IMG/VR virus record: IMGVR_UViG_2843020057_000001 | Coordinates: 74,516 to 138,515 of that record | Strand: one strand, 5' to 3' | Source of the DNA: a virus | Taxonomy: Duplodnaviria; Heunggongvirae; Uroviricota; Caudoviricetes | Length of the DNA stretch: 64,000 bases | Shown here: one piece after another, positions 1 to 64,000 of the stretch | Layout: the number at the start of each line of letters is the position of its first letter | How positions within the stretch are numbered: position 1 is the first letter of the stretch | Notes under the pieces: model-generated | Told to the model about the DNA's origin: nothing | What the model saw: the letters and a program-made list of their open reading frames with translations, nothing else | Database searches by the model: none | Position numbers and translations under genes: made by a program

Positions 1-723
1 TTAATTAAGCAGTTAGAAAATGAACACAAACAAAGTGTTGGTTATGACAAAATGACCAGGTTAATTAATTTGAGTCAGCAAGTTCCCTATAAGGTGAACA
101 AGAAACGGATTATTCGTATCATGCGAAAGCATGGTATTAAAGCTGACTATCGTCAGCCCAAACATAAGCGTATTCAGGCTCAACAAACTTATGAAGCTGA
201 AAACATTCTTAAACGACAATTTGATCAAAGCGCAGCTAACCAAGTCTGGGTTACGGATACAACTGAGTTAACGTATGGGATTCGACGCAATAAGGTTCGG
301 CTACACGTAGTATTAGATCTGTATGGGCAATATCCAGTAAGTTGGTTAATTACGCCAACGGAAACGGCCAAAGGTGCAATCAAGGTATTTGAACAAGCCA
401 GAGTCAGTGAAGGAGGATTAGCTCCGTTAATCCATACGGATCGTGGTTCAGCATACATATCAAAAGCATTTAATCAATACTTGGCCATTAATGGCACATG
501 TCATAGTTACTCTGCACCAGGTACTCCAGCCGATAATGCAGTAATAGAACATTGGTGGGCAGATTTTAAGGCAATATGGATAGCTCACCTACCTAAAGCA
601 CAGACATTAACAGAATTAGAGCAACAAGTTGAAACAGGCATTACATACTTCACTGAAGAATTTATCTCAGCGAAAAGAAACGACCTTACCGCAGCAGAAT
701 ATCGCTTTGGCAAGGCCAGCTAA
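1..723 (+). mobile_element. IS3-family transposase OrfB (DDE/rve integrase core), 5' end cut by window edge
   Basis: ORF open to base 1. Protein has the rve-core pattern (VWVTDTTE..., HTDRGSAY, ...IEHWW...) typical of IS3/IS150 OrfB. Confidence 0.8.
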
Positions 724-855
724 TTTTCATTATTTAAAGTGTCAACTTGACAGGGCACAGTACCACATAAATAGATTGTCTTTTATACAGAAAAAGCCCA
801 ACGCAAAACACGTAGGACTAATAGATAGAAGAGAGTTTACGATATTCTAACACTC

Positions 856-1218
856 TTATTCTTTGCGGACAATATCATCCCTGATGATTCTTGCACCATA
901 TTCCTGCCGTAAATTAAAGAGTTTTTTCTTAGGGAAGGCATGGGTCAGCACGGGAATATCCCATTCCTTTTGAAATGCCATTAACACCTCAATAAAGTCA
1001 TCATAGCTAAAATCAGAGAAGGGGAGTTGTGCAACAATTGCATTATAAACGCCAGGGTTAAACTTACTATGAGCTTCTACATTGATATTGTATTTCTGAC
1101 TAAGATCGGTAATAGAGGCCCAAAGGTTAAGTTTTCCATGGGTGTGCTGCTTGAAGTCGGCAATGATCTCATTGCCTTTCCTGATTGCTAATCTAACATC
1201 ACGGGTTTGATATTTCAT
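856..1218 (-). CDS. small conserved hypothetical protein (paralog A of 5319..5681)
   Basis: ORF-track start at 1368 is probably too early. The internal Met (MKYQTRDV...) has a GAGG RBS 8 nt upstream. ~65% aa identity to 5319..5681, ending ...GARIIRDDIVRKE in both. Confidence 0.5.
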   Translation of the reverse strand: MKYQTRDVRLAIRKGNEIIADFKQHTHGKLNLWASITDLSQKYNINVEAHSKFNPGVYNAIVAQLPFSDFSYDDFIEVLMAFQKEWDIPVLTHAFPKKKLFNLRQEYGARIIRDDIVRKE

Positions 1219-1285
1219 AATTAAAACCTCGTTTAATAGGAAAACGCTTATGATAAAATAATAAGGCAGGCAAGTTTCAAGGACG

Positions 1286-1965
1286 GTGGCCGACGCGTAT
1301 TTCGGAGGTGGTTCAATGAACTTCACCATTAAGAAAGGGCTGTTGGCACATGAGCGCTTACCAAGCACTTATGCTAATGTTGGCCTTTGCGACCTTCGTG
1401 GTTGCATTGCTGACCTTTATTTTCTCATTTTGTTGAAAATAAAAGATCGTCCTGTTAACTTTGGCCAGTTGCGGACGATCTTTTATTGATTCAATGTAAC
1501 TAGGCCACCGTCTTTTTAACGGGCCTGCTTTTTGTGTATCTATATTATAGCATGAAAGAGGGAAATTGAGTAGTCAGTGAATACTCAGTGATGTGTTCAT
1601 GAGTCTTTCATGCTATAACCAGTCATTAAAATTTTTGTTTTAATGCGAGGGAAATAACCTAAAACAAAAATTTTAATGACAGGTAGATAAACAAGAAAAC
1701 AACTATCCCCTATGGTAGTTGTCAATAGTATCAACCACTGCTCATTCATGTTATAATATAGATACACGAAATGCAGGCCCGTTTCAAAGACGGTGACCTG
1801 GTTACTTAGAACTAATATCGTCCGTAACCGGCCAAAGTTAGTAGGACGGTTTTTTATTATGCACAGAATGTGAAAATAAAAGTCAGCAAAGCAATTATAA
1901 AAGTTGCAAAAGCCAGCATTAACATAAGTGCCTGGTAAGCGCTCATGTGCCGAAAGTCCTTTCAT
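1286..1965. repeat. foldback element: ~165-bp inverted repeats (1326-1492 vs 1798-1962, ~80% id) around a ~300-bp core of nested perfect palindromes
   Basis: Outer IR arm ggccaccgtc...gggcctgc (1503-1528) pairs with gcaggccc...gacggtgacc (1771-1796). Inner 17-bp IR tgtgtatctatattata/tataatatagatacaca. 21-bp IR gtcattaaaatttttgtttta/taaaacaaaaattttaatgac. Hairpin+T-run units gatcgtcc...ggacgatc (1445-1490) and cgtcc...ggacgg-ttttttatt (1818-1862). Confidence 0.6.
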
Positions 1966-2407
1966 TCACTGCAATATCATCTTATAATTGAGATAGCCAC
2001 CAACCAGAGAACCACAAGCAGTGCGCTAACAAGCTGTATGGTATCGATGGATATTATCGATCCTTTCTCTGCGAGGGGGACGAACGACATTAGATCCTGC
2101 ACTACATTATAGTGTGGGGTCTTTTTATATATTAGAAAAGTCCCTTTTGCTATTGGCTCTAGTAAAAGGGACTTAGTGTTGTCGTAACCCTTCTCATATA
2201 GGAAGAGTGTGGCTCAAATGGACTACGCGGCCCAATATCTCTTACCACAATTGTATTATACCACGAGAACAGAACTAGTTTCTTTTCGCTTTCTTTTCAT
2301 TGAGTTAGATTTTTACTCATAAACGCCGTAATAACAGCATCTGTTTCTTTTTATTTTCTTTCGATTACTAAAACTACCAAAAATTATGAAGATTTAGCGT
2401 TAATAAA

Positions 2408-4345
2408 TTATAGTTGTTTAGCAGCGATATAACCCTCGTGAATTGCATCATAAATCTGACGAACATACTTTGAGTCTCCAACATTGAAAACTTGCATATT
2501 TGTTTCTTCAGTTAAGCGGTCATAAAGTTCATGTTGTGGAATAAATCCTGCCGCAGAAATAAGCATATCAGCAGGAATCATTTTTTGATTTCCAAAACGA
2601 TCAACTAAAGTTAGCTTCTTATCAGTTAAACTAGTCGGTCTTAACCCTGTTAACACCTTAATATTGGTTTTGCTAATAGCGTATGCATAAGCACGACTAC
2701 TAGATGATGTTGCTTGATGAGACAAAAAATGATCGGTAACTTCAACAATTGTTACATTCTTACCAGATTTATTTAATTCTAGAGCAGTTTCAGCACCGGT
2801 AATACCTCCACCTATAACAACAATATTCTGACCATTTGCTTTTTGACTACCATTAAGATAATCCATTGCTGAAATAATTGAAGCACCATTTTTTGCACCA
2901 TTAATTTTTAAGTTACGTTCTTTACCACCAATAGCAACTACACAAGCATCAAAATTATCGGCTTTTATATTGTCTACAGTAGCCGTTTCATCAATAACAG
3001 ATATGTTTTTATTATGAGCAATTTCATGGTGATAATATTTTATTAGGTTATTAATGTTTCGCTTATTATCTGGGACGGCCGCTTCAATCATCGCGCCACC
3101 AAGCGCTCTCTTTTCATATAGAGTAACCTTATGTCCGCGCTGAGCAGCGACTAGTGCCGCTTCGCAGCCCCCTGGCCCTGCACCAACAACGGCTACTTTC
3201 TTGGCTTCCTTCGCCTTGGTATGATCATCATTTTCGAAATGGTACAAAGATGGATTAACGGCACAGTGAATAACATTATTACTTAATAAGCCACGATCTA
3301 AGCATCCGACTAGGCAGTTAATGCAGGGAACTATATCTTCAGGATGACCTTCCTGTGCTTTCTTAGCCCACATTGGATCTGCCAACAGTGAACGACCAAG
3401 CGCAACGAAATCTCCGGCTCCCTTTTCGAGCGCATCTTCAGCTTCGATAGGTGTAAAAATATTATGTCCTGCAAAGCAAGGAATGCTTACCGCATCTTGA
3501 ATAGCTTTGGTTTCTTTATTATTAAATTCATTTGGCATTAAAAATTCACGGTCCGAAGTTGCATGTGTACCACAGATTAGATTAATGTGCGAACACCCTG
3601 CTTTTTCAAGTGCTTTTGCTACTTGGATTGTTTCATCTAATGTAATTCCGGCAGGTTCCCAATCTTCTGTAGATAGTTTTACGCCAACTGGAAAGTTAGT
3701 CCCGCATTTCTGCTTAATATTTTGAATGATCTCTAAAAGGAATCGCATTCGGTTATGTAATGACCCACCGTACATATCGGTTCTTTGATTATCATGTGGC
3801 GAAAGGAAATTAGTTGGTAAGCATCCTGCAGCACCATGAATTTCTAAAATTTGAAAACCGGCCTTTTTACAACGTAAGGCTGCATCACCAAATTTTTCCA
3901 CTAGGGAATGAATTTCATCAATTGTTAATGCACGCGGTAATTTTGCACCATGTTGATACCAAGGCTCATAAGTTACTGGTGAAGCAGCAACTACGTCCTC
4001 GCTTCCAACAAAACCAGCGTCACGACCGGGGTGAGCAATCTGCATTCCAGCTACTGCCCCATTTAGTTTGACAGCATCGGCTAGGCGAGATAATCCAGGA
4101 ATAAAACGATCATCATCAGCTCGCAACCCGCAAGATGTCATAGCAACAGGAGTAACGTTATCCATAAAAATTAGACCAGCACCGCCCTTAGCTGCTTGTG
4201 CATATGCCTTGATTTGATCCTCACTTACAGAACCATCAGGATTACCAAGGTATGTGCCCATAGAATTGCGAACAATCCGATTTTTTATCTCCACGTTACC
4301 TATCTTCCCATGCCTAAATAACTTTGGGAAATATTGATTTTTCAT
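2408..4345 (-). CDS. NADH:flavin oxidoreductase, 2-enoate reductase/2,4-dienoyl-CoA-reductase-like (OYE TIM-barrel + 4Fe-4S Cys cluster + FAD/NAD(P) domain)
   Basis: N-terminal Old-Yellow-Enzyme-like FMN domain. Cys motif CINCLVGCLDRGLLSNNVIHCAVNP. GxGxxG VAVVGAGPGGCEAALVAAQRG and a second Rossmann VVIGGGITGAETA. Confidence 0.8.
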   Translation of the reverse strand: MKNQYFPKLFRHGKIGNVEIKNRIVRNSMGTYLGNPDGSVSEDQIKAYAQAAKGGAGLIFMDNVTPVAMTSCGLRADDDRFIPGLSRLADAVKLNGAVAGMQIAHPGRDAGFVGSEDVVAASPVTYEPWYQHGAKLPRALTIDEIHSLVEKFGDAALRCKKAGFQILEIHGAAGCLPTNFLSPHDNQRTDMYGGSLHNRMRFLLEIIQNIKQKCGTNFPVGVKLSTEDWEPAGITLDETIQVAKALEKAGCSHINLICGTHATSDREFLMPNEFNNKETKAIQDAVSIPCFAGHNIFTPIEAEDALEKGAGDFVALGRSLLADPMWAKKAQEGHPEDIVPCINCLVGCLDRGLLSNNVIHCAVNPSLYHFENDDHTKAKEAKKVAVVGAGPGGCEAALVAAQRGHKVTLYEKRALGGAMIEAAVPDNKRNINNLIKYYHHEIAHNKNISVIDETATVDNIKADNFDACVVAIGGKERNLKINGAKNGASIISAMDYLNGSQKANGQNIVVIGGGITGAETALELNKSGKNVTIVEVTDHFLSHQATSSSSRAYAYAISKTNIKVLTGLRPTSLTDKKLTLVDRFGNQKMIPADMLISAAGFIPQHELYDRLTEETNMQVFNVGDSKYVRQIYDAIHEGYIAAKQL

Positions 4346-4479
4346 CGTATAGTCCTCCTTGTCATTAACTTGTATCCGCTTACCTCTCTATTATGTTATA
4401 CTTTGAACAAGTATACAATCAGCGGTCTTAGTAAAGAAGTTGCATAAGCAACTATTGATTAAGAAAGGTTGCAAAAATA

Positions 4480-5052
4480 ATGACTGAAGATATTCGAATA
4501 ATTAAAACAAAAGAGAATATTCAAAATACTTTTATTAATATAATGGCAGAACAAGACTTTGAAAAAATTACTGTAAAAGCAATTACATCTCGTGCACGGA
4601 TAAATAAAAGCACTTTTTATCGAAATTACGCAGATAAATACGATCTTTTTTATAGTATTATTAGCAATTTATTAAGAGAATACAAAGCTACTCTTTCCCC
4701 TGATTTTTTTGAATTAGTAAGCATCGGATCTATTGCCGCAATTGAAAAGGCGATAAATCCAATTATTGATTTTTTTGATCAAAATAAGAGGACCTTATTG
4801 ATTATTCATTCTTGCCAACTATCATCCATACTTTTTGATGGTATGGTAACGGAACTTCATGACGTTTTAATAAAAAAAACGGATAAAAAAGATTCTCTTG
4901 TTAAAAGCTTTTATTGCACTTTAATTGCCAACAACATCCTAACATCCATTAAATGGTGGCATATTTATAATAACCATCGCATGAGCAAAATGGACTTTAT
5001 AAATGTGGTTACAACAACGATTAATGAAGGAATCGTCTCAAGCATTGATTAG
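4480..5052 (+). CDS. TetR/AcrR-family transcriptional regulator
   Basis: N-terminal HTH ...FEKITVKAITSRARINKSTFYRNYADKYDLF... Divergent from the oxidoreductase gene. Confidence 0.8.
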   Translation: MTEDIRIIKTKENIQNTFINIMAEQDFEKITVKAITSRARINKSTFYRNYADKYDLFYSIISNLLREYKATLSPDFFELVSIGSIAAIEKAINPIIDFFDQNKRTLLIIHSCQLSSILFDGMVTELHDVLIKKTDKKDSLVKSFYCTLIANNILTSIKWWHIYNNHRMSKMDFINVVTTTINEGIVSSID

Positions 5053-5318
5053 GCACAGTGGCCTGTAAAGCTTATACTTTAAATAATCAAAGTACAGGAG
5101 GCATATTTCGCTACGGCAAGCTCGTTTTTCGCTGAGTTCGCTGAGATGGCCTTTTCAGTAAAGTCCGTAATATCCGCTTTAACCTGCTGTTCCACTTCCA
5201 TTAATGTCTGTGCTTTAGGGATTTGGCCTAGTTACTTTGAACCAATAAAAGATCGTCCGTAACCAGTCAAAGCTTGTAAGGCGGTCTTTTATTATGTATG
5301 AAAACGAGGTTCTTTATC

Positions 5319-5681
5319 ATGAAAATTCAAACTCGTAATGTAAAACTAGCAATCAAAAAAGGCAATGAAATTATCGCCGACTATAAGCAGCACTCAAATG
5401 GCAAACTCACTCTATGGACATCTATTAACAACCATACTGAGAAATACAATATTACAGCCGAAGCGCAAAGCAAGGTTAAACCTGGTATTACTACCGCGAT
5501 TGTCGCACAACTTCCCTTCTCCGAATTCAAATACGAGGAATATGTCGAGGTGCTTATATCGTTACAAGAGGAATGGGGTATCCCCGTCCTGACACACGTC
5601 TTTCCAAAGGATAAGCTGTACAACCTACGTCAGAAGTATGGTGCTAGAATAATCAGGGATGATATTGTCCGCAAAGAATAA
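5319..5681 (+). CDS. small conserved hypothetical protein (paralog B of 856..1218)
   Basis: Start chosen at MKIQTRNV with a GAGG RBS (aacGAGGttctttatcATG). Upstream hairpin+T-run copy at 5244-5290 matches the 1818-1862 element. 3' flank 5686-5750 matches rc of 780-850. Confidence 0.5.
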   Translation: MKIQTRNVKLAIKKGNEIIADYKQHSNGKLTLWTSINNHTEKYNITAEAQSKVKPGITTAIVAQLPFSEFKYEEYVEVLISLQEEWGIPVLTHVFPKDKLYNLRQKYGARIIRDDIVRKE

Positions 5682-5832
5682 GAGTATTAGAATACCGTAA
5701 ACTCTCTTCTATTATTAGTCCTACACGATTATGTGTGGGGCTTTTTCTATAAACACAAAAACTTCCCAGCAACATTGTTACTGAGAAGCCAGGTTTATAT
5801 TATTTCTTTATAAAAGCTTAGTTTTACAAAGT

Positions 5833-6771
5833 TTAATTTGCAAAATCATCTTTATTGATTCTGTATATGTGATAAGTCTTTTCTACTTCAACTCCTACCC
5901 CATATTGAACCATTAAGTTAGTGAGCATTTCACCATCAATAGTCGTAATGTTTAGGTTTTGTGCTGCTTCTTCTGCACCAGTAGTAAATGATGAAGTGGT
6001 AATAAATACACCTCGATCAGTGTGCTTAAGCTTAACTGCACCGCTAAATGATGTAATCTCGGGTCTACCAACTGGATTATTTGGCGCATACCTTTTAACT
6101 TGCAGATAAACCTTTTGAAGCCCCAGTGCGTCTTGATAAATCACACCGTCAATACCATTGTCATTTGACTTTTGAGTAACGATTGATTGGCCATTTGGCC
6201 CCTTATAGCCCATTCTATTTAGTAGTTCAACCATAAGGCCTTCAAAAGCATACGGATTCATTTCAGTTAGTTTTGCAAGTAATTGATCTTTCAACTCGTC
6301 TGTCTTCTGACTAAACCAGTCTTGAATCAATTCCTCACTAAATGAATTTAGACTTTCTGAAGCGTCACTATTGGTATTCTTAGCTTTAACTAATTTAGTT
6401 TGATGTTGCTTATATAACGGTTCTTCATGGACTACAGCCCTAGTCAAATTCAGCCCATATTTTTTCCAAGCATTTTTTCCAAGTTGAGTTATCTCATATT
6501 CTCCTCTTTTAGGTGAATGTAAATAACCTGCAATTTTTAGATCGCTAAGTGCAAAGCCAGCACGATTTTTAGCAACGTTACCCATATATTTTGAGTTGTA
6601 CTCTTTATTCCTTAACTCATCAGGAAGGTCTAATTCATTTACTGCCGCCGTCTTTAATTCATCAGCTGTCCATAACGGCTTATTCGTAGCGAGCTTCAGA
6701 ATAATGCCTAAATAAGCATCCCAAGTCGGCATACCATCAGAACTATGTTTTAGTGTAGTATAATCAATCAT
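5833..6771 (-). CDS. mrr: Mrr-family restriction endonuclease (Mrr_N winged helix + Mrr_cat)
   Basis: C-terminal PD-(D/E)xK Mrr catalytic region (...GIDGVIYQDALGLQKVYLQVKRY...FITTSSFT). N-terminal Mrr_N-like domain. Confidence 0.7.
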   Translation of the reverse strand: MIDYTTLKHSSDGMPTWDAYLGIILKLATNKPLWTADELKTAAVNELDLPDELRNKEYNSKYMGNVAKNRAGFALSDLKIAGYLHSPKRGEYEITQLGKNAWKKYGLNLTRAVVHEEPLYKQHQTKLVKAKNTNSDASESLNSFSEELIQDWFSQKTDELKDQLLAKLTEMNPYAFEGLMVELLNRMGYKGPNGQSIVTQKSNDNGIDGVIYQDALGLQKVYLQVKRYAPNNPVGRPEITSFSGAVKLKHTDRGVFITTSSFTTGAEEAAQNLNITTIDGEMLTNLMVQYGVGVEVEKTYHIYRINKDDFAN

Positions 6772-7114
6772 TTCTTACCCTTATTTGTATTGCACCTACG
6801 CCAACCAGAAGTAACTAATTCTTTATAATAATATGTGTATCTGACACTTTAACCTTATTACCAACAAGGTCCGCCAAAGTAATCATCTCGTGCCGAGGTA
6901 AGCTTTTGAATTCGAACACTTTAAATCACTTCTTCTCATCATATTTCTCCTATTATTAAGTATAGTCTTAATCAATTCAGTTATACAATAAGAAAAGCTC
7001 CTTGCTATGACTTATAGTAGGGAGCTTCTTTACCTATTTGTCCGCTTCATAAAATATCAGTTTTAATTACATGATATCTTTATAAAAGCAGAGTTTTACA
7101 AAGAGAAAATCCAG

Positions 7115-7486
7115 CTAATTCCAGTCATCATCATTATCCTTATCATCGTAATCATTCAGATAATCATGATAATGAGCATAGTCGTCATTATGATGTTGCA
7201 AAGCATGTAGTGTTTCAATATCCCACAAGGTATCCGAAACAGAATCATGATCAGATTCATCAGGATTATCGTGTGCTTCATTATGAGACGGGTTACGCAT
7301 ATCCTCTCCACTTAGCCAATAGCATATTCGGAAGAAAAGCCAAAGCATAAAATAGCAGATCAAAAAGCCCCCAACAATATAGAAAAGGAACTCCCAAAGA
7401 CCTAGGAATGTGATAATAATTGCCGCAATAATCCCAAACACTAACCAACGGTGGTGAAGTATTTCTTTCTGTTTATTATTTAACAC
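7115..7486 (-). CDS. hypothetical membrane protein with very acidic C-terminal tail
   Basis: Two predicted TM helices followed by a D/E/H-rich tail. No recognisable family. Confidence 0.35.
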   Translation of the reverse strand: MLNNKQKEILHHRWLVFGIIAAIIITFLGLWEFLFYIVGGFLICYFMLWLFFRICYWLSGEDMRNPSHNEAHDNPDESDHDSVSDTLWDIETLHALQHHNDDYAHYHDYLNDYDDKDNDDDWN

Positions 7487-7605
7487 GAGACATTACCTCT
7501 TCCCGACCTTTAACGCTCATTTTAATTATACCACTGTTATATTTTTTAATTGAGTCGAAACGAGTGACAAAAAAGTCTATCATTATCGGTGTTACTAATA
7601 ATTGA

Positions 7606-7974
7606 TCATTGCTCATTATCCGGGGCTGTGAATATGTCAATGATATCTGCCTGTAGATTTAACACCTGCCCGAGCTTTTGAATTATTTTGGCCTGTGTTT
7701 CAGCTATATCAGAATAAAGACCGGTGATTTGGGATGAAAGCTTTTGTCGCTCTTGTAGAACATTAACGGCTGCCTCAGGAAGACCAAATATAGCCGGGTC
7801 TTCAACTTTTTTAATTGCTTGATCCATTTTAGCATCCATTTCAATCAGGCGAGGATCCTTAAGCATTCCTTCATAGTTTTCAACAAGTTGCTTTTGAAAA
7901 TTTATTTGGTCCCATACATCAACAATTTCTTGTTGCTTTGCATTTACCTTTGCATAGATTTCATTTTTATCCAT
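7606..7974 (-). CDS. hypothetical coiled-coil protein, possibly 5th gene of the mod-res operon
   Basis: Starts 48 bp downstream of the SNF2 gene on the same strand. Heptad-like sequence. Confidence 0.4.
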   Translation of the reverse strand: MDKNEIYAKVNAKQQEIVDVWDQINFQKQLVENYEGMLKDPRLIEMDAKMDQAIKKVEDPAIFGLPEAAVNVLQERQKLSSQITGLYSDIAETQAKIIQKLGQVLNLQADIIDIFTAPDNEQ

Positions 7975-8022
7975 AATTTAGCCTCCAAAAATTTATATTG
8001 TAAAACATCCATTTTATAAAGC

Positions 8023-9915
8023 CTACTTATATCTTCCCATTACAACGTCTTTAACTTCTTTAAGATAGTCATCAGTATATTCCGGCACCAGAAGCTGTCC
8101 GTCGATAGCATCAAGCATAACTTTCTCCTTATCTTTTAACTTCTTATAAACCGTATTATCAATAAAGCCCATATGAGCAACATCGCCCTTGGTCATTAAA
8201 TAATAATATCTTGTATACTGATTTGATGGTAAACCAAGGCGATTAATACGATCACGGGATTGTAACATGAAGGTCAGATTAAAATTGTATTCAAAGTAAA
8301 CTGCATCATGTACCGTTTGATGCAGCGATATAGACTCACCCAAAGTGTTAGGATTAGACACTAATACCTGTACATCACCGGTTCGAAAATTATCTATCAT
8401 TCCTTCGCGGTCTTGCTTAGGCGTTGCACCATATATCAAAGTTGTCTTAATTCCCATACTATTAAGAGTATCGGTAATCTTTTGCATAGTGCCAACAAAC
8501 ATTCCCCAGACAAGAACCTTCTTACCTTGACTGACTAGTTTATCAATTAGATCAATGCCCATTTCAAATTTAGGTGCTTCTATTTTTACCAAATCATACT
8601 TTTTATATGCTTCTCCACTACTCATATTTTCTTTTTCAATTGAGGTAGATTGTTTACTCCAAACACCTGAATCAGCGTCAATTAAGCCTAATTCTTTATA
8701 GTTAATATTGGTCGCTAATAATTCAGGATTTGTTGAAGCTTGTAATAACCTAATAAAGGTTGCTAATGCACCATTCTCGTTTTCATAAATTGCTTGTGCT
8801 AGTACCTCCTGATTCTTAGACGGAGCTACTTCTTTAATAATATCTGGATCAGGCTTAGGAACGTGTAAATCTCGTTTATTGGTACGCCAGAAAAACGGGG
8901 ATAGTTTTCTGTTCACATCTTCAGGATCAATATTATTTAAAGTGGTTAAATCCCAGGTAAAGAATGAGGAATATTCATCAGGATACATCAAGTGTAAGAA
9001 ATTATAGATATCCCTAAATCCATTTGGAATAGGGGTCCCAGTAAGCACGTATCGATAATGAGGCGCCTGACTAAGGCTAAGTGCTGCTCTAGCTCTTTGA
9101 CCACCAACACCCTTAACCCGGTGAACTTCATCAAAGACTAACATTGTTTTAGAATCCAGCAGGTCGTTAATAATATTTAACTTGCTTTGTAAAGACTCAT
9201 AATTAATTGTGATTACATCAGCTTGAACCCAATCATGTTTAATGGCTCCAGTATTATTATTGTATTTTTTATCTCGCATATTGAGATAATGAAGTTCTCG
9301 TTTAGGACCAAAGACTGCCTGAAATTCTGTACGCCAAGCAGCAAATGCGTTCAATGGTGAAATTACTAAAAGCTTATTTACCTCATTAACTTTGGGACTG
9401 GATAAATAAGCAAAGGTCCCATACATCATAGCAGTTTTTCCTGCGCCTGGTACTGAAAAATTAGCAGCCCGCTTCATAATTGTCATGAAGAAACTGGCTT
9501 TTTCTTGTTCTGGCTTAAGTGGTCGTGTTATTTCCTGACTAACAACTGATTTAAAGTTTTCAAACTCTTTATGCCAGCGAGGATCTCCGTCCTTGATTGT
9601 AAGCCCAGCCTGACTTTGCTCTTTAATATAGTATTGGCGCTGTTGAACAAACTGATTGAACTTATTACTAGTCTTCACTTCAGGCAAGCCCTTACGTTGT
9701 AAACGTCGGTTAAGCTTCTTTATTAGCTCTAATAATTGAACATATGTTAAGTCACTTTTAAAAGTTCGTTGCTCCGAATTTTCAAAATATGGCGCAAAGA
9801 TAGCTAATCCCCGCTGAGCTGTTTTACTTTCAAGAGTTTTAGCCTCATCATCTATGAGTTGAAACAAGCCATCATTATTTTTAATTATGATTGGACTATC
9901 TGATTTCATCACCAT
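8023..9915 (-). CDS. SNF2-family DEAD/DEAH helicase
   Basis: Walker A GAGKTAMM. DExH FDEVHRVKG. SNF2 motif III LTGTPIPNGFRDIYNFLHLM. C-terminal helicase domain. Start overlaps the stop of the upstream gene. Confidence 0.8.
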   Translation of the reverse strand: MVMKSDSPIIIKNNDGLFQLIDDEAKTLESKTAQRGLAIFAPYFENSEQRTFKSDLTYVQLLELIKKLNRRLQRKGLPEVKTSNKFNQFVQQRQYYIKEQSQAGLTIKDGDPRWHKEFENFKSVVSQEITRPLKPEQEKASFFMTIMKRAANFSVPGAGKTAMMYGTFAYLSSPKVNEVNKLLVISPLNAFAAWRTEFQAVFGPKRELHYLNMRDKKYNNNTGAIKHDWVQADVITINYESLQSKLNIINDLLDSKTMLVFDEVHRVKGVGGQRARAALSLSQAPHYRYVLTGTPIPNGFRDIYNFLHLMYPDEYSSFFTWDLTTLNNIDPEDVNRKLSPFFWRTNKRDLHVPKPDPDIIKEVAPSKNQEVLAQAIYENENGALATFIRLLQASTNPELLATNINYKELGLIDADSGVWSKQSTSIEKENMSSGEAYKKYDLVKIEAPKFEMGIDLIDKLVSQGKKVLVWGMFVGTMQKITDTLNSMGIKTTLIYGATPKQDREGMIDNFRTGDVQVLVSNPNTLGESISLHQTVHDAVYFEYNFNLTFMLQSRDRINRLGLPSNQYTRYYYLMTKGDVAHMGFIDNTVYKKLKDKEKVMLDAIDGQLLVPEYTDDYLKEVKDVVMGRYK

Positions 9916-11206
9916 ATTTGACGAACAACTCCTTACTTAGTTGGTTCAAGTCACGCATATATCTTTGTAACTCTTTTAACTGATCCTCAGTTACTTCGTT
10001 GTAACGTAAACTGCCAATTAACCCACCGTCTTCATTTAGGTCATGGTAGTATTTAACATTCTGCTTAATGTTGCGAATAAACTTATCAACAGATTCACTA
10101 TTACGAGCATTCCGCATATAGGTATCAAAAGTATCTCCTAAAGCTTCAACTGTCTCGTTTTCATCCGTTAAACTTTGCATCAAGTCTGAAGTATCATGTA
10201 TTTCATCATCTTGAAGCGAATCTGATAAATCATCAACCATGTCGGCAACGTCATCATTGAAGTCTTCATTATCTACACTATTTACAATATTTTTACTATA
10301 TTCACGAATATGAGTACGTGCTGTATTACCACTAACTCCGACATGAATTTGATAAAGAATAATCCCAAAATAAGAATTCATGGTTTCATTTTTACGAACT
10401 TGTGATTCTGGATCATCACCAAAGTTTTTGGACAACGATTTCCCCATTTCGTAGAAAAGTGACCAAGCTTTACTTTCCTTAATAATATTGAAATTATTTT
10501 CCGGAGCACCAATAAACTCCAAAAATTTTTTCATATATACAGCACCATCATAATATTTTTTAACTTCAGTGGGTCGCATATGTGAATCAGCCGCATAATC
10601 TGCTTGGGTCATAATTGGATCATCGCCACTGGTGGTCTGGTAGATATCAACAGCCAAATCAACTGGATCATAATCTTGTCGCTCTTCAACACCCATTTGA
10701 ATAGCTAATTCCAATTTTTTGATTTTAGCTCGCTCAGTAGTGTTGTCATATGAGAATGGCAAAACAACAGCTTCAAAATAAACCGTCTTACCAGTATCTT
10801 GATGAATATCGCGTAATGTTGTAAAGCGCCGATTACCATCTACAATTCGTCCATCATCTAATACATAGCCATACACTTGTTGGCCCGCTTCAGTAATAGA
10901 CTTCTTAGTTCTTTTCAAAGCAGTCGGATTATCCTGCTCAATCAACTTAGCTACAAAGTTATTGTATTGAGGATTGTCCTTTTCGTTTGCTGGCTGCAGT
11001 TGACCTTCATATTGTGAAATACCAGTTGCAATCCGGCCATTCTTATCATTGTAGTAAAGGTACTCTAATGGAATCTTGTAGACGTCTAGAGTCTCCGAGC
11101 TCACACCATCAACCTTAATTGGTAATTTCGGCTTAGCTCCTGTTTTCTCTAGTTTCCCTTCTTTAGCTAATTCAATCAATGATAACATTCTAGTCCAACT
11201 CCCCAT
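9896..11206 (-). CDS. ParB/Srx-like nuclease-domain protein
   Basis: N-terminal ParB-N pattern KIPLEYLYYNDKNGR and GxRR box IVDGNRRFTTL. Acidic C-terminal half. Start and stop overlap neighbours (translational coupling). Confidence 0.6.
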   Translation of the reverse strand: MGSWTRMLSLIELAKEGKLEKTGAKPKLPIKVDGVSSETLDVYKIPLEYLYYNDKNGRIATGISQYEGQLQPANEKDNPQYNNFVAKLIEQDNPTALKRTKKSITEAGQQVYGYVLDDGRIVDGNRRFTTLRDIHQDTGKTVYFEAVVLPFSYDNTTERAKIKKLELAIQMGVEERQDYDPVDLAVDIYQTTSGDDPIMTQADYAADSHMRPTEVKKYYDGAVYMKKFLEFIGAPENNFNIIKESKAWSLFYEMGKSLSKNFGDDPESQVRKNETMNSYFGIILYQIHVGVSGNTARTHIREYSKNIVNSVDNEDFNDDVADMVDDLSDSLQDDEIHDTSDLMQSLTDENETVEALGDTFDTYMRNARNSESVDKFIRNIKQNVKYYHDLNEDGGLIGSLRYNEVTEDQLKELQRYMRDLNQLSKELFVKYGDEIR

Positions 11207-14180
11207 TTTCTAATTTATTAATCAAGTCATGTACTTCTTGTTCACTCGTAGCCATACGATAGTAAACCCCTGATTCTCTCAAATGATCAAAATATTTCTG
11301 CTGAATAATACGGATTTCATCATCACCAAGTCGCATATTCTCTGCTTTAGTTTCAATTACAAGATATACTGGCTTATTGCCATGCTCGATCTTAAATATA
11401 AAATCTGGCGTAGTTGTTCCGTTATCAAAACGTGGAATCTTAATAGCCCTCTTAGGTAGTTTTCCAAATACACTAATCTTGGGGCCATATGATCGTTTCA
11501 ATATTTTCAGCTCTGGATCAGCACTGTCATATCGCAGTGGTGGCCGATCATACAGGTATTTCTCATCAGAAGACGAATCGGATTGGTAAACACCCAACAC
11601 ACTTGCTGGCACTGAATCAACAAATTCATGTTTCTTCGCATTATAAACTGAAGTAGACGCTGAGAAATCTAATGGCTCGTAGCTGTATGAAGTTTTAATT
11701 CTCTCATTAAATTGTTTATTAAAAGTATGAATCAAATTGCCCAATGTTTTTTCATTAATGTACTTCTTATTGTTTTTTAAACGCTTAATCGCCTTAATCA
11801 TCAGATTATTCAGTAAATTAACTGATAGGTCTGTTTGCTGGGCTAAAATCTTAAGAAACTTACCATATTTCATTGGTGGATAATCAACGCCATAATCACT
11901 CTGCGTTTCTTTAAGCGAGGCCGAACTATCATTAACGTCAACCTTTTGATGAATCATTTGAGGACGTTGTAAAACAAAGACCTTATTATCACTATCATTG
12001 AAAACATTGCGAGCAACTGTTTCGGCATCTTGATTAACTGATGGAGTAAATTTAATCATCCGACGTTTAGCTAATTGCAACCACAAGTTCTTTAATTGCT
12101 GCCAATTTTGCTTGCGTAGCTTAACATTTGTGCTGTCTTTTGAATTTTTATCTCGAACCTTATCCTTAGCAACTTTAGTTTCTTGGACTAATTCTGGATA
12201 AAGATGACACAACGCATCATAGCCGGTCATCATTTGACCATCTAATTCAACGTTTTCTTTAAATTTGTTAGAACGAGTAATCACATTATGGGCATCTAAA
12301 TCATCAAGTAGCTGGTCCTCATCAAACTTAGGATCAGTTTTTTGTTTAGCTTTAACAATCAGCTTGATCATGTCATCAGTTAATTCTTCTTGGTTCAGTT
12401 TTATCGGTGAATCATCATTAATTTTACCTACTAACTTTTGAGCAAAATCTCGTTCATCATAACCTATTAAGAAAGATAGACGACTCTGCCACTCATCCTG
12501 ATTCAAACGGTGACCAGTTTCATCAACTGGAAGCCGTAAACCACGACCAACTTCCTGAATCTTGTTGATTTCTGAGCCAGAAGTCCGCAACTTAGCAATC
12601 GTAAAGACATTTGGATTATCCCAACCTTCACGTAGCGTCCACTTAGAAAACAGAAAGCGACGAGTAAGCCAGTTACCGTCTTTATCCTTAAAGCTAAGCA
12701 ACTTTTCCTTGTTGTTTAAAATATCCTCAACTTCCGCCTGGATATCCGCATCTGAACTGTCACGATCCTTGCTGAAATAACTGGCATAAACGTTCTGGTG
12801 TTCCGACTGTAAACTCTTCAAGGTAGCCAGTAAAAAGGAATGATACTCTTTTTCTCGGTCATCAATTGCTAATTCATAGTGATCAATTAATGTCTTCAGC
12901 TTTTTAGTTAAAATTTCTTCGAAGTGCTGAGCAAGCCAACCTTTACTATTGTTTTCTGCACGAAAGCTGGAAATACTATCAATGAAGAATAAAGACAAGG
13001 TTTTTATCTTAGGTGCATTATCCCCCGAATTTGGACGCAAGAAGTTCTCCTCTTCCGCCTTAAAATGACAATCTAATGCTTGCGAAATAATCTCATCCTG
13101 ATAATTTTGAGCAAAAGTACCAGGAATCAGCTCCATATCTTTGGACAAAGCTAATCCATTTGATAATTCACGGTCACCGACATAGGTAATATTACCCTCA
13201 AAGCCAGTATCGATGTCCGCTAAATTTTCACCGACGTTCATTGAATAATCTTTACCATCTTTAGTCAAGACTAATTCTTTATTTCTATTTTTAAATTGCT
13301 TGACTTTGTACAAGTTATTAGCTTGTTCTTCCGGCATATCTGGGTAATAGATATCGATTCCCTTAACTAAACCTTGATTAAAGCTATCGACGGCATCCAA
13401 GTTGAACTGAGGTTCACCACGGTAATAATCAATCTTAGTAACCTTGTTTTTGCCACGCCCACTTGTTGTTACCGGGAAAGTAGCCCCAAAGCGGACAATT
13501 AACTGAGGCTTCATCTCTTCAATATCTTTATAGAATTTTTTGCCCCGTGGGAAACGCTGCGGTTCATCAATAATCACCACTGGCCGCGTGGCAGCAATAG
13601 CTTGAAGTGGTTCGGTTTCTCCACCCAAGAGTGTTTGATCAAAAATGTATGGTTTTTTCCTACGTGGCATCATATACATAGAATGGAGCATTCCTTGGTT
13701 AATCAGCAAAACTTCAATTTGGTTAGCATTCTGCCTAGTTGCTTCCACAAATTCAGAAAGCTGAGCTGGGAAGTTACGGCGTCCGGAGCGCGCACTAAAA
13801 TCACCCGCGTTAATAACGTTTAATTGCACTCGGGTATTTTCATAAAATTCACTAAAGTGCTGCTTAGCATAATCACTACTGATAAAACTGCGGGTACCTT
13901 CCTTAATACTTGGACTTGGCACCGCAATCACGAACTTGAATAAGCCATACTTTTGGTGAAGGTCATACATCATCCGGGTGTAAACATAAGTCTTCCCAGT
14001 CCCCGTTTCCATCTTAATGTCAATGTTAGCTTTATCGTTATAACGGTATCTAATCAATGGATTGGCATAGATGTAATTAGCATTTGGGTCATTGGACATG
14101 GTGTCCATACCAGGAAATGCTTTATCAATGGCAGCTAAGGCATCTGTTTGGTGTTGTAAAGTTTCTAGTTTAATCTTCAT
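11190..14180 (-). CDS. res: Type III restriction-modification Res subunit (helicase + C-terminal PD-(D/E)xK nuclease)
   Basis: Walker A METGTGKTY. Motif II VIIDEPQRF. C-terminal nuclease-like PDFIF...LVIETKAENMR. Immediately downstream of mod with a 4-nt gap. Confidence 0.75.
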   Translation of the reverse strand: MKIKLETLQHQTDALAAIDKAFPGMDTMSNDPNANYIYANPLIRYRYNDKANIDIKMETGTGKTYVYTRMMYDLHQKYGLFKFVIAVPSPSIKEGTRSFISSDYAKQHFSEFYENTRVQLNVINAGDFSARSGRRNFPAQLSEFVEATRQNANQIEVLLINQGMLHSMYMMPRRKKPYIFDQTLLGGETEPLQAIAATRPVVIIDEPQRFPRGKKFYKDIEEMKPQLIVRFGATFPVTTSGRGKNKVTKIDYYRGEPQFNLDAVDSFNQGLVKGIDIYYPDMPEEQANNLYKVKQFKNRNKELVLTKDGKDYSMNVGENLADIDTGFEGNITYVGDRELSNGLALSKDMELIPGTFAQNYQDEIISQALDCHFKAEEENFLRPNSGDNAPKIKTLSLFFIDSISSFRAENNSKGWLAQHFEEILTKKLKTLIDHYELAIDDREKEYHSFLLATLKSLQSEHQNVYASYFSKDRDSSDADIQAEVEDILNNKEKLLSFKDKDGNWLTRRFLFSKWTLREGWDNPNVFTIAKLRTSGSEINKIQEVGRGLRLPVDETGHRLNQDEWQSRLSFLIGYDERDFAQKLVGKINDDSPIKLNQEELTDDMIKLIVKAKQKTDPKFDEDQLLDDLDAHNVITRSNKFKENVELDGQMMTGYDALCHLYPELVQETKVAKDKVRDKNSKDSTNVKLRKQNWQQLKNLWLQLAKRRMIKFTPSVNQDAETVARNVFNDSDNKVFVLQRPQMIHQKVDVNDSSASLKETQSDYGVDYPPMKYGKFLKILAQQTDLSVNLLNNLMIKAIKRLKNNKKYINEKTLGNLIHTFNKQFNERIKTSYSYEPLDFSASTSVYNAKKHEFVDSVPASVLGVYQSDSSSDEKYLYDRPPLRYDSADPELKILKRSYGPKISVFGKLPKRAIKIPRFDNGTTTPDFIFKIEHGNKPVYLVIETKAENMRLGDDEIRIIQQKYFDHLRESGVYYRMATSEQEVHDLINKLENGELD

Positions 14181-14183
14181 GGT

Positions 14184-16274
14184 TTAGTACCTCTTGATTA
14201 AAGTTACTTTACTGTCTAGCTGTTTTAAGCCATTTTCCAGTTCACGCAGTTCTGCCACGTTAAAGGAGTAGCCAAAAATAACCACACTTTGGATTTCTAA
14301 TTGACGAGTACCAAGTTGGTTGAGTAATTCTTTAGTTTGGCTTGCTCCCCAACCTTCATTAACCAAGTAAAGTCGATTATCTTCAACTTTATGCGCGGTG
14401 TAGTTATCAAACTTAACTTCTTCAACATCAGCATCAAATGGATAACCATCCTTAGCTAACCATGTAGTCAGAATAGTTTCTTCACCTGTGGCATCCCCAT
14501 CTATTTTTAGGCTTTCACTAGAAAAGCCATCGACCATATTGGTAAACAAGTCAGTGTTGTTTGGATTAAAGTCTTCAATATCTTCCAAGGTTTGCTTAAC
14601 TGGTTTGACAACTCGATAGTGCTTAAAGCTGCCGTCAAAGTCTTCAGGCAAAGTTAGTTCATTATCTTCACGAATCTTTTTAGCAGCACGACGAATACGT
14701 TCACGAGAGATTTCGTCGATGGATTTAAAACCAGCATCATATGCTGCTTTGCCACCTGTAGTAGGTATCTTTTGGCCCCTTTTATCTAAAATGGTTTTTC
14801 CCGTATCTTTATCAACTTTGTAAGTCTTTTCTGGTAACTGAACCATAATAAACTTACGATGTCCACCATCCTCAGCATTAAGTTGCATTACTGCATCTGC
14901 TGTAGTACCTGAGCCTGCAAAAAAATCAAAAACCGTAATATTTTTACTGCTAAACAACGTTAAAAATAATTTGATTAAATCAGTACTCTTTGGTGAAGAA
15001 AATACCTCACGGTTATCAAAAAGTAATTTGAGTTTTTGTTTGGCCTTTGTGGTAGTTAGATCTAGATGATAATCAGTAGGCTTATTGTTAATAATTGCTT
15101 GATACTTTAAATTGGTTACGATACTTTTTAATCTTTTCGTTGTACTAAAATTTTTTTCAAAAATTTTAGTATCTGTAAACTGTAACGAATTAGTTTCAAA
15201 AAGTTCCATAAATTTATCTATAGAGTACGTATTTTCTACAAATTTATTATTTCTTTCTGAAATATATCGAATATATCCTTCACCAATTAATTCATTATCA
15301 ATATCGAGTATGTCCTTCTCTTTTCTAAAATGAATTTTCTGTTTTTCGGGCTGATAGTAAACGCTGTAATGTTTTTTAGAACTGTAGTTAGTAACTACAT
15401 CATTAAATTTATTTTCCCCTACCAGAACGCGTTTTCCGCTATTATGAACGAAATTACCATTCTCATCTTTAATCATTTCTGTAGATCTTTTCGGTATGTT
15501 TTCAATAAATTTAGCTTCATTAATTTTTTTAGCGTATAAGATGGCAAACTCACTGCTAACGGAAATAAACTTAGAGTTTTTTCTGCCTTTAGGATTATTT
15601 TCGACTGATAAATTTCCAATAAAATTATCCTCACCAAACACTTCATCCATTAATAATTTTAAATTGGCTTGTTCATTATCATCTATAGAGACAAACATCA
15701 CGCCTTCATCAGTTAGTAGCCTTTTTGCCAAAGTTAACCTTGGATACATAAATGTCATCCATGCAGAATGACTAGACCTTCCTTGAATACTTTTTAGTCG
15801 TGATAGTTGATCATCGTTAAGTTCAAACATTTCTTTTAACTTATCATCAGAGTATTCAAAATTATCTGGATAAACAAAATCATCTTTACCAGTGTTATAT
15901 GGAGGATCAATATAGATCACATCAACCTTATTTGTATATGCAGTTTGTAAATGTCGTAATACTTCGAGATTATCACCAGTAAAGAACAGGTTATTACTGT
16001 CCTTCCCTTCACCCTTATTTTGTTTCTCATCAGGGACAATCACCGTTGTCGGCATCTCACCTGCTTGACGCCGCGCATAATCTTTACCAATGAAATCTAG
16101 CTGATAACCTTCACTAAGTTCATTGCTGTTCTTTTCTTCTAGTTGCTCCTTGAACTTTTCCAAATCGAAGAAGCCATTTTTATTAAAGAACTCTGGCAAT
16201 TTATCTTTCAATTCATTTAAAAAGGCTGTGTTCGGCTGTACGGATTCATTATATTTTTCAGCATCTGTCTTCAT
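14184..16274 (-). CDS. mod: Type III R-M Mod subunit, N6-adenine DNA methyltransferase (beta class)
   Basis: DPPY motif VIYIDPPYNTG precedes the FxGxG motif FDFFAGSGTTADA (circularly permuted order typical of Type III Mod). Confidence 0.85.
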   Translation of the reverse strand: MKTDAEKYNESVQPNTAFLNELKDKLPEFFNKNGFFDLEKFKEQLEEKNSNELSEGYQLDFIGKDYARRQAGEMPTTVIVPDEKQNKGEGKDSNNLFFTGDNLEVLRHLQTAYTNKVDVIYIDPPYNTGKDDFVYPDNFEYSDDKLKEMFELNDDQLSRLKSIQGRSSHSAWMTFMYPRLTLAKRLLTDEGVMFVSIDDNEQANLKLLMDEVFGEDNFIGNLSVENNPKGRKNSKFISVSSEFAILYAKKINEAKFIENIPKRSTEMIKDENGNFVHNSGKRVLVGENKFNDVVTNYSSKKHYSVYYQPEKQKIHFRKEKDILDIDNELIGEGYIRYISERNNKFVENTYSIDKFMELFETNSLQFTDTKIFEKNFSTTKRLKSIVTNLKYQAIINNKPTDYHLDLTTTKAKQKLKLLFDNREVFSSPKSTDLIKLFLTLFSSKNITVFDFFAGSGTTADAVMQLNAEDGGHRKFIMVQLPEKTYKVDKDTGKTILDKRGQKIPTTGGKAAYDAGFKSIDEISRERIRRAAKKIREDNELTLPEDFDGSFKHYRVVKPVKQTLEDIEDFNPNNTDLFTNMVDGFSSESLKIDGDATGEETILTTWLAKDGYPFDADVEEVKFDNYTAHKVEDNRLYLVNEGWGASQTKELLNQLGTRQLEIQSVVIFGYSFNVAELRELENGLKQLDSKVTLIKRY

Positions 16275-16308
16275 ACATTTTCTCCTTTAATTTGTACTAT
16301 ATCAATAA

Positions 16309-16611
16309 TTACCGCTTTCTAGGATCTTTAATACCAGTAATAGCTTCCATTCCTTCAGTGGTAACTATCCATTGTTTGCCAAATTTACGTATGCTACCTT
16401 CAGGGAATTTCAGAGGATTACTCTTATAAGTCCTTCTTACATAATTTTCAGCATGACCCCAAATTCTAGATGCATCTCCAGCATCCATAATATTTGGATC
16501 ATTAAGGTTAATTTTCATTAAATCACCCCTTAAAGTGCTCACAATATCATGATAGTACCGTATAGTACATATAACAATAGCAAAAAGGATAATAAATAAA
16601 TAAACTCCCAC
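16309..16611 (-). CDS. HTH_17/excisionase-like DNA-binding protein with N-terminal TM anchor (paralog of 16651..16866)
   Basis: ...DPNIMDAGDASRIWGHAENYVRRTYKSNPLKFPEGSIRKFGKQWIVTTEGMEAITG... matches the AlpA/Xis-type winged HTH pattern. Confidence 0.5.
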   Translation of the reverse strand: MGVYLFIILFAIVICTIRYYHDIVSTLRGDLMKINLNDPNIMDAGDASRIWGHAENYVRRTYKSNPLKFPEGSIRKFGKQWIVTTEGMEAITGIKDPRKR

Positions 16612-16650
16612 CCATCTTCTAAGTGAGAGTCTCCTTGTAAAATACTCGTT

Positions 16651-16866
16651 TTACTTATTTTTTCTCGGATCTTTCATACCCGTTATTGCTTCCATTCCTT
16701 TAGTGGTAACAACCCATGCTTGACCAAATTTACGGATTGAACCGCTTGGAAATTTATCTGGATTTTGCTTATAGTATGTTCTTACATACCCATTATTTTT
16801 ACCCCATATCTTGGCTGCCTCTTTGGCATCCATAATATCTGGGGTATCTAAATTTATATCTTCCAT
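16651..16866 (-). CDS. HTH_17/excisionase-like DNA-binding protein
   Basis: ~60% identical to 16309..16611 over the HTH region. Sits upstream of mod on the same strand. Confidence 0.5.
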   Translation of the reverse strand: MEDINLDTPDIMDAKEAAKIWGKNNGYVRTYYKQNPDKFPSGSIRKFGQAWVVTTKGMEAITGMKDPRKNK

Positions 16867-17007
16867 ATATTTTCTCCAAATTATTTAATAATTCAATTAT
16901 ATGTTTAACACGATATCGTGTAAATATAAAAAAAGAGAAATACTGACTGAAAAGTAGTCAGTATTTCTATAAAGAACAAAAAGTTATACAGAAAGTGTGC
17001 AAAATAA

Positions 17008-17289
17008 TTATGCCGCCTGCTCCATTCTAGTCAACTTAGTTCTCATCATTGCGGCTGCATGGCAATAAATTTCATAACAAGGATCATCTTTTTCAAAGAT
17101 TAATGCTTCGTTTAAATTTGGTGTCAAATATACTTCATTAACCTCAACGTTAGAAGTTTTCATACCAAATCTACTCGTTAAGTGCTTACCATCAACTCCA
17201 CATACATATAACTGTCCTACTTTGATTAAATAAAATGTCTCTTTTATAAGGATCACCGTTCCTCTCTTGGGGTATCTAAATAGTCCCAC
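17008..17289 (-). CDS. hypothetical protein
   Basis: ORF only. Confidence 0.3.
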   Translation of the reverse strand: MGLFRYPKRGTVILIKETFYLIKVGQLYVCGVDGKHLTSRFGMKTSNVEVNEVYLTPNLNEALIFEKDDPCYEIYCHAAAMMRTKLTRMEQAA

Positions 17290-17582
17290 AATAGCTGTTT
17301 TACAAATGGTGGAGCCGCATTAAAGTTAATTGCCGGTCGAATTAGCACATCTTTATTATCGCAAATACTAACCTCGACCTGTCCTCCAGCCATTTGTTCT
17401 AATCGTTGTTTAAATTCAGTTGCTAACAATTAACAAACTCCTAACTCATTTCCTTGACTAGAAAGCCAGTCGCAACAATAATTGGGACAATAATAAATAG
17501 GCTAATACCACCATAAGCAACAGTAGATACGCCTAAGAACGCTAAAATTAATAAAAATGAAATAATTGCTGTGTAACTCATG

Positions 17583-17858
17583 TTATGCCACCGCCCAATT
17601 AAATGTTTTTGCTTTTGACCACAAACAATCTAGCTTTCCCCACATCATTTGTTTGTAGTGTTTAGTAGAGTTAATTCCACAAAGATAATCTTTCGCGTCT
17701 TGAAACGAATCAAAAAGCTCGTATTCACAACACATAGTAGATAAGTTTTCTATGAAATGATAGAGCTCTAATGGATTCTCTGTATTTACCACGTCCCAAT
17801 AATCTCTTTTAAGGTACGATGGACTTTCTGAAGTGGGCTGGACTAAAATAATTTTCAT
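17583..17858 (-). CDS. hypothetical protein
   Basis: ORF only, Cys/Trp-rich. Confidence 0.3.
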   Translation of the reverse strand: MKIILVQPTSESPSYLKRDYWDVVNTENPLELYHFIENLSTMCCEYELFDSFQDAKDYLCGINSTKHYKQMMWGKLDCLWSKAKTFNWAVA

Positions 17859-17869
17859 TTATAATCTAC

Positions 17870-18088
17870 CTACCGTCTTACTACTTCGCCATCTACAATA
17901 ATCTTGTAATGGTCCTCGTCAGTATATAAGCGAATAATCCCATCAGACATTTCTAGACGGACACCATTCATATTAACGATACTGCTGCCACATGAATGGT
18001 ATTGATTTAAGTTTTTGCCAGTACCCATGTTAATTGAAATTGCTTCTTGATCTAATACGTTTTTGATTTTTCTAAATAAGTTTTTCAA
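17870..18088 (-). CDS. hypothetical protein
   Basis: ORF only, close-packed with neighbours. Confidence 0.3.
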   Translation of the reverse strand: MKNLFRKIKNVLDQEAISINMGTGKNLNQYHSCGSSIVNMNGVRLEMSDGIIRLYTDEDHYKIIVDGEVVRR

Positions 18089-18120
18089 ATATATTTCTCC
18101 TCTTAAAATATCCGTTTTAT

Positions 18121-18615
18121 CTAGTAGACAGCTCCATCATAAAAATTGAATGACGGCTTATTAAAGTCATAATTTTCTAATTCAGATAGCTTAATAAAGT
18201 TGTCACCAACACCATAAGTCATAAGGTTAATTGGCTTACCCCAGTCTTCATCTGGAATTACAATCAAATTATACTTACCTAATGCACGTGCCATTCCTAA
18301 TTCGACACCCATTCCCACATCTTCTTCTTCGGGAATATAGATAGCTAAGATAACGTCTGACGTTTGAACACCTACACGATCACCATTATAAGTAGCCGTA
18401 CTCCATTCACGATCTTCTAGTAATTCTGGATGTTCATCAACACGTAATCCCTTGTATTGATGTTGAAGTGGAACATAGCTGTTCGGCACATCGACTGTTG
18501 GATTATTTTCAATGGCTTTCATGGCTTCTGAATATGCTTTGTTTTGCTTTTCAGTAAACCAACCTGCGCAAAAATATACTGTCTTACTCTTAATCATTCT
18601 TTTATTCCTCCACAT
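18121..18615 (-). CDS. ndt: nucleoside 2-deoxyribosyltransferase
   Basis: Near-collinear with Lactobacillus NDT: YFCAGWFTEKQNKAY..., SYVPL.HQYKGLRVDEHPE, DVGMGVELGMARALGKYNLIVIPDEDWGKPINLMTYGV, C-terminal ...YDGAVY. Confidence 0.85.
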   Translation of the reverse strand: MWRNKRMIKSKTVYFCAGWFTEKQNKAYSEAMKAIENNPTVDVPNSYVPLQHQYKGLRVDEHPELLEDREWSTATYNGDRVGVQTSDVILAIYIPEEEDVGMGVELGMARALGKYNLIVIPDEDWGKPINLMTYGVGDNFIKLSELENYDFNKPSFNFYDGAVY

Positions 18616-18864
18616 TCATAAATAATATGTATCATTCTTAACCGCCAAAAAGAGTACCAATCGCACACAATTCCCAGAAGCACGCCCATAAGAGAGTCCC
18701 TCCAGAAACATCTTTTTGCTGCCAAATATAAATAGACATCATAATTGGAATAGCTAAGCTTGCTACGCCTTTTACAATAAATGTTCCCATTTATTTACCA
18801 TTTCCTTCTTGAATTAACTAACACCAGCAAACAAAATATTGCTGCGGTGATAACTACCAATACT

Positions 18865-19062
18865 TCATTCTTCATACCTTAGTCCCGCTTTAATAGATTG
18901 CTCAATGCCGTAATTACTTAAATCTAACTTACATACTCGCTTATGTTTACCACATTTACTACACTGATAGATTTCTGACATATTACTTCCGTCCCAGTAT
19001 GGATAATAAATATCATCTAACCATTTATAATCGTGTCTACAAAATAATTGTTTAAGCTGCAT
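18865..19062 (-). CDS. small Zn-ribbon hypothetical protein
   Basis: CxxH...CSKCGKHKRVC motif. Confidence 0.3.
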   Translation of the reverse strand: MQLKQLFCRHDYKWLDDIYYPYWDGSNMSEIYQCSKCGKHKRVCKLDLSNYGIEQSIKAGLRYEE

Positions 19063-19390
19063 TTTTCTTAGCCTTTATAAATTTATCCTGAGTCGCTGAC
19101 TCTTCATATATTGTTTCATCATACTCAAATTTATTTCCATACACTTCAATATTCCCGACAACTTTTTCTGCTTCAGATAAGTATCGGTTGTATCTATTAA
19201 GCTGATATCTGCGGATACGAATTGTGTCATGATCAAACCAATAACGCTCATCATTATTAGTTGCTTCTGCCTCCTTGTCAGCATAGCTTAGCGCTAATTC
19301 ATATGAATCAGTTACCCCAACCACATATTCTGCATAATCGCTATACCAACCACTAGCGTGAATTACTACATAAATGTCTTTTGTTTTCAT
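19052..19390 (-). CDS. hypothetical protein
   Basis: ORF. The alternative-frame ORF 19075..19284 is considered spurious. Confidence 0.35.
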   Translation of the reverse strand: MKTKDIYVVIHASGWYSDYAEYVVGVTDSYELALSYADKEAEATNNDERYWFDHDTIRIRRYQLNRYNRYLSEAEKVVGNIEVYGNKFEYDETIYEESATQDKFIKAKKNAA

Positions 19391-19419
19391 TTATTCTCCT
19401 TATAAAACTGGCATTTTAC

Positions 19420-19623
19420 TTAAAATGGCATGAAAGACATAATGCCATAAATACCCAAAATAATAGGCGTAGACAGCATTACAACACTTTCCGCATTACT
19501 CTTTACATGATTTTCTGATCCGTTATCAACTATTCTTATGGTGAGGTACATCGTTACTTCAATTACTAGTGTTGCAATAATTGGAATTAAGAAATGCTTT
19601 ATCATCAATATTCGCCTTTTCAC
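19420..19623 (-). CDS. small membrane protein
   Basis: Two hydrophobic helices. Confidence 0.3.
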   Translation of the reverse strand: MKRRILMIKHFLIPIIATLVIEVTMYLTIRIVDNGSENHVKSNAESVVMLSTPIILGIYGIMSFMPF

Positions 19624-20405
19624 TTTTCAAAAAATGCAATACTCTTACCAATATGAATAGCACTTAAACCCGGTTTGGAAAACCATAATGTATGAAGCGC
19701 TGTGATCTGACTAGTCAATATCGTGATTAACCAGCTAATAATTTTGTTATATTCATCCTGGGTTAGATCAAAGAATGTGTCATCGTACATTCCTTCTACG
19801 CGAATGAATTGACCATATCGCTTATTTCTCCTTACTCTCAACGAATCAGTTTTAACCTCACGTTTTGCATACCAGTAAAGCGTATAGTCACCATCCTCCA
19901 ACGAGAAGCATGGAATTCCGTATGTATCTAATAGCCGCTCATCGTCTAGGGCTGAATAGTGAGTTATCTTAAATGACGGTTTTACTACATGATTATCAAT
20001 AGCAAGGAATTCTCTATCCGTAGCTTCAATAGAATAATCATCAAACCAACTTATTAACCGTGGATAAGCTCTATAACCTGTGATTTTCGTATAAATTAGT
20101 GTGTTCGTGTTTTTAAGGATTTCACCTTCTGCTGACTGTTGTATCCCACGAAAAACTTTATAAAAATTTCGAGTCATTGGTGCAACTATTCTTGTGGCTC
20201 TTTTCAATATACTGACTTGTTCTTCTGAGATGGGTGAAGCCTCATGTTCTCTAAGCACTTGTTCGGAAAGAATCTGTAATTCCTCTAGAATAGAATTGAC
20301 ATGTTCGAAATTTCTATATAAATCCTTATTTTCTCTTACATCGTCAATAACAGTTTTTAGGGTCTGAAGTCTTGGGTCGTCGAATTCAATTATTGCCTTA
20401 CTCAT
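19620..20405 (-). CDS. hypothetical protein
   Basis: ORF with overlapping start/stop with neighbours. Confidence 0.4.
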   Translation of the reverse strand: MSKAIIEFDDPRLQTLKTVIDDVRENKDLYRNFEHVNSILEELQILSEQVLREHEASPISEEQVSILKRATRIVAPMTRNFYKVFRGIQQSAEGEILKNTNTLIYTKITGYRAYPRLISWFDDYSIEATDREFLAIDNHVVKPSFKITHYSALDDERLLDTYGIPCFSLEDGDYTLYWYAKREVKTDSLRVRRNKRYGQFIRVEGMYDDTFFDLTQDEYNKIISWLITILTSQITALHTLWFSKPGLSAIHIGKSIAFFEK

Positions 20406-20757
20406 TAAAACTCACCGTTCTATCCTTATCTAAGTACACCAAACGAGGCTTAACAGAAATATCAGTCGCTCCTTCATCGCGTTGTTTCAAAACAAAAGCC
20501 CAAGCGTCTATTTCTTCTGAAAAGACATCGGTTTCACGTAATGAACCATAGTCGTCATGAGTTGTGTACTCAGCAATGTAAACACGTTGCATATCTTGTT
20601 TGGGCTTTTTATGTTTCTCATTGTAACGATCAATGACCAATTTTATCGCTTCAACTTGTTCTGAACTAAGTACCAATACATTTGTATCTGCTAAGCCTCC
20701 AAATGTACTGTGAGTAGCAATGGTTCTAACTTCGTTTCGCTCTTTATCAAAATACAT
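20398..20757 (-). CDS. hypothetical protein
   Basis: ORF. Confidence 0.4.
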   Translation of the reverse strand: MYFDKERNEVRTIATHSTFGGLADTNVLVLSSEQVEAIKLVIDRYNEKHKKPKQDMQRVYIAEYTTHDDYGSLRETDVFSEEIDAWAFVLKQRDEGATDISVKPRLVYLDKDRTVSFNE

Positions 20758-20759
20758 CT

Positions 20760-21284
20760 TTAACCCTCCGCAATCTTTTGTTTAGCCTCAGAAATAACCT
20801 GCATACTTCCATCCAGTGTTTTCCTGATTTCATTGAATTCTTTCAATAACTGTTCCCAAGCCACATCAGCAAAACGGTGATTAACATGAGGACTCTTCAT
20901 TCGTTCACAGTAATCCATCATCGCTTGAATATTGTCGTAGATTTTGCCGGCAGTTCGAACTTTCTTCTGCTTTACTAACAAATCTAATGCTTCATTAATA
21001 GCCGATTTAACTTCTGGATTAGTATTCACCTTGAATCCATTATCATCATGCTCATTCTCTGAATAAACAGTAATAACTTGCTTTTGGCGTGTATCAATGA
21101 CAAACACAATATCGTGTAGTCGATACTTTTCACGATTATTATTCTGTTTCTCAACAAATTCACCTTGAGATAATAAACGACTCATCCAACCATCAAATTC
21201 AGTTTTAGTGATATTGAATCGTGTTAAGATTCGTTCTTTAGCATGTTCTGTTACTTTATAAAGCGGAAAGTTCTTGACTCCCAT
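20760..21284 (-). CDS. hypothetical protein
   Basis: ORF. Confidence 0.4.
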   Translation of the reverse strand: MGVKNFPLYKVTEHAKERILTRFNITKTEFDGWMSRLLSQGEFVEKQNNNREKYRLHDIVFVIDTRQKQVITVYSENEHDDNGFKVNTNPEVKSAINEALDLLVKQKKVRTAGKIYDNIQAMMDYCERMKSPHVNHRFADVAWEQLLKEFNEIRKTLDGSMQVISEAKQKIAEG

Positions 21285-21300
21285 CTAAAATCCTCCATTA

Positions 21301-21537
21301 TTACATTCTCATTATGTTATTCAACATCATTGGCGTTGTTGTAATACTGTTTAAGTCATCAAGTTTGCAAGTAAATGATCCATCATTCCCAAAGTCAATC
21401 ATGCATACTCCCTTAATTGGTTCGGTAATATTCTCAACTTTACCCGGAAATGACATAAGTGCTTGATGTTTCAAGCTAATTGTTGTTAGCCAGGCAATGC
21501 TTCCTGTTGGTACTGGTCTCCCTCGAAATGTCTTCAT
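21301..21537 (-). CDS. hypothetical protein
   Basis: ORF. Confidence 0.3.
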   Translation of the reverse strand: MKTFRGRPVPTGSIAWLTTISLKHQALMSFPGKVENITEPIKGVCMIDFGNDGSFTCKLDDLNSITTTPMMLNNIMRM

Positions 21538-21878
21538 TAATTCTCCGCCTTTACTGGTTCAATAATTACTCTATCCCAGTCAATCGCTAAATCTTTTCGT
21601 TTCTTAAATTCATTGATTTCGACTTGTGTGAAGTGAGTTTGGACCTCGCTAGTTTCTTCAGGGGTATTAAGAAAAAATGCTTCACTCTGAAGGACATTTA
21701 AGTATCCTCTTCGATTAGGAAAAACTTGTACAGTATATTTTTGATTACTCAAAATTTGTCCACGAACTTTATAGAGCCAACTTAATGCGTCCTCAACAAG
21801 GATAGTCGGAGTCCCCTCATGCACATCCATGACAGCCTCTAATTGATTAATTTGGTCGTCAATTAATTTCGTATACAT
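21537..21878 (-). CDS. hypothetical protein (paralog of 23174..23590)
   Basis: Shared block YTVQV.P...GYLN...THFTQ..I.E.K......I.WD.V.IEPV. Confidence 0.4.
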   Translation of the reverse strand: MYTKLIDDQINQLEAVMDVHEGTPTILVEDALSWLYKVRGQILSNQKYTVQVFPNRRGYLNVLQSEAFFLNTPEETSEVQTHFTQVEINEFKKRKDLAIDWDRVIIEPVKAEN

Positions 21879-22549
21879 TACTCTTCCACCTCAATTGGCT
21901 TGATAGCTTTAACCCAGTCGGGTGCACTTAGAATATCTTTACCATAAACATATTGCATATTACCGATTGCTTTTGCGTCTTCAGTTTCTAGGCTCGTCAC
22001 CCAAGTATCGTTCACTCTAAAGGCATATAACGTTTGATGAGGAAGCCCAGCCTTTACTGTTCCCTCCATTGGTAAAATATACTTTTTATCTGGATCGATC
22101 TTGGAAGATTCTAACTTGTCCTCTTCATCTCTTAAATGAATTTTGATTCTTAAACCATACTCATCTTCGGGGTCATAAATGTCTACTCTATAACCGTATT
22201 TACGCAATGCTTCCGCTAACCTCTTAATATGATATACTCGAACCATATTGCAGGTAGTACACCACTTGTCTTCATATTCCTTAGTATATTCGAACAATAT
22301 CAAACTATCTTGTTCGTCATTAAGGGCTTTATCGATTGCAACAAACGCGTTGTTTAGCTCTTTAGGCAGTGCTTCTTCTTCAATTTGTTGTAATCGCCCC
22401 GCCGCTTCTTCGGCAGTAATTATATTCTTCTGATATTTGTCTTTTAACTCAAATTCTTTTAACTGATTTCTTATATCATCATAATCTGCCTCTAACCTAT
22501 GAATAATAGGCCAAAGAGACTTAACTTCATTGTTTGTAAATAATCCCAT
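21878..22549 (-). CDS. hypothetical protein (paralog of 23590..24120)
   Basis: Shared C-terminal blocks KKYILPMEGT and P(D/E)WVKAI(K/E)P(I/V)EVE. Confidence 0.4.
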   Translation of the reverse strand: MGLFTNNEVKSLWPIIHRLEADYDDIRNQLKEFELKDKYQKNIITAEEAAGRLQQIEEEALPKELNNAFVAIDKALNDEQDSLILFEYTKEYEDKWCTTCNMVRVYHIKRLAEALRKYGYRVDIYDPEDEYGLRIKIHLRDEEDKLESSKIDPDKKYILPMEGTVKAGLPHQTLYAFRVNDTWVTSLETEDAKAIGNMQYVYGKDILSAPDWVKAIKPIEVEE

Positions 22550-22652
22550 TAAGCTACCTCCTGTAATTCATCACTCCAACAATAAGGGCAAACATTTAAT
22601 TCATCAGTATCTTCGACAAAGAACCGTTCGCCACAATCAAGACAAATACGAA

Positions 22653-22916
22653 TCATTTAAATCTCCTAACTATAATAAAGTTACAAATAATTCCGATAAA
22701 CATGGCAATCAAATAAATCCAAACAGTTATTTTTGATACTAATGCAAAGTTATTTATAGTAGCTGCTATCCATGATGCAATAATTAGCCCTGCAACCATA
22801 ACACTTACTCCATAGCAAAAGCCGGAGAGAAAACTTAACTTATTCAAACTTACTCCTCCACACGAATTGACTTCTTCTTGTTTTCTTTTCGCAAAATATA
22901 CTTTTGAAAGATCCAT
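22653..22916 (-). CDS. small membrane protein
   Basis: Hydrophobic. Confidence 0.3.
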   Translation of the reverse strand: MDLSKVYFAKRKQEEVNSCGGVSLNKLSFLSGFCYGVSVMVAGLIIASWIAATINNFALVSKITVWIYLIAMFIGIICNFIIVRRFK

Positions 22917-23167
22917 TTGTAATGATCTTTAACGTCAGCGAAATTTATTTCATCCATTTTGCATGAGAAATCTTCATATGACATGACTCCCCATTTCCAT
23001 TTTGTAAGGCTTACATTAGCGGGATAAGAGAGAATGTAGAAAAGCAATACAATCAACTCATAAAAAGCAATTCCAAGTAATCTAAGCAATGCTAATATTG
23101 GATAGCATATAGCCAAGGTTAAATTTGCATATGCGAGAATAACTCCTTCTAATACCTTTTTAGACAT
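22850..23167 (-). CDS. small membrane protein
   Basis: Hydrophobic. Overlaps the previous ORF by 67 nt in another frame. Confidence 0.3.
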   Translation of the reverse strand: MSKKVLEGVILAYANLTLAICYPILALLRLLGIAFYELIVLLFYILSYPANVSLTKWKWGVMSYEDFSCKMDEINFADVKDHYKWIFQKYILRKENKKKSIRVEE

Positions 23168-23173
23168 TAGCTA

Positions 23174-23590
23174 TTACTTGTCCTCTACTGGTTCAATCTT
23201 CACGTTGTCCCAATTAATAGCGGCAAAGAATGGATTGTCTTTCATTTCATCAATTTGCGATTGTGTAAAATGGGTTTGATAATCTCCCACATTATTATTC
23301 GGTAATAAGCACCATACCTGTTCACGTCTGTTTAGATTTAAATACCCGTTGCTCTGAGGTAATACTTGAACAGTATATTTAATATTATTTTCTGCTAATT
23401 TAATGCGTTTATGCAGACTATCTCTATACATTGCCATACCAACCATTTGATTAGCCAACAACATTTGATTAATGGTTGAAATGCTTAAGAAATCATCACT
23501 ATCAACGAATTCTTGTAGTTTTTTCATCTTATTTTCTAATTCAAATAATTCAACATTTAATTTTTCAGCATTGATCTCTTTATTGGTCAT
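23174..23590 (-). CDS. hypothetical protein (paralog of 21537..21878)
   Basis: See 21537..21878. Confidence 0.4.
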   Translation of the reverse strand: MTNKEINAEKLNVELFELENKMKKLQEFVDSDDFLSISTINQMLLANQMVGMAMYRDSLHKRIKLAENNIKYTVQVLPQSNGYLNLNRREQVWCLLPNNNVGDYQTHFTQSQIDEMKDNPFFAAINWDNVKIEPVEDK

Positions 23591-24120
23591 TAGCCTTCTA
23601 CCTCCACTGGTTCAATCGCCTTTACCCATTCTGGTGCTTCTTCTAAATCTTTTGCGGTGACCACACGTTCATCCATAATTCCCCCAGCACCAAAAACATG
23701 ACAAATAGTCCAAATACCACGCCTGTTCTTATACGCATAGCCTTGAGTAGTTTCTCCAGGACATCCATGTTCTTCTGTACCTTCCATAGGTAAAATGTAT
23801 TTTTTATTAGGGTCAATAAGCGATTCAGAATCCCAAGATATTGTTACCTTCATTCTTTCATCATCTGGATCACTATTAACTGCGCCTAGGGTTACCGCAT
23901 ACTCATCTTTCATAACCAATTGATTAAATACATAATCAGCCTCTTCAAATCCATCGATAATTTGTTCTGTTTCAAAACGGCCTAGTGATACATTAGCGTG
24001 AATAGCACCATATACCCTTTTTAATGTCTCTTTATAAGCATTCTCTTTCTGTTTTGTTGCTCGTAAATTCGCTTCTTTTGCAGTAATTCGATTAAGTGGA
24101 TCATGCACTATAGTTTCCAT
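23590..24120 (-). CDS. hypothetical protein (paralog of 21878..22549)
   Basis: See 21878..22549. Confidence 0.4.
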   Translation of the reverse strand: METIVHDPLNRITAKEANLRATKQKENAYKETLKRVYGAIHANVSLGRFETEQIIDGFEEADYVFNQLVMKDEYAVTLGAVNSDPDDERMKVTISWDSESLIDPNKKYILPMEGTEEHGCPGETTQGYAYKNRRGIWTICHVFGAGGIMDERVVTAKDLEEAPEWVKAIEPVEVEG

Positions 24121-24917
24121 TAAGCCGTCTCCTTAGCTTCAGCATCATATTCGCCTTCATGGTCAGTAAGCTGTAAATTAGCTAAAGACTCAATTAGTTC
24201 TAAGTGCTTAGCGTTATCAATAGAACCAACTTCTAACAACTTATCGTAAATTTGACGTAAGACGGTCTTTCTATCATCAAGATTTTCCATGAAGTCATAC
24301 TTGTCTCCATCAATAACCAATAATGGAGACTTGTCGTAGGTATGTTTCCAATCTTCGTAATACTCAAGTAAAGTTTTGTAGTAATTGACTAAAGATGGAT
24401 CATTTTCAATTTGTTCATATTCACGGCCACGCTTTTTAATTCGCTTAAGCATAGTCTCATACGAAACATTAATCATAACCATTAAATCAGGAGCCTTTTT
24501 CCCAGGACTAAATTTAGGATATTCTTCCATCATATTGTCTAGAAGTTGTTTATAGATGTCATATTCTTCCTGTGTCGTATTGCCCATATCTGCGTTCATA
24601 CGCATAAAAATGGCGTCTTCGAAGATTGACCTATCCAGGACGTTATTATTGTTTTGCATTGCTTTTTTAATGAGATCGAAACGTCTATTTACAAAAAACA
24701 CCTGTAATACGAACGCAAATGGGTTTGTCGCTTTCATATCCCCTTCCGCTCTCTTCTTTGCCACATCCTCATTTCCCTGATAGAACAATTTCAGCACTGG
24801 ATTGTCCGTTACTGGTTCATAAAATGGTTCTGTTCCTAATTGTTCTGCTAAAATCTTGGTCATCGAGCTTTTGCCGCTCCCAATGATTCCTGACATCGTA
24901 ATCAATATAGTACTCAA
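24120..24917 (-). CDS. deoxynucleoside kinase (dAK/dGK/dCK family)
   Basis: P-loop SGIIGSGKSSMTKIL. ...EPV.DNP.L..FY... and ERS/DR(S)IFED arrangement typical of dNK. Confidence 0.8.
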   Translation of the reverse strand: MSTILITMSGIIGSGKSSMTKILAEQLGTEPFYEPVTDNPVLKLFYQGNEDVAKKRAEGDMKATNPFAFVLQVFFVNRRFDLIKKAMQNNNNVLDRSIFEDAIFMRMNADMGNTTQEEYDIYKQLLDNMMEEYPKFSPGKKAPDLMVMINVSYETMLKRIKKRGREYEQIENDPSLVNYYKTLLEYYEDWKHTYDKSPLLVIDGDKYDFMENLDDRKTVLRQIYDKLLEVGSIDNAKHLELIESLANLQLTDHEGEYDAEAKETA

Positions 24918-24928
24918 TCCTTTCTTAC

Positions 24929-25879
24929 TTAATCACTTATCATTTCATTTTCAATTAATTCTCGGACATATTTTGAGATAATCTTATTTAATCGTTTGCG
25001 CGCCTTCTTCGCATCAAACAATTTCGGTGCATTGCTGCCTTCTTCTTCAATGACATCATTCCACAACGCATTGGCTAGTGGTCTAGCAATATCACCAAAA
25101 TGTTCAAAATCAATTACATCTGGTAAAAGATTTTCATCTTTAAACTTTTCAATCATTTTGGTAATGCGAGCTTCCGTAACTGTCTCATCAATGAACTTCT
25201 CACTTTCGGTCTGAGATGGCTGTGGTTTCTTTTGCTTTCGAGTTTCTTTAAACTTATCAGACACTACCTTTGCGCGAACGCCATCACATTCGATAACTAT
25301 TCCTTCGCCATGATCTGGTTCCTTTGTAATCATTGATCTTCCAACCATCGCATTAATGTCTTCTTTGGTTAAAGTGTAGTTTGCCATACTAACTACATTC
25401 GGCTGTCTTAACCCTACTCGATCGGCAAAAGCAGTACGTTCAAAGAAATTATATTCATGACCGAATAGATCATCATAAAAACTAAAGAAATACCAATGGT
25501 TGTACATTTTTTGTTGATATTCAACTCGATGAGATACCAGCCATTCCCCATAGAGATAGTCATGTGCCTCGTCAATATTCTTATAGAATTCCATTAACTT
25601 TGGAATTAAGACCTCTTGTGCGTATTCGTAAAAGCCTCGCAAAGTATTGTCCTCACTAAGTCTTTGACGATGTGAATAAATTGCAAAGTCAATTTTTCCG
25701 TCCCTTTTAAGAACCTCTATACAACTATTAGCACCATCAATCTTTTCAGTAGCAACATAGTAGTTACCTGCTTTATTCTGTTCTAAAAGACTGGCTACTC
25801 CTTCATGCTTCGAGTTTGCCTCTTCTTGCTCTAAACGGTAAATCTTAGGAAATTTACGATAAGTTAATTCCACGGCCAT
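24929..25879 (-). CDS. Rnl2-family ATP-dependent RNA ligase
   Basis: Nucleotidyltransferase motif I EKIDGAN (KxDG), motif III YGEW, IV EGIVIE, V KVVSDKF, collinear with T4 Rnl2. Start moved to MAVELTY, which has AGGAGG 7 nt upstream. The track start at 25918 lacks an RBS. Confidence 0.8.
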   Translation of the reverse strand: MAVELTYRKFPKIYRLEQEEANSKHEGVASLLEQNKAGNYYVATEKIDGANSCIEVLKRDGKIDFAIYSHRQRLSEDNTLRGFYEYAQEVLIPKLMEFYKNIDEAHDYLYGEWLVSHRVEYQQKMYNHWYFFSFYDDLFGHEYNFFERTAFADRVGLRQPNVVSMANYTLTKEDINAMVGRSMITKEPDHGEGIVIECDGVRAKVVSDKFKETRKQKKPQPSQTESEKFIDETVTEARITKMIEKFKDENLLPDVIDFEHFGDIARPLANALWNDVIEEEGSNAPKLFDAKKARKRLNKIISKYVRELIENEMISD

Positions 25880-26004
25880 CTTTCCTCCTCTTAAATTTTT
25901 GTATACAAAAAGCGTCACCAGATTCTAACTAATCTCGCAAAGTGACGCTTTATTTGTATGTCTCGTTATAAATACGTAATAAAGAATTTCGCTAATAATA
26001 GCTA

Positions 26005-26064
26005 TGAGGTAGATGGGAATCGAACCCATATCCTAGCATGATCTACCAATTGAACTACTACCTC
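26005..26064 (-). ncRNA. 60-nt tRNA-like element lacking a canonical anticodon arm (pseudo/armless tRNA)
   Basis: Perfect 7-bp acceptor GAGGTAG/CTACCTC+A. D-arm GTTC-AATTGGTA-GATC. T-arm ATGGG-TTCGATT-CCCAT. Only 10 nt (CATGCTAGGA) where the anticodon arm should be. Confidence 0.3.
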
Positions 26065-26303
26065 CGTTGATTTAGTATACATTCATCAACGTCCCAAAGA
26101 TCTTATCTCGGCTTCAATTTATCGGAAGTGGAACCTTAGACGCTACGTTTCCTATTTATAGACGGATACACGTCTTCTTCGTTATCATCCACTCTGCCGT
26201 ACACCTTCATTGTGTATGATTGAGCTACTCTAGCACATAATGTGACGATCAATCACGTGCCGGAGGCTGGACTCGAACCAACAACCTGATGATATTCCGA
26301 ATA

Positions 26304-26678
26304 TGGAGTAGACGGGAGTCGAACCCGTGTCCAACCAAATCAGTTTCCAAATACATTTTAGACTTATTAGGATTATGTACTTAACTCTTAAGCTTAGACA
26401 GTCACACAATCATTTTCCAAAGGCTACCTAAACCGATCTAGTTTTATTACTTCATCACAACCAAACTAGCAAACGGCGGACAAAGACCAGAGGGGTGAAA
26501 TATGATAGCTAATATCCTTATCTGGTATCAAAATATTAACCAAGTGCCTATAAGCTAGGCAGCTAAAGCTGTAACTCTATGGTTATTTGCTTTTATATTT
26601 AAATGAAAGTATTTCGGCGTTATCTTCCGTAAGTCGTATTTAGGGCTTTATTTGACTGTCGAATCCATAAACTACCCC
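26304..26678 (-). ncRNA. ssrA: tmRNA (ssrA), tag reading frame ending ...ALAA-stop
   Basis: 5' end GGGGTAGTTTATGGATTCGACAG matches the tmRNA consensus GGGG...GGAUUCGAC. Acceptor GGGGTAG/CTACTCC with G3:U70 and A73 (Ala identity). 3' T-arm ACGGG-TTCGACT-CCCGT. Internal frame GCA AAT AAC CAT AGA GTT ACA GCT TTA GCT GCC TAG (ANNHRVTALAA*). Confidence 0.8.
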
Positions 26679-26740
26679 AGAATAGAGCTTTAAATCATAG
26701 CTCCAAATAATAATTCAAATCGACTTCTTAATGAAGTCTA

Positions 26741-26812
26741 TAACACGTACAGGATTCGAACCCATATCTCCACATTACCATAGTGGTGCTTCCCCATTTA
26801 AACTAACGTGTT
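26741..26812 (-). tRNA. putative tRNA-Thr(GGU), unusual A1-U72
   Basis: Manual fold. Acceptor AACACGT/ACGTGTT+A. D-arm GTTT/AAGC. Anticodon stem CCACT/TGTGG (one mismatch), loop ATGGTAA. T-arm ATGGG-TTCGAAT-CCTGT with wobbles. Confidence 0.45.
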
Positions 26813-27169
26813 ACTTATATATCAAAATATTTCTTGTGGTGGAACCCCTAACAGCTTTTGCCTTATTCCACATTTGTTCCTACTAGCTTCATAGGATGGG
26901 CATAGTCCTTATCCCTGCTAAGGGGCGCTGTCGTTACTCGCTGAATGTTTTGATATGTTCTTGTTAAGGGAGACCCATTTCGAGACCTTAACATCGCTAA
27001 CTTAGAAATCTCCTTTGTTCCTAATGCTAAAGACCGCGGGTGTTTCGGAACTCAGCGAAATTTCACTATTAACTGGTGATCAACCCCACTCACGGATTCC
27101 GCACATGCCTACGCTCCGTCAGCGAATATTGTACCTGTCTTTTATAAAATCCTGATTTTAAAAACAGGA

Positions 27170-27242
27170 TGGACCTTGCAGGACTCGAACCTACGACCGA
27201 GCGGTTATGAGCCGCCTGCTCTACCAACTGAGCTAAAGGTCC
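27170..27242 (-). tRNA. tRNA-Ile2(CAU, lysidine type) / Met-CAU
   Basis: rc reads GGACCTTTAGCTCAGTTGGTAGAGCAGGCGGCTCATAACCGCTCGGTCGTAGGTTCGAGTCCTGCAAGGTCCA. Cloverleaf is canonical. Sequence closely resembles Firmicutes tRNA-Ile(LAU). Confidence 0.85.
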
Positions 27243-27514
27243 AAAATGATAGACCATAAACCGCAAACTTGTCTATCCGTGAGCGTTTAATCCAATCTCA
27301 TATTTGCAACTATGTTTTCGGCAACTAAGCTCACAAGTATAAATGATTACTGCTGACACCAATGATCATTCATATCTGCTGACTCGATAGATGAATATCG
27401 TTACGACTGTGTCAGGTCGCCGTGTTACACCTAACAGGCGGAGGTTGTTTTAGTTAATTAATGTGTGCTTTTTAATTTTCACTGGCACGCAGTAGCACAT
27501 TTAAGGAACTGCAA

Positions 27515-27586
27515 AGCGGTTAACGAGACTCGAACTCGCGACAACAGCTTGGAAGGCTGTGGTTTTACCAGTTAAACTATAACCGC
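27515..27586 (-). tRNA. tRNA-Trp(CCA)
   Basis: rc GCGGTTATAGTTTAACTGGTAAAACCACAGCCTTCCAAGCTGTTGTCGCGAGTTCGAGTCTCGTTAACCGCT. Anticodon stem ACAGC/GCTGT, loop CTTCCAA. Confidence 0.85.
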
Positions 27587-27781
27587 ATTAGAGAGGTGAT
27601 TTATTTATATTCGCAGCTACACCCCACTGCTATCACATGCCAACAATACTAGGCATCCTACCCTACCCTCGTGTTGACTTCGAGACACCAGTTTTACAGT
27701 CTATGTTTCCAAGAACACACTGGATTTACTCTCCGCTCCGTTAAGTGAAATACAATTCTAGCGACGGCACACTAGAACCAA

Positions 27782-27855
27782 CTGCGAATATCGGATTTGA
27801 ACCGATGACACAAGGTTTAACAGACCTCTGCTCTAACCAACTGAGCTAATTCGCA
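27782..27855 (-). tRNA. tRNA-Asn(GUU)
   Basis: rc TGCGAATTAGCTCAGTTGGTTAGAGCAGAGGTCTGTTAAACCTTGTGTCATCGGTTCAAATCCGATATTCGCAG. U1-A72 and G73 as in bacterial tRNA-Asn. Anticodon loop CTGTTAA. Confidence 0.85.
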
Positions 27856-28360
27856 AAATTTAGAGAACACGATTAATCACTTCATATTCTCAAAGTAACA
27901 AGGATAGTTGATTAGTCCTATCGCTGAGGCGCACATTTAAGTACGTTGCTCTCCTTTACATACCAACCACTACATTCAAAGCGTTGACGCTTGCTACTCT
28001 AACTGCCCAGGACAGGATTCGAACCTGCTACCTCAGGGTCAATGTTTTTCAACACGCGCGTGTATCCCTGCGCTCTCGCCAAATATTTCGAGCTACCTAG
28101 ACGTAATAATGTCCACCCAGAAACGTTAGATAGTGAACTAATAAGTTAAGAGCTTGTTGACTGTGCTAAGTATCAGTCTGATTACTCTTAGAGCTTATAT
28201 CTTTTTATGGACATTGACTTAGCAATTCTGTCCGCGATTAATCACTACTATTTCTAGTAGATACCTTCGCATTGCGAAGATGTGGCCTATAACTAGGCAA
28301 ATCATTTTCAGACAGTTCAGTCGATCTTAAGCTGACCATTCTATAAAGAACTATCTGAAA

Positions 28361-28415
28361 TAGTCCTGTTGGGAATCGAACCCAATTAATCTTCCTAGTA
28401 CCATCAGACAGGACT
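28361..28415 (-). ncRNA. 55-nt armless tRNA-like element
   Basis: Perfect acceptor AGTCCTG/CAGGACT+A and T-arm TTGGG-TTCGATT-CCCAA. Only 25 nt between acceptor and T-arm. Shares a CTAGGA core with the 26005-26064 element. Confidence 0.25.
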
Positions 28416-29186
28416 CCAAACATAATACATGTATTTTTTCGTTACACCATCTTTAACGTGCGTGTTGAAAATTGTTACTAAAAGTCGCCGACACGGGACT
28501 ATCTTTCCGAAACCACAATTTAGGGGAGTGGCAATCCCGACAATAAATGTCGATTAAGGAGTCAAAGCTCCACGTTAATCTGATTAATCTTTAACAAGAC
28601 AGCCTCTTTCTTATCTGTCATACCTATTTCTTTTGCATTCTCTGAGCACGTGCTCTCTTGAACACCGAGGTGGGTAATTATGCTGTATTTCGAAGCCCTA
28701 CGTGAGCCGTAATCAGATTATATAAATAAGTTTATTATCTTATCGCTGTTACAACAGCAATTTAAAGATGGAAAACTTTATAAAAGAAGCATTTTACTAA
28801 CAGAAGGCATAAACTGTCATTCTTCCCACTAGCGGTCAGAACTTTTTCTAGACTGCTTTTTTATTTTTCAAATACTCCCGCCAATAACTAGTATGACTTG
28901 CAATCTTGTATTTGTATTATTCAGGGTGTAGATTACCAGAGCACCCGAACCTGCAACCCGAGAATTAAACTCAGCATTAACTTAGGCAATATCTGCATCG
29001 CAGGTAGTCGCACACGCAACCATAGCAATAAGAAGCGTGGCATCAATCACATTACGAGCATTAGAAACTCCTCCAGTTGTGAGTAGGATACCTCGTATAA
29101 ATCACATTACTGCCATTTATACTCAAGCGCTTCAACCGACACACCTGTTGCCGGTTTCCCTATTATACATATCCATATAACAGAAA

Positions 29187-29269
29187 CACCTAGAGAGGGA
29201 TTTGAACCCCCGAACCCGAAGGAACGGTTTTGGAGACCGTCGCGTTTGACCAGACTTCGCTATCTAGGT
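29187..29269 (-). tRNA. 83-nt type-II-like tRNA with anticodon loop CTCCAAA (CCA) and 12-nt variable region
   Basis: Acceptor ACCTAGA/TCTAGGT+G (7 bp perfect). Anticodon stem ACGGT/ACCGT perfect. Variable region TCCTTCGGGTTC with a UUCG-like mini-hairpin. T-arm GGGGG-TTCAAAT-CCCTC. Confidence 0.4.
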
Positions 29270-29424
29270 ATTAATAACGTGCCATGCCAGCGTAAACACG
29301 TTATTAGATCGAATTGAAAAATGTAAAGGTAAAGGTATATGGAAAACATAACCTATTGAACATACGTTAGGTGTTTTTACATTCCAAACGTTTTCCGTCA
29401 TTTGAAACAACCTATTGCTAGGAA

Positions 29425-29493
29425 TTTCGGCAATGGGAATCGAACCACATATCTACACCGCACAATGTTGCTCTACCATTGAGCTATGCCGAA
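29425..29493 (-). ncRNA. tRNA-like element with irregular anticodon arm (possible pseudo-tRNA)
   Basis: Acceptor TTCGGCA/TGCCGAA+A perfect. Canonical D-arm GCTC-AATGGTA-GAGC. T-arm with one bulge. Only 18 nt for anticodon arm plus variable loop. Confidence 0.35.
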
Positions 29494-38826: not shown

Positions 38827-40133
38827 TACAGCTTGACCTTTCTAATTTCAAAACCTTCCTGATTAGCCAAGATGACTCCTTGAGAACGACTAGACTTAGC
38901 ACCTAACTTCTTACTATAATCGTCCATTCCTTTAACAGAACCAAATGTTACTTGAAAACGATTATCGCCAACTTCTAACATGGAAAATCTATGTAAGTGA
39001 CCACCTAATACAGCATCATAGTGCCGGTCATATTGTTCGCCAAGTTCGGCTAATGTTGATTTTTTATTCAAACTATTTCTGTCGCCATGAATAAAAGCAA
39101 ACTGCCAACCTTGGACATTAATATCAGTAAAGTAGCTATCACTTTCGACGAATTCAACATCAGATCCAGCTAGTTCAATCCACATTTTAATAATTTGATT
39201 ACTGATATTTACTGCATGGTCTGAATTAAGATTAGAATTCTTGTCGCCTTGTAGTCTGTCATGATTACCAGCGATACCCCTATAAGTAACTAATTCTACG
39301 TGTTGTCTAACTTTCTGTATGAAATCAATAATTAATTTAGTTACATGTACAATTTGTTCTGATAGTGTCTCTTCTGAGTCATATAAATTCTGATTCCGCA
39401 TATATGCGTGTTCTACAATGTCGCCAAGATTAACAATATCAACGCTATATACCTTATTCTTCTTAATGAGAGCAATAACCTTATTAGCATAATCATTCAA
39501 CAGATATTCAGCTACCTGTGTATCATAATAATTTTCTGGAATATCTACATGTGCGCCGTAGTGAATATCGGACAAGCATACAACCATTGACATGCTCGTA
39601 TCTTGATCTGCTTCTGGCAAAACAACAGGGTTCTCCGCTAATACAAAATCCGTATTTTCTAGCGCCGTTCGTACTTCCTCAATAAGTAATAAATCCTTGT
39701 TTGTTTGACGTACTAACTTCCGAACGACACGACCTTGTTCTTGCATTTCCAACTTCTTACCATTTAGTTCTCCGATTGCACTTTGAATGCTTTTTAACGT
39801 CCCATCGGCAACCAAATTAGCGTGTTCTTTTGCACTAGGAAGTCGTCCCTGTTCCTTTTGGAATCTCTTGATTAACCCACGATAGTTTTCATTGGTATCA
39901 CTATTGGAGAAACCTTCTTCTTGCATTAGCTTCTTATGTTGATACCATGAACAACGTCTCGAAGGAGACATCTTCTGCAATTCCTCTTTAATTCTACTAG
40001 CGGTCAATAGATGTTCTTGTGATACAGAAATGTGTTCGCCTTTTCTATTGACGTAGCTATATTCTTTAGTAGTAATACTCTTTCCCTCCATGAGTTTTAT
40101 TTCTAATATGTACACGAGGAATAACCCTCGCAA
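38826..40133 (-). CDS. Mre11/SbcD-like metallophosphoesterase nuclease with N-terminal extension
   Basis: Calcineurin-like motifs DIHYG.H, NLGDIVE, GNHDR, GGHLH. Confidence 0.65.
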   Translation of the reverse strand: MRGLFLVYILEIKLMEGKSITTKEYSYVNRKGEHISVSQEHLLTASRIKEELQKMSPSRRCSWYQHKKLMQEEGFSNSDTNENYRGLIKRFQKEQGRLPSAKEHANLVADGTLKSIQSAIGELNGKKLEMQEQGRVVRKLVRQTNKDLLLIEEVRTALENTDFVLAENPVVLPEADQDTSMSMVVCLSDIHYGAHVDIPENYYDTQVAEYLLNDYANKVIALIKKNKVYSVDIVNLGDIVEHAYMRNQNLYDSEETLSEQIVHVTKLIIDFIQKVRQHVELVTYRGIAGNHDRLQGDKNSNLNSDHAVNISNQIIKMWIELAGSDVEFVESDSYFTDINVQGWQFAFIHGDRNSLNKKSTLAELGEQYDRHYDAVLGGHLHRFSMLEVGDNRFQVTFGSVKGMDDYSKKLGAKSSRSQGVILANQEGFEIRKVKL

Positions 40134-40154
40134 ATTGAATATGTTTATATTTAA

Positions 40155-41123
40155 TTAAGCAGCTTCTAGCTTATTATCGTTCATGTAAGTAAGAACTTTG
40201 GATTGTTGTTCTTCTGTTAATGTACTCAAACTTCCGCTACCTGTTAGTGCCTTAACTTTCTTGGCAAAGGCTTCCTTTTTATCTTGACCATCTAGTTTTG
40301 ATACATAATCAGCAACCTGGTCTTTAAATGGCATTTCAGACACTACAGTCTCCTCGTATGCTACCTTTGACTTTTCTTTGTCTTTACCAAAATCCTTCAC
40401 AATAACATTGCCCTTATTATCATCAGCGGTAAGACGCTTGGCCCAGTTAGCATATGATGGGTTTTCAATTTCGGCTCCACGCTCATATGTTTCGGTACGA
40501 TCTTTTTCTACAATACCCATGTACTTGCCGTCCTTAACAAATAAACGCAATACAACATCGTAATCAAATTGAGCGTTCTTAGCCATATTAGGCTTTTCCC
40601 CAATCTTAATGCGCTTGTTGTTACCCATATCTTTCATTTCGTCTTGCGCTTGTGCAATAGAAACGATATTAATTCCTTGACTAGCTAACTTAACCTTAAG
40701 ATTTTGTAAGCGACTTTCCAGTTGCTTGATCTTTCCATATGAACGGATAGAAAGATTTGCGTCAAGCACATCTTTACCCTTACGTAATGCTCTTGATTCT
40801 TCAACTTCAATAAGAGCTTCTTGAATATTTTCGTGAATCTTAGTTTCAGAATCGACAATCAATGTATCAAATTCATCAATAGAATCTTCAAGATCGTCTA
40901 ATAAATTACTTAAATCTTCAAATGATTGTGTATCTAAAATACCAACAATGTTTTTAGCACGATCAGTTCCTTCGTACCAAGCGTACCCATCTTCACTATC
41001 AACAGCTACAATCTTGGGAAACGACAGTCCCAATACAGTCTTCCCTGTACCAGATTGACCATAAACAAGCATTTTCAGCCCCTTTTTACGACTGTTGGGC
41101 TTTCTTAACATATCTAAGCTCAT
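40155..41123 (-). CDS. Sak4-like / AAA_24 RecA-fold ATPase
   Basis: N-terminal P-loop LVYGQSGTGKTVL followed by IVDSE... as in phage AAA_24 proteins. Confidence 0.55.
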   Translation of the reverse strand: MSLDMLRKPNSRKKGLKMLVYGQSGTGKTVLGLSFPKIVAVDSEDGYAWYEGTDRAKNIVGILDTQSFEDLSNLLDDLEDSIDEFDTLIVDSETKIHENIQEALIEVEESRALRKGKDVLDANLSIRSYGKIKQLESRLQNLKVKLASQGINIVSIAQAQDEMKDMGNNKRIKIGEKPNMAKNAQFDYDVVLRLFVKDGKYMGIVEKDRTETYERGAEIENPSYANWAKRLTADDNKGNVIVKDFGKDKEKSKVAYEETVVSEMPFKDQVADYVSKLDGQDKKEAFAKKVKALTGSGSLSTLTEEQQSKVLTYMNDNKLEAA

Positions 41124-41162
41124 CCAATAACCCCTTTTATATTTATTCTTTATTTACTTGGA

Positions 41163-42311
41163 TTAATCGTTAAATAAACCACCGAATACGTCTTCTTCTG
41201 TATCAGACGCATCTGCACTATCGTCCTTATTATCTTCTTCAAAGACGCTAGTCCCCTCTTCAATGTCTTCATCATCTTCGACAACAACCAATGCTTCGGG
41301 AGCATACTTATCCGCCATATTAATCTTTGTAACATCGTCCTTTACAATGGTCATAGGGCGCTTAAAAATAACCTTATCTACGCTACGATTACCAATTGTT
41401 TCTTCTTGTTCTAATTGTTCTTCGGTCATAATTCCAAGTTCAATCAATTCCATAACTTCTGGATTACGCTTGATTTCACCCTTGACCTTTTCATAACCAT
41501 GAATAATTTCGTTACGCAATGCGAGTTCACGAACTACACCCTTCTTAACCTTTAAGAAGCGTTCAACTACTTTAATCATGTTTTCAATGTTGTCATCAGT
41601 AGCTTGGAATGCAAATTGTTGTGGGAATGCTAATATCTTCTTAATTTCTTTACCATTTTCCTTGCCAATGTATTGTGGAACGAATGCATTAACGGTAATT
41701 TCGTGATTTTCTCTTAATTGTTTTTCCCAATCACGAGGTAACGCTGTGCTTTCTAATAGGTATGTTTGTCGCATTTCTGCTTCTGGTGCATGTTCTTTTT
41801 CTGTTAAACCAATGCTAGTAATATTGAAACTACGAGAAATTTTTCCGTTGTATCGTTGATATTCAATATTACCACTTACATAAATATCATCACCATCATT
41901 AAGATGTTTAGACATATAATCAATTGCATCTAATTCTGATAGGAATTGTTTGCGAATAAGCTTACCTTTATCATCTTTTTCAAGCGCTACGTTAATATAT
42001 GAAAAGTCAGCAACATTTTTGAGAACTTCTTCATTGTCACGTAAATCCCAATCAATTTCCATATTTGCGTTCGTGTCCTTGTTGAATACATAAATAACAG
42101 GCTTCTTCTTAGAATATCCACCCATCATTTGTACATAAATCGAATTAGTATCACCAATTTTTACAGGAAATGCAACTCGCTTATACACATACCCAGATTG
42201 TGATTCATTCGTGTTCTCTGGGAATGTGTCACTTGAAATACTTGCTTTCCCATAAGCGATAAACTTAGCAATTCCCGTTTGTAATTCTTTTTCTAATTTA
42301 ACCTTTGGCAT
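41163..42311 (-). CDS. hypothetical protein with acidic SSB-like C-terminal tail
   Basis: C-terminus EEDNKDDSADASDTEEDVFGGLFND. Sits beside Sak4-like. No OB-fold motif verified. Confidence 0.3.
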   Translation of the reverse strand: MPKVKLEKELQTGIAKFIAYGKASISSDTFPENTNESQSGYVYKRVAFPVKIGDTNSIYVQMMGGYSKKKPVIYVFNKDTNANMEIDWDLRDNEEVLKNVADFSYINVALEKDDKGKLIRKQFLSELDAIDYMSKHLNDGDDIYVSGNIEYQRYNGKISRSFNITSIGLTEKEHAPEAEMRQTYLLESTALPRDWEKQLRENHEITVNAFVPQYIGKENGKEIKKILAFPQQFAFQATDDNIENMIKVVERFLKVKKGVVRELALRNEIIHGYEKVKGEIKRNPEVMELIELGIMTEEQLEQEETIGNRSVDKVIFKRPMTIVKDDVTKINMADKYAPEALVVVEDDEDIEEGTSVFEEDNKDDSADASDTEEDVFGGLFND

Positions 42312-42927
42312 TAGGTTCCTCCTTGTTTTCCATTAATTCTTTATCAATGATTTTAAACTTCATCATTCGTTCTTTATCGTTATATGTAATTACAGCGACT
42401 TGATTCGCATCTAATTCGTCAAATCCAAACTCTACATCAGAATTTATCCCCGTTTCCTTGTAGAGAGTTTCAAAGTCTGGAGATATATCAATATATGAAG
42501 CATCTATATCAACTTTTACCATTTCCCCGTTATCCGCTTCAATTGAATCATTTGCATCCTTTAATACATTTGACAAGAACTTCTTAAACGTGTCTAGGTC
42601 TAACTTCTTGTCGGTAGAATTCTTAACCTCTGTATTTTCTTTATCCGCCGACTCATCATCTTTTGGCACAGACCAATCCTCTACTTGGTTCATATTGCTA
42701 AACTGAGCCTTGATAATATCGAATCCAGCAGATGCAAGAGCCTTTCTAATCTTTTCGTATTTATCAGCAGCAACGGCTTCTAACAAATCACTATCGCTCT
42801 CTACACCTAGAAACGCCTTTACTCCAGGTATGGATTCTGGTGCAAGAATTTTGGTTAAATCCAAACCAATTTCTAAATCAAATTTATGCGTAAAATTACT
42901 TTTCATTGATAATTTCCCACCAATCAT
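42298..42927 (-). CDS. hypothetical protein
   Basis: ORF. Confidence 0.35.
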   Translation of the reverse strand: MIGGKLSMKSNFTHKFDLEIGLDLTKILAPESIPGVKAFLGVESDSDLLEAVAADKYEKIRKALASAGFDIIKAQFSNMNQVEDWSVPKDDESADKENTEVKNSTDKKLDLDTFKKFLSNVLKDANDSIEADNGEMVKVDIDASYIDISPDFETLYKETGINSDVEFGFDELDANQVAVITYNDKERMMKFKIIDKELMENKEEPNAKG

Positions 42928-43474
42928 CTAATTGTCGATATGTTTTATCTAGGGCACCTGAATTATTTACTACATAAATCTCATTAAATGGGTAGGGCAT
43001 ATCAATTTTACAAAGACCATTATTACCAATCGTATTCATGGTTTCGTCTTGTAAGAACGTCATTTGTAATTCGATATTACGTTCTAAGTCAGATTGTTTA
43101 AACCCTCCGTCTCTATCGTTCAGGCGTGCTTTAGCTACATCCGATGACGTGTAAACGTATAACGGCTTAAATCCTCGTTCTACACAATAATGTGAATATT
43201 CAAGTAGTTTTCTAACATCAGGAATTATCAATGGAACATTTAAATCCTTCGTCTCCCTATCCAACAGATGAATCCAAGTTTCGTGACCAAAGATACTTCT
43301 GACACTCTCACCCAGATCTTGTAGATGGTGTCGTTCTACTTTTTCTGTAGCAAATTGCTCCGCTAACTCATGAATTGAGGAACCTAGTGAATGTTTCACC
43401 GCATTCCCATTATGTAACTTTTCAACAATATAATCTGCAACTGTATCTTTGCCAGATCCAGCGCTAGATGCCAT
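42896..43474 (-). CDS. deoxynucleoside monophosphate kinase (phage dNMP-kinase-like)
   Basis: P-loop SSAGSGKDTVADYI typical of the dNMP kinase family. Confidence 0.55.
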   Translation of the reverse strand: MASSAGSGKDTVADYIVEKLHNGNAVKHSLGSSIHELAEQFATEKVERHHLQDLGESVRSIFGHETWIHLLDRETKDLNVPLIIPDVRKLLEYSHYCVERGFKPLYVYTSSDVAKARLNDRDGGFKQSDLERNIELQMTFLQDETMNTIGNNGLCKIDMPYPFNEIYVVNNSGALDKTYRQLDDWWEIINEK

Positions 43475-43628
43475 TATTGCGATATTCAGACGAATCTCCT
43501 CCTTAATAATTTTAATTATCTTTATTCCTTATTTACTTGTGATATTATATTCTAAAATAAATATCTTGTCACAAAATTTAGGAAATATCCCAGAAAATAA
43601 AAAAGATTAGCTTAATAGCTAATCCAAT

Positions 43629-44912
43629 CTACTGATTAATCTTATTCATTAATTGTTTGCGAAGAGCTGTTATTCTCTTTGTCGCTTTATATACCTTGCC
43701 TTGTTCCTTATCTTTTCTATCATGCCAAAAGTCGTCCATCTGTTTTTCTCCCAACTCAAGATCTTCTTGACTATACATTCCGAAGGCTTTAAAAAGTGAG
43801 AATATAGCTTTTTCTACTGCTTGAAGATCATCAACATCGGGTGTCCCATAACGATCCATGAGCCAATTATTTATATAATCAAGCTGTCCGCTCGTATATA
43901 TTGATTCCTTATTTAAGTAAGTTCTATCTCCATAAATCTCTGTCGCAATTTCACTTAATCTTTTATCAATAACCCATTTTGAAAGAGGCGGAATGGGCGT
44001 TGTAATAATTCTCTTTGGCAACATGATATATGAATCGTCTGTAACAGCAATTTTATTCTTACTATTATCCAATTGTCCTCCAGTTATTCGTAAATTAGAA
44101 ATTGCTCTATCCATATACTCTTTTTCTTTGGGAGTGAATTTGATCTTTCTATCACCATATTGCCCATGGACTGTTAAACAGCCATTTTTATAGTCTCGTA
44201 TTTTCAGATGTGATAATTCGCTATTTTCAACTTTTCTTGTTACACTAACACCCTTAAAGATTAACAATGGAATTATATTATCGGGAGTCGGATACTTAGC
44301 AAGAATTTTGCTGATTAATTCATTGTAAAAAATAATATTTATTTTTCTTTTTCTTACAACTTTTTGTGTTTTTCTACTCCAACCATTGTTATACGAATCC
44401 AGTCCAACATCTTTTAAGATGTTATTTATAGCAAGAGATAATTTACTCAAATAAGAGAACTTTGTCGTTACTGTTTCTACGGTATACTTTTCCAAAAAGA
44501 ACTTTCTTAATTCCTCTATTTCATCTTTGGTAAAATGCAAAAATAATTTTTTCTTCCTTTTCTCAAAAGGGATAACGTCTTCTAGCACCCTCTTTGCTCC
44601 GTAAAAAGTTGAAACACCTTTAGTTGATTGCGTAAAAAGGATAAGTTGCTTTACACAATTAAAGATCTCGTATCTCGGTGAAAAAATCCTATTTTTATCT
44701 TTATTTATAATACTTATTTCAATGTAATTATCTAATTGATGATTGTTAATATTACTAAAAACAAATTTATACAATTCCCCCAGCTCATTTGGGGTTAAAC
44801 TAGGAGAAAGTAAAAGCGTAGCAAGTACGTGTTCATTGTACTTAAAAACGTTTTTAAACTCTTCGAGTCCTTTTTTATTCTTTAGCACTAATTCATACTT
44901 ATACTTTCCCAT
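43629..44912 (-). CDS. hypothetical protein
   Basis: ORF. No recombinase active-site residues recognised. Confidence 0.3.
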   Translation of the reverse strand: MGKYKYELVLKNKKGLEEFKNVFKYNEHVLATLLLSPSLTPNELGELYKFVFSNINNHQLDNYIEISIINKDKNRIFSPRYEIFNCVKQLILFTQSTKGVSTFYGAKRVLEDVIPFEKRKKKLFLHFTKDEIEELRKFFLEKYTVETVTTKFSYLSKLSLAINNILKDVGLDSYNNGWSRKTQKVVRKRKINIIFYNELISKILAKYPTPDNIIPLLIFKGVSVTRKVENSELSHLKIRDYKNGCLTVHGQYGDRKIKFTPKEKEYMDRAISNLRITGGQLDNSKNKIAVTDDSYIMLPKRIITTPIPPLSKWVIDKRLSEIATEIYGDRTYLNKESIYTSGQLDYINNWLMDRYGTPDVDDLQAVEKAIFSLFKAFGMYSQEDLELGEKQMDDFWHDRKDKEQGKVYKATKRITALRKQLMNKINQ

Positions 44913-45035
44913 GAGAAATCTCCTAATTCATTTTTTAATAACCTTTTATGTATTTTACACGATTGCTTTAGTATAAGTTTACTATCACAAATTAGATTTT
45001 TCCATAACAAAAAAGGATTTTTCAGAAAATCCTTT

Positions 45036-46094
45036 TTAACGTGTTATTAGCTTTGATTGTCGTGCAGTCATATAAATTGAACTTTCCATTTCTGGTCGCG
45101 AGTGTATTAGCATTAACAATTGTTCTTTAGAGAGTTTATCAATATCGGAATAATCATAGTCTGCTGTTAAAATTGCAGTTCCTGTCGAGCTAGGGTCTTT
45201 TTGACTATGAATATACTTTTCTGTGGTTGCTATATTTTCATGGTCTAAAAAATCCTTGACCATTAAAATATCTTTAGTTTGGTAGTATAGAGATGTTGCG
45301 GCACCAGCACGCAATGAGTGAGGCGTCAAATGATGGTTTATCTTTTGACTAAATTCCTTGAAATATTCTCGAAGAGCATTTTGAGATAATTCATCGAAGA
45401 CAAAATCATTATCATTATCACGATAAAACAAGTTACGCAACATATCATAATATTCCCTACGCAAATATTTAGTATTAAGTTTCTGCCCCTTATCAATAAC
45501 GTCTAACCGTGCATAGCGTTCACTATTATTTCCTACAACAAATTGAAAATCTATCCATTTAATATGAAATGAGGCATTCACACGAATGCCAGTTTTGTAC
45601 ATAAAATCAACTAATAACGCATATTTTTTACCAAAATTATTATTAATATCATTCTTATATCTCTTTTCACGAAGAAACTTCTTTAATTCCTCCAATTCTT
45701 CTTTAGATATCGCTTCATGATGCTTGACATCATTAGTTTTTAACGATTTATCCGTCAAAACATAATTTAACAGGTTTGTATAATCAATATCACGAAAAAT
45801 CTTTTCACGATTTATCATTTTGATATATGATCTCACTGCTATTAAATGGCCTTTTATTGTTGTATCCTTAACACCTGCTTGTTTTAATGGTGTAACAAAC
45901 TTATTTAATACGTCACTAAATCTTAAATGAAATAAATCATATTGCTCAATCGTCTCAGGTTCTTTCTGAAAAACCATGGAATAGAACAACGTTACTGAAC
46001 TTTTATATTTTTTTATAGTGTTCTCAGACCACAACGAATTGATCCATGTTTGATACACACTACTTACGTCTATTTTCATAATAAATTCCTCCAT
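45036..46094 (-). CDS. tyrosine site-specific recombinase / integrase
   Basis: C-terminal R...HSLRAGAATSLY...TTEKYIH (HxxR, catalytic Tyr). Confidence 0.75.
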   Translation of the reverse strand: MEEFIMKIDVSSVYQTWINSLWSENTIKKYKSSVTLFYSMVFQKEPETIEQYDLFHLRFSDVLNKFVTPLKQAGVKDTTIKGHLIAVRSYIKMINREKIFRDIDYTNLLNYVLTDKSLKTNDVKHHEAISKEELEELKKFLREKRYKNDINNNFGKKYALLVDFMYKTGIRVNASFHIKWIDFQFVVGNNSERYARLDVIDKGQKLNTKYLRREYYDMLRNLFYRDNDNDFVFDELSQNALREYFKEFSQKINHHLTPHSLRAGAATSLYYQTKDILMVKDFLDHENIATTEKYIHSQKDPSSTGTAILTADYDYSDIDKLSKEQLLMLIHSRPEMESSIYMTARQSKLITR

Positions 46095-46215
46095 TCATCC
46101 AAATACGGATTTTATAAACCAATACTAAAAACAGATAACTTTTATATCGTCTATAAATAAGTCAATTTCGAGCATTTAATTTTACTTACTCCCAAATAAA
46201 TGATATAAAAGCTAT

Positions 46216-46253
46216 AATAAAAAACGGAGCCATTTAATACAGCTCCGTTTTTT
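46216..46253. terminator. bidirectional rho-independent terminator
   Basis: aataaaaaaCGGAGCcatttaatacaGCTCCGtttttt. GC stem 6 bp with A-run and T-run. Lies downstream of the mazF-like gene on the minus strand. Confidence 0.6.
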
Positions 46254-46329
46254 CAACATCAATTATATAAATATTTTAATTATAGTTTATAAAATCCGCA
46301 TTTTACCAAAAATTTTTCCGCTGAAAACG

Positions 46330-46677
46330 CTATATACAAAAATCATTAATAACTCGACTAATTTGTCGTTTAACCTTATTAAAATCCTCCAATCGCAATT
46401 TATCCATTGGTAAAGAACGCACTCTTTCACGAGAATAACAATGTATTTGTGTTGTATTTACTCGACCATATATATTTGCATAGTCCTGTAAATTAACGTA
46501 ACCATTAAAATAAGTCCCACCAGAAGTGATCGGCGCTACCATAAGATAATTTGTATTACGATTGTATCGATCGTTAGAAATAATTACCGCTGGATGAATA
46601 CCCTCCATCTCGGTATCTATAGCCGGACTAAAGTCTAAATAAATAATATCTCCCTGCTTATACTGTACTTTACTCAT
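46330..46677 (-). CDS. MazF/PemK-family endoribonuclease toxin
   Basis: GDIIYLDFSP...EGIHPAVIIS...LMVAPITS pattern. Start set at MSKVQY with a GGAGAG RBS. Confidence 0.75.
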   Translation of the reverse strand: MSKVQYKQGDIIYLDFSPAIDTEMEGIHPAVIISNDRYNRNTNYLMVAPITSGGTYFNGYVNLQDYANIYGRVNTTQIHCYSRERVRSLPMDKLRLEDFNKVKRQISRVINDFCI

Positions 46678-46727
46678 AATTCTCTCCATTCTACATTGTA
46701 AAAACGTCATTTTAACGACTACTTATT

Positions 46728-46871
46728 CTAAAAAGAGGACCGCCTAGAATGACGACCCCCTTTTTGGTTGATTTTATTTTTCTTTCCAATTTTTGGAGGA
46801 AAATTTCCTTCCCACCAATCAATACAAATTGCTATTAAGAAACAAACTCCGATAATAATTAAATGCGTCAT
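46728..46871 (-). CDS. 47-aa hydrophobic peptide upstream of mazF-like gene (not in ORF track)
   Basis: Manual translation MTHLIIIGVCFLIAICIDWWEGNFPPKIGKKNKINQKGGRHSRRSSF. Single TM helix then basic tail. Confidence 0.3.
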   Translation of the reverse strand: MTHLIIIGVCFLIAICIDWWEGNFPPKIGKKNKINQKGGRHSRRSSF

Positions 46872-46886
46872 ACGTCATACATTCTC

Positions 46887-47252
46887 CTATAATTTCATAT
46901 ATGCTCTCGAAACGGTTAGATCAGCTAATTTAATACTAAAATTATCAAAATAATCTCGATCATTAATGCTTAAATCGGAATATGGAGTACTATCAAGCCC
47001 ACCAAATGATAATTTTGAAATAATATCTTTTGTAATTTCCACGCGTATATTACCTTTATCCCAGCCAGCAGCAATATTCTCTAACCAATCATCATTTAAT
47101 TCGTAAGCACGAACTCCACCTTCGGGAGCAATAACGCAAAGAAAATTCTTTCCAACGTTACTATTCAAAATTTTCCCAGTTACGCCCATATAGCCACATA
47201 GGTTACTAAAAATCTCTACTGCATCATCAATTAATGTTCTATGTTTCCACAT
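46887..47252 (-). CDS. hypothetical protein
   Basis: ORF. Confidence 0.35.
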   Translation of the reverse strand: MWKHRTLIDDAVEIFSNLCGYMGVTGKILNSNVGKNFLCVIAPEGGVRAYELNDDWLENIAAGWDKGNIRVEITKDIISKLSFGGLDSTPYSDLSINDRDYFDNFSIKLADLTVSRAYMKL

Positions 47253-47520
47253 GATTCTACCCTCCTACATTAATAAATCTGCAATTGCTACCAAAAAGCA
47301 AGCTAACAATAACCCTACCTTTACAAAATTAAAGGCAAAGCCTAATTCTTCACCGATCCGATTAATTAAATTCATGTTAATTCCCTCCTAAATAATAAAG
47401 ACTTCATTTGAATGCTGCCTAGTTTTCTCACTAAACATAATTCAAATGAAGTCTTTTAACTTCTATTGAAATTTCTTTTGTAAAAGACGTTTCAAAGAGC
47501 AAGACAACCGTTGATATAAA

Positions 47521-47934
47521 TTAGTGGTGGTCTTGCTCTTTGATTCGACTTGAATGTTCTTTTAAGAACTTTGCTACTTTAAGCATAATTTCTTCGGTAT
47601 CATCCTGTGTAGTAATACCAAGCATTAAAGCTATACCCTCATCCTTAGTAACTTTGAGATGATAATCATTTTTCATTAAGAATAGCTTTGTAGCAACGTA
47701 AGCTGTTCTTTTATTTCCGTCAGAAAATATATGCTTTTTTGTAATCTTCTGCATCACATACGCGGCTTTAACCCAAATTGTTGGATATAATTCCGTACCA
47801 AAAACAACCATCTGTGGCTGTTCAACTACTAAACTTAAACCTTCCGGGTATTGTAGCCCATAAACTCCTTCACCCGCTTTTCTAATCACCTGTCTATTTA
47901 CAGCTAAAATTTCTTTTTCTGTTAAATATTCCAT
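47521..47934 (-). CDS. doc: Doc/Fic-family toxin (death-on-curing)
   Basis: Fic motif HIFSDGNKRTA. Confidence 0.8.
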   Translation of the reverse strand: MEYLTEKEILAVNRQVIRKAGEGVYGLQYPEGLSLVVEQPQMVVFGTELYPTIWVKAAYVMQKITKKHIFSDGNKRTAYVATKLFLMKNDYHLKVTKDEGIALMLGITTQDDTEEIMLKVAKFLKEHSSRIKEQDHH

Positions 47935-47935
47935 A

Positions 47936-48181
47936 CTACAAATCCTTGAGAGCGTCTATTAAATCAGAGTCTTCATCGAAAATTTTATCTATCATTTTCT
48001 GTGTATCTTTACTTATACTCTCTTTCTTTTTAAATGTTATTACTCGACCATCGGAAGAAATATCTTTTTCATATTCGTCACCTGGTTGAGCGTGCATTTT
48101 TTCTTTGTCACTCTTGGTCAATCGTAAACCAAATGAATTTCCAGATTTAAAAAATTTTGAATTTTCATGAATTTCTTGCAT
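47936..48181 (-). CDS. AbrB/MazE-fold antitoxin partnered with Doc
   Basis: SGNSFGLRLTK swapped-hairpin signature. Stop is 2 nt before the doc start. Confidence 0.6.
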   Translation of the reverse strand: MQEIHENSKFFKSGNSFGLRLTKSDKEKMHAQPGDEYEKDISSDGRVITFKKKESISKDTQKMIDKIFDEDSDLIDALKDL

Positions 48182-48460
48182 AATATCACCTCGTAATTAC
48201 ATTATAGCATATTGGTGATTACAATTTCTCCAATTCTTACTTTTCTAAAAGACGTGTTTTACCGACTATACAAATTGATCTAAGACTTTCGTTTGCTCTT
48301 CTTTGTTAATTCCTAGTTCATATTGGGTGTAGTCATTAAACACTCCATTCTCCGCACTGTCTTTTAATGCCTCCAGAACCACAGTAACTTCAAGTGGTGA
48401 TAATTTTGGCCGTTAATAATAATTTCTGTATCGTATAACCTCATGATAATTTTCTCCATT

Positions 48461-48763
48461 CTAGTAATCGTTCATTAATTCATCAATACTACTTTCAATA
48501 CTTTCCTCTATAGCTGTTGAAATATGTACACCATTATCTTCAATGCAAGTTACAACCCATTCTGCTACAGCAATAATTCGCTCATCACTTACTAGAATAC
48601 TTTCTTCATTTAACTCGTCTACAATCATTTCCTCAAAATCGTCAATCGTGACATCGTCATCATTCTTACCTTCGCCAAATTCTTTAAGTGCTGTTTGTGC
48701 TTGAAGTAGTGCTTCTGCTAATTGTTCTTGAATTTCAACCTTAACCATAATAATTTCCTCCAA
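48461..48763 (-). CDS. small highly acidic protein (DNA-mimic-like candidate)
   Basis: ~30% D/E. No family recognised. Confidence 0.35.
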   Translation of the reverse strand: MEEIIMVKVEIQEQLAEALLQAQTALKEFGEGKNDDDVTIDDFEEMIVDELNEESILVSDERIIAVAEWVVTCIEDNGVHISTAIEESIESSIDELMNDY

Positions 48764-48789
48764 TTCTTACCTTTTCTAAAATATCTGTT

Positions 48790-49035
48790 TTACCAAACTG
48801 CGTTATTAGTTAATTCAATAATTCTCGGCTGACAACCTTCATCTTGCATTCTCCACGAATTCTTATCATCTTGAGACACTTTATCGTATAATTCGTTACA
48901 TTCTCTTAATGTGTCTTTGATATATTCCATCGCCTTTTCATATGTGGTAAAAACCATTGTGTCAAAAATTGATTCTTCCATATCTCTGTCTAAAACTACA
49001 TATACTGAATTTGGTAAAGTTTCCATTTTATTCAC
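48790..49035 (-). CDS. hypothetical small protein
   Basis: ORF. Confidence 0.3.
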   Translation of the reverse strand: MNKMETLPNSVYVVLDRDMEESIFDTMVFTTYEKAMEYIKDTLRECNELYDKVSQDDKNSWRMQDEGCQPRIIELTNNAVW

Positions 49036-49166
49036 ACTCCTAGATTTACTTTTAATGACTGATTTCTCTCGAAAAATTTCTCCACACTCTTAACTTTGTT
49101 TTCTAATATCAAATACATCAACGAAGCCCCATGTTTTACTTAATTCTGACTTAACCAACCTTTCTT

Positions 49167-49388
49167 TTAATCAATGTAAGTTAAATTTGTATCCTCAGGA
49201 TCATTTTTTGAAATGATCATGCAGTAATCAGAATTACGCACAAAAACGGGGTCAATTAAAACATCTTTGTTGTAATCATAAAATTTCCTGCACACATCAA
49301 TTTCTCCTGCTTGATATGTAGCTGCATTTAACTTCAATTGTTGAAATTCTTCAATGGTGAGCGGCTCAAAATCTTCTAATGTTAGCAT
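49167..49388 (-). CDS. hypothetical small protein
   Basis: ORF. Confidence 0.3.
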   Translation of the reverse strand: MLTLEDFEPLTIEEFQQLKLNAATYQAGEIDVCRKFYDYNKDVLIDPVFVRNSDYCMIISKNDPEDTNLTYID

Positions 49389-49417
49389 TCTTCTTCACAC
49401 TACTAAATTTCTTTTTT

Positions 49418-49936
49418 CTAATACAAGTAATCACGGTATTCAACCGAATCATCATTAATCAAATCTAAATCAATATTTCCATTTTCATCAGTTGCGCTTT
49501 TAATAATTTTTGCTTTATTTTCTCGATATGCTTGCTTTAATACTTTAATCCAACGCTTCGGGTGAAGTGCTTCATCTAGCAGTCTTTCACTGTACTGGTC
49601 GATAGGCGCCTTTTCATCAACCGCTTGGTAAACAGTGTCTAATTCATAATCAAAAGCATTGCCCTGTTCTACTGGGTTACAAAACAAGTCAAAATAAAAG
49701 TCCCATAGTACACATGCAATAAATTCTCCCTTAACAGTCTTTTTTTCACGGTACTTATCAGCATAATGTGTAAGCACTGAATCAAATGTAACCCCTGCAC
49801 TAATGAATTTTCTCCGTTGTTCTGGTGTTGCATCATGCCAAGCCTTACTCTTAACTAATTCATTAACACTAAATGGTAGTAAATTTGTATCAATCATCAT
49901 TTTATTCACTCTCCTAAATTTATTTTCTAATATCAA
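49418..49936 (-). CDS. hypothetical protein
   Basis: ORF. Confidence 0.35.
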   Translation of the reverse strand: MILENKFRRVNKMMIDTNLLPFSVNELVKSKAWHDATPEQRRKFISAGVTFDSVLTHYADKYREKKTVKGEFIACVLWDFYFDLFCNPVEQGNAFDYELDTVYQAVDEKAPIDQYSERLLDEALHPKRWIKVLKQAYRENKAKIIKSATDENGNIDLDLINDDSVEYRDYLY

Positions 49937-50108
49937 ATACTATGGAATTTTTCTCCATCTCGTCCAAACCAAATAAGTATTGCCAATCTGGATTAATTTT
50001 CACTACATTCATTGACTTATCAAAGTAACAATAATCGCCTTGACTTTCCTCAAACTTAATCATGTCTTTCCCATTCATCCAAATTGGCTCCATCTTACTC
50101 AGCCTCCT

Positions 50109-50384
50109 TTATTTATTCATTAGTTCGTTCAAGTCAACTGAAATTCTTTTTGGGTCTGATAATTCATTTAACTCTTGTTCCCAAATCTCAATTGACCCTA
50201 CAAGATCATCATCAAATTCATCAGTATCCTCTAAATAATTATTGAATAGCAGCCAATTCTTCAATAATTCTTTTGCCTTATTCAATGAAGTTGCACTAGT
50301 AACATAATCTGATTTACTATCCCAAAATCCCTGTTCATCCACGATTACTACACTGAAAATCTTTTGTTTCTCCATTTTACTCAC
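50109..50384 (-). CDS. hypothetical small acidic protein
   Basis: ORF. Confidence 0.3.
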   Translation of the reverse strand: MSKMEKQKIFSVVIVDEQGFWDSKSDYVTSATSLNKAKELLKNWLLFNNYLEDTDEFDDDLVGSIEIWEQELNELSDPKRISVDLNELMNK

Positions 50385-50406
50385 TCTCCTGAATTATTTT
50401 CCTAAC

Positions 50407-50625
50407 TTAAAATAGCAGTGTTTCTTTCTTAAATTTCCAACCATGCTTTTCAAATTCGTTCATTATCATTTCTGTATCATCGGCATTGTAGTTATACAGG
50501 AATTGTTTCCAATTACTAATTCCCAAACTATTCAATACCTTGATTAACTTCTTCTTGTTAAACCAACATTGATATACGTTGCTTCCTTCTTCCCAGGTAA
50601 CTAATTCCATAAACATAGCTTTCAC
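50407..50625 (-). CDS. hypothetical small protein
   Basis: ORF. Confidence 0.3.
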   Translation of the reverse strand: MKAMFMELVTWEEGSNVYQCWFNKKKLIKVLNSLGISNWKQFLYNYNADDTEMIMNEFEKHGWKFKKETLLF

Positions 50626-50903
50626 TCTCCTAAAATTTCTTTTTCTTCTAACTGTTGTACTTTATATCCAATATTCTCTAATGTTTCAATTGCCTCGGCT
50701 GTTGTCATTTCTAAACCAATTCCAAATGATTCGCCCCACTTTTTTAATTCCTGTTCATTAACTCGCTCTCTAAATCCATCTGCTGTGTCGATTAAATATC
50801 GCAATCTAAAATCACCACCTAAATTTCTTTTAGTACAAACGAATAGGGCAAACCAAACCAAGCCCACCATTTTCTCGTGAAATTGTGAATGGACGGTAAG
50901 CAT
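50622..50903 (-). CDS. hypothetical small protein
   Basis: ORF. Overlaps the next gene by ~70 nt. Confidence 0.25.
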   Translation of the reverse strand: MLTVHSQFHEKMVGLVWFALFVCTKRNLGGDFRLRYLIDTADGFRERVNEQELKKWGESFGIGLEMTTAEAIETLENIGYKVQQLEEKEILGE

Positions 50904-51687
50904 TTTGATAGAATCTAAATGTTAGATTTTCTCGACTACTAAGATATTGTAAACGTTGCTTTAATTTCTTCACGTTGAAATTAATCTCAAACTCATCATT
51001 TACCACTATATTAGTTACAGCAATTGGAAATTCTAAATCTTTTTCCCAGTTAGAATACTTAAGTTTCACCACATTATCTTTTACCAAAAGTGCCACTACT
51101 TCAGTTTTCTTTACTTCTTTGAACTCTTTTGTTAATCCAGGCTTATTAACGATTTTTACTATTTCTTTCAACACTGGAAAAATTTCTTTTTGTTGTACAT
51201 CAAACTTAACGGTTGCATCATTAAGGTATGGTGTAACTCGTACTAAATCTGGATAACCAAACACACTTATATTTTCTCGGCTGTCATCAATAAATTCTTC
51301 ACCACCGCCAACGATTGAAATAATTCCCTTGTACTTTCCATCATTAAATTGAGGGTAAACTCCCAATGTCTTCCCGTATTTCGTCGGTGTCTTAGATAAA
51401 TTCTTTGCAAACTTACCATCAATTAAAAATTCTTTACCAACTAACTCATCTGGAATACTTGCTGCTACATTTGCTCGCTCCAGTACATGGCTATCAGTTG
51501 CTTCTAAAATCAAATTATTTTCTGTAATCCGAACATGAACAAATGTAAGGTTGGGACGATGGTCAGATGGCTTAGCAACAGCAGTCGCCACTTGTCGTAA
51601 TTCTTTCAAAAATTCTTTTGCATTTACAAAAATACCGTTATCTTTATTAATAGTTGCTACGTTGTTTAATAGTGTTTGTGTATTCAT
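50830..51687 (-). CDS. hypothetical protein, possibly sliding-clamp (DnaN)-like
   Basis: N-terminal region LTFVHVRITENNLILEATDSHVLE resembles the beta-clamp domain-1 pattern. Only 285 aa. Weak. Confidence 0.3.
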   Translation of the reverse strand: MNTQTLLNNVATINKDNGIFVNAKEFLKELRQVATAVAKPSDHRPNLTFVHVRITENNLILEATDSHVLERANVAASIPDELVGKEFLIDGKFAKNLSKTPTKYGKTLGVYPQFNDGKYKGIISIVGGGEEFIDDSRENISVFGYPDLVRVTPYLNDATVKFDVQQKEIFPVLKEIVKIVNKPGLTKEFKEVKKTEVVALLVKDNVVKLKYSNWEKDLEFPIAVTNIVVNDEFEINFNVKKLKQRLQYLSSRENLTFRFYQNAYRPFTISRENGGLGLVCPIRLY

Positions 51688-51749
51688 GATAATTACCTCT
51701 TAATAGTGAATTTATTTTTAATGGTGGATTTGTTAATAAAATTTCTTTT

Positions 51750-52022
51750 CTATGCAACTTTTACAATCTCTAAATAATCTAGTTCAATTTCACAAGGCTC
51801 TGTTTCGTTAGGGTATTCATCATCGCCAATCCACTCTGCAATATAGTGTCCCTTTAATTTCATTCCCCACATATCAATGGCAAACTCACAAAATTCTCCA
51901 TCGGGAATATCTGAATTATGCTCGTTATCAATTGCGCACCAAAAATCACAATTAAACTTATCAATATTTTTCTCCGTGACAATTCCGCGACTTTTCTCAA
52001 TAACCAAATCATTCCAGCTCAT
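51750..52022 (-). CDS. hypothetical small acidic protein
   Basis: ORF. Confidence 0.3.
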   Translation of the reverse strand: MSWNDLVIEKSRGIVTEKNIDKFNCDFWCAIDNEHNSDIPDGEFCEFAIDMWGMKLKGHYIAEWIGDDEYPNETEPCEIELDYLEIVKVA

Positions 52023-52044
52023 TTTGATTTCCTCCTAAAATTTC

Positions 52045-52311
52045 TTAATTCTCGAACAATACGCAGAAGTCGTCCGCTGTTTTGTCAATATATTCCTCAG
52101 CAAACTCAACCTCATCATCAATTTTCTTTCCATTGAGTGATGGTAGCCCCTCGCCACTCAACCAATCGTCAAATTCATCTGCTGTCAAAACAGTGGACAT
52201 TAATTCCTCAATACCCTGGCAAAAGATGGTTTCGTCCTTGCCATCCACAATAAAATTCAGAATGTAGCAATCAGCCGGGATTGCGTCAATTCCTGCAAAT
52301 TTGATTATCAT
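52045..52311 (-). CDS. hypothetical small acidic protein
   Basis: ORF. Confidence 0.3.
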   Translation of the reverse strand: MIIKFAGIDAIPADCYILNFIVDGKDETIFCQGIEELMSTVLTADEFDDWLSGEGLPSLNGKKIDDEVEFAEEYIDKTADDFCVLFEN

Positions 52312-52368
52312 GATAATTACCTCTTAATAGTGAATTTATTGTTAATAGTGTTTTTGTTAGGATAATTT

Positions 52369-52662
52369 CTAGTATTCTGAACGACGTAAACCTAGGTAAA
52401 AACATTTTCCATCTGCTGTTTTTCCGAATGACTTATATAGATAATTTCCGTCATCATCTTGGTCGTATTCTTCACCAACACAAAATGTTTGAATAAATTT
52501 AATACCTAATTGACTCTCTAAAATTTCTTTTGTCACTTCCTCTAATGGATATGGTGGCAAAACACAGTACATATCAGAATAGATTTCATGTTCAACTTCT
52601 TGAAATAACTGTGGAGTTAATTCGCCATCTTTATTCCAATCTTTCATCGTATAAATACTCAT
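52369..52662 (-). CDS. hypothetical small protein
   Basis: ORF. Confidence 0.3.
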   Translation of the reverse strand: MSIYTMKDWNKDGELTPQLFQEVEHEIYSDMYCVLPPYPLEEVTKEILESQLGIKFIQTFCVGEEYDQDDDGNYLYKSFGKTADGKCFYLGLRRSEY

Positions 52663-52737
52663 TTCTATTTCCTCACTTTCACAAATGCTGTTATATCAAC
52701 GTTTTCAAGACTAAAATTTCTTTCTAAAATGTCTGTT

Positions 52738-52992
52738 TCACAAATTAGCAATAAATGCTCGTACATCTTCATCATCAAACAAAGTTGGTTTATAGCCACT
52801 GATTAACTCACCATCTGGGTCAAGAATGTCGTAACTAACTGGCTTGCTGTCGTCAATCCAGGTATCTATAACTTCGCCTAAATTGTCTCCCATGTCTTCC
52901 TCTAAGTTATCTAAGTTGACTTCGTGGGTTTCAACGACCGGTACTTGAGCGTTAATGGTATATCCCTTTTGTACAAATTCCTTTAATTCCAT
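52738..52992 (-). CDS. hypothetical small very acidic protein
   Basis: ORF. Confidence 0.3.
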   Translation of the reverse strand: MELKEFVQKGYTINAQVPVVETHEVNLDNLEEDMGDNLGEVIDTWIDDSKPVSYDILDPDGELISGYKPTLFDDEDVRAFIANL

Positions 52993-53068
52993 TTTCTATT
53001 TCCTCACTTTCACAAATTCCGTTATATCAACGTTTTCAAGACTAAAATTTCTTTATAAAATACATGTT

Positions 53069-53413
53069 TTATAATTGAACTAAACTTAGTTTTTCTCGTA
53101 CAATTTCATCTTTAATTCTTTCAGCTTTTTCCCATACGCTGTCGCTGTCTGGATATTTATATTCTGCTGACTTAATAGCCTGTACAATTTCGGTGTAGTA
53201 ATTGGAACAACCTGTACTTCTGTACCACTCTTTTACTCCACCCATTAAATCAATCTGACTTTGTGGCTGCTGCTTAATTTCTTCAATTTGTTGCATATCA
53301 ATTTCAATACTTGATAGCAAACATTCTTTCATTTTTTCTAACTTACTCATTTTTAATATTCTCCGTTCTAATAGTGTTATGCGACTAATTCTTTTTCTCG
53401 TTTCACTGAACAT
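53069..53413 (-). CDS. hypothetical protein
   Basis: ORF. Confidence 0.3.
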   Translation of the reverse strand: MFSETRKRISRITLLERRILKMSKLEKMKECLLSSIEIDMQQIEEIKQQPQSQIDLMGGVKEWYRSTGCSNYYTEIVQAIKSAEYKYPDSDSVWEKAERIKDEIVREKLSLVQL

Positions 53414-54000
53414 TCATAATCAATTGACAAGTCAAAGTCTTGAATAATTCCATTCAGCATATCCAAGTCGTCATCTTCTAAATATCCGACTGGTGTATAA
53501 ATATTTTCTTGATCGTTGTAATATCCAACTGTTCCAGTTGCCAAATCAATTGCTCCGTCAATACGTGCCCAACCAGTGTTTGAAAACCCTAGTAAATAAT
53601 GCTTTTTAGACTTGTCGTAAATCAGACAATCACATTCATTAATAACTGAATAATCACAATATTTTACATACACTTGGTTTTCTCCGACACGTTGAATTAA
53701 TTCAATTTCTTCTCCGTCTACGTCAATATATTGATTTTCTAAAAATTCTTCTGTTAATTCCTTTAATTCTGCTTCGTCAACTGACCATGGATACCATTCT
53801 TCGATTAATTGAGATAATTCAGCAATTGTTTCATACGAACCAACCTTGTTCCACAAAATTCCCATGTCCCAACTTTTTTCTAAAATTACTCCAATTTCAC
53901 CGTTTACTTTTTGCATGATATTTACCCCCGTGATTTTCTTTTCCATCTTGATTTTCTCCAATTCTGTAATTTTTAATACTGGGCACCAATTAGCCACCAT
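53377..54000 (-). CDS. hypothetical protein
   Basis: ORF. Confidence 0.35.
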   Translation of the reverse strand: MVANWCPVLKITELEKIKMEKKITGVNIMQKVNGEIGVILEKSWDMGILWNKVGSYETIAELSQLIEEWYPWSVDEAELKELTEEFLENQYIDVDGEEIELIQRVGENQVYVKYCDYSVINECDCLIYDKSKKHYLLGFSNTGWARIDGAIDLATGTVGYYNDQENIYTPVGYLEDDDLDMLNGIIQDFDLSIDYECSVKREKELVA

Positions 54001-54245
54001 TTACTTCCAGGTAAATCTTCATCATCTCTCCAATTTTCTGACTGGCTATCAATGAATGAACGATAATCACTATCGTTTTCATATTGTTCCCGATCGACTT
54101 CCTCACAACCAATTGCTCCATATTCGTAACCTAAATAACCGGCATTTACGATTTTTGTTGCTAATTCCTCATCACCACTAACTTCCCACTGTACCAACCA
54201 ATCGAATAAGGCTTTTTGTGTTTTCGTCCAAACTGATTTTTCCAT
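53973..54245 (-). CDS. hypothetical small acidic protein
   Basis: ORF. Confidence 0.3.
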   Translation of the reverse strand: MEKSVWTKTQKALFDWLVQWEVSGDEELATKIVNAGYLGYEYGAIGCEEVDREQYENDSDYRSFIDSQSENWRDDEDLPGSKWWLIGAQY

Positions 54246-54283
54246 TTTCTATTTCCTCGCTTTTCCAAAATTTCTTTTTATTC

Positions 54284-54655
54284 CTACCAATTAGGAAAAA
54301 TATATTTTTCTTTCACGATTGTTCTTTTAACTGCTGGATTAGCACAACCAATATTGACCAATTCTCGTTTTTCTACACTTTCACCATCTTCTTGTGGATA
54401 GGCGAAAATTTGAATATCATCTAATTCTTCATCTGTTAATTGTTCCCAATATTCAAGCAATTCATTTTCGTCATAAAACCCTTCAAGTTCATTACCGAAC
54501 CAATCGCAAACACTGAAATACCAGGATTTGCGAATTAACTCACCATCAAAGTAGTCATCTGGCTTAATCCATTTGAAGGTAACGGGATAATTTTCTCGGC
54601 GATAGTGTAATTTTTTCATGATAATTTTCTCCTCAATTATTTCTTTTCTAGTCAA
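54284..54655 (-). CDS. hypothetical acidic protein
   Basis: ORF. Confidence 0.3.
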   Translation of the reverse strand: MTRKEIIEEKIIMKKLHYRRENYPVTFKWIKPDDYFDGELIRKSWYFSVCDWFGNELEGFYDENELLEYWEQLTDEELDDIQIFAYPQEDGESVEKRELVNIGCANPAVKRTIVKEKYIFPNW

Positions 54656-55005
54656 CCTTTGTTAATTCAATTTCTCCATTGGCTACCGCTTCAATAATCC
54701 ACGGATAATTTTCAAGTAATACACGGCCACGGATATGGTCAACACCGCCTCCATGTGTTCCCTTGTAATCAACTCGGTATAATTTCGTTTTGAAGATACG
54801 CATTTTTATTTCCTCCGTTCTATGAAAAATTATTTTTGTTCAATACCTTTGAGTTGACGAATAATTTTCGCTTCGCTCATCATTACCTTGTAATTTGAGT
54901 TGGCTTCTTGTGCTGAATGCACCCAACCCCCAAAGCATACAAGTGCGATAATAGCAAGCATTACAATTGCAATATTTTTCTTCATGATTATCTATCCTCT
55001 GTACT

Positions 55006-55530
55006 TTATAGATTTTCTTCTTTGAATTGACTAATGATTTCATCGGCATGATTGTTAAGCATTTCTTGATAGTCGTATTCGGTCATGCTTTCACAATTAC
55101 CGCAACCGTTAATAAAGATGTAAGGATCAAGCCAATTGTGAATATCGCCAAAGAACACGGCTCGCGCTACTTCTTGCCGTGATGAAAACATGGTGTCAAA
55201 GAAATCATCATCAAAATCGTATACATCCTCACAGCCGGTTGCTTCACGATCATCTAGGGCGTTGTATACATCCTCGATAGTGTCATAGTCCTCGAGTGCT
55301 TCGGCTAATTCATTCAGAGCGTATAAGTTGTCGTATTCACCAATCTTGAAAGGTGCTTCATAATCACTGATAAACCATTCATCGTGGTAACCTTGCTTGC
55401 TATCACCGCCCAGGTCTAACTTGTCCAAAATATCCTTGTTCACATCATCAACTGGCAAAGTTGTCCATTGTCCAGTAAGTTCACCATCGTTGTACTTCGC
55501 TAAGTTTGAAACAAATACTTTAATTTCCAT
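55006..55530 (-). CDS. ardA: ArdA antirestriction protein (DNA mimic, anti-Type I R-M)
   Basis: N-terminus VFVSNLAKYNDGELTGQWTTLPVDD aligns with Tn916 ArdA VYIANLGKYNEGELVGAWFTFPID. ~170 aa and highly acidic. Confidence 0.75.
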   Translation of the reverse strand: MEIKVFVSNLAKYNDGELTGQWTTLPVDDVNKDILDKLDLGGDSKQGYHDEWFISDYEAPFKIGEYDNLYALNELAEALEDYDTIEDVYNALDDREATGCEDVYDFDDDFFDTMFSSRQEVARAVFFGDIHNWLDPYIFINGCGNCESMTEYDYQEMLNNHADEIISQFKEENL

Positions 55531-55603
55531 GATATTTACCCCTTTTTATAATTATATTTATTTTCATTCTTTATTTACTTGTGATTAATAGTGTAAGATT
55601 ACA

Positions 55604-55807
55604 TTAGTTTAGCAAGTTCGTCAATAGTGCCCGTAAAAGTGGGAGGGTCACTGCAATAACAATAACTGCAATGAATGCAGCTAAAATACTGTACTTCTTA
55701 AACTTGATTAGTTTTTTGCTATCCTGTTCTAATTGCTTAATGTATTCTGGATCAACCAACTTGTAATCCTGTTCTGCGTATTTTTGTAGTTCTTTTTGTG
55801 ACATCAT
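55604..55807 (-). CDS. small membrane protein, first gene downstream of the promoter array
   Basis: C-terminal TM helix. Confidence 0.3.
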   Translation of the reverse strand: MMSQKELQKYAEQDYKLVDPEYIKQLEQDSKKLIKFKKYSILAAFIAVIVIAVTLPLLRALLTNLLN

Positions 55808-56343
55808 AATATCAAAACCCTTCTAATTTATTTCAGCGGTTGTTATTAATCGCTTTATATAGAGTCTTATCGTGTTGATAAGGCTCTCTAAAAACAATTA
55901 ATAGTGTCTTTTTCACTTTCATAGGCTTAAACCAAGAATATTAGCAAGTCCCTACTGGTAGTATCACGGTGCCTTTATCTACTATTGATTAGGCGGTTGA
56001 CGTGGAATCACCTACCCCTACCGTACCGGGTTATTTACCAACTTTTGATATTGCGGAGTTGTTCTCAGTTCTACTGAAAGATTGAACCGCGGTTATTAAG
56101 TTTTCAAAGGTCAACGCCCTGATTTTTCGCGTGTCTGTCACCCGCGCGGGTTCCCGTGACGAATTTTAACCTAATGATAGTCTGATATATGGTGTTTCCC
56201 TTGCATTGAACCCTATCCGATATGATGGTCTAGTTATGGTTCGCGCCCCCACCTTTTTCGTGGGCTATCAGTCCCGTGGTAAGTTTTTCGACTTTCAAGG
56301 TCAGTTTTTTGAATTGGTAGCTTTCCAATGTAATCTGAACATT

Positions 56344-56373
56344 TTTATATAGACTTAAGTCTATATAAATCAA
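56344..56373 (-). promoter_or_regulatory. promoter P1 (minus strand, TTGATT-18-TATAAA) with 22-bp perfect palindrome in spacer
   Basis: rc reads ggTTGATTtatatagacttaagtctaTATAAAaa. Confidence 0.5.
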
Positions 56374-56428
56374 CCTTTTGTTTGTTAATCGCTCAAGGTT
56401 TGCGATTGCTTGTTTCTTTACGGCTTTT

Positions 56429-56457
56429 ATTATATAGACTTAAGTCTATATTGTCAA
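56429..56457 (-). promoter_or_regulatory. promoter P2 (minus strand, perfect consensus TTGACA-17-TATAAT, palindromic operator in spacer)
   Basis: rc reads cTTGACAatatagacttaagtctaTATAATaaaagcc. Spacer is exactly 17 nt. Confidence 0.7.
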
Positions 56458-56552
56458 GTCTTAATTTTAGAATTTTTTAGTGGTTGACCTCGGCGACAAG
56501 TAATATAGCTGAGTGAACTCACTTTCAATTCATTTATTAAGTTTGTGCCTTT

Positions 56553-56581
56553 ATTATATAGCCTTAAGTCTATATTGTCAA
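56553..56581 (-). promoter_or_regulatory. promoter P3 (TTGACA-17-TATAAT)
   Basis: Same unit as P2, with one mismatch in the palindrome (tatagccttaagtctata). Confidence 0.7.
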
Positions 56582-56663
56582 GAAGTAATTTTGATTATTT
56601 TTGAAAACCTATGCTAGTTCGATGACTGCTATTTTTGTTTTCTTAATCAACTTTACGGCCTTT

Positions 56664-56692
56664 ATTATATAGCCTTAAGTCTATATTGTCAA
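56664..56692 (-). promoter_or_regulatory. promoter P4 (TTGACA-17-TATAAT)
   Basis: Same unit. Copies are spaced ~111-125 bp. Confidence 0.7.
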
Positions 56693-56705
56693 GAAGTAAT
56701 TTTAG

Positions 56706-56740
56706 AATAAAAAAAACAATAGTAAATGAATACTATTGTT
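56706..56740 (-). terminator. rho-independent terminator of the small ORF 56733..56960
   Basis: Minus strand aacaatagta-ttcatt-tactattgtt followed by ttttttttatt. Confidence 0.55.
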
Positions 56741-56960
56741 GTAAGTCTTTTAAGCGTTGTTCAATATCAGAATGTAATTCTTTTAAGTCGTCAATGTATT
56801 GTAAACGATTTTCGTTAATTGCCTGCGATAGTTTAGTAGACTTTTTAAGATTAACATTAATAAAACCGCGCGCCTGACCCTTGCGGTCCCAGTATGTTTT
56901 TTTCAGTGGATTTTCAGCACGATATTTTTTTGTCGCTTCCTTTTGTGCCTCGCTTACCAT
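56733..56960 (-). CDS. small basic protein, candidate DNA-binding regulator of the palindromic operators
   Basis: 75 aa and K/R-rich. Preceded at 56975-57000 by a partial copy of the repeat unit, with TATAAT at 56994-56999 and a half palindrome. Confidence 0.4.
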   Translation of the reverse strand: MVSEAQKEATKKYRAENPLKKTYWDRKGQARGFINVNLKKSTKLSQAINENRLQYIDDLKELHSDIEQRLKDLQQ

Positions 56961-57040
56961 TTACTCACCCCCTTTTTGTATAGCCTTAAGACTATTATAA
57001 CATACTTACAACCCTAACAGAATATAAAAATAATACCCCT

Positions 57041-57715
57041 TTTTATTTTTATATAAGGAAAGAAAAAAATAATAATGGTATTGATATATATGTATATATG
57101 TATGTATGTATATGTATATGTATGATTGAGTAAGTGAGTGATATATATGTATATGTATATATGTATGTATATGTATGTATGGTTATGTATGTATATATGG
57201 TTGTATATATGGTTGTATATATGTATGTATATATGTATGTATATATGTATATATGTATGTATGTATATGTATGTATATATGTATGTATGGTTGATTGAGT
57301 GAGTGATTGAGTGAATAAGTGAGTTAGTAAGTGAGTGAATAAGTGAGTGAGTGTATGTATGATAACGCTTTCATATGTTATTGTATGATGGATCAAATGA
57401 ATATGTATATGTATTGAGTGAGTTAGTAAGTGAGTTGGCTGGTAGGGTAAACGGTTGTTTATTATATAAGGGGCGTGGATTGAGTTATTAAGTGAGTGAG
57501 TAAGTGATATATATTATTGTGTTTGTTTGATGTGTTTGGTTTATTTGGTCGGTGGTATGGTGTGAGTGTAGTGTAGTGATTAATTAGTGAGTTTGGTTGG
57601 TAGGGTTATTGTGTTAGGTTGGTTGGGAGTGGGTTGGGTAAATATATAGTTTTTTATTATGGTTGGGGGTGTGTTTATTATTATGTTTGTTTGGTGTGAT
57701 AGCTGATTACTATAT
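57041..57715. repeat. ~675-bp strand-asymmetric low-complexity region: top strand essentially C-free, built from (TATG/TGTA)n and (GTGAGTRA)n microsatellite-like repeats and G/T-rich GGTTGG tracts
   Basis: Direct count gives ~11 C residues in ~675 nt. Repeats tatgtatgtatatgtatatg..., gagtgattgagtgaataagtgagt..., ggttggtagggtt...ggttgggagtgggttgggt. Confidence 0.85.
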
Positions 57716-58218
57716 ATCAAATTCGATATATTTAAGTTAGTGAAACGGATATAATAGCCCTAATCATTTTTATATTTATCTTTTTAAAATTACAATTGTA
57801 AACCCCTATAAATAAAATTACCCCTTATCATTAGATAAGGGCTTTATTTTTCTACTGTTAAAAATTAATGTAATCGTTTTCATTAAATAACAGTTATTAT
57901 TTTATATTTTTCTGGCAAATGAACGGGGGTTATTTTACTCAAAACGCCTTAATTTTTAGGGGAATTTTTAGACTAGTTGCTTCACTCACACACCACAAAA
58001 ATATTCCCGTACCTTCCCACTCCACCTCTATCCTCTTCACTCCATATCACCCTATATTAATACCCAAAACACACCCTTTTTACACCCTATTTTCATCACC
58101 CTTAATTCTTGAAAATAATTTTCATAAATTTTCATAATTACCCCTTCTTCTCATATTTCTCCATACAAAAAACAGTCCAAACATACTAACTTAATAGTAC
58201 ATTCAGACCAAAGCTCCC

Positions 58219-58539
58219 CTATATTCTCTTTACATATTCGTTTAAACAAATTATCAATTCAACATCTAATCCATCCATATAGTCATCATATACAGCAGAA
58301 TAATCATCATCAAATTGACTCAAAACATATAATAATACTCCGTTATATATCCTATCAGGACACCTTATTATCCCTTGAATTAATGTCATACTTTCCAATA
58401 AATTATCTTCATATGTTTCTCTGTACTCTTTTTGCAATAGATAATTTAAATACCAGATTAGATCATTGTCTCTATCCTGTCCAATTATATTTATTAGCTT
58501 TTTCACCACTATATTAATGATAGAATTACTGCTGCCCAT
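58219..58539 (-). CDS. hypothetical protein
   Basis: ORF with plausible composition. Only gene in the ~3-kb non-coding block. Confidence 0.35.
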   Translation of the reverse strand: MGSSNSIINIVVKKLINIIGQDRDNDLIWYLNYLLQKEYRETYEDNLLESMTLIQGIIRCPDRIYNGVLLYVLSQFDDDYSAVYDDYMDGLDVELIICLNEYVKRI

Positions 58540-59873
58540 AATCCCGGTTACCTCACGATTAATAATTATTTTAAACGTATGTTCTTTTTATACTATACAC
58601 AAACAATTGTTCGATAGCAACCCTTTATAACAATTGATACATGTATCGTTCTGTGAGATAAAATATAAATTATGTACCATCAAATGATTTAACTTAATAA
58701 AATTTAGCGCAACCATTTTCACGGGTTTATGAAAACAAGAAAATTACCCTCCCCGCTTTCATGTCATTATTTTCATAAAATCTCTAAATTGACCCTTTAA
58801 TATTCTTTCTTAAATCGTCGTAATTACCAATGACTGCATATTGCATTCACAAATTTTCGTCTTCTACATAATCATTCATATTGAAATCAATACTACTTTG
58901 TGAATTTTTCTTCACTAAGTTGAAAAGTTGATTTTTGAAGTCATATATCATTCAAAAATCATTATGAAAACATCGTTTTATGTACACCTAAATATTTTTC
59001 GTTGTTCTCTATTCTATTGGATAAATCTAAAATTCAAGAATTCTAAAATATCCGCACCTTATTACTCATATAACTAACCCTATCGAAACTCCCTATTTTT
59101 CGTTTCAATATTTTTATTCAATTCACTAAATTTTCTCCTCTAAAATGAACCAATACTAAATCCTATTTAATAGGAGCTAGTAGAATATTTTTACAATTAT
59201 TATTCACTTGAGACATCTATTAGTACAACTTCGATAATACAAGTGGTTTCAAACATCTAATTCCAGAAAATTTCACAAACTTAAAAAGGGTGCGGGGTAT
59301 TTTTACTCTAAGAACCTATAATTATATGTTTCGTATTGGTTCATTATTTTCACTCAGACTATTTTTCATAATTCCGCCGCCATTTATCCATTGTAATAGG
59401 AAAAAAACTCTATTTTCTATCACTGCTTTTATTGTCGCTTGTGAAGTCATCAAAAAATGCTGTTTCATTTTTATGTAACTATCCTCGCCTTATTTTTCTC
59501 TTCAAACACAGCCAAACACCAACGTAGAATGGAGTTGACGGGGCATAAATCAAAATTACATTAATTTATCTAAATCATCTTTTAACCCCATTATTCATTG
59601 TTCGTTTTGATTGTTTATGAGCAACAATTATGTAGTTAAATTATCGAAATAGCTATTCTACAAGCCTTTTAAATAGAAAACAGCGATAGCAAATAAATAC
59701 CACCGCTGAAATAATTACGGATTACTTACGTAACCACTTACTAATCTTTTTAATTAAATGTTTAACGTGCTTATTAGGCACAAGGATAATTACTAGGCAC
59801 CAATGCAACATCAGGAGTTACCTCCTTTCTGCACTAATCGGGTTTTCTACGCCCGCACAAATGTGCTTAACAA

Positions 59874-59997
59874 TTGTATCATAGAATTAATATGTTATAA
59901 TATACATAGGATAATTATTAGGCCGTGTGCTCGTGAGTGCTTTCTAGCTCACGAATCGGTTTAACGTGGGGCGCCCTGATAGGCGCTCTTTTTTTAT
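59874..59997 (+). ncRNA. candidate small RNA: consensus promoter (TTGTAT-16-TATAAT, 59874-59901) + two hairpins + intrinsic terminator (59969-59997)
   Basis: cgtgag-tgctttctag-ctcacg hairpin. GGCGCC-ctgata-GGCGCT stem followed by tctttttttatt. Confidence 0.45.
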
Positions 59998-60161
59998 TTA
60001 CAATGTGTTATCAAGAATGATAGATGAATGATTTAATCATTCTTACCAGCTCCATTATTTATATTGAATCATTTTTGAATGACTATTGAATCACTTTATC
60101 ATTCAAAATTATTAGCCTAAGCAATAATAAAAGCTCCAAGTTAATTCTTGGAGCTTATTTT

Positions 60162-60503
60162 TTACAATGATGACATCATATCTAAAGTTGTACTTCCACC
60201 ATCTTCATCATCATCATTCTTATCTTTAGTTTCTTTTGGTTTAGGTTTACTTACAGGTTTTTTTTCTGAAGTTTCAACCATCTTATCAACTATCTTCTCT
60301 TCTCGTTGAACAGACTTGGGGGCTCCATTCAAATTAACATTAACCTGGCTTAATACTGCATTTAAGTAATCACCATCACCAAAATTTGCAACAATTGTCC
60401 TGATTACTGCATCAAATGACCCAGTTTTATTATTTTGGTTTGCTAACCATTTAGCAATATCGCTATTCGAATCATACCTATAAGTAAATGTCTTCATACT
60501 CAT
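60162..60503 (-). CDS. parR: ParR-like adaptor (second gene of parMR operon)
   Basis: Immediately downstream of parM. Small, with a K/P/E-rich disordered tail. Confidence 0.45.
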   Translation of the reverse strand: MSMKTFTYRYDSNSDIAKWLANQNNKTGSFDAVIRTIVANFGDGDYLNAVLSQVNVNLNGAPKSVQREEKIVDKMVETSEKKPVSKPKPKETKDKNDDDEDGGSTTLDMMSSL

Positions 60504-60515
60504 ACTAATTCACCA

Positions 60516-61724
60516 CTATTTAGCGTGATCTACAATAAATTCAAGACCGTCCCTATTCAATGTCTGAGCCTTTTCTTTTGGAATCCAAATTACGGGAACT
60601 ACTTGACCACCGTTAAAGTCTTTTAGCTTATCTTCCAACTTCGTGCGGAGCATTGTTTGGTCTTTCATAGGAATTGATCCACCGCCATGAACGTAAACAA
60701 CTTCAATTGTAGCTCCTGCTTTACGAACAGAACGACTAACTTCAGTCACAATACGGTCACAAAATGGTTCTAATTGTGCATAAACAACCTTTTGTACTGC
60801 CTCATACCGTCCTCTTGATAATGGACTTGGTTTTGTTGCTAAGAATTCTTTTAATTCTGCAACACTGCTAAAGTTGAACTTCTTATCTCTAAGTACCTCA
60901 AGTGCTTCTTCAAGAGCATTATCATATCCTTCTGACAATGAATATGATGCAGATACAAGAGCTTTTCCATTAACAATTACAACAATATCAACTGTTCCGG
61001 CACCAATATCAATAGAAACTACATTTTTGGCTTGGATTAAGTCCTCTGCTTTGACTAAGGAAGCCATTTCTGGATAACGTGTGTCGAAATCTTCTTTAAT
61101 CTTCTTGGTTAAATCTTTATCTTTCCCTGTTGAGATAAATAATTGGGCTGTTTCACCTTCTGTAGCAACAAATACCTTATCAAATTCAATCGTCACCGTA
61201 ATAGGGTTTTTAAAATTATGAAAAGTTACTTGGTGAGTACTTCCTGCATATCGTTCACGATACATATTCTTAGTCTCAATATTGCTACCTTCTTTAACAG
61301 GAAGAGCTGCCGCCATACGGGTATTTACTTTAAGTGGTTCTGATAAGTCTTTACCTTCCTCATATGCTTGTTCTACGGCTGCACCTGCAATCATACTCAA
61401 TGTAAGAATTAAAGAATAGTCACTTTCGGCCTTGCCAGCATAATCATTAATATCGAAATGAGTTAATGGTAAGTTTTGGTCAATGGCATTTTGTCCGATC
61501 AAGAATCGACCTGGCGTCTTTATTGAACTACTAGAAATTGTTACATCCATATGATTAAGAAATTCTTTCATATATTCGTCTTTTTGACTCTTGCTTTCGA
61601 ATTCAACTGGGGAAGCAATATCTTGTTCACGTTCAATGGTAAATACAGATGGGAATTGAATTTCCTTATCGTCAATTATTGCTTTGACTGAGCCATATCC
61701 TAAGTCGTTTGCTGTTTTCATCAT
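60516..61724 (-). CDS. parM: ParM/StbA-family actin-like segregation ATPase
   Basis: Actin-fold phosphate 1 DLGYGSVKA. ~400 aa. ...DIGAGTVD... phosphate 2 and ...VHGGGS... adenosine motif. Confidence 0.75.
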   Translation of the reverse strand: MMKTANDLGYGSVKAIIDDKEIQFPSVFTIEREQDIASPVEFESKSQKDEYMKEFLNHMDVTISSSSIKTPGRFLIGQNAIDQNLPLTHFDINDYAGKAESDYSLILTLSMIAGAAVEQAYEEGKDLSEPLKVNTRMAAALPVKEGSNIETKNMYRERYAGSTHQVTFHNFKNPITVTIEFDKVFVATEGETAQLFISTGKDKDLTKKIKEDFDTRYPEMASLVKAEDLIQAKNVVSIDIGAGTVDIVVIVNGKALVSASYSLSEGYDNALEEALEVLRDKKFNFSSVAELKEFLATKPSPLSRGRYEAVQKVVYAQLEPFCDRIVTEVSRSVRKAGATIEVVYVHGGGSIPMKDQTMLRTKLEDKLKDFNGGQVVPVIWIPKEKAQTLNRDGLEFIVDHAK

Positions 61725-61739
61725 GTTTATTGTCCTCCG

Positions 61740-61870
61740 CTTCGTTTATGATTCTATTATACTGCAATTTGAATGATTTTTGAATGATAATTGCGGTCAT
61801 ATATCATTCATTTAGATTATTATCGTTAATTTTGATTAATATGAATGATATATGAATGATTAAATAAGTC
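61740..61870. repeat. iteron-like TGAATGAT / ATCATTCA repeats upstream of parM (candidate parC centromere)
   Basis: tttgaatgatttttgaatgataatt...atatcattcattt...atatgaatgatatatgaatgatt. Similar repeats at 60003-60110 downstream of parR. Confidence 0.5.
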
Positions 61871-61988
61871 TATATTATATATAACTCACTTAACACAATA
61901 TATTATATACTATATATTTAACATTTACCACTATGGGGTAGTTTTTTATTAAAAAAATAAAAAGGCACTATTTGTGCCGTCTTACTTT

Positions 61989-62333
61989 TTACCCGTTTTT
62001 TAGAGATTTTGACATAAAATCTTTCTCTTCAAGAATTGAGACCATTTTTTCTAACCTAGTTATTTGACTATCATCCAAAGAGGCTTTTTCGGTTTCAATT
62101 AAATGATTAAGCAAGGCTTTCATATTTTTTTCAATTCCTAAATTTAATAATGCAGATAACTCATTTCGAATATGGTTATCCGCTCTTATATTCGCCGGAA
62201 ATGTTACAGATAATACTTGAGGTTCTTCTTTCTCGTTAACTATATCTTCTCTCTTGACTTTATTCCTTACAGAAACTCTTGATCCAGCCTTAAGTTTGGG
62301 TTTCTTTTGTTCCTTTGAATGAGTAAGAGCCAT
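61989..62333 (-). CDS. small centromere-binding ParB/ParG-like protein
   Basis: Downstream of parA with ATG/TAA overlap. N-terminal basic region. Confidence 0.45.
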   Translation of the reverse strand: MALTHSKEQKKPKLKAGSRVSVRNKVKREDIVNEKEEPQVLSVTFPANIRADNHIRNELSALLNLGIEKNMKALLNHLIETEKASLDDSQITRLEKMVSILEEKDFMSKSLKNG

Positions 62334-63181
62334 TATTCTTCAACTCCAATCTTTTTAACTAATTCTTTGGCAACTTCCTTGTATTTATTTTGTGCTCTCT
62401 GATCCCAAACATCATGTGGCCCATCGGTAATTCCAGTTATATCCATACGCTTTACACGTTCCATAAGTCTTATATGATTCTTGAAAACATCATCGCCCCA
62501 CATTTCTTTTGCCTTTTCCAAAATTACCTTATCTACTGCTGCGCCCTTTTTAGAAAGAACTGGAAGTACACCAATAACAACAACATCAGAATCAAACTCA
62601 TCAATTATAGTTGTTTGAATATATTCAACTAGATCTTCAGCTCCATCTAAAGAATGTTGCTGGGTCTGTAAAACAATTATAATGTCATCACAAGCGTAGT
62701 ATGCCGTATCATTTTGTAGACTTAACGTTGGAGGAACATCAATAAAAATAAAATCATATTTTCCTCTCAAATCCCTGTTGATTAGTTTTGAAAGGAATCC
62801 AACCTTATCTTGTTCTGATTTAAAATTATTTTCTAAGTATCGTCCATATAAAGAAAAATCAACTGCATTTGGAATCAAATAAAAATCCTTGGCAATCTCA
62901 ATGACCGTCTTCTCAAGATTCTCATTTTTCTTTATAGCATTCATCAATGTGTTATCAATAACTTCAATCTCATCATCATTTTTACTCTTTGTCTTTAATA
63001 ACAACGAAGTCATATTTGCCTGTGGGTCCAGATCTATTACCAAAGATTTATACCCCATTTTAGATAGATTATAAGCAACTAATGCCGTAGTTGACGTTTT
63101 CCCAACGCCACCTTTTTGGTTGCAAAAAGATATAACTTTAGTCTCCATAATTTTTGCTCCAATCATTTGTTCTAAATCCAT
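62333..63181 (-). CDS. parA: ParA/Soj-family Walker-type partition ATPase
   Basis: Deviant Walker A NQKGGVGKTSTTA. Confidence 0.85.
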   Translation of the reverse strand: MDLEQMIGAKIMETKVISFCNQKGGVGKTSTTALVAYNLSKMGYKSLVIDLDPQANMTSLLLKTKSKNDDEIEVIDNTLMNAIKKNENLEKTVIEIAKDFYLIPNAVDFSLYGRYLENNFKSEQDKVGFLSKLINRDLRGKYDFIFIDVPPTLSLQNDTAYYACDDIIIVLQTQQHSLDGAEDLVEYIQTTIIDEFDSDVVVIGVLPVLSKKGAAVDKVILEKAKEMWGDDVFKNHIRLMERVKRMDITGITDGPHDVWDQRAQNKYKEVAKELVKKIGVEE

Positions 63182-63400
63182 TTTATCAAAACTATCACTT
63201 TGTGTTAAGTGTTAAATATATAATATAGTCCCCCATAATGTTAAATTAACAATGTATAATATATTGTTAACAGTACATAGTGTATTATATATATATTATT
63301 GTGGTAAATATATTATATATAATGCGCAATATATCATGTATTTACCACTAGTTGCATCTCAATATTGACTTTCTTAGATTGAAATGCAATCATGTAGGTA
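63182..63400. promoter_or_regulatory. AT-rich palindromes upstream of parA (candidate operator/parS)
   Basis: ttaacaatgtataatatattgttaa and ggtaaatatattatatataatgcgcaatatatcatgtatttacc inverted repeats. Confidence 0.35.
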
Positions 63401-64000
63401 TAAGAAAAAAGTCCCCCAATGATTATACTGAGGAACTATTCTTTTCTTTGAAGTGTAAATTAATCTCTGTCAAAAAGAGAAATAATTTAACACATATCAA
63501 ACTCTTATACAGATTATTAACTTACACACAAATAATTTAATTAAAATATCAATATCCTCTAAAACCAAAGCCATTCCATCTTTGGTTCCTTTGGAGTTTT
63601 TAAGCTACAGGCAACTGTGTAATTTTTCATAAATTACCAATTGCTATTATCAATAGACTATGATATTTTAAATATATCCACGGAGTGTGATGATTTAGCA
63701 TGATAGAACTAGGCACTCTTGATTGTTAAATCTGAGTACAAAAAAAGAACTAATCGAAATTAGGCAGTTGATTAGTTCTTCCAAATAAGGACAATCTAGT
63801 AATCACTAGATTCAATATAGAATTTAAATACAATAACCAAGCAGAACATTAAAATAATTAATAGTGATTTAGGCGTTAATAGTGTATTCCGCTTAGTACT
63901 TTATATAACTATTATATAGTATTCTGTTGATTTTTCAAGTATTTATACCTTATTTGGTGTACTCAATTTCAATAATTTTTAAGAAATGAGGACAATAATA

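Follow-up and report, generated by a model that had tools for sequence, protein, structure and literature searches.

A conserved four-gene cassette joins a Type III restriction-modification system to an AbiR-like pair of ParB-fold and SNF2 genes

The window, a 64,000-nucleotide stretch of a megaplasmid-like replicon, contains a four-gene cassette in which a complete Type III restriction-modification (R-M) system is followed by genes for a ParB/Srx-fold protein, here called X, and an SNF2-family ATPase. The carrier is a lactobacillus megaplasmid. A general association between AbiR and R-M systems had already been noted in 2013; the package of Type III genes and an AbiRb/AbiRc-like pair is conserved and unnamed. 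We favour, with a probability of about 0.55, the interpretation that this is a composite operon, in which a StyLTI-family Type III system permanently captured an AbiR-type pair as a methylation-gated accessory arm. The features of the locus are as follows.

14184–16274, minus strand: mod, Type III N6-adenine DNA methyltransferase and specificity subunit, 696 aa (Pfam, PADLOC, motifs)
11190–14180, minus strand: res, Type III restriction subunit with SF2 ATPase and C-terminal PD-(D/E)xK nuclease, 996 aa (NCBIfam, PADLOC, motifs)
9896–11188, minus strand: X, AbiRb-like ParB/Srx-fold protein whose C-terminal half is long and helical, 430 aa from M7 (predicted fold)
8023–9915, minus strand: SNF2-family ATPase/translocase, AbiRc-like, without an N-terminal PLD/PbeA-type nuclease domain, 630 aa (Pfam, phmmer, motifs)
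7606–7974, minus strand: small helical ORF, 122 aa, 48 nt downstream of the SNF2 gene; no conserved cassette component
16309–16517, minus strand: small HTH_59 gene, 69 aa from an internal ATG, 34 nt upstream of mod (Pfam HTH_59, 5.8e-13)
5833–6771, minus strand: Mrr-type Type IV restriction gene, a defence-island neighbour (Mrr_N and Mrr_cat; PADLOC mREase_IV, 4.7e-55)

The four cassette genes are tightly packed on the minus strand, at exactly the coordinates given in the preliminary description; the longest reading frame of X reaches 11206 (436 aa). That description had the genes co-oriented, as they are. A 3-nt gap separates mod from res and a 1-nt gap res from X, leaving no space for a promoter between the latter two, and X and the SNF2 gene overlap by 20 nt. 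A Shine-Dalgarno site is present at each junction.

Mod and Res together form a canonical StyLTI-family Type III R-M system, as judged from their sequences. Mod matches the Pfam models N6_N4_Mtase and T3RM_EcoP15I_C, as well as PADLOC MTase_III over its full length (1.4e-197), and, as in beta-class N6-adenine methyltransferases, it has a catalytic DPPY (residue 123) and the AdoMet motif DFFAGSG (residue 450), both intact. The central region of mod (14848–15705) is 96% identical to mod genes of E. faecalis plasmids, which is consistent with a swap of the target-recognition domain. The gene contains no simple-sequence tract that would point to phase variation. Res scores 1329 bits against the NCBIfam equivalog NF012027 (cutoff 564) and matches PADLOC REase_III (E=0) and the Pfam models ResIII and RE_endonuc. 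The motifs GTGKT60, DEPQ205, and PD925...ETK945 are present, and the protein is 53% identical to the StyLTI-like Res of a Salmonella two-gene system. The cassette thus resembles the canonical systems StyLTI and EcoP15I in its full-length Mod and Res with intact motifs, its mod-then-res order and the tight coupling of the two genes. However, those systems end at res. To our knowledge, Type III R-M is regarded as a strictly two-gene system, whereas here two more conserved genes, predicted to be translationally coupled to res, are joined to it, and the same holds across 42 loci. The proposal that this is not a plain two-gene system is therefore borne out by the conservation, co-inheritance and junctions of the extension.

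X was previously described as a ParB/Srx-domain protein. A confident predicted structure shows an alpha/beta fold of the ParB/Srx type together with a phosphate-binding motif of the GxxR type, and its best match in the PDB is 5K5D. X has no Pfam match even at E≤10, ParBc (PF02195) included, and none in PADLOC or NCBIfam; a profile search against the PDB reached ParB only at E~0.9, which is not significant. X-family proteins in other loci likewise lack a PADLOC match, and a single member has a weak match to GmrSD_N. The fold match is confined to the N-terminal part, the C-terminal half (~250 aa) being distinct and helical. A DGNRR motif is invariant among X proteins and parallels the (I/V)DGQQR NTP pocket of DUF262/GmrS; by this model, X probably binds an NTP. 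The ParB/Srx fold and an (I/V)DG-x-x-R nucleotide-pocket motif are shared with the DUF262/ParB-Srx NTPase domains of GmrS, BrxU, SspE, and DndB, which belong to DNA-modification-based immunity, just as X is tied to modification genes. Unlike these proteins, X matches neither the DUF262/GmrSD_N nor the ParBc models, carries the helical C-terminal half and has an obligatory SNF2 partner. Outside the Type III-linked clade, the X family includes fusions to HEPN_Swt1 or TIR domains, and these show a defence role.

The SNF2-family identity of the 8023–9915 product was confirmed by Pfam matches to SNF2-rel_dom and Helicase_C and by intact GAGKT157, DEVH262, TGTP292, and QSRDRINRLG552 motifs. Phmmer retrieved yeast Snf2 (4e-16) together with Sth1, INO80, and Sso Rad54. 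Its residues 9–625 align at 44% with the last ~640 aa of the 886-aa PLD-SNF2 proteins that partner X in Streptococcus; among the 852–886-aa forms with PLD/PbeA N-terminal domains, the alignment covers only this C-terminal part. DISARM and Dpd, which had been put forward as analogues, share with the cassette an SNF2-family ATPase joined with a DNA-modification function. However, the matches to DpdE, DrmD, and ZorD in PADLOC (1e-8 to 1e-14) are weak, partial and restricted to the generic helicase core, and the NCBIfam scores fall far below the cutoffs (DrmD, 33 bits against 610; DpdE, 18.6 against 500). The defining partners are absent: among the neighbouring genes there are no DrmA/DrmB (DUF1998), DrmC, DpdA/B/C, other Drm or Dpd, or 7-deazaguanine genes. 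DISARM and Dpd are therefore poor analogues.

The order Mod-Res-X-SNF2 is kept in all 42 related loci, every one of them in Bacilli. The hosts are Lactobacillaceae, Oenococcus, Enterococcus, Lactococcus, Weissella, Bacillus/Priestia/Ectobacillus, Mammaliicoccus, Aerococcaceae, and Erysipelothrix, and the cassette is often chromosomal, within defence islands. Identities of the four genes to those of the window co-vary (r=0.94–0.99 across 19 loci) down to ~40% identity, and X proteins linked to Type III genes fall into a single clade, apart from those linked to m5C methylases or to sigma-like proteins. Based on these sequence comparisons, the cassette appears to be inherited and exchanged as a unit and to be horizontally mobile. 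The two halves can nevertheless part. In L. plantarum A8, Mod and Res are kept beside a clean in-frame deletion scar of X-SNF2, in Leuconostoc only a stub of X is left next to Mod-Res, and the Salmonella relative consists of mod and res alone, so that a Type III system can exist without the pair. Conversely, X-SNF2 persists where mod is split by an insertion sequence (L026) or res by IS30 (L101 and L102). This persistence fits some autonomy of the pair, although polarity and recent insertion blur any reading in terms of toxicity.

X-SNF2 pairs also occur in many genomes without Type III genes, and the pair appears, from its distribution, to be the deeper conserved evolutionary unit. Elsewhere it joins a sigma/alpha-CTD-like protein (sigma70_r4/RNA_pol_A_CTD), usually with no adjacent methylase, which means that methylation gating may not be general; in Streptococcus it adjoins an m5C methyltransferase, and once it lies beside a Sau3AI-family R-M system. 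The preliminary description had raised chance juxtaposition as a possible refutation. The pair is indeed widespread without mod and res; the Type III-linked form, however, is a single clade of invariant order, which argues that this link is not due to chance. The pair always adjoins either a methylase or a sigma-like DNA-binding protein, and the presence of a nuclease tracks the partner, which suggests a rule for how it gains specificity and effectors.

The closest described system to the X-SNF2 extension, by analogy, is lactococcal AbiR. According to a review, AbiR consists of a sigma-like AbiRa, a ParB-like AbiRb, and an AbiRc combining a nuclease with Snf2; it needs the LlaKR2I methylase, is toxic without it, impairs phage DNA replication and is classed as an abortive-infection system. 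The same review gives 5K5D as the best PDB match of the ParB-like subunit (AbiRii), as for X, a likeness at the level of fold only. In AbiR of pKR223 (AbiRa/AbiRb/AbiRc with M.LlaKR2I), as in the window, a ParB-fold protein is directly followed by a Snf2-type ATPase and both are linked to an R-M methyltransferase, the reported relation being dependence for AbiR and linkage to Mod only for the window. Relatives of X-SNF2 also lie in sigma-like/X/SNF2 operons and beside Sau3AI-type (LlaKR2I-like) R-M genes. Judged by their architecture, their gene context and the structural match that X has in common with AbiR, X and SNF2 appear related to AbiRb and AbiRc. In contrast to AbiR, the window cassette has an SNF2 protein without the N-terminal nuclease domain, a complete Type III Mod and Res in place of a Type II m5C methylase, and an X from a clade apart from that of m5C- and sigma-linked loci. 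No sigma70_r4/RNA_pol_A_CTD protein was found in or adjoining the cassette, nor in any Type III-linked locus, and PADLOC gave no AbiR-labelled match for the cassette or for X-family proteins. The cassette is unnamed both in PADLOC and in the literature searched, which agrees with the earlier suggestion of a composite defence architecture.

In the composite operon that we favour, the four genes would be expressed as one translationally coupled unit. Mod would mark self DNA and probably supply sequence recognition too. On unmodified incoming DNA, X would serve as a loader or switch of the ParB type, gated by nucleotide, and would engage the SNF2 motor, whose translocation would block phage DNA replication or else feed or augment cleavage. 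Neither the sigma-like AbiRa partner nor the nuclease domain carried by AbiRc-type proteins elsewhere is left in the Type III-linked clade, so Mod and Res would most simply recognise and cut. A bolder proposal, which we regard as quite doubtful, is that AbiR-type pairs are not abortive toxins but modular, methyltransferase-guided, ATP-dependent restriction arms, making the cassette a four-subunit Type III machine that cuts at single or same-orientation sites. The pair would plug into the adjacent methylase, be it a Type II m5C methyltransferase or a Type III Mod, and borrow or carry a nuclease, while the extra translocase and NTP-gated clamp would open up substrates that are beyond classical Type III enzymes, which hemimethylate an asymmetric site and need ATP and two inversely oriented unmethylated sites for cleavage. 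If true, this would close a known phage escape route from classical Type III enzymes.

Alternatively, X-SNF2 may give no help in restriction and may instead be a guard or backup that keeps watch over the Type III enzyme; inhibition of Mod and Res by an anti-restriction factor of a phage would then release it to arrest replication or cause abortive infection. Accessory genes that are embedded in R-M loci and sense restriction inhibition are an established theme: PrrC, a single anticodon nuclease, guards the Type Ic locus EcoprrI in this way, co-inherited with an ATP-dependent R-M operon much as the pair is here. The abortive-infection class of AbiR and the fusion of X relatives to suicide effectors, which suggests a sensor or switch domain, point in the same direction. 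However, the window has two genes, no RNase and a different relation to methylation; the Type III-linked clade has no recognisable toxic effector (HEPN, TIR or PLD nuclease) but only an SNF2 motor, and the reported toxicity of AbiR without its methylase points to gating by DNA methylation rather than to sensing of protein inhibition. We therefore consider a guard rather unlikely. A self-contained AbiR-like system that merely travels with the Type III genes, with no interplay, would account for the pairs found without Type III genes and for each half outliving the loss or breakage of the other, and defence genes do cluster by co-mobilisation. Against such independence stand the invariant order, the 1-nt and 20-nt junctions, the monophyly of Type III-linked X and the correlated divergence of all four genes; moreover, it is in exactly this clade that the sigma-like partner and nuclease were lost, leaving a lone pair without obvious recognition or effector. 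An independent neighbour is thus not a probable explanation. Source annotations such as 'chromosome partitioning protein ParB' and 'ParB/RepB/Spo0J family partition protein', together with the megaplasmid-like replicon, might suggest that X is a partition or segregation protein and that SNF2 is a helicase serving the mobile element in replication or repair. Such a housekeeping role is highly improbable, as X has neither a ParA partner nor ParB HTH or dimerisation domains, the window has an actin partition gene of the Alp7A type, the cassette often lies in chromosomes and in defence islands, the X family has HEPN and TIR fusions, and the pair is always joined to R-M or AbiRa-like genes.

Annotation pipelines name only mod and res in such loci, calling X and SNF2 'hypothetical', 'ParB' or 'DEAD/DEAH helicase'. 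Widely distributed and horizontally mobile among food, gut, and probiotic lactobacilli, enterococci, lactococci, and bacilli, the four-gene form matters for how well starter cultures resist phages and for how readily these strains can be transformed. The cassette also offers a tractable way to study the mechanism of AbiR, a question that dates from 2000.

The ORF at 7606–7974, described earlier as a coiled-coil ORF following the cassette, is not a component of it: it has no family match, and no homologue adjoins the cassette in any of ~90 loci. It has its own GGAGG Shine-Dalgarno site, no terminator-like site lies between it and the SNF2 gene, and it is possibly co-transcribed with the cassette. 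The HTH_59 gene, which has a paralogue at 16651–16865, is 90% identical in nucleotide sequence to L. reuteri plasmid HTH genes that lack the cassette, was not found upstream of mod in other loci, and is a backbone gene outside the conserved cassette, although it is possibly on the cassette transcript. Upstream of it are a promoter-like site (16577–16549) and a hairpin (16632–16602); a terminator-like hairpin lies at 5790–5760, by the Mrr gene. Defence-island neighbours of the cassette include GmrSD, PLD, HNH, and Mrr. An Mrr gene does not adjoin the cassette in most loci, but one does so also in Apilactobacillus (L005 and L006) and in one further locus (L021).

The cassette is best described as a real and conserved StyLTI-family Type III restriction-modification (R-M) operon with an AbiRb/AbiRc-like pair, a ParB-fold protein (X) and an SNF2 ATPase, and thus as a variation on known kinds, not as a system of a new category. 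An ORF scan returned gene positions identical to those of the preliminary description, all on the minus strand:

14184–16274, minus strand: mod; N6_N4_Mtase and EcoP15I-type C-terminal domains, full-length match to PADLOC MTase_III
11190–14180, minus strand: res; ResIII and RE_endonuc domains, NCBIfam Type III endonuclease equivalog at 1329 bits (cutoff 564)
9896–11206 (ORF, 436 aa) or 9896–11188 (430 aa, from M7), minus strand: X; ParB/Srx by fold and motif
8023–9915, minus strand: SNF2 gene; 630 aa, SNF2-rel_dom and Helicase_C domains
7606–7974, minus strand: small ORF of 122 aa, from the ORF scan

HMM searches upheld three of the four proposed identities, those of mod, res and SNF2. The catalytic motifs are intact in Mod (DPPY, FxGxG), Res (GTGKT, DEPQ, PD...ExK) and SNF2 (GAGKT, DEVH, TGTP, QxxDRxxRxG), and the sequence relatives of the SNF2 protein are yeast Snf2, Sth1 and INO80 and Sulfolobus Rad54. 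A simple-sequence tract that could underlie phase variation was looked for in mod and not found.

The genes had been described as overlapping at every junction. Their tight packing stands and is consistent with a single operon, but only X and SNF2 overlap (20 nt, with an AAGGAG site), while mod and res are separated by 3 nt. The 17-nt overlap of res and X arises only with an upstream ATG as start, which has no Shine-Dalgarno sequence. The X homologues begin at M7, which is preceded by a GGGGAG Shine-Dalgarno sequence and lies 1 nt past the res stop codon; with the start taken there, X comprises 430 aa.

Hairpins accompany two HTH_59 genes upstream of the cassette, and the first terminator-like site downstream is a hairpin past an Mrr gene. 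These flanking genes are:

16309–16517 and 16651–16865, minus strand: two tandem HTH_59 paralogues of ~70 aa with a hairpin between them, just upstream of mod
5833–6771, minus strand: Mrr-family Type IV restriction gene, downstream of the cassette and on the same strand

The HTH_59 genes are ~90% identical in nucleotide sequence to HTH genes on Limosilactobacillus reuteri plasmids. Because those plasmids carry the gene without the cassette, we assign it to the plasmid backbone; it lies beside the cassette in this window only and was rejected as a conserved controller (C) protein. The coiled-coil ORF at 7606–7974, noted in the preliminary description 48 bp beyond the SNF2 gene, was dropped as a fifth component, since no homologue adjoins the cassette in any other locus compared. 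The Mrr gene was likewise rejected as a conserved member, as it adjoins the cassette in few loci. Apilactobacillus kunkeei and Ligilactobacillus hayakitensis are among these, and the arrangement may represent a recurrent pairing of a methylating with a methylation-dependent system.

Neither Pfam, even with the cutoff relaxed to E ≤ 10, nor PADLOC or NCBIfam gave a match for X, and PADLOC likewise returned nothing for distant X-family proteins. A profile of 34 homologues searched against the PDB yielded a marginal ParB match (E ~ 0.9), the rest being coiled-coil noise. An AlphaFold model built from a 25-sequence alignment was confident (pLDDT 88) and comprises an N-terminal α/β domain followed by an all-helical half of ~250 residues. 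The sole meaningful Foldseek matches of this model in the PDB were Spo0J and the pNOB8 ParB N-domain. The residues invariant in the family (N52, N55-G-R57, D117-G-R, D122-G-N-R-R126, K162, E165 and Q169) contain an (I/V)DGNRR motif, the counterpart of the nucleotide pocket (I/V)DGQQR in DUF262/GmrS. Because the HMM searches were empty and the model and the DGNRR motif positive, the original ParB/Srx assignment holds for fold and motif only, with no profile match to ParB beyond E ~ 0.9. At 50% identity, the family divides into no fewer than 1159 clusters.

A scan for relatives, limited to one genome per species, yielded 317 X relatives, of which the best 80 were examined together with the plasmid matches. 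The order Mod→Res→X→SNF2 was found in every one of the 42 examined loci whose X has ~36% identity or more. These derive from Lactobacillaceae, Oenococcus, Enterococcus, Lactococcus, Weissella, Bacillus/Priestia/Ectobacillus, Mammaliicoccus, Aerococcaceae, Erysipelothrix and a Streptococcus MAG. The four genes co-vary in their identity to the window (r = 0.94–0.99; 19 loci). Constant order and co-varying divergence bear out the earlier proposal of a composite architecture that is more than a plain Type III system. The cassette is found widely among Bacilli of industrial and clinical relevance, and current tools give it no name.

Plasmids of lactobacilli carry the block with ~80% nucleotide identity; among them is an 8.7-kb plasmid of L. 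paracasei N1115 that holds little more than the four genes. The block is also present in Priestia and Apilactobacillus chromosomes (X identity 44–53%). Copies of SNF2 with ~91% identity in many genera of the Lactobacillaceae point to recent horizontal spread. A phage origin of the module was rejected, with only 8 relatives in IMG/VR and no phage match to the region. Mod is far more variable across loci than Res, X or SNF2, a pattern that fits inter-genus swapping of its target-recognition domain. The central low-GC part of mod (14848–15705) shares 96% DNA identity with mod genes of Enterococcus faecalis plasmids; elsewhere the operon shows no DNA-level relationship to them.

In more remote loci, SNF2 still follows X and Type III genes are absent (Streptococcus, Dialister, Oscillospiraceae, Paenibacillus, Cohnella, Lysinibacillus, a spirochaete and a Methanomassiliicoccales archaeon). 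The X→SNF2 pair is a deeper unit than the four-gene cassette. Four classes of partner were found. In one, X is immediately preceded by a protein of 800–1140 aa that combines RNA-polymerase α-CTD repeats with sigma-70 region 4; this form is present on about 50 E. faecalis plasmids, as overlapping genes annotated "sigma factor-like HTH", hypothetical and helicase. Streptococci have an m5C methyltransferase directly upstream of X, and an L. argentoratensis plasmid carries a dcm and Sau3AI-family R-M pair beside X-SNF2. In the last class, a HEPN_Swt1-X or TIR-X fusion is followed by a sigma-like protein and SNF2 is absent. Swt1-like HEPN or TIR N-terminal fusions were seen at five of the related loci (L069, L074, L087, L057, L076; X-family proteins P0154, P0155, P0180, P0192, P0197). 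At L069, L074 and L087, the loci where the downstream genes were resolved, the fused gene precedes a gene for a sigma/α-CTD-like protein, without an SNF2 gene. This combination resembles a two-gene system of the abortive-infection type, so far uncharacterised.

In many non-Type-III loci the SNF2 protein is 852–890 aa long and bears an N-terminal PbeA/PLD-type nuclease domain; the SNF2 protein of the window aligns to the remaining ~640 aa only. In the X tree, the Type III-linked, m5C/PLD-linked and sigma-linked proteins form three separate clades. An archaeal three-gene module was observed in the Methanomassiliicoccales MAG (locus L051, 5200–11718), in which X and a PLD-SNF2 protein come after a ~900-aa protein. 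Pfam found no sigma or α-CTD domain in the ~900-aa protein, to which PADLOC assigns an N-terminal Type II REase-like domain.

According to a 2026 review, AbiRa of the lactococcal phage-defence system AbiR resembles sigma-70, AbiRb is ParB-like (best PDB match 5K5D), and AbiRc combines an N-terminal restriction-endonuclease-like domain with a C-terminal Snf2-type ATPase. The same review states that AbiR disturbs phage DNA replication and depends on the LlaKR2I methylase, in whose absence it is toxic. AbiR genes are frequently linked to R-M systems (Makarova et al., 2013), and AbiRbc-like pairs without AbiRa were noted independently in a 2025 preprint. In architecture and context, the non-Type-III X-SNF2 loci closely match what the review says of AbiR, from which we infer that X-SNF2 is homologous to bona fide AbiR. 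The name AbiR was looked for in the source annotations of the X homologues and not found, and the DefenseFinder supplements do not mention it. The Type III-linked four-gene form is unnamed in the searchable literature and models, and PADLOC would call it a plain Type III system. Among two-gene systems, the nearest to it is a StyLTI-like one from Salmonella, whose Res is 53% identical and where nothing follows res. The analogy to DISARM and Dpd drawn in the preliminary description did not hold: PADLOC and NCBIfam gave weak helicase-core matches only, and the partner genes are absent.

The most economical reading is that X-SNF2 would act as a methylation-gated accessory arm of the Type III system. 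Mod would supply the self mark and probably also sequence recognition, X would be a nucleotide-gated ParB-fold loader or switch, and SNF2 the motor. Res would provide the nuclease lost from the SNF2 of this clade, and Mod/Res would stand in for the sigma-like DNA-binding partner. We consider it unlikely that X-SNF2 is instead a PrrC-like guard that fires upon inhibition of the Type III enzyme, and similarly doubtful that it is an autonomous neighbour without interplay with the Type III system. Far less credible is a role in plasmid partition, which was rejected because ParA and a ParB HTH domain are absent and X-family members are fused to HEPN or TIR, and which the occurrence of the cassette in chromosomal defence islands also contradicts. 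The cassette offers a clean genetic route into the AbiR mechanism.

Natural variants affect either half of the cassette. On the L. plantarum A8 plasmid NZ_CP058738 (locus L090), a 64-aa 'hypothetical protein' after res (2978–3172) is a deletion scar, in which X residues 1–11 are joined in frame to SNF2 residues 573–630. A8 amounts to an exact, naturally occurring ΔX-SNF2 deletion that leaves Mod and Res intact, and its plasmid backbone is the same as that of pLP140_p4. In Leuconostoc, a stub of X is all that is left of the pair. These sequences show that the Type III pair can persist without the X-SNF2 extension. An IS splits mod at locus L026 and leaves res, X and SNF2 intact; in pLP140_p4-type plasmids, against which A8 provides a ready natural knockout, IS30 splits res while mod, X and SNF2 are whole. 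Conclusions on function from these variants are confounded by IS polarity and recency.

The backbone of the window (17000–64000) resembles ~130-kb L. reuteri 'non-mobilizable' plasmids, with 83–85% nucleotide identity over about one third of a queried 24-kb stretch (17000–41000). It carries phage-like genes for RecD2-like and DnaB-like helicases, a deoxynucleoside kinase, a nucleoside 2-deoxyribosyltransferase, an RNA ligase, PnuC and an Mre11-like phosphoesterase, together with the following gene:

60516–61724: Alp7A/ParM-type actin, backbone gene

The replicon may be a phage-plasmid. A cluster at 26304–29953 on the minus strand comprises a tmRNA gene (tag ANNHRVTALAA) together with six tRNA genes (Thr, Met, Gly, Asn, Trp, Arg); a tmRNA is unusual on an extrachromosomal element. 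Between 57070 and 57530 lies a strand-asymmetric, microsatellite-like tract of ~450 bp composed of T and G only (units TATG/TATATG/TGAGTGAG, periods 8 and 12), which accounts for a GC-skew spike of +0.55. Together with a perfect 46-nt direct repeat nearby (56547–56592 and 56658–56703), this tract may constitute an origin or iteron region.

What the first reader, a model, noticed from the sequence alone, without database searches (positions are those of the whole stretch)
26304..26678. Element-borne tmRNA with tag ANNHRVTALAA flanked by mobile-element genes
A complete tmRNA (375 nt) was recognised by hand and is not in any ORF/feature track. It has the 5' consensus GGGG..GGATTCGACAG, Ala-type acceptor with G3:U70/A73, 3' T-arm, and internal ORF ...GCTTTAGCTGCCTAG. 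No smpB is adjacent. It is flanked on one side by RNA ligase/dNK genes and on the other by tRNAs. So it is either carried by the mobile replicon (as in some large phages) or marks an ssrA 3'-end integration site. An orphan tRNA 3'-half-like segment (GTTGG-TTCGAGT-CCAGC-CTCCGGC-A at ~26255-26282) sits 18 nt beyond the tmRNA 3' end, like an att scar.
Basis: seen in the sequence. Interest (0 to 1): 0.6.

Follow-up and report, generated by a model that had tools for sequence, protein, structure and literature searches.

The report
Phage-plasmid tmRNA with neighbouring tRNA mimic
The window carries a genuine ribosome-rescue RNA (tmRNA) inside the tRNA gene cluster of a Limosilactobacillus-type phage-plasmid, which is an ordinary kind of thing for large phages, but the supposed "integration scar" next to it is really part of a conserved, circularly permuted tRNA look-alike RNA.

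Summary
A complete one-piece tmRNA lies at 26304-26678 (- strand). ARAGORN gives the tag ANNHRVTALAA, and Rfam RF00023 scores 80.7 bits against a threshold of 47. It has a G3:U70 acceptor, an A73 discriminator and no encoded CCA.

It is element-borne and not an integration site:
- Window 17-64 kb is colinear with the backbone of circular ~130-kb Limosilactobacillus reuteri "plasmids". These carry portal, terminase, tape-measure and holin genes together with RepA, ParM and ParA, so they are phage-plasmids.
- Ten relatives (8 distinct tmRNA sequences) keep the tag ORF 100% identical, while the PK3-PK4 region falls to 69-74% identity.
- The 3' end is not repeated in the window, no recombinase is adjacent, and no SmpB is present on the element.

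The "orphan tRNA 3' half" is not a scar. It is the T-arm and 3' acceptor strand of a ~125-nt circularly permuted tRNA-like RNA. The order is closing stem, T-arm, closed 7-bp acceptor, D-arm, closing stem.
- 22 of 32 base pairs show compensatory changes.
- A model built from close copies recovers a very divergent variant and two elements in Enterococcus Schiekvirus phages.
- The topology matches YrlA (Y RNA-like), but it fails the Rfam threshold, lacks the Ro-binding motif and has no Ro60 neighbour.

An anticodon-arm-less mini tRNA-like RNA and a conserved terminator close the RNA operon.

The tmRNA is a new member of a known kind. The tRNA mimic is the more novel part.

The parts
26304..26678 (-). 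One-piece tmRNA (ssrA) gene, 375 nt, with G3:U70 acceptor, A73 discriminator and no encoded CCA.
   Evidence: ARAGORN. Rfam RF00023, 80.7 bits against GA 47. Sequence read. Conserved in 10 relatives.
26555..26590 (-). Tag reading frame GCA...GCC UAG, encoding ANNHRVTALAA and a stop codon.
   Evidence: ARAGORN gene positions 89-124. 100% identical in 8 distinct tmRNA variants.
26172..26303 (-). Circularly permuted tRNA-like RNA with YrlA-like topology. Order: closing stems UUCG/CGAA and UAUCAUC/GAUGAUA, variable loop AGGUU, T-arm, 3' acceptor strand, 23-nt linker, 5' acceptor strand GCUAGAG, U8-A9, D-arm with an inserted hairpin. It starts 1-3 nt after the tmRNA 3' end.
   Evidence: MFE equals centroid fold, z=-2.3. 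Covariation. Model R1 recovers the divergent L012/L014 variant and the Schiekvirus elements, and gives no hit in 17 control loci. Rfam YrlA aligns full-length but scores only 14.5 bits.
26258..26282 (-).
   Evidence: The T stem changes compensatorily in L005 (GCGGG/CCCGU) and L012 (GUAGG/CCUAC).
26160..26175 (-). Small hairpin AGACG-UGUAUC-CGUCU directly after the closing stem. The L012 variant has AAGGUU...AACCUU at the same place.
   Evidence: Read from the sequence; its function is not tested.
26005..26064 (-). Mini tRNA-like RNA, 60 nt, with a 7-bp acceptor, D-arm and T-arm. The anticodon arm is replaced by a ~10-nt linker. Discriminator A, no CCA.
   Evidence: Rfam tRNA 47.1 bits with the anticodon arm deleted. 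Not called by ARAGORN. Three sequence types with covarying acceptor and T stems.
25907..25951 (-). Intrinsic-terminator-like hairpin AAAGCGUCAC...GUGACGCUUU followed by UUUU, closing the RNA operon. Nearly invariant in all relatives.
   Evidence: Sequence and alignments. The scan tool missed it because its loop exceeds 8 nt.
26740..26813 (-). tRNA-Thr(GGU), the immediate upstream neighbour of the tmRNA. Relatives have a different tRNA in this slot between the same flanks.
27167..29953 (-). Rest of the tRNA array: Met 27167-27243, Gly 27515-27586, Asn 27781-27856, Trp 29186-29270 and Arg 29877-29953, plus several non-canonical tRNA-like elements.
24929..25879 (-). RNA ligase (PF09414, phrog_548). 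The probable start is ATG 25879 after AAGAGGAGG. The ORF tool listed a GTG at 25918 that lies inside the terminator. Present in the window and L001 only. Other relatives have an HNH endonuclease or nothing at this position.
24120..24917 (-). Deoxynucleoside kinase (PF01712).
45036..46094 (-). Xer-like tyrosine recombinase of the replicon backbone. This is the nearest Pfam-confirmed recombinase, about 18 kb from the tmRNA. An adjacent 427-aa ORF (43629-44912) has only a weak PHROG integrase hit.
60516..63181 (-). Partition genes: actin-like ParM/Alp7A (60516-61724) and a ParA-like ATPase (62333-63181). They mark the window as an extrachromosomal replicon.
   Evidence: Colinear with the ParM/RepA region of NZ_CP065541.1.

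Best explanation
The window is part of the backbone of a ~130-kb phage-plasmid of the kind found in Limosilactobacillus reuteri. Its tRNA operon on the minus strand (about 29,950 to 25,910) contains a functional one-piece tmRNA gene.

Shown:
- The gene has every sequence hallmark of a tmRNA.
- It lies in the conserved backbone, in the same position and orientation in all relatives.
- Its tag ORF is invariant while other parts diverge.

Inferred, from established knowledge of trans-translation and of tRNA processing in Firmicutes:
- The precursor is cut by host RNase P at the 5' end and by RNase Z after A73, and then receives CCA.
- It is charged by host AlaRS through G3:U70 and works with host SmpB and EF-Tu, because the element has no smpB.
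- It rescues ribosomes stalled on broken mRNAs and appends (A)ANNHRVTALAA, whose ALAA end is a ClpXP-type degradation signal.

The likely benefit to the element is extra ribosome-rescue capacity. This would matter when mRNAs are being cut, for example during lytic growth, under host RNase defences, or when the element's own toxin systems act (Doc here; MazF and YoeB in a relative).

Immediately 3' of the tmRNA the same transcript encodes a permuted tRNA-like RNA, then an anticodon-arm-less mini tRNA-like RNA, then a terminator. The permuted RNA folds like the tRNA-like module of YrlA Y RNAs and has a 7-bp acceptor. It is therefore a plausible RNase P, RNase Z and CCA-adding substrate, as M. 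smegmatis YrlA is. Its 5' end would be created by the same RNase Z cut that matures the tmRNA. Its partner and its function are unknown. The reading I favour is a tRNA mimic that binds or titrates a tRNA-recognising protein independently of Ro60.
For: tmRNA identity.

Conservation:
- The same tag occurs in 10 loci with 8 distinct sequences.
- The tag ORF is 100% identical while PK3-PK4 is 69-74% identical.
- The PK3 stem pair at alignment columns 199:228 is U.G, A-U or C-G in different variants.

Replicon type:
- L. reuteri plasmids NZ_CP065541.1 (circular, 132,625 bp) and NZ_CP102426.1 carry the tmRNA at 89-91% identity.
- Their annotation includes terminase, a 9-kb tape-measure gene, holin, repA, RepC, ParM and toxin-antitoxin systems.
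- A portal protein is detected at E=2e-110.
- Window 17.3-64 kb is colinear with that plasmid.
- The window itself encodes ParA, ParM, Doc and a Xer-like recombinase.

Precedent: annotated tmRNAs sit in Schiekvirus tRNA arrays, and tmRNAs occur in huge phages and some large plasmids (PMC7162821).

No SmpB: together with the annotation.

Permuted tRNA-like RNA:
- Folds.
- Close copies: 94.6% of cells paired against 34-48% in slid controls, and 6 pairs with double-sided changes.
- Model R1 finds L012/L014 at 38.6 bits (E about 5e-8) and gives no hit in 17 control loci.
- Ten-sequence alignment: 22 of 32 pairs have double-sided changes, 93.4% of cells are paired, and 0 of 500 shuffles reach the observed value on any measure.
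- Read from the sequences, the Levitt 15:48 pair is A:U in the phage-plasmid copies and in one of the two Schiekvirus elements (L032 6041-6144), and G:C in the other (L032 5876-5966).
Against: - There are no expression, processing or aminoacylation data, so function is inferred from conservation only.
- The Rfam tmRNA alignment is weak in the pseudoknot region (average posterior 0.58). Only one PK helix has clear covariation, because the variants fall into about three haplotypes.
- The block-wise divergence of PK3-PK4 could reflect recombination rather than relaxed or compensated evolution.
- The host chromosomal ssrA could not be retrieved. I therefore cannot say how the element's tag or 3' end compare with the host's.
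- The A4 alignment was fitted to the model's structure, which favours pairing.
- The tRNA array contains other tRNA-derived fragments, so some decay products do exist in this region.
Confidence: 0.75

Rival explanations
1. The tmRNA marks, or serves as, an attachment site. Either the element integrates into the host ssrA 3' end, or the window is a chromosome with an island inserted at ssrA. The neighbouring tRNA 3' half would be an att scar.
For: Many integrative elements target ssrA or tRNA 3' ends (established knowledge). The window encodes tyrosine recombinases. A T-arm plus acceptor fragment does sit next to the tmRNA.
Against: - The gene is full length, with its 5' half and tag conserved.
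- There is no repeat of its 3' 23-mer within 3 mismatches in the 64 kb.
- The recombinases are about 17-19 kb away, in the position of plasmid dimer-resolution genes.
- The locus lies in replicons deposited as plasmids (one circular, one recorded as linear), with phage and plasmid genes on both sides.
- The 'scar' covaries and is part of a larger fold.
Confidence: 0.04
2. The tmRNA is a hitch-hiking copy of a host gene with no role for the element, either neutral cargo or a decaying pseudogene in a tRNA array that is full of tRNA debris.
For: The array contains several non-canonical or fragmentary tRNA-like pieces. The tRNA content varies between relatives. The Rfam score is modest for a tmRNA.
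Against: - All ten relatives keep the gene at the same place.
- The tag ORF, resume region and tRNA-like domain are invariant while PK3-PK4 diverges by about 30%, with pairing kept in PK3.
- The 60 nt upstream are also conserved even where the upstream tRNA differs.
- No relative was found with a disrupted copy.
Confidence: 0.1
3. The tmRNA is functional, but its main role is regulatory rather than bulk ribosome rescue. It might sense stalled ribosomes to time induction or lysis. Alternatively, its distinct tag interior (HRVT) might change the fate of tagged proteins.
For: tmRNA affects the development of some temperate phages, and phage tmRNAs have been proposed to sense host physiology (PMC7162821 citing Janssen and Hayes). 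The element is a temperate-type phage-plasmid. The tag interior differs from that of the Schiekvirus phage tmRNAs, AKNEELLAVA.
Against: Nothing in the sequence distinguishes this reading from plain rescue. The C-terminal ALAA is the canonical degradation signal. The host tag is unknown here, so 'distinct' is untested.
Confidence: 0.1
4. The 'permuted tRNA-like RNA' is not a functional RNA. It would be recombination debris: the 3' half of one copy and the 5' half of the next copy of a tandemly duplicated tRNA gene, whose strands are complementary simply by descent.
For: Tandem duplication followed by loss of the outer halves is the accepted origin of permuted tRNA genes. The array is recombinogenic, with cassette-like tRNA swaps, and it contains other fragments.
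Against: - Pairing is maintained through double-sided changes in all six helices across four sequence types.
- The closing stem (4+7 bp) is longer than an anticodon stem and also covaries.
- The same architecture recurs at the same position with an unrelated sequence (L012/L014).
- It also recurs in Schiekvirus phages, next to a DUF2828-vWA gene.
- The element is as conserved as the tmRNA tRNA-like domain.
Confidence: 0.08

Closest known systems
Phage-encoded tmRNAs inside tRNA arrays, for example Enterococcus Schiekvirus phages iF6, EFDG1 and vB_OCPT_Bill, and huge phages (Al-Shayeb 2020)
   Same: A one-piece tmRNA embedded in a co-oriented tRNA cluster of a large tailed-phage-type genome. 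There is no adjacent smpB in the Schiekvirus loci examined. The last 34 nt are 94% identical to the Schiekvirus tmRNAs.
   Different: - The replicon here is a phage-plasmid with RepA, ParM, ParA and toxin-antitoxin genes, not a virulent myovirus.
- The tag is ANNHRVTALAA against AKNEELLAVA.
- Outside the 3' tRNA-like end there is no detectable nucleotide similarity.
- Here a permuted tRNA-like RNA directly follows the tmRNA. In Schiekvirus the comparable RNAs lie about 2.7 kb away, next to a DUF2828 gene.
Bacterial chromosomal ssrA (Rfam RF00023)
   Same: Full-length match to the model, G3:U70/A73 alanine identity, T-arm, a resume Ala codon, and a tag ending ALAA followed by a stop.
   Different: It lies on an extrachromosomal mobile element without smpB. 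The pseudoknot region is divergent (80.7 bits). CCA is not encoded.
YrlA / Y RNA-like RNAs (Rfam RF02553; Chen et al. 2014, PMC4201824), especially M. smegmatis YrlA
   Same: - Same topology: a long stem formed by the 5' and 3' ends, then T-arm, then an acceptor-like stem closed by a loop, then D-arm.
- The T-loop UUCGAGU, U8/A14, the GG in the D-loop and the 15:48 pair are tRNA-like.
- The 7-bp acceptor matches the M. smegmatis RNA that is cut by RNase P and receives CCA.
- The Rfam model aligns end to end over the element.
   Different: - 14.5 bits against a threshold of 69, and no hit at all on the L012 variant.
- The GNCGAAN0-1G Ro-binding motif is absent and the corresponding stretch is not conserved among variants.
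- No Ro60/TROVE or DUF2828 gene is found in the window or in the complete relative.
- The acceptor loop (23 nt) and the D-loop (27 nt with a hairpin) are much larger.
- It is fused to the 3' end of a tmRNA gene.
Circularly permuted tRNA genes (Cyanidioschyzon merolae type) and two-piece (permuted) tmRNAs
   Same: The 3' half (T-arm and 3' acceptor strand) is encoded upstream of the 5' half (5' acceptor strand and D-arm).
   Different: - There is no anticodon loop or BHB motif to be rejoined. A 4+7-bp stem takes the place of the anticodon arm.
- The acceptor is G1-C72/C2-G71/U3.G70, not G3:U70.
- No tag-like ORF follows it.
- Rfam tmRNA_permuted gives only weak partial matches elsewhere in the cluster (31.1 bits over the tmRNA 5' half; 13.6 bits over the mini tRNA-like) and none over the permuted element.
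Genomic islands and prophages integrated at the ssrA 3' end
   Same: A tmRNA next to mobile-element genes, with tyrosine recombinases on the same element.
   Different: The gene is complete, with no duplicated 3' segment. The recombinases are distant. The locus lies in circular replicons.

Membership tests
tmRNA (one-piece, Rfam RF00023) | Covariance-model score at or above the curated gathering score. | tested here: met
   80.7 bits against 47, E=1e-29, model positions 1-374 of 374.
tmRNA (one-piece, Rfam RF00023) | tRNA-like domain: a 7-bp acceptor with G3:U70, discriminator A73 and a T-arm. | tested here: met
   GGGGUAG/CUACUCC-A and ACGGG-UUCGACU-CCCGU, read. ARAGORN.
tmRNA (one-piece, Rfam RF00023) | Internal tag reading frame that starts at an Ala resume codon and ends with a hydrophobic A-L/V-A-A signal and a stop. 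| tested here: met
   GCA...GCU UUA GCU GCC UAG encodes ANNHRVTALAA*. Invariant in 8 variants.
tmRNA (one-piece, Rfam RF00023) | Pseudoknots PK1-PK4 supported by covariation. | tested here: inconclusive
   The model aligns across them with low posterior. The PK3 stem keeps pairing through U.G, A-U and C-G. There are too few haplotypes to test the others.
tmRNA (one-piece, Rfam RF00023) | Alanylation, SmpB binding and trans-translation activity. | not testable with these tools
   No smpB on the element. The host protein would have to serve.
Phage- or plasmid-borne tmRNA | The gene lies on an extrachromosomal phage-type replicon, within its conserved gene order. | tested here: met
   Colinearity with the circular NZ_CP065541.1, which has portal, terminase, tape-measure and holin genes plus RepA, ParM and ParA.
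ssrA-targeting integrated element (att site or scar) | A partial 3' ssrA segment duplicated at the other end of the element. | tested here: not met
   Only one match to the 3' 23-mer at up to 3 mismatches in the 64 kb. Only the window was searched.
ssrA-targeting integrated element (att site or scar) | An integrase gene adjacent to the att site, with chromosomal genes beyond it. | tested here: not met
   The neighbours are tRNAs, an RNA ligase and a deoxynucleoside kinase. The recombinases lie at 43.6-46.1 kb. Both flanks are phage-plasmid backbone.
YrlA (Y RNA-like, Rfam RF02553) | Covariance-model score at or above the gathering score. | tested here: not met
   14.5 bits against 69 for the window element. 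No hit at E<=10 for the L012 variant. The Schiekvirus elements score 43.2 and 34.4 bits, also below 69.
YrlA (Y RNA-like, Rfam RF02553) | tRNA-like module in the order T-arm, closed acceptor-like stem, D-arm, closed by a stem formed from the 5' and 3' ends. | tested here: met
   Folds and covariation.
YrlA (Y RNA-like, Rfam RF02553) | GNCGAAN0-1G motif (Ro60-binding) near the 5' end. | tested here: not met
   The window has UUCGGAAU, L005 UUCACAAC, L011 UUCGUUUU and L012 GUCACAAA. No conserved motif. The motif is defined in PMC4201824.
YrlA (Y RNA-like, Rfam RF02553) | Encoded within about 4 kb of a Ro60/TROVE orthologue on the same strand. | tested here: not met
   No TROVE or DUF2828 domain was found by Pfam in the window's two function-unassigned ORFs of 400 aa or more (9896-11206 and 43629-44912), in several other large window ORFs, or in the relative's large unannotated ORFs that were scanned. 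The remaining large window ORFs have other PHROG assignments. No tblastn hit to the Schiekvirus DUF2828 protein in the window or in the full YLR001 replicon. Whether the host chromosome has one was not testable.
Circularly permuted tRNA gene | The halves are rejoined to give a tRNA with a normal anticodon arm. | tested here: not met
   The ends form a 4+7-bp stem with an internal loop. There is no anticodon loop.

The most novel reading that the evidence does not exclude
The 3' end of this phage-plasmid's tRNA operon may be a dedicated 'tRNA-mimic' module. A tmRNA would be physically and processively coupled, through a shared RNase Z cut, to a Ro60-independent Y-RNA-like permuted tRNA. These would be accompanied by anticodon-arm-less mini tRNAs. 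Together they would act on the host translation, RNA-repair or tRNA-targeting defence machinery, for example as decoys for acceptor- or elbow-recognising nucleases or toxins, or as two-piece CCA-tailed RNAs after RNase P cleavage. That would define a class of Y-RNA-like tRNA mimics that work without Ro60.
Probability: 0.3. Interest if true: 0.7.

Novelty: new member of a known kind. Interest (0 to 1): 0.4.

Why it matters
The tmRNA adds a Lactobacillaceae phage-plasmid family to the list of mobile elements that carry their own ribosome-rescue RNA. These replicons sit in probiotic and gut L. reuteri strains and are deposited simply as "plasmids". An extra tmRNA with its own tag could affect stress tolerance, toxin-antitoxin recovery and phage induction in those strains.

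The neighbouring permuted tRNA-like RNA matters more for RNA biology. The function of the tRNA-like module of bacterial Y RNAs is still unknown, and those RNAs have only been looked for next to Ro60 genes. A conserved, covarying relative of that module in a replicon without any Ro60 gene would allow Ro-independent roles of the module to be tested. Its position directly behind a tmRNA and among other anticodon-less tRNA mimics adds to that interest. It also warns annotators that "tRNA fragments" in phage tRNA arrays are not necessarily debris.

Tried and rejected
- **Near-identical DNA in deposited phages.** None found. The RecD-like helicase is at most 31% identical to known phage proteins.
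- **Exact protein look-up of the RNA ligase to find the source contig.** Not on record.
- **Exact 23-mer of the tmRNA 5' end in 185,579 representative genomes.** 0 hits. The host ssrA does not share it, and the representative L. reuteri genome lacks the element.
- **17-mer of the permuted element in the same genome collection.** 17 hits in unrelated phyla, judged chance (about 70 expected). I used them as negative controls, and none matched model R1.
- **A 5' acceptor partner (GCCGGAG) for the orphan half on the same strand upstream.** None found. This prompted the search downstream that revealed the permuted order.
- **A GCCGGAG motif about 170 nt downstream in relatives.** I first took it for the partner strand. 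I rejected it because it lies in a ~100-nt indel that is absent from the window and from L005, and it pairs less well than GCUAGAG, which lies 23 nt downstream.
- **Second, permuted tmRNA.** Rejected: no G3:U70, no tag-like ORF after the stem, and only weak partial Rfam tmRNA_permuted matches elsewhere in the cluster, none over the element.
- **All-against-all covarying columns in the tmRNA.** Uninformative, because the variants form only about three haplotypes.
- **PDB sequence searches** with the Schiekvirus DUF2828 protein and with the RNA ligase. No hits. The DUF2828-Ro60 relationship therefore remains a lead from domain architecture only.
- **Literature search for DUF2828/TROVE and for an L. 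reuteri phage-plasmid description.** Nothing specific.
Full report
**1. The observation**

ARAGORN calls a tmRNA at 26304-26678 on the minus strand with tag peptide ANNHRVTALAA*. Infernal with Rfam RF00023 matches 26301-26678 end to end (model 1-374 of 374) at 80.7 bits, against a gathering score of 47, E=1e-29.

Reading the strand directly shows:
- the 5' end GGGGUAGUUUAUGGAUUCGACAG;
- the acceptor GGGGUAG/CUACUCC with G3:U70 and discriminator A;
- the T-arm ACGGG-UUCGACU-CCCGU;
- the tag frame GCA AAU AAC CAU AGA GUU ACA GCU UUA GCU GCC UAG.

UAU follows the discriminator, so CCA is not encoded. The only correction is that the T-arm-like segment starts 21 nt after the tmRNA end, not 18.

**2. 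What replicon this is**

- 93 of 109 ORFs are on the minus strand.
- PHROG and Pfam searches find an RNA ligase, deoxynucleoside kinase, PnuC, an SPFH protein, a RecD-like helicase, a DnaB-like helicase, an exonuclease and a Sak4-like ATPase. They also find a Xer-like tyrosine recombinase, Doc toxin, a clamp-like protein, actin-like ParM/Alp7A and a ParA-like ATPase.
- No deposited phage is close at the DNA level, and the RecD-like protein is at most 31% identical to any phage protein.
- Two Limosilactobacillus reuteri "plasmids" match: NZ_CP065541.1 (132,625 bp, circular) and NZ_CP102426.1 (128,846 bp). Identity is 83-85% over large parts of window 20-36 kb, and both carry the tmRNA at 89-91% identity over its full length.
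- NZ_CP065541.1 is annotated with terminase, a 9-kb tape-measure gene, holin, XhlA and a phage specificity protein. It also has repA, RepC, ParM/StbA, an AAA ATPase, tyrosine recombinases, MazF, YoeB and Phd modules, and metabolic cargo.
- PHROGs add a portal protein (E=2e-110) and tail proteins.
- Window 17.3-64 kb is colinear with that replicon, from its tRNA region through DnaB, the recombinase and the toxin-antitoxin loci to ParM and almost to repA. Window 1-17 kb is different cargo: a transposase, an oxidoreductase, Mrr and a helicase/ResIII/methyltransferase cluster.

The window is therefore backbone of a phage-plasmid of this family. It is not a chromosome with an island.

**3. Is the tmRNA maintained?**

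Exact-word scans of IMG/VR and of metagenomes, together with the two plasmids, gave ten loci with eight distinct tmRNA sequences. All of them encode ANNHRVTALAA.

The tag ORF is 100% identical in all of them. The 5' domain with PK1 is 95.5-100% identical. The PK3-PK4 block of the window is only 69-74% identical to the others. In the PK3 stem, alignment columns 199:228 read U.G, A-U or C-G in the three haplotypes, and the neighbouring pairs change on one side only.

The roughly 60 nt upstream of the gene are nearly invariant even where the upstream tRNA is a different one. This pattern is what is expected of a gene under selection for tRNA-like and tag function. A pseudogene would not show it.

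**4. Not an att site**

- The tmRNA's last 23 nt occur once in the window at up to three mismatches.
- The gene is complete.
- The recombinases lie 17-19 kb away.
- Both flanks are phage-plasmid backbone.
- The replicon is circular in a finished assembly.
- No SmpB gene is detectable by tblastn in the window or in the whole YLR001 replicon, and none is annotated there.

The RNA must therefore use host SmpB, AlaRS, EF-Tu, RNase P, RNase Z and the CCA-adding enzyme. That step is inference from established tmRNA biology.

**5. Precedent**

tmRNAs inside tRNA arrays are annotated in Enterococcus Schiekvirus phages, namely iF6 and the vB_OCPT phages. Their tag is AKNEELLAVA. The window's tmRNA shares only its last 34 nt with them.

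Huge phages and some large plasmids also carry tmRNA, with or without SmpB (PMC7162821). The tmRNA here is therefore a new member of a known kind.

**6. The 'orphan tRNA 3' half'**

No upstream 5' partner exists. Alignment of the flank in relatives showed that this segment is as conserved as the tmRNA's tRNA-like domain. Its T stem also changes compensatorily: GUUGG/CCAGC in the window, GCGGG/CCCGU in L005 and GUAGG/CCUAC in L012.

The partner strand lies downstream. On the minus strand, 26303 to about 26178 reads:

UA | UUCG | GAA | UAUCAUC | AGGUU | GUUGG-UUCGAGU-CCAGC | CUCCGGC | A | 23-nt linker | GCUAGAG | UA | GCUC-AAUC[AUACAC..GUGUAC]GGCA-GAGU | G | GAUGAUA | A | CGAA

This is a tRNA opened where the anticodon loop would be and closed at the acceptor. 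RNAfold recovers this fold on its own. The MFE structure equals the centroid, at -38.2 kcal/mol and z=-2.3.

- **Close copies.** On seven close copies, 94.6% of cells pair, against 34-48% when partners are slid. Six pairs have changes on both sides, and 0 of 500 shuffles reach this.
- **Independent recovery.** A covariance model built only from those copies (R1) finds the very different L012/L014 version full length, at 38.6 bits and E about 5e-8. It gives no hit in 17 unrelated control loci.
- **Schiekvirus hits.** The same model hits two elements in Enterococcus phage vB_OCPT_Bill.
- **Ten-sequence alignment.** 22 of 32 pairs change on both sides and 93.4% of cells pair. No shuffle reaches any measure. 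This alignment was fitted to the model, which favours pairing.
- **The L012 version.** It has a canonical D-loop (AAUUGGCAGA) and a fully paired acceptor (GCCGGAG/CUCUGGC).
- **Tertiary pair.** The 15:48 pair is A:U in the phage-plasmid copies and in one of the two Schiekvirus elements, and G:C in the other. This fits a tRNA-like tertiary fold (read).

**7. Relation to YrlA**

Rfam's YrlA model is the best non-tRNA alignment over the element. It aligns end to end with the same order of helices, but scores only 14.5 bits against a threshold of 69. It does not see the L012 variant at all.

According to Chen et al. 2014 (PMC4201824):
- YrlA RNAs were sought only in genomes with a TROVE protein;
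- they lie within about 4 kb of Ro60;
- they carry a GNCGAAN0-1G motif;
- the M. smegmatis RNA, which has a 7-bp acceptor, is cut by RNase P and receives CCA in vivo.

Here the motif is absent and the corresponding stretch is not conserved among variants. No TROVE or DUF2828 protein is found in the window or in the full YLR001 replicon.

The two Schiekvirus elements score 43 and 34 bits on YrlA. They sit directly upstream of a 510-aa DUF2828+DUF7788+vWA protein. Whether that protein is Ro60-like was not tested.

The window element therefore works like the tRNA-like module of YrlA, and probably shares its origin. I do not file it as a YrlA member.

**8. The rest of the RNA operon**

A 60-nt tRNA-like RNA without an anticodon arm lies at 26005-26064. 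Rfam tRNA scores it at 47 bits, and ARAGORN does not call it. It exists in three sequence types with covarying acceptor and T stems.

A nearly invariant terminator hairpin follows at 25907-25951. The next gene is variable: an RNA ligase in the window and L001, an HNH endonuclease in YLR001, and the deoxynucleoside kinase directly in others.

All twelve T-arm motifs of the 64-kb window lie on the minus strand between 26,005 and 29,903. Several belong to further non-canonical tRNA-likes that are conserved in relatives.

**9. Mechanism, with shown and inferred steps marked**

Shown:
- the gene anatomy;
- its position in a phage-plasmid backbone;
- its conservation;
- the absence of smpB, of a Ro gene and of an att repeat;
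- the fold and covariation of the permuted RNA.

Inferred:
- The RNAs are co-transcribed as part of the tRNA operon.
- RNase P and RNase Z process the transcript, and CCA is added.
- One RNase Z cut after A73 of the tmRNA also creates the 5' end of the permuted RNA.
- The tmRNA is alanylated and acts in SmpB-dependent trans-translation, adding a ClpXP-type tag.
- The benefit is extra rescue capacity when mRNAs are being cleaved, during lytic growth, under host RNases or when the element's own toxins act.
- The permuted and mini RNAs act as tRNA mimics for an unknown partner.

**10. Verdict**

The finding is real. The att-site and scar reading is wrong.

The tmRNA is a new member of a known kind and of modest interest. 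The adjacent tRNA mimic, Ro-less and YrlA-like, is the part that deserves follow-up.

Noticed in passing
window 29425-29493 (-): tRNA-like element with a normal acceptor, D-arm and T-arm but a truncated anticodon arm (3-bp stem, 8-nt loop). Rfam tRNA scores it at 50.1 bits, and ARAGORN does not call it. It is 83-99% identical in six relatives.
   Followed up: partly
window 28361-28415 (-): A second mini tRNA-like: acceptor GUCCUGU/ACAGGAC plus T-arm UUGGG-UUCGAUU-CCCAA, with only about 22 nt between them. It gives a weak Rfam mascRNA-menRNA match (23.3 bits). Conserved at 84-95% in relatives.
   Followed up: partly
window 28004-28102 (-): tRNA-like element in normal order (acceptor GUCUAGG/CCUGGGC, D-arm, stem CAGGG/CCCUG, T-arm) with a 27-nt 'anticodon loop' that contains its own hairpin. 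Neither ARAGORN nor Rfam calls it. Conserved at 84-98% in relatives.
   Followed up: partly
window 29735-29875 (-): Directly after tRNA-Arg lies GCGAAG, then about 100 nt, then the T-arm AGAGG-UUCGACU-CCUCU and CUUCGC-A, then the hairpin GGGCA-GAAA-UGCCC. This is an acceptor plus T-arm frame around a long insert. It is 90-98% conserved in six relatives. Its nature is unknown.
   Followed up: partly
L032 5864-5970 and 6047-6154 (-), in Enterococcus phage vB_OCPT_Bill (OM966901.1): Two unannotated YrlA-like RNAs (Rfam 43.2 and 34.4 bits, below the threshold of 69). They lie at the end of the phage's tRNA array, directly upstream of a 510-aa 'hypothetical protein' (UNZ10510.1) with DUF2828+DUF7788+vWA domains. 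This may be a Ro60/Y-RNA-type module in Schiekvirus phages.
   Followed up: partly
window 26075-26085 (-) versus L001, L004, L006, L011-L014: Between the permuted RNA and the mini tRNA-like, most relatives carry an extra ~100-nt segment that starts GGAGGGUAGCUCCCUC (a hairpin). The window and L005 lack it. The segment comes in at least two sequence versions.
   Followed up: no
tRNA arrays of window, L001, L002, L004-L006, L011-L014: The tRNA complement differs between otherwise near-identical relatives: Thr, Phe(AAA), Ile(UAU), a second Trp, Tyr. The slot just upstream of the tmRNA holds different tRNAs between identical flanks, which suggests cassette-like exchange. tRNA-Phe with anticodon AAA is unusual.
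   Followed up: partly
window 1244-1420 (+): A match to the Listeria sRNA rli28 (RF01492) just above threshold (48.1 bits against 45). It overlaps a 170-aa minus-strand ORF. The region is 80% identical to part of the L. reuteri YLR001 replicon.
   Followed up: no
window 5833-16274 (-): Defence-like cargo that is absent from the YLR001 relative: an Mrr restriction endonuclease, a 630-aa helicase, a 436-aa protein with no family hit, a 996-aa ResIII helicase with a VRR-NUC-like endonuclease domain, and a 696-aa DNA methyltransferase.
   Followed up: partly
window 18121-18615, 24120-24917, 30915-31718, 42896-43474 (-): A cluster of nucleotide- and NAD-salvage genes spread along the backbone: nucleoside deoxyribosyltransferase, deoxynucleoside kinase, a PnuC nicotinamide riboside transporter and a dNMP kinase.
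   Followed up: no
window 24929-25918 (-): The mechanical ORF for the RNA ligase starts at a GTG inside the terminator stem. The likely true start is ATG 25879, 7 nt after AAGAGGAGG (316 aa). The ligase is present only in the window and in one metagenomic relative. YLR001 has an HNH endonuclease in the same slot.
   Followed up: yes
L008 27967-28845 (-) and L008 20261-21436 / 40594-41754 (NZ_CP065541.1): The relative's structural module carries a LAGLIDADG endonuclease next to the terminase, and two TnpB (IS200/IS605) genes. This points to active homing and transposition in this phage-plasmid family.
   Followed up: no

Follow-up and report, generated by a model that had tools for sequence, protein, structure and literature searches.

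Results and discussion

A co-oriented block of small, mostly acidic proteins

The window, i.e. the whole stretch of 64,000 nucleotides that was analysed and whose numbering is used throughout, carries between positions 48461 and 55807 an island of 21 open reading frames (ORFs) of 51 to 285 amino acids (aa), all on the minus strand, as are the leader, promoters, operators and candidate repressor gene described below. A sequence-only reading of this DNA had listed about 25 ORFs of 60 to 200 aa; the common orientation stands, whereas number and sizes had to be corrected. The coding fraction of the island is 0.90, the median gap between genes is 27 bp, and nearly all 21 ORFs are preceded by a Shine-Dalgarno sequence. 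No further perfect promoter and no convincing terminator was found inside the island, and all 21 genes may well be co-transcribed. An isoelectric point (pI) below 4.7 was obtained for 14 of the 21 proteins, against 7% of the 45 others in the window (Mann-Whitney p = 2.6e-4), and the five ORFs that had been singled out as strongly acidic have values of 4.05 to 4.63.

The first gene (55604..55807) encodes a 67-aa protein with a C-terminal transmembrane helix that is 95-100% conserved in all relatives (dN/dS 0.11) and that had no match in family searches (Pfam, PHROG and others). It is followed by the gene for the anti-restriction protein ArdA (55006..55530; 174 aa, pI 4.05), the earlier assignment of which is borne out by Pfam (PF07275, E 3.8e-16, 60.5 bits with a cut-off of 27), the PDB (2W82, Tn916 Orf18, E 5.5e-10) and PHROG (phrog_2059, 'anti-restriction protein'). 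ArdA is the one known anti-defence gene in the island, in which no anti-CRISPR family was detected; it is present in six of seven relatives, the seventh (YLR001) having other genes in its slot. Next come four small genes (53973..54985) without a Pfam, PHROG-function, NCBIfam or PADLOC match, encoding two 51-aa proteins, one with an N-terminal hydrophobic segment (54830-54985) and one at 54648-54803, a 111-aa acidic protein found in 7/7 relatives (54284-54619) and a 90-aa protein of pI 4.1 (53973-54245). For the subsequent acidic protein (53377..53946; 189 aa, pI 4.1), the virulent herellevirus LfeInf encodes a homologue, next to its terminal repeat and a short clamp gene. Four of the five small proteins encoded at 51750..53350 have a pI of 4.05-4.34, namely those of 84 aa (52738-52992), 97 aa (52369-52662), 88 aa (52045-52311) and 90 aa (51750-52022); the fifth, of 93 aa (53069-53350), is near neutral (pI 7.7 for a longer, 114-aa reading of the ORF; family mean 5.8).

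The largest product (50830..51687; 285 aa) is a two-domain protein resembling the beta sliding clamp, as indicated by phrog_947 ('DNA polymerase processivity factor', E 1.7e-9), phrog_6615, PDB entry 7EVP (residues 129-377 of 377) and a Pfam hit below the cut-off (DNA_pol3_beta_2, E 3e-5). Its gene occurs in six of seven relatives, and the protein is, judged by these similarities, probably a replication factor and not an anti-defence protein. Eight small genes complete the island (48461..50804), again without a match in the family searches (Pfam, PHROG, NCBIfam, PADLOC): they encode a 60-aa protein found in 7/7 relatives (50622-50804), small proteins at 50407-50625, 50109-50384 and 49920-50093, a 160-aa protein (49418-49900), two further small proteins (49167-49388 and 48790-49035) and a 95-aa protein with 29% D+E (48461-48748). 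Toxin-antitoxin modules are located at the distal end of the island, and the replication genes are set apart from the island by toxin-antitoxin genes and an integrase gene.

That most members defy annotation, as had been stated, holds, in that only ArdA and the clamp-like protein belong to a recognised family. Comparison of the island proteins with PDB sequences yielded nothing beyond ArdA and clamps, and two confident AlphaFold models from the island had no match among solved folds.

Mosaic gene content under purifying selection

Across seven related elements the island genes fall into 45 families, only two of which are present in all seven. Homologues were recovered from a library of 1.84 billion proteins for all ten island ORFs tested, and homologues of island genes occur in phages and other elements. 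The sequence-only reading had proposed to compare dN/dS between relatives; in every family with enough divergence among the seven the ratio is 0.04-0.42. Together with the homologues for all ten ORFs tested, this implies that the island ORFs are real genes. The gene content of the island is highly mosaic, and the genes themselves are under purifying selection.

Three perfect promoters and a structured leader

The consensus TTGACA-17-TATAAT is matched at 12 of 12 positions three times on the minus strand and nowhere else in the window (0.09 expected by chance; none of 100 shuffles reached three). All three promoters face the island, and each lies within a 58-nt direct repeat and has a palindrome of 16-20 bp in its spacer. 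P1 (56664..56692) and P2 (56553..56581) share the palindromic operator ATATAGACTTAAGGCTATAT, which in P1 occupies spacer and -10, and P3 (56429..56457) carries the perfect 20-bp palindrome ATATAGACTTAAGTCTATAT. The nine relatives compared (the full-length loci of six plasmids and three contigs from IMG/VR) all retain one or more promoters of this kind, with an inverted repeat specific to the locus: two to four perfect promoters are present in seven of them, a single one in L009, and in L005 a single one whose spacer is shorter. A bank of tandem consensus promoters, as reported earlier, thus exists, but it is not immediately upstream of the genes: a leader of ~620 nt separates P3 from the ORF that starts at 55807.

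Sequence, fold and alignment characterise this leader (55808..56428) as non-coding, with a G+C content above that of its surroundings and an RNA fold z-score of -4.6. It is built of a conserved 5' hairpin, an operator copy, a second conserved hairpin, a central module of ~200 nt that exists in three unrelated versions, and a last segment of ~110 nt that is almost invariant in the alignment of nine sequences. Base pairing in the hairpins is preserved at 100%, and a single compensatory change was seen, which is statistically weak. No Rfam family matched at E values up to 10, and blastn retrieved the leader only from six plasmids of Limosilactobacillus reuteri.

A candidate repressor that co-varies with its operators

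Upstream of the promoters, a gene with a strong ribosome-binding site encodes a basic protein of 75 aa (56733..56960; pI 9.6), which we consider a candidate repressor of the island promoters that may also control its own gene. Its dN/dS is 0.16 and its identity between relatives 37-72%, which makes it much more divergent than its neighbours. The 35 homologue clusters are all from L. reuteri or metagenomes and consist of hypothetical proteins without Pfam domains; the protein itself showed no recognisable helix-turn-helix (HTH) or ribbon-helix-helix signature, no Pfam relative and no PDB relative in a comparison that included Reg576.

An operator copy, ATAGTCTTAAGGCTAT (56973..56997; repeat family D5), differs at two positions from the consensus operator and overlaps the putative -10 of the promoter of the 75-aa gene. 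The equivalent copy in L006 has three mismatches to the operator of that locus, and we count the presence of an operator ahead of the gene as support for autoregulation. The copy in the leader, the fourth when counted from P1 (56342..56366), has a counterpart downstream of the promoters in all relatives at an equal relative position; it may act as a roadblock or as a fourth, weak promoter (TTGATT...TATAAA).

In the nine relatives the promoter hexamers stay perfect and the palindrome varies jointly with the 75-aa ORF, which points to a heteroimmune repressor/operator switch. Operators occur in two to six copies per locus, with zero cross-matches between the six loci counted. Pairs of the 75-aa protein that are at least 78% identical share the operator in 4/4 cases, those below 75% identity in 0/32; the pairs are phylogenetically non-independent and the corresponding correlation (rho 0.41) is therefore no more than indicative. 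Where the repressor/operator pairs diverge, identity remains at 95-100% in the 67-aa gene and in the last part of the leader. This co-variation and the position of the palindromes suggest that the 75-aa protein binds DNA, that it probably shuts off the island promoters, and that the pair has diversified into several specificities.

The carrier is a phage-plasmid

The element that carries the island is an SPbeta-like phage-plasmid of L. reuteri and not a conjugative plasmid. The exact ParA and candidate repressor proteins of the window are encoded on its own 138,515-bp contig beside RepA_N, YonG_N and YonD_N, and the relative FN041 (128.8 kb) encodes a terminase, tape measure, holin, primase and PHP polymerase. 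The window itself contains a phage-type replication module, a tmRNA and eight to nine tRNAs, and relatives are present in IMG/VR. No relaxase, coupling-protein or type IV secretion (T4SS) family was found in a Pfam scan of 14-64 kb; 0-14 kb was covered through translations and the annotation of a relative. All eight related plasmids were classed as non-mobilizable by MOB-suite, the scoring of which is based on relaxases and known origins of transfer (oriTs). With virion genes in the element and its full-size relatives in addition, the proposal of a leading region of a conjugative element is not supported, whereas the alternative offered with it, a phage early region, fits once the phage is taken to be a phage-plasmid. 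The promoter bank, ArdA, the string of small acidic ORFan genes and the distal toxin-antitoxin modules agree with an early or establishment architecture.

A proposed repressor-gated entry operon and its alternatives

We favour, with a probability of about 0.65, the reading of the region as a repressor-gated entry (early/establishment) operon of this phage-plasmid. In an established cell the 75-aa protein would occupy the palindromes that fill the spacers of the three tandem sigma-A promoters, as well as the copies downstream of the bank and at its own gene, and would keep the operon silent. DNA that enters a cell devoid of this protein would allow the host RNA polymerase to fire from all three promoters; the structured leader would be transcribed first, and the 67-aa membrane protein, ArdA, some 18 small, mostly acidic proteins and the clamp-like protein would then be made in a burst. 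ArdA would, as a DNA mimic, block type I restriction-modification. Freshly made repressor would then close the promoters again. The accessory genes would be swapped like cassettes among relatives, the repressor/operator pair having split into several specificities. Some observations speak against this reading: the island persists in small relatives that are devoid of virion and phage-replication genes, from which it follows that its function is not tied to phage infection alone, the clamp-like gene resembles replication machinery, and ArdA stands alone as a known anti-defence gene. Apart from ArdA, the island genes may have a role in anti-defence or in host takeover, and the island represents dozens of uncharacterised candidate genes that might help incoming DNA survive.

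Alternatively, the island could be an immediate-early module of the lytic cycle, with the 75-aa protein as master repressor of the phage-plasmid and acidic proteins whose main effect would be to reprogram the host (its RNA polymerase, replication or division) and not to counter defence; upon induction or infection, transcription from the bank would then cover the island and perhaps the entire 48-kb minus-strand array with its replication, tRNA and nucleotide genes. The use of a single strand from 55.8 kb down to ~8 kb, the clamp-like replication gene within the island and the resemblance of the heteroimmune repressor types to phage immunity regions are in line with this. The terminal-repeat region is the place of host-takeover genes in SPO1-type phages, and it is there that LfeInf encodes its homologue of the 189-aa protein. 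We nevertheless regard this account as unlikely: small relatives that lack virion and phage-replication genes retain both switch and island under purifying selection. Moreover, the function of ArdA is anti-defence and not takeover, the toxin-antitoxin and integrase genes separate the island from the replication genes, and the island proteins have no known target.

Less probable still is an anti-defence island of the leading region, with which a conjugative or mobilizable plasmid would begin its entry into the recipient: lying next to oriT, it would arrive first, in single-stranded form, and would be expressed early. Published islands of this kind (PMC11541004) do resemble the present one in having ArdA, toxin-antitoxin modules and small ORFs in one orientation, the maintenance genes for ParM, ParA and RepA_N adjoin the island, derivatives without phage genes retain it, and an unrecognised oriT could hide in a 2.3-kb non-coding stretch and the structured leader. 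Against this stand the mobility searches, the MOB-suite typing and the virion genes described above, and the promoters are of the ordinary double-strand sigma-70 type and not hairpin promoters of single-stranded DNA.

In inc18 plasmids, centromere binding and regulation are both carried out by small basic proteins with repeated binding sites near promoters. Although this precedent, the location of the array (parMR 3.5 kb away, parA and repA nearby) and the very variable gene content would suit a plasmid maintenance site (a centromere or copy-control site with an omega- or ParR-like binder) accompanied by passively hitch-hiking ORFan genes, we consider this highly improbable, as the perfect promoters, all directed at the island, have the palindromes exactly in their spacers, purifying selection acts on the ORFs and these have homologues in phages and other elements, and both par loci have partners of their own (DUF5388 with ParA, a 113-aa gene with ParM).

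Comparison with known systems

The favoured entry operon has a close counterpart in plasmid p576 of Bacillus pumilus, where the small plasmid-encoded ribbon-helix-helix repressor Reg576 controls its own promoter and strong promoters of establishment genes by binding dual TTATCCC heptamers that flank the promoter, and where transient derepression is proposed once the DNA enters a repressor-free cell (PMC6294495, PMC8708921). Like p576 and the EGeRS2 regions of clade II pLS20-family plasmids, the present locus combines a small candidate repressor and its probable control of its own promoter with anti-restriction and variable genes in a mosaic. However, p576 is conjugative, whereas the present element is a phage-plasmid in which no relaxase was found; nothing detectably similar to the 75-aa protein exists among solved structures; the operators are palindromic and lie within the promoter spacer; one operon is served by three promoters in tandem instead of four operons being controlled; and the anti-restriction gene is ardA and not ardC. 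The locus has, in addition, the structured leader, which recalls the 400-600-bp, inverted-repeat-rich EGeRS1 of other pLS20-family plasmids.

In phage T7, the host-polymerase promoters A1, A2 and A3 are arranged in tandem and drive gene 0.3 (Ocr). Both regions have three strong sigma-70 promoters ~110-125 bp apart, a leader, a DNA-mimic anti-restriction protein encoded early and small early genes. Yet T7 is strictly lytic and has neither a repressor nor operators in these promoters, while the present replicon persists as a plasmid, and Ocr and ArdA are unrelated in sequence.

The leading-region islands of conjugative elements likewise mix ardA, toxin-antitoxin genes and many unknown families in co-oriented small genes, for which early expression is proposed, but what defines them is where they lie with respect to oriT and relaxase, and they often have single-strand (Frpo-type) promoters, neither of which applies here (PMC11541004). 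In Aca-repressed anti-CRISPR operons, a strong promoter of counter-defence genes is shut off by a small element-encoded repressor through operators that overlap it (PMC8708921), an arrangement to which the candidate switch is similar. Aca proteins, however, have an HTH and are the product of a downstream gene of that operon, whereas the present candidate is encoded upstream, by a separate gene of a family without a Pfam domain.

On the phage side, host-takeover or early gene clusters of large Bacillota phages (the terminal-redundancy module of SPO1; SPbeta-like phages) place ~20 small genes behind strong host-type promoters, as is the case here. The element shares virion genes of the Yon type with SPbeta, and one island protein has its homologue in the equivalent region of LfeInf. 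In contrast to these phages, which are integrating or virulent, the module is found on a RepA_N/ParA/ParM plasmid backbone with a typed repressor, and it survives in plasmid derivatives that are devoid of phage genes.

Promoters, operators and a candidate repressor

Three perfect TTGACA-N17-TATAAT promoters (P1, 56692-56664; P2, 56581-56553; P3, 56457-56429), spaced by 111 and 124 bp, point toward the island of small minus-strand genes at 48461-55807. They are the only perfect instances in the 64-kb window, where 0.09 would be expected, and none of 100 shuffles reached three. The sequence-only reading had placed a bank of tandem consensus promoters immediately upstream of the cluster; the tandem promoters are indeed there, but ~620 nt separate the last of them from the first start codon. 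All nine relatives that contain the region retain one or more promoters of this kind (two to four perfect ones in seven, one in locus L009 and one, with a shorter spacer, in locus L005).

P1-P3 each lie inside a 58-nt direct repeat, and the palindrome ATATAGaCTTAAGtCTATAT fills the spacer of each promoter. The predicted operator of the window itself is ATAGACTTAAGTCTAT. The palindrome has an extra copy at 56342-56366, ~85 nt downstream of the last promoter, and another directly upstream of a 75-aa basic ORF (56733-56960, pI 9.6) that precedes the promoter bank. The spacer inverted repeats vary by element (TTATAACCACACAGTTATAA, TATAGCGTTCACGCTATA, TATAAGCTTAAGCTTATA, TATAACTTTCAAAGTTATA and TTATAACTTACGAAGTTATAA), with two to six operator copies per locus and zero cross-matches between types in the six loci counted. 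The 75-aa ORF is unusually divergent among relatives (37-72% identity); identity is 95-100% for the 67-aa gene that opens the island (55604-55807) and for the 110 nt that end the leader, i.e. the stretch between promoters and island. The operator is shared by 4 of 4 element pairs with small-ORF identities of at least 78%, and by 0 of 32 pairs below 75%. Because of this co-variation and of the position of the ORF, we infer that the 75-aa protein and the palindrome form a heteroimmune repressor/operator pair. Sequence and comparative co-variation yield strong promoters with putative operators, plus a putative operator copy at the candidate repressor's own gene.

The family of the candidate repressor is unrecognised and appears to be split into several specificities. 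No Pfam domain was found in its 35 homologue clusters, which are all annotated as 'hypothetical' and stem from L. reuteri or from metagenomes, and a profile of six family members compared to the PDB gave only a marginal match, to 8YE6 'A32' (E 0.034). Reg576 was not recovered by that profile, which led us to reject the 75-aa protein as a homolog of this ribbon-helix-helix protein.

The leader

The leader (55808-56428) has a G+C content above that of its surroundings and was detected by blastn in this plasmid family only. P1-P3 are ordinary duplex consensus promoters, and no hairpin promoter of the Frpo/ssi type was identified, though the leader RNA folds better than shuffled sequences (z = -4.6). 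An Rfam search of 55.5-58.3 kb returned no family, save spurious miRNA matches on a microsatellite, and a known non-coding RNA such as ROOL or GOLLD was therefore rejected.

An alignment of nine sequences showed that the leader is modular: a conserved 5' hairpin (AATCGC/GCGATT) is followed by the fourth operator, a second conserved hairpin, a central part of ~200 nt that exists in three unrelated versions, a 3' part in two versions and the nearly invariant last ~110 nt. The first hairpin (56370-56420) is paired in 9 of 9 sequences, including one compensatory change of G-C to A-U, with a covariation signal that is statistically weak (57 of 500 shuffles). The hairpin loop is complementary to a tract further downstream; in three elements this is preserved by a swap of CCTT..AAGG to AAGG..CCTT, so that the 5' end of the early transcript may form a pseudoknot. 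The leader recalls EGeRS1, the inverted-repeat-rich regions of 400-600 bp that precede the establishment genes of pLS20-family plasmids (PMC8708921).

Gene content of the island

Within 48461-55807 there are 21 close-packed minus-strand ORFs of 51-285 aa which, with starts corrected against orthologs, have a coding share of 90% and a median gap of 27 bp; a Shine-Dalgarno sequence precedes nearly all of them. The cluster had been described beforehand as ~25 ORFs of 60-200 aa, of which the co-orientation on the minus strand stands, whereas the count comes down to 21 and one product measures 285 aa. The isoelectric point is below 4.7 in 14 of the 21 proteins (median 4.34), versus 7% in a set of 45 other window proteins (Mann-Whitney p = 2.6e-4), and the five ORFs that had been singled out as strongly acidic indeed have values of 4.05-4.63. 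Every island family with measurable divergence has a dN/dS of 0.04-0.42, so that non-coding or junk ORFs were rejected.

The ORF at 55006-55530 is, by all its matches, a bona fide ArdA, as had been proposed. It exceeds the curated threshold of PF07275 (60.5 bits vs a cut-off of 27; E 3.8e-16; profile positions 1-109 of 155), matches phrog_2059 'anti-restriction protein' (E 1.7e-13) and aligns over residues ~2-92 to the solved Tn916 Orf18 (PDB 2W82, E 5.5e-10), its C-terminal half being unaligned. The protein is strongly negative, as a DNA mimic should be (pI 4.05, 25% D+E, 6% K+R).

A second recognisable product, of 285 aa (50830-51687), matches the phage processivity-factor families phrog_947 (E 1.7e-9) and phrog_6615, and is most likely part of the replication machinery. 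It aligns to domains II-III of the beta-clamp only (PDB 7EVP residues 129-377) and stays under the thresholds of the DnaN families (Pfam 24.7 bits vs a cut-off of 27; TIGR00663 21 vs 138); with two domains and sub-threshold scores, a canonical three-domain DnaN was rejected. A two-domain clamp would need a ring assembly unlike that of the three-domain bacterial dimer. The gene is retained even in plasmid derivatives without phage polymerase genes.

Apart from ArdA and the clamp-like protein, no island protein was recognised by Pfam, NCBIfam or PADLOC, and the PHROGs added only two families of unknown function, in line with the expectation that most members would be unannotatable. Pfam likewise had no match for 10 further families from relatives, and none for 72 distant homologs save isolated fusion-partner domains. 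All 10 ORFs pooled in a HMMER search of 1.84 billion representatives have homologs, in 128 clusters in total, whose named members are all 'hypothetical' and whose sources are Limosilactobacillus or metagenomes. A search for known anti-defence folds (Ocr, ArdA, ArdB, KlcA or Acr) was negative for the two proteins examined. Profiles of two families had no significant match among PDB sequences. An anti-phage defence island was rejected as well: at E up to 0.01, PADLOC matched none of the island proteins.

Megablast against phage genomes gave no match, and tblastn against phages matched only the virulent herellevirus LfeInf, a clamp and some ArdAs. The LfeInf protein is a 44%-identical homolog of the 189-aa acidic island protein, and its gene is two genes away from a short one annotated as 'DNA pol III beta chain', next to the terminal repeat. 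One homolog of the 88-aa protein is fused to the LPD1 'large polyvalent protein' domain, and the 97-aa protein is found too as a domain within proteins of 200-360 aa.

Mosaicism among relatives

Six to eight L. reuteri plasmids (PLSDB) and four IMG/VR contigs contain the island. The phage modules have been lost from four smaller plasmids (52-98 kb), which have kept the rep, par and toxin-antitoxin genes together with the island and its switch, i.e. the candidate repressor and its operators. The 136 island proteins of seven elements fall into 45 families, only two of which are common to all seven, while 16 are confined to a single element. The plasmid of strain YLR001 has other genes in place of ArdA, and the same repressor allele stands atop islands with ArdA and islands without it.

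The identical repressor alleles are those of L021 (CP065541/YLR001) and L022, which head one ArdA-first island and one ArdA-less island. In YLR001 the place of ArdA is taken by two unknown genes and the gene of a 118-aa acidic protein (motif GNGSGSYTF), which is a candidate for an alternative anti-restriction protein. In the window, two pairs of intergenic repeats (52662-52743 vs 52993-53074, 82 nt, 90%; 51684-51746 vs 52308-52370, 63 nt, 89%) lie directly 5' of four different island genes and may mark the joints where recombination exchanges cassettes, or else be shared translation or processing signals.

Element type

The exact repressor and ParA (62333-63181) proteins of the window are found on contig JBQAPQ010000002.1 (GCA_051911155.1, 138,515 bp; loci L013 and L020), which makes the window part of a ~138-kb SPbeta-like phage-plasmid. 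On this contig RepA_N, HU and the SPbeta-type virion genes YonG_N and YonD_N directly follow repressor and ParA. The related 128.8-kb 'plasmid' of strain FN041 encodes a terminase, a 3,035-aa tape measure protein, a holin, a primase, a PHP-domain polymerase, a ligase and a thymidine kinase, and IMG/VR contigs with the same switch were found. A Pfam scan of 14-64 kb yielded no relaxase, coupling protein or type IV secretion system (T4SS), 0-14 kb being read from translations and from the annotation of a relative, and all relatives were typed as non-mobilizable. Because of the virion genes, the non-mobilizable relatives and the lack of relaxase and T4SS families in the scanned part, the element, known here from its genes, is a phage-plasmid of the SPbeta kind and not a conjugative plasmid.

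The sequence-only reading had likened the island to the leading region of a conjugative element or to the early region of a phage. Its functional idea is reasonable, and a leading-region-like mix is present, namely 21 co-oriented genes including ArdA, followed by Phd/Doc and PemK; the conjugative framing, however, is wrong for the reasons just given. The phage early region agrees with what we found, i.e. three tandem perfect promoters, ArdA as the second gene and virion genes on the same contig.

Proposed mechanism and comparison with known systems

In an established cell, the 75-aa protein would sit on the operators, silence the three very strong promoters and limit its own synthesis as well. 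Upon arrival of the DNA in a cell without this protein, most plausibly by phage injection or, in the case of the reduced plasmids, by whichever route they travel, the host RNA polymerase would transcribe leader and island at once, presumably as one unit. ArdA would then block type I restriction, other early proteins might target defence systems or the host, and the clamp-like protein may have a part in early replication, until the repressor has built up and the operon closes again. With several operator types in existence, related elements would be able to live side by side without repressing each other, or else would exclude one another.

The same repressor-gated logic is found with Reg576 of p576 (PMC6294495), and the same control logic in the Aca-controlled anti-CRISPR operons. 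The layout is that of T7, where three tandem host promoters (A1-A3) are followed by a DNA mimic (gene 0.3), and the gene content is similar to that of leading-region anti-defence islands (PMC11541004) and of the host-takeover clusters of large Bacillota phages. The present system departs from each of these. Its context is a phage-plasmid instead of a conjugative one, its candidate repressor belongs to an unrecognised family and has palindromic operators inside the promoter spacers, the promoters are stacked on one operon, the leader is long and modular, and the system persists in derivatives that are plasmids only. Control of the 'burst, then shut-off' type, so far known from one conjugative plasmid of Bacillus and from the anti-CRISPR operons, would here be carried by a phage-plasmid of a gut and food lactobacillus. 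A literature search found no description of L. reuteri phage-plasmids or of this switch, and a 130-140-kb SPbeta-like phage-plasmid with tRNAs and tmRNA, together with its degraded plasmid derivatives, is a little-described context.

The most informative features lie just outside 48461-55807; they are the switch of candidate repressor and operator with its several types, the leader and the phage-plasmid context. A more far-reaching and tentative reading, to which we assign a probability of only about 0.3, is this: that in SPbeta-like lactobacillus phage-plasmids and their plasmid-only descendants a typed (heteroimmune) repressor switch of a new family, set in stacked perfect promoters, gates a cassette-exchanging operon; that among the 40-plus ORFan families of this operon are several counter-defence or host-takeover proteins that are new and have new folds; and that the ~620-nt modular leader is an element of a new kind, regulating as RNA or as DNA, which possibly corresponds to EGeRS1 of the pLS20-family plasmids.

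The main value of the system is that of a well-delimited source of candidate counter-defence genes and of putatively orthogonal promoter/repressor pairs for use in lactobacilli. For the Lactobacillaceae, only a few counter-defence proteins are known, and low transformation efficiency limits their genetics. The ~45 regulated and clearly coding families of small proteins form a screening set for inhibitors of restriction, CRISPR, abortive infection or host functions in this family, ArdA and its neighbours could become practical tools for DNA delivery into L. reuteri, and the promoter/operator sets would, as predicted, be ready-made orthogonal promoters that are strong and tightly repressible.

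Surrounding genes

Almost all genes from 8 to 55.8 kb are on the minus strand. Directly after the island this array carries the toxin-antitoxin genes Phd/Doc and PemK; it further includes an integrase, a phage-type replication/recombination module (DnaB-like helicase, AAA_24 ATPase, metallophosphatase and RecD2-like helicase), a deoxynucleoside kinase, an RNA ligase, PnuC, a nucleoside deoxyribosyltransferase, a type III restriction-modification (R-M) system and a tmRNA with 8-9 tRNAs. ParM/ParR and ParA/DUF5388 lie to the right.

Between the switch and a conserved 106-aa ORF (58219-58539) there is a 2.3-kb gene-free stretch with 12-bp tandem repeats (TATATATGTATG x17 and TGAGTGAGTAAG x5) at 57085-57353 (and 57481-57627), accompanied by a local reversal of GC skew; this is a candidate origin, centromere or packaging site.

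The type III system (mod 14184-16274, res 11190-14180) adjoins a helicase-like gene (8023-9915) and a 436-aa unknown gene, and the whole block (8023-16274) is ~80% identical to plasmid blocks of L. paracasei, L. plantarum and L. kefiranofaciens. A gene for an Mrr-like endonuclease (5833-6771) adjoins this restriction system of the element's own. The salvage genes (30915-31718, 18121-18615 and 24120-25918), i.e. those for PnuC (a nicotinamide riboside transporter), the nucleoside 2-deoxyribosyltransferase, the deoxynucleoside kinase and the RNA ligase, could also counter defences that deplete NAD or nucleotides. The tmRNA (26304-26678; Rfam 80.7 bits, tag ANNHRVTALAA) and the 8-9 tRNA genes make up a 4-kb array (26005-29953) between the RNA ligase/deoxynucleoside kinase block and PnuC. 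Finally, the accessory left end of the window has an Rfam match to the Listeria sRNA rli28 at 1244-1420 on the plus strand (48.1 bits vs a gathering threshold of 45, E 0.007), near a position annotated as 'holin-like toxin' in a related plasmid.

Follow-up and report, generated by a model that had tools for sequence, protein, structure and literature searches.

A predicted Aca13-family repressor with a tandem bank of operator-bearing promoters upstream of an anti-restriction operon on L. reuteri plasmids

Aca13 is a repressor of anti-CRISPR promoters that is not of the helix-turn-helix (HTH) type. EMSA, reporter assays and mutants showed that it binds inverted repeats between the -35 and -10 elements and represses (PMC12282945), while the model of its DNA contacts is an AlphaFold3 prediction with mutant support and not a solved complex (PMC12282945). 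The HTH-type Aca repressors, Aca1-Aca12, are small autorepressors whose inverted-repeat targets lie in anti-defence promoters of very high strength (PMC12282945), and this control gives an early burst followed by shut-off (PMC12282945). Reg576 of the Bacillus pumilus plasmid p576 is reported to be an autoregulated repressor of several establishment promoters, including that of an anti-restriction gene (PMC6294495), and the promoters it holds are reported to be transiently de-repressed once the DNA enters a new cell (PMC6294495).

The locus described here lies in a 64,000-nucleotide (64-kb) stretch of DNA, referred to below as the window, and we propose that it works as a burst switch, gated by a repressor, for an operon of anti-defence or establishment genes on a plasmid, a reading to which we assign a probability of roughly 0.8. 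The window protein resembles Aca13, known from Streptococcus prophages (PMC12282945), in being small and helical with no HTH, and the two are homologous. In both systems the promoter holds an inverted repeat of 18 bp, TATA-like at its ends, that lies between -35 and -10 and reaches into the -10, and in both the genes repressed (in the window, by prediction) serve counter-defence of a mobile element. With Reg576 the window shares its layout at the sequence level, namely one operator at the promoter of the repressor gene and further ones at the four promoters that precede ardA.

Promoter bank, operators and putative repressor gene

The minus strand at 56344-56692 carries three perfect sigma-A consensus promoters, TTGACA-17-TATAAT, plus a weaker fourth. 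The preliminary description had read P2-P4 as exact consensus and P1 as TTGATT-18-TATAAA on this strand, and a direct re-reading of the sequence gave the same hexamers and spacers.

56664..56692, minus strand: P4, TTGACA-17-TATAAT; operator 56668-56685 in the spacer and first -10 bases
56553..56581, minus strand: P3, TTGACA-17-TATAAT; operator 56557-56574
56429..56457, minus strand: P2, TTGACA-17-TATAAT; perfect operator 56433-56450
56344..56373, minus strand: P1, TTGATT-18-TATAAA, weaker; perfect operator 56348-56365; unit kept in relatives

P2, P3 and P4 were the only 12/12 consensus matches on either strand of the window, and all three fall inside 240 nt of a single strand. Base composition predicts 0.15 such promoters, and the highest count among 300 shuffles was 2. 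That these promoters are active in L. reuteri, and where transcription starts, is assumed on the strength of their consensus match. The units had been described as 111-125 bp apart; the actual start-to-start distances are 85, 124 and 111 nt.

The spacer of each bank promoter holds an 18-bp inverted repeat, TATAG(A/C)CTTAAGTCTATA. A palindrome in every spacer had been claimed and was found, but only two of the four in the bank have the perfection ascribed to them: TATAGACTTAAGTCTATA at 56348-56365 and 56433-56450 is a perfect palindrome, while TATAGCCTTAAGTCTATA at 56557-56574 and 56668-56685 has a mismatch in one arm. A fifth copy, at 56979-56996 with two mismatches, does lie upstream of the small ORF as first noted; it is a near-complete imperfect palindrome and not a half-site, and overlaps the 3' end of TGnTATAAT at 57002-56994. 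When the search for further palindromes that had been suggested was run over the 64-kb window, it returned five sites only, with no further copy at up to 3 mismatches; counting both strands, this corresponds to 10 matches against 0.19 expected. A dyad search that ignored the centre again gave those five sites and otherwise nothing credible in the window. Because the window search found operators nowhere else, the predicted regulon is local to the bank and the repressor promoter. The P1 operator is the last one, 3' of all the strong promoters, and so could double as a roadblock.

The small gene upstream of the bank has the following features.

56994..57002, minus strand: extended -10 TGTTATAAT of the repressor promoter, from sequence reading
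56979..56996, no strand assigned: putative autoregulatory operator O-R, AATAGTCTTAAGGCTATA, 2 mismatches to the palindrome
56733..56960, minus strand: 75-aa Aca13-family putative repressor gene, from the ORF list and homology
56709..56742, minus strand: intrinsic terminator (10-bp stem, U8) for the repressor transcript, fold z = -4.29

TGnTATAAT stands at the equivalent place in nearly all related loci. O-R extends over the 3' end of the -10 and over the point where transcription of the repressor gene likely starts, and in related plasmids its arms are those of the same plasmid's bank operators. A Shine-Dalgarno sequence, GGGGGTGAG, was located at 56964-56975. The stop codon of the repressor falls within the terminator stem, and with a terminator after it the gene would be transcribed separately, as a unit lying upstream of the bank.

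The product had been described as basic, which its pI of 9.6 (10.0 for the N-terminal half) bears out. Its AlphaFold2 model (pLDDT 96) has four helices and no HTH, and it found no fold match in the PDB or BFVD. The family numbered 146 members among the proteins found. One distant relative precedes a large restriction enzyme gene. Pfam returned for the small ORF only a sub-threshold RLL match (E 0.0055, 17 bits where the cutoff is 24.6), which was discarded as noise, and a single-sequence phmmer search of the PDB aligned stretches of a TLP-IPT repeat protein at E ~90 each, which we regard as compositional. We also considered an SOS-responsive repressor of the LexA/CI type, with an HTH or winged helix and an S24 peptidase, and rejected it for a 75-aa protein with no Pfam domain and a four-helix model without HTH; the operator is likewise not LexA- or CI-like, as the first reading had held.

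Homology to Aca13 and variation among related plasmids

Profile searches linked the small protein to Aca13. Profile A2 of the family matched PDB 8ye6_B (AcrIIA32, residues 90-127) with an hmmsearch E of 0.029. By hhalign the family aligned with two Aca13-like phage proteins, a 58-aa protein of S. thermophilus phage P5641 (96.7%, E 4.5e-10) over the full length except for a 16-aa insertion, and the Javan617 protein at 93%; the 75-aa protein also matched phrog_2277 at E 2e-7. The relationship is remote, with ~35-38% identity between Aca13 and the L. reuteri proteins across ~53 residues, and the latter carry the 16-aa insertion (helix 3) relative to Aca13. From these alignments we conclude that the 75-aa ORF is a sequence homologue of Aca13, the C-terminal domain of AcrIIA32. 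The promoter of Javan617, a Streptococcus phage, reads TTGACT-N18-TATAAT and carries TATGGTACATGTACTATA in the equivalent register. Three residues that Aca13 needs for repression, K92, R107 and S111, align to the class-variable positions 6, 21 and 25 of the family, and W99 aligns to a conserved aromatic at position 13 (Y/W/F13). Variation between classes at positions 6, 21 and 25, and not conservation, is expected if the equivalents of K92, R107 and S111 read bases. Binding and repression by the window protein are indirectly predicted, being carried over from Aca13 with operator co-variation as support.

Since the protein is predicted to bind a promoter spacer, as MerR-type activators do, it could in principle activate the bank. 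Activation of the MerR type requires over-long spacers of 19-20 bp. The bank has optimal 17-bp spacers and perfect hexamers that need no activation, the homologue Aca13 represses, and at the protein's own promoter its site coincides in part with the -10 and the transcription start, so that we find an activator scarcely credible and treat the protein as a putative repressor.

A promoter bank with 1-5 consensus promoters is kept in ~35 related L. reuteri plasmid loci. The operators have the form TATAnn-N6/7-nnTATA, and their arms vary among plasmids with the dyad symmetry kept, both arms changing complementarily. The arm types and the loci that carry them (L numbers) were as follows.

TATAGA/TATAGC: window, L009, L031, L043
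TATAGC: L003, L017-19
TATAGG: L020-22, L041
TATAAG/TATAAA: L004, L010-15, L027-33
TATAAC-N6: L002, L005, L008, L045
TATAAC-N7: L001, L025, L026, L032, L042

Within one plasmid the arms were identical at every bank site and, where comparable, at the autoregulatory site, the latter agreement being weaker in L003 and L016. The protein falls into distinct N-terminal sequence classes, of which one or two accompany each arm type, and N7 centres were found only alongside proteins with a 3-aa insertion. Arm types within the one species number at least six, and operator and repressor are matched in at least eight specificities. The code is not strictly one-to-one, since protein classes B and C both use TATAAG-type arms and the class-D sites (L016) are imperfect, with arms TATAAA/GTTATA and AATAAC/GTTATA.

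The repressor gene adjoins the operators, and the co-variation must partly reflect this linkage. When the equivalent promoter unit was compared between plasmids of different classes, identity was 72% downstream versus 47% in the spacer; when different units of one plasmid were compared, it was 46% in the flanks versus 68% in the spacer. As spacer and flank identities run in opposite ways between and within plasmids, the operator/protein pattern, as judged from these alignments, is not simple linkage drift. A restriction-site artefact was also discarded, CTTAAG being the centre in two classes only.

These data bear on whether the palindromes might be operators of another factor, from the host or another plasmid gene, with the 75-aa ORF as an unrelated passenger. 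Adjacency alone could yield apparent co-variation, and the protein has neither a recognised Pfam DNA-binding domain nor a fold match. On the other hand, the ORF is homologous to a proven binder of exactly such sites, a matching dyad lies on its own -10 in every class, a host factor cannot account for six or more arm types in a single species, and N7 centres go with an insertion in this very protein family. We therefore consider a passenger ORF highly unlikely. That the palindromes are operators and the small ORF their autoregulated repressor had been proposed in the preliminary description; this assignment, and that of a switch on the strong promoters that would drive early transcription of the ArdA island, gained support from independent lines, among them the Aca13 homology and arms that track the repressor class, although both remain predictions.

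The centres of the TATAGG class vary freely inside one plasmid (CACAAG, TGTGAG, CTTGAG), as expected of a dimer that reads two half-sites and not of a structured loop. This also concerns the possibility that the dyads are RNA or single-stranded DNA hairpins (processing sites, attenuators or Frpo-like promoter elements). Hairpins likewise require dyad symmetry, all dyads except the first are transcribed from upstream promoters, and single-stranded DNA promoters are used in the leading regions of conjugative plasmids. Arms of six A/T-rich base pairs around a loop of 6-7 nt would nevertheless form a very weak hairpin, the dyads keep a fixed register with the hexamers (-35 and -10) of promoters of the canonical duplex kind, and free variation of the centre speaks for protein operators as well, so we regard hairpins as extremely improbable.

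Leader RNA, operon and plasmid setting

The leader 5' of the first gene is ~530-850 nt long, modular and structured. It and the first genes of the operon are arranged as follows.

56110..56306, minus strand: leader cassette M1, 197 nt, type 'a', GC richer than its flanks
56093..56109, minus strand: conserved linker CTTTGAAAACTTAATAA between leader cassettes, from a 13-leader alignment
55907..56092, minus strand: leader cassette M2, 186 nt, type 'a', from alignment A3
55859..55906, minus strand: invariant leader tail with stem-loop GAGAGCCTTATC...GATAAGACTCTAT, just 5' of the first gene's ribosome-binding site
55604..55807, minus strand: orf67, first operon gene, 67 aa, conserved throughout the relatives, C-terminal segment hydrophobic
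55006..55530, minus strand: ardA, anti-restriction gene, 174 aa (Pfam PF07275, E 3.1e-18)

M1 is replaced by unrelated cassettes in relatives, and a sister cassette type showed compensatory changes in 11 of 39 pairs. For M2 we predicted an H-type pseudoknot, with stem A at 56087-56090/56053-56056 and stem B at 56058-56061/56039-56042; alignment A3 had 46 pairs with 99.8% of cells paired, and its 5 compensatory pairs covered both pseudoknot stems. The minimum free energy z-scores of the leader were weak (-1.8 sense, -1.1 antisense), and the predicted structure is argued from covariation and not from energy. Invariant G-U pairs place M2 on the sense (mRNA) strand. A single-stranded DNA promoter of the Frpo type was dismissed on this sense-strand support together with the canonical duplex -35 and -10 elements. 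The idea that the cassettes are tandem copies of one RNA was dropped as well, the cassette types having no relationship detectable by blastn.

Neither the leader nor the bank matched an Rfam family in a window scan at the gathering threshold or in E-value scans of 55500-57600 and seven related loci; miRNA matches in 55500-57600 fell on a TATG repeat and were spurious. A 28-nt stretch of the leader tail matched 10 metagenome loci and 6 IMG/VR loci, and an exact 28-mer scan of the GTDB species-representative genomes gave no match.

After orf67 and ardA come ~25 small co-directional genes, making a putative operon of ~9-13 kb. An ArdA annotation is also present in related plasmids. Pfam and PHROG searches recognised no Acr among the neighbouring cargo, in which the small ORFs were unmatched. 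The locus had no blastn match in the phage collection, and a literature search for it in L. reuteri retrieved nothing relevant.

The related plasmids were typed as non-mobilizable, and the full pLr03 annotation contained no relaxase or type IV secretion genes. The conjugative zygotic-induction setting suggested earlier is unproven, since the annotated relatives lack a relaxase and a type IV secretion system. ParA and ParM/Alp7A partition genes lie near the bank. The array of five sites could accordingly be a DNA-level element coated by protein (centromere-like, or for incompatibility or exclusion) with transcription control secondary: it has 4-6 regularly spaced sites over ~650 bp, the specificity classes recall incompatibility groups, and two of the classes co-reside in one genome. 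The partition genes, however, stand at a distance of >3 kb, and downstream of ParM/Alp7A there is a small gene belonging to it that may encode its adaptor. Each site falls precisely within a consensus promoter facing the ArdA operon, and the prophage relatives of Aca13 have single sites at single promoters. A primarily structural role for the array is thus very improbable in our judgement, and transcriptional control by the small protein is the reading we retain.

Proposed switch and comparison with known systems

In the proposed switch, the all-helical, non-HTH 75-aa protein would bind, probably as a dimer, the dyad TATAG(A/C)-CTTAAG-(T/G)CTATA. As the dyad occupies the -35/-10 spacer and the first -10 bases of P1-P4, bound repressor would exclude RNA polymerase, and the weaker dyad over the extended -10 and start of the repressor's own promoter would give negative autoregulation. 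On entry of the plasmid into a cell that lacks repressor, all the tandem promoters would be active at once and send a strong pulse of transcription through the leader into orf67, ardA and the ~25 small genes, until repressor builds up and the bank shuts off. The promoters, operators, concerted matched variation and Aca13 homology on which this draws are documented at the level of sequence; binding to spacer dyads and repression are known from the homologue Aca13 and would apply here by analogy, and we infer that the protein binds as a dimer, how shut-off is ordered and that a burst follows entry. An entry burst needs a route of transfer, and the annotated relatives, non-mobilizable and with no relaxase or type IV secretion, count against it. 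With such a circuit on plasmids that show no transfer genes, one has to ask by which route these L. reuteri plasmids, widespread as they are, pass between cells.

A broader joint reading takes the operator/repressor classes as plasmid 'immunity groups' and the leader cassettes as a new class of cis-acting or decoy RNA. We hold it to be doubtful. If it were true, a resident repressor would silence the anti-defence burst of an incoming plasmid of the same class and expose the newcomer to host restriction; selection would diversify the specificities, all 4-6 operators being replaced in concert; and the leader cassettes might serve processive antitermination or RNA-based counter-defence.

Aca13 differs from the window system in that it lies inside, or fused to, the acr gene and acts on a single promoter, while the window regulator would be stand-alone, separately transcribed, autoregulated and 5' of its target, a tandem bank of 3-5 consensus promoters. 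The cargo is anti-CRISPR in the one case and ArdA plus ~25 small genes on a plasmid in the other, and the window family, unlike Aca13, has many matched operator/protein specificities in one species. Aca13 is so far the subject of a single functional paper, and in the window family at least eight repressor/operator pairs, matched to each other, form a natural series; these include the 6- versus 7-bp centre that tracks the 3-aa insertion, which is nearly a ready-made test of how a non-HTH protein reads DNA. Aca-type control, a feature of phage anti-CRISPR loci, would thereby extend to an anti-restriction or establishment island of a plasmid, and consensus promoters with orthogonal small repressors are potential expression parts for lactobacilli.

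Reg576 is a ribbon-helix-helix repressor of which two cooperative dimers bind dual TTATCCC heptamers (PMC6294495), whereas the AlphaFold2 model of the window protein is all-helical with no N-terminal strand. The four Reg576 promoters are dispersed before different genes and p576 is conjugative (PMC6294495), whereas the window promoters are stacked in tandem and the related plasmids are typed non-mobilizable. The Aca1-Aca12 repressors are helix-turn-helix proteins, usually encoded downstream in a shared operon and acting on a single promoter, and the window differs in each of these respects.

Phage T7 has tandem host-RNA polymerase promoters, A1-A3, before gene 0.3, which encodes the DNA-mimic anti-restriction protein Ocr. 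Like the window bank, these are three strong tandem promoters for the host polymerase with anti-restriction among the first genes expressed after entry, but they are shut off otherwise, and they are not known to have a repressor or operator or to be related in sequence to the window. Plasmid-encoded global repressors also act on the IncN/IncW CUP repeats (ArdK/ArdR) and in the IncP kil-kor regulon (KorA/KorB/KorC). These resemble the window in placing repeated strong promoters of leading or establishment regions, including those of anti-restriction genes, under plasmid repressors; they differ in belonging to Gram-negative conjugative plasmids, in unrelated repressor folds and operators, and in promoters that stand before separate operons. 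The principle is thus already known from the Aca repressors and from Reg576 of p576. What is new in the window and its relatives is a modular leader with covariation support and no Rfam family, the tandem arrangement of the promoter bank, and at least eight predicted operator/repressor specificities that are matched to each other.

Promoter bank and spacer dyads

The elements of the locus, all on the minus strand, were read from the sequence in the following order, with the terminator scored by its z value.

57002-56994 (-), extended -10 (TGTTATAAT), the first element of the locus
56996-56979 (-), imperfect 18-bp dyad, overlapping the extended -10 and stopping shortly before a strong Shine-Dalgarno sequence
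56960-56733 (-), 75-codon ORF
56742-56709 (-), terminator, 10-bp stem and U8 (z = -4.29)
56692-56664 (-), P4, perfect TTGACA-17-TATAAT
56581-56553 (-), P3, perfect TTGACA-17-TATAAT
56457-56429 (-), P2, perfect TTGACA-17-TATAAT
56373-56344 (-), P1, TTGATT-18-TATAAA

These coordinates confirmed the tandem consensus promoters with palindromes in their spacers that the preliminary description had reported, and corrected the repeat spacing from ~111-125 bp to 85, 124 and 111 nt. Every spacer did hold a palindrome; two of the four dyads carried one arm mismatch and so were not the perfect palindromes that had been claimed. Similarly, the fifth copy upstream of the small ORF was present, as a near-complete dyad and not the proposed half-site. 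Perfect TTGACA-17-TATAAT promoters occurred three times in the whole 64-kb window (both strands), all within the bank, against 0.15 expected from base composition and a maximum of two in 300 shuffles. The motif TATAG(A/C)CTTAAGTCTATA was found in all four units, where it occupies the greater part of the spacer and extends two bases into the -10. When the suggested search for the palindrome elsewhere was run across the 64-kb window, no further copy of the dyad motif was detected beyond the locus, even with the centre left unconstrained.

The optimal 17-bp spacers ruled out MerR-like activation, and Frpo-type single-stranded DNA promoters were at odds with the canonical duplex promoters. That the dyads act as hairpins is implausible given just six A/T-rich base pairs and free centres. 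The dyads might serve secondarily as a centromere or incompatibility array, a role that would leave the exact register with the consensus hexamers unaccounted for. The inter-promoter segments (85-125 nt; window 56458-56663 and relatives) contain small hairpins and fall into distinct types that are conserved from plasmid to plasmid, such as ...AAAAGCCGTAAAGTTGATT... and ...GTGAGTTCAC..., indicating that the array is old and ordered rather than the product of recent duplications.

The small protein and the Aca13 family

The 75-aa protein is basic, as first described, with a pI of 9.6 overall and 10.0 in its N-terminal half, and had no Pfam domain. We collected 146 relatives from genomes of L. 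reuteri and from metagenomes of the gut; in the whole protein universe, clustering at 50% identity divided the family into 63 groups. A 50-member profile matched residues 90-127 of PDB chain 8ye6_B ('A32') with an E-value of 0.029. This chain is AcrIIA32, the C-terminal domain of which is Aca13, the one anti-CRISPR-associated regulator without an HTH; work with alanine mutants, EMSA and reporter assays showed that Aca13 represses acr promoters by binding the inverted repeats that lie between their -35 and -10 (PMC12282945). Streptococcus phages encode stand-alone Aca13-like proteins that aligned with the profile over their full length (hhalign 96.7%, E 4.5e-10, and 93%), relative to which the L. 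reuteri proteins have a 16-aa insertion, and PHROG 2277 matched the small protein at E 2e-7. The promoter of the prophage Javan617 gene, TTGACT-ATTATATGGTACATGTAC-TATAAT, contains an 18-bp dyad with TATA-like ends that reaches into the -10, just as the dyads in the window do. Judged by homology, the small protein is a member of the Aca13 family.

The AlphaFold2 model (pLDDT 96) consists of a basic helical hairpin (4-16 and 18-34), a short helix (43-50) and a long C-terminal helix (52-74); no structural likeness to it was found in the PDB or BFVD. Of the four Aca13 residues required for repression, three (K92, R107 and S111) correspond to positions 6, 21 and 25, some of the columns that differ most between classes, and W99 aligns to position 13, which is always aromatic. 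Among distant members, two (L035 and L037) lie at prophage ends after the lysin gene, the typical acr position, and a third (L038:3001-6234) lies directly upstream of a 1489-aa ResIII/Eco57I enzyme, an arrangement that is the controller-protein position of a restriction system and not an anti-defence locus. From these settings, the family appears to serve mobile elements broadly as a regulator of timing.

Related loci and matched operator variation

No DNA match to the locus was found in the phage collection. Seven Limosilactobacillus reuteri plasmids (52-133 kb, rep_cluster_2483, typed non-mobilizable) matched at 78-85% identity and all seven encode the small ORF; the locus was also present on six IMG/VR 'viral' contigs. 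Six of the plasmids (L001-L005 and L008) are intact downstream of the small ORF and share the order small ORF, promoter bank, ~0.5 kb of non-coding DNA and 67-aa gene, followed by ardA in four. In pLRI01 (L009), an IS3 element replaces everything past the first promoter. In pLr03, repA, parA, parM and a ~2.3-kb non-coding stretch precede the locus; downstream come ~30 small genes in the same direction, toxin-antitoxin systems and an integrase, and the annotation contains no relaxase or type IV secretion genes. The family (PLSDB relatives and IMG/VR loci L041-L046) is typed non-mobilizable and shows neither relaxase nor type IV secretion genes, yet it retains a leading-region-like ArdA island and is viral according to IMG/VR.

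We compared ~35 loci from PLSDB, ENA/Logan/NCBI assemblies, JGI metagenomes and IMG/VR. All had a bank of one to five consensus promoters with differing spacer sequences, which fitted the candidate operator formula TATAnn-N6/7-nnTATA.

Operator arm types and the related loci (L numbers) carrying them
TATAGA/TATAGC-CTTAAG: window, L009, L031, L043
TATAGC-GTTCAC: L003, L017-19
TATAGG-N6: L020-22, L041
TATAAG/TATAAA: L004, L010-15, L027-33
TATAAC-CACACA: L002, L005, L008, L045
TATAAC-ATACCC: L034
TATAAC-N7: L001, L025, L026, L032, L042

Changes in the arms were always complementary in both, and all bank sites of one plasmid had the same arms, which were shared by the site on the candidate repressor's own promoter wherever comparable (the matches in L003 and L016 were weaker). 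The centre may vary inside one plasmid (CACAAG, TGTGAG and CTTGAG in the TATAGG class). Each arm type was paired with one or two particular N-terminal protein classes, and the 7-bp centre occurred only with proteins having a 3-aa insertion before the last helix. The preserved symmetry, the agreement within plasmids, the tracking with protein class and the link between centre and insertion argue for the dyads being the operator of a protein that reads two 6-bp half-sites. A different factor binding the dyads, in place of the small ORF product, cannot explain the arm types, since six or more occur in one species and each is mirrored on the ORF's own promoter.

As adjacent sequences are inherited together, we compared spacer identity with that of the surroundings as a control for linkage. 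The same unit in plasmids of different class was 72% identical just downstream of the -10 versus 47% in the spacer, and different units of one plasmid were 46% identical in the flanks versus 68% in the spacer. Spacers have thus become alike inside each plasmid and have diverged from one plasmid to another, whereas their surroundings show the opposite pattern. In one source genome the locus is present twice (L041 and L042; IMG/VR UViG 2937135192 contigs 000010 and 000005) with differing classes, TATAGG and TATAAC-N7, consistent with the idea that having different specificities permits co-residence. A bank variant at L046:1-400, with TACAAT -10 boxes, spacers outside TATAnn-N6-nnTATA and the repressor gene off the contig, may represent a further class.

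The leader, the element and the proposed switch

Between the bank and orf67, the 67-aa gene that opens the ardA operon, lies a ~530-nt leader (window 55859-56328, -) with two exchangeable cassettes.

56306-56110 (-), M1 cassette, GC-richer
56092-55907 (-), M2 cassette, GC-richer

A conserved linker separates the two and an invariant tail hairpin follows M2. Relatives have at least four unrelated M1 types and at least three unrelated M2 types in mixed combinations that do not follow operator class. Among 10 distinct sequences of the M2 type present in the window, 99.8% of cells were paired over 46 pairs, five of which had compensatory changes, spanning both stems of an H-type pseudoknot at 56039-56090; G-U pairs that never vary assign the structure to the sense strand. 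Another M1 type had compensatory changes in 11 of 39 pairs. No Rfam family was found for any leader variant examined. Processive antitermination, stabilisation of a long early transcript and an RNA decoy are candidate roles.

Elsewhere, the window encodes ArdA (PF07275, E 3e-18), ParA with an Alp7A/ParM-like actin, and phage-like replication genes (Sak4-like, DnaB-like, RecD2, clamp-like protein, RNA ligase). We also noted the following.

26301-26678 (-), tmRNA, tag ANNHRVTALAA, within 26005-29953
26005-29953 (-), six to eight tRNA genes
14184-16274 (-), type III restriction-modification, mod
11190-14180 (-), type III restriction-modification, res
8023-9915 (-), SNF2-family helicase
57085-57700 (+), ~600-nt tract virtually free of C, with TATG and TGAG 4-nt/12-nt repeats and GC skew up to +1.0
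57822-57841, bidirectional terminator-like hairpin between the C-free and G-free tracts
57975-58170, ~200-nt tract virtually free of G
1244-1420 (+), Rfam match to Listeria sRNA rli28 (48.1 against a gathering threshold of 45 bits, E 0.007)

The tmRNA and tRNAs adjoin the RNA ligase, RecD2, DnaB-like and Sak4-like genes on an otherwise plasmid-like element, the restriction-modification pair and helicase (8023-16274) share it with the ArdA island, and the C-free and G-free tracts sit in the long non-coding stretch from the partition genes to the repressor gene.

The best-supported reading is that an autoregulated Aca13-family repressor would occlude the four tandem promoters. The preliminary description's proposal that the small ORF is this repressor is supported by architecture, Aca13 homology and matched operator/protein variation, drawn from the window and its relatives; binding to spacer dyads and repression are carried over from the homologue. 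The repressor would dimerise via its conserved C-terminal helix, its autorepression would be weaker because its own dyad is imperfect, and arrival in a repressor-free cell would give a burst of transcription. We found no convincing minus-strand terminator from 55.8 kb to ~47.3 kb, possibly 43.6 kb, so the transcription unit may span 9-13 kb and include ardA, ~25 small ORFs without Pfam matches, Doc/Fic and MazF toxins and, possibly, two integrases. The loci provide a naturally occurring set of matched repressor/operator pairs for a DNA-binding fold that has hardly been studied; the tandem-promoter design and the unclassified structured leader add to their value. They also raise the question of why plasmids without visible transfer genes retain a proposed entry-burst circuit.

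The layout recalls T7 promoters A1-A3, which precede ocr, as well as two kinds of regulon on Gram-negative plasmids, CUP/ArdK and Kor. In function it appears to most resemble the Aca circuit, with a strong promoter, a burst and then shut-off, and the Reg576 regulon of p576. Reg576 is an autoregulated RHH repressor acting on four promoters of establishment genes, an anti-restriction gene among them, and transfer relieves this repression (PMC6294495); the likeness would lie in an autoregulated repressor, several promoters and anti-restriction cargo. Unlike in these two systems, perfect promoters are here stacked in tandem, the repressor gene is separate and upstream, the cargo is a plasmid ArdA, the protein contains an insertion and many specificities coexist. 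The principle of the switch is already known; this version of it is new.
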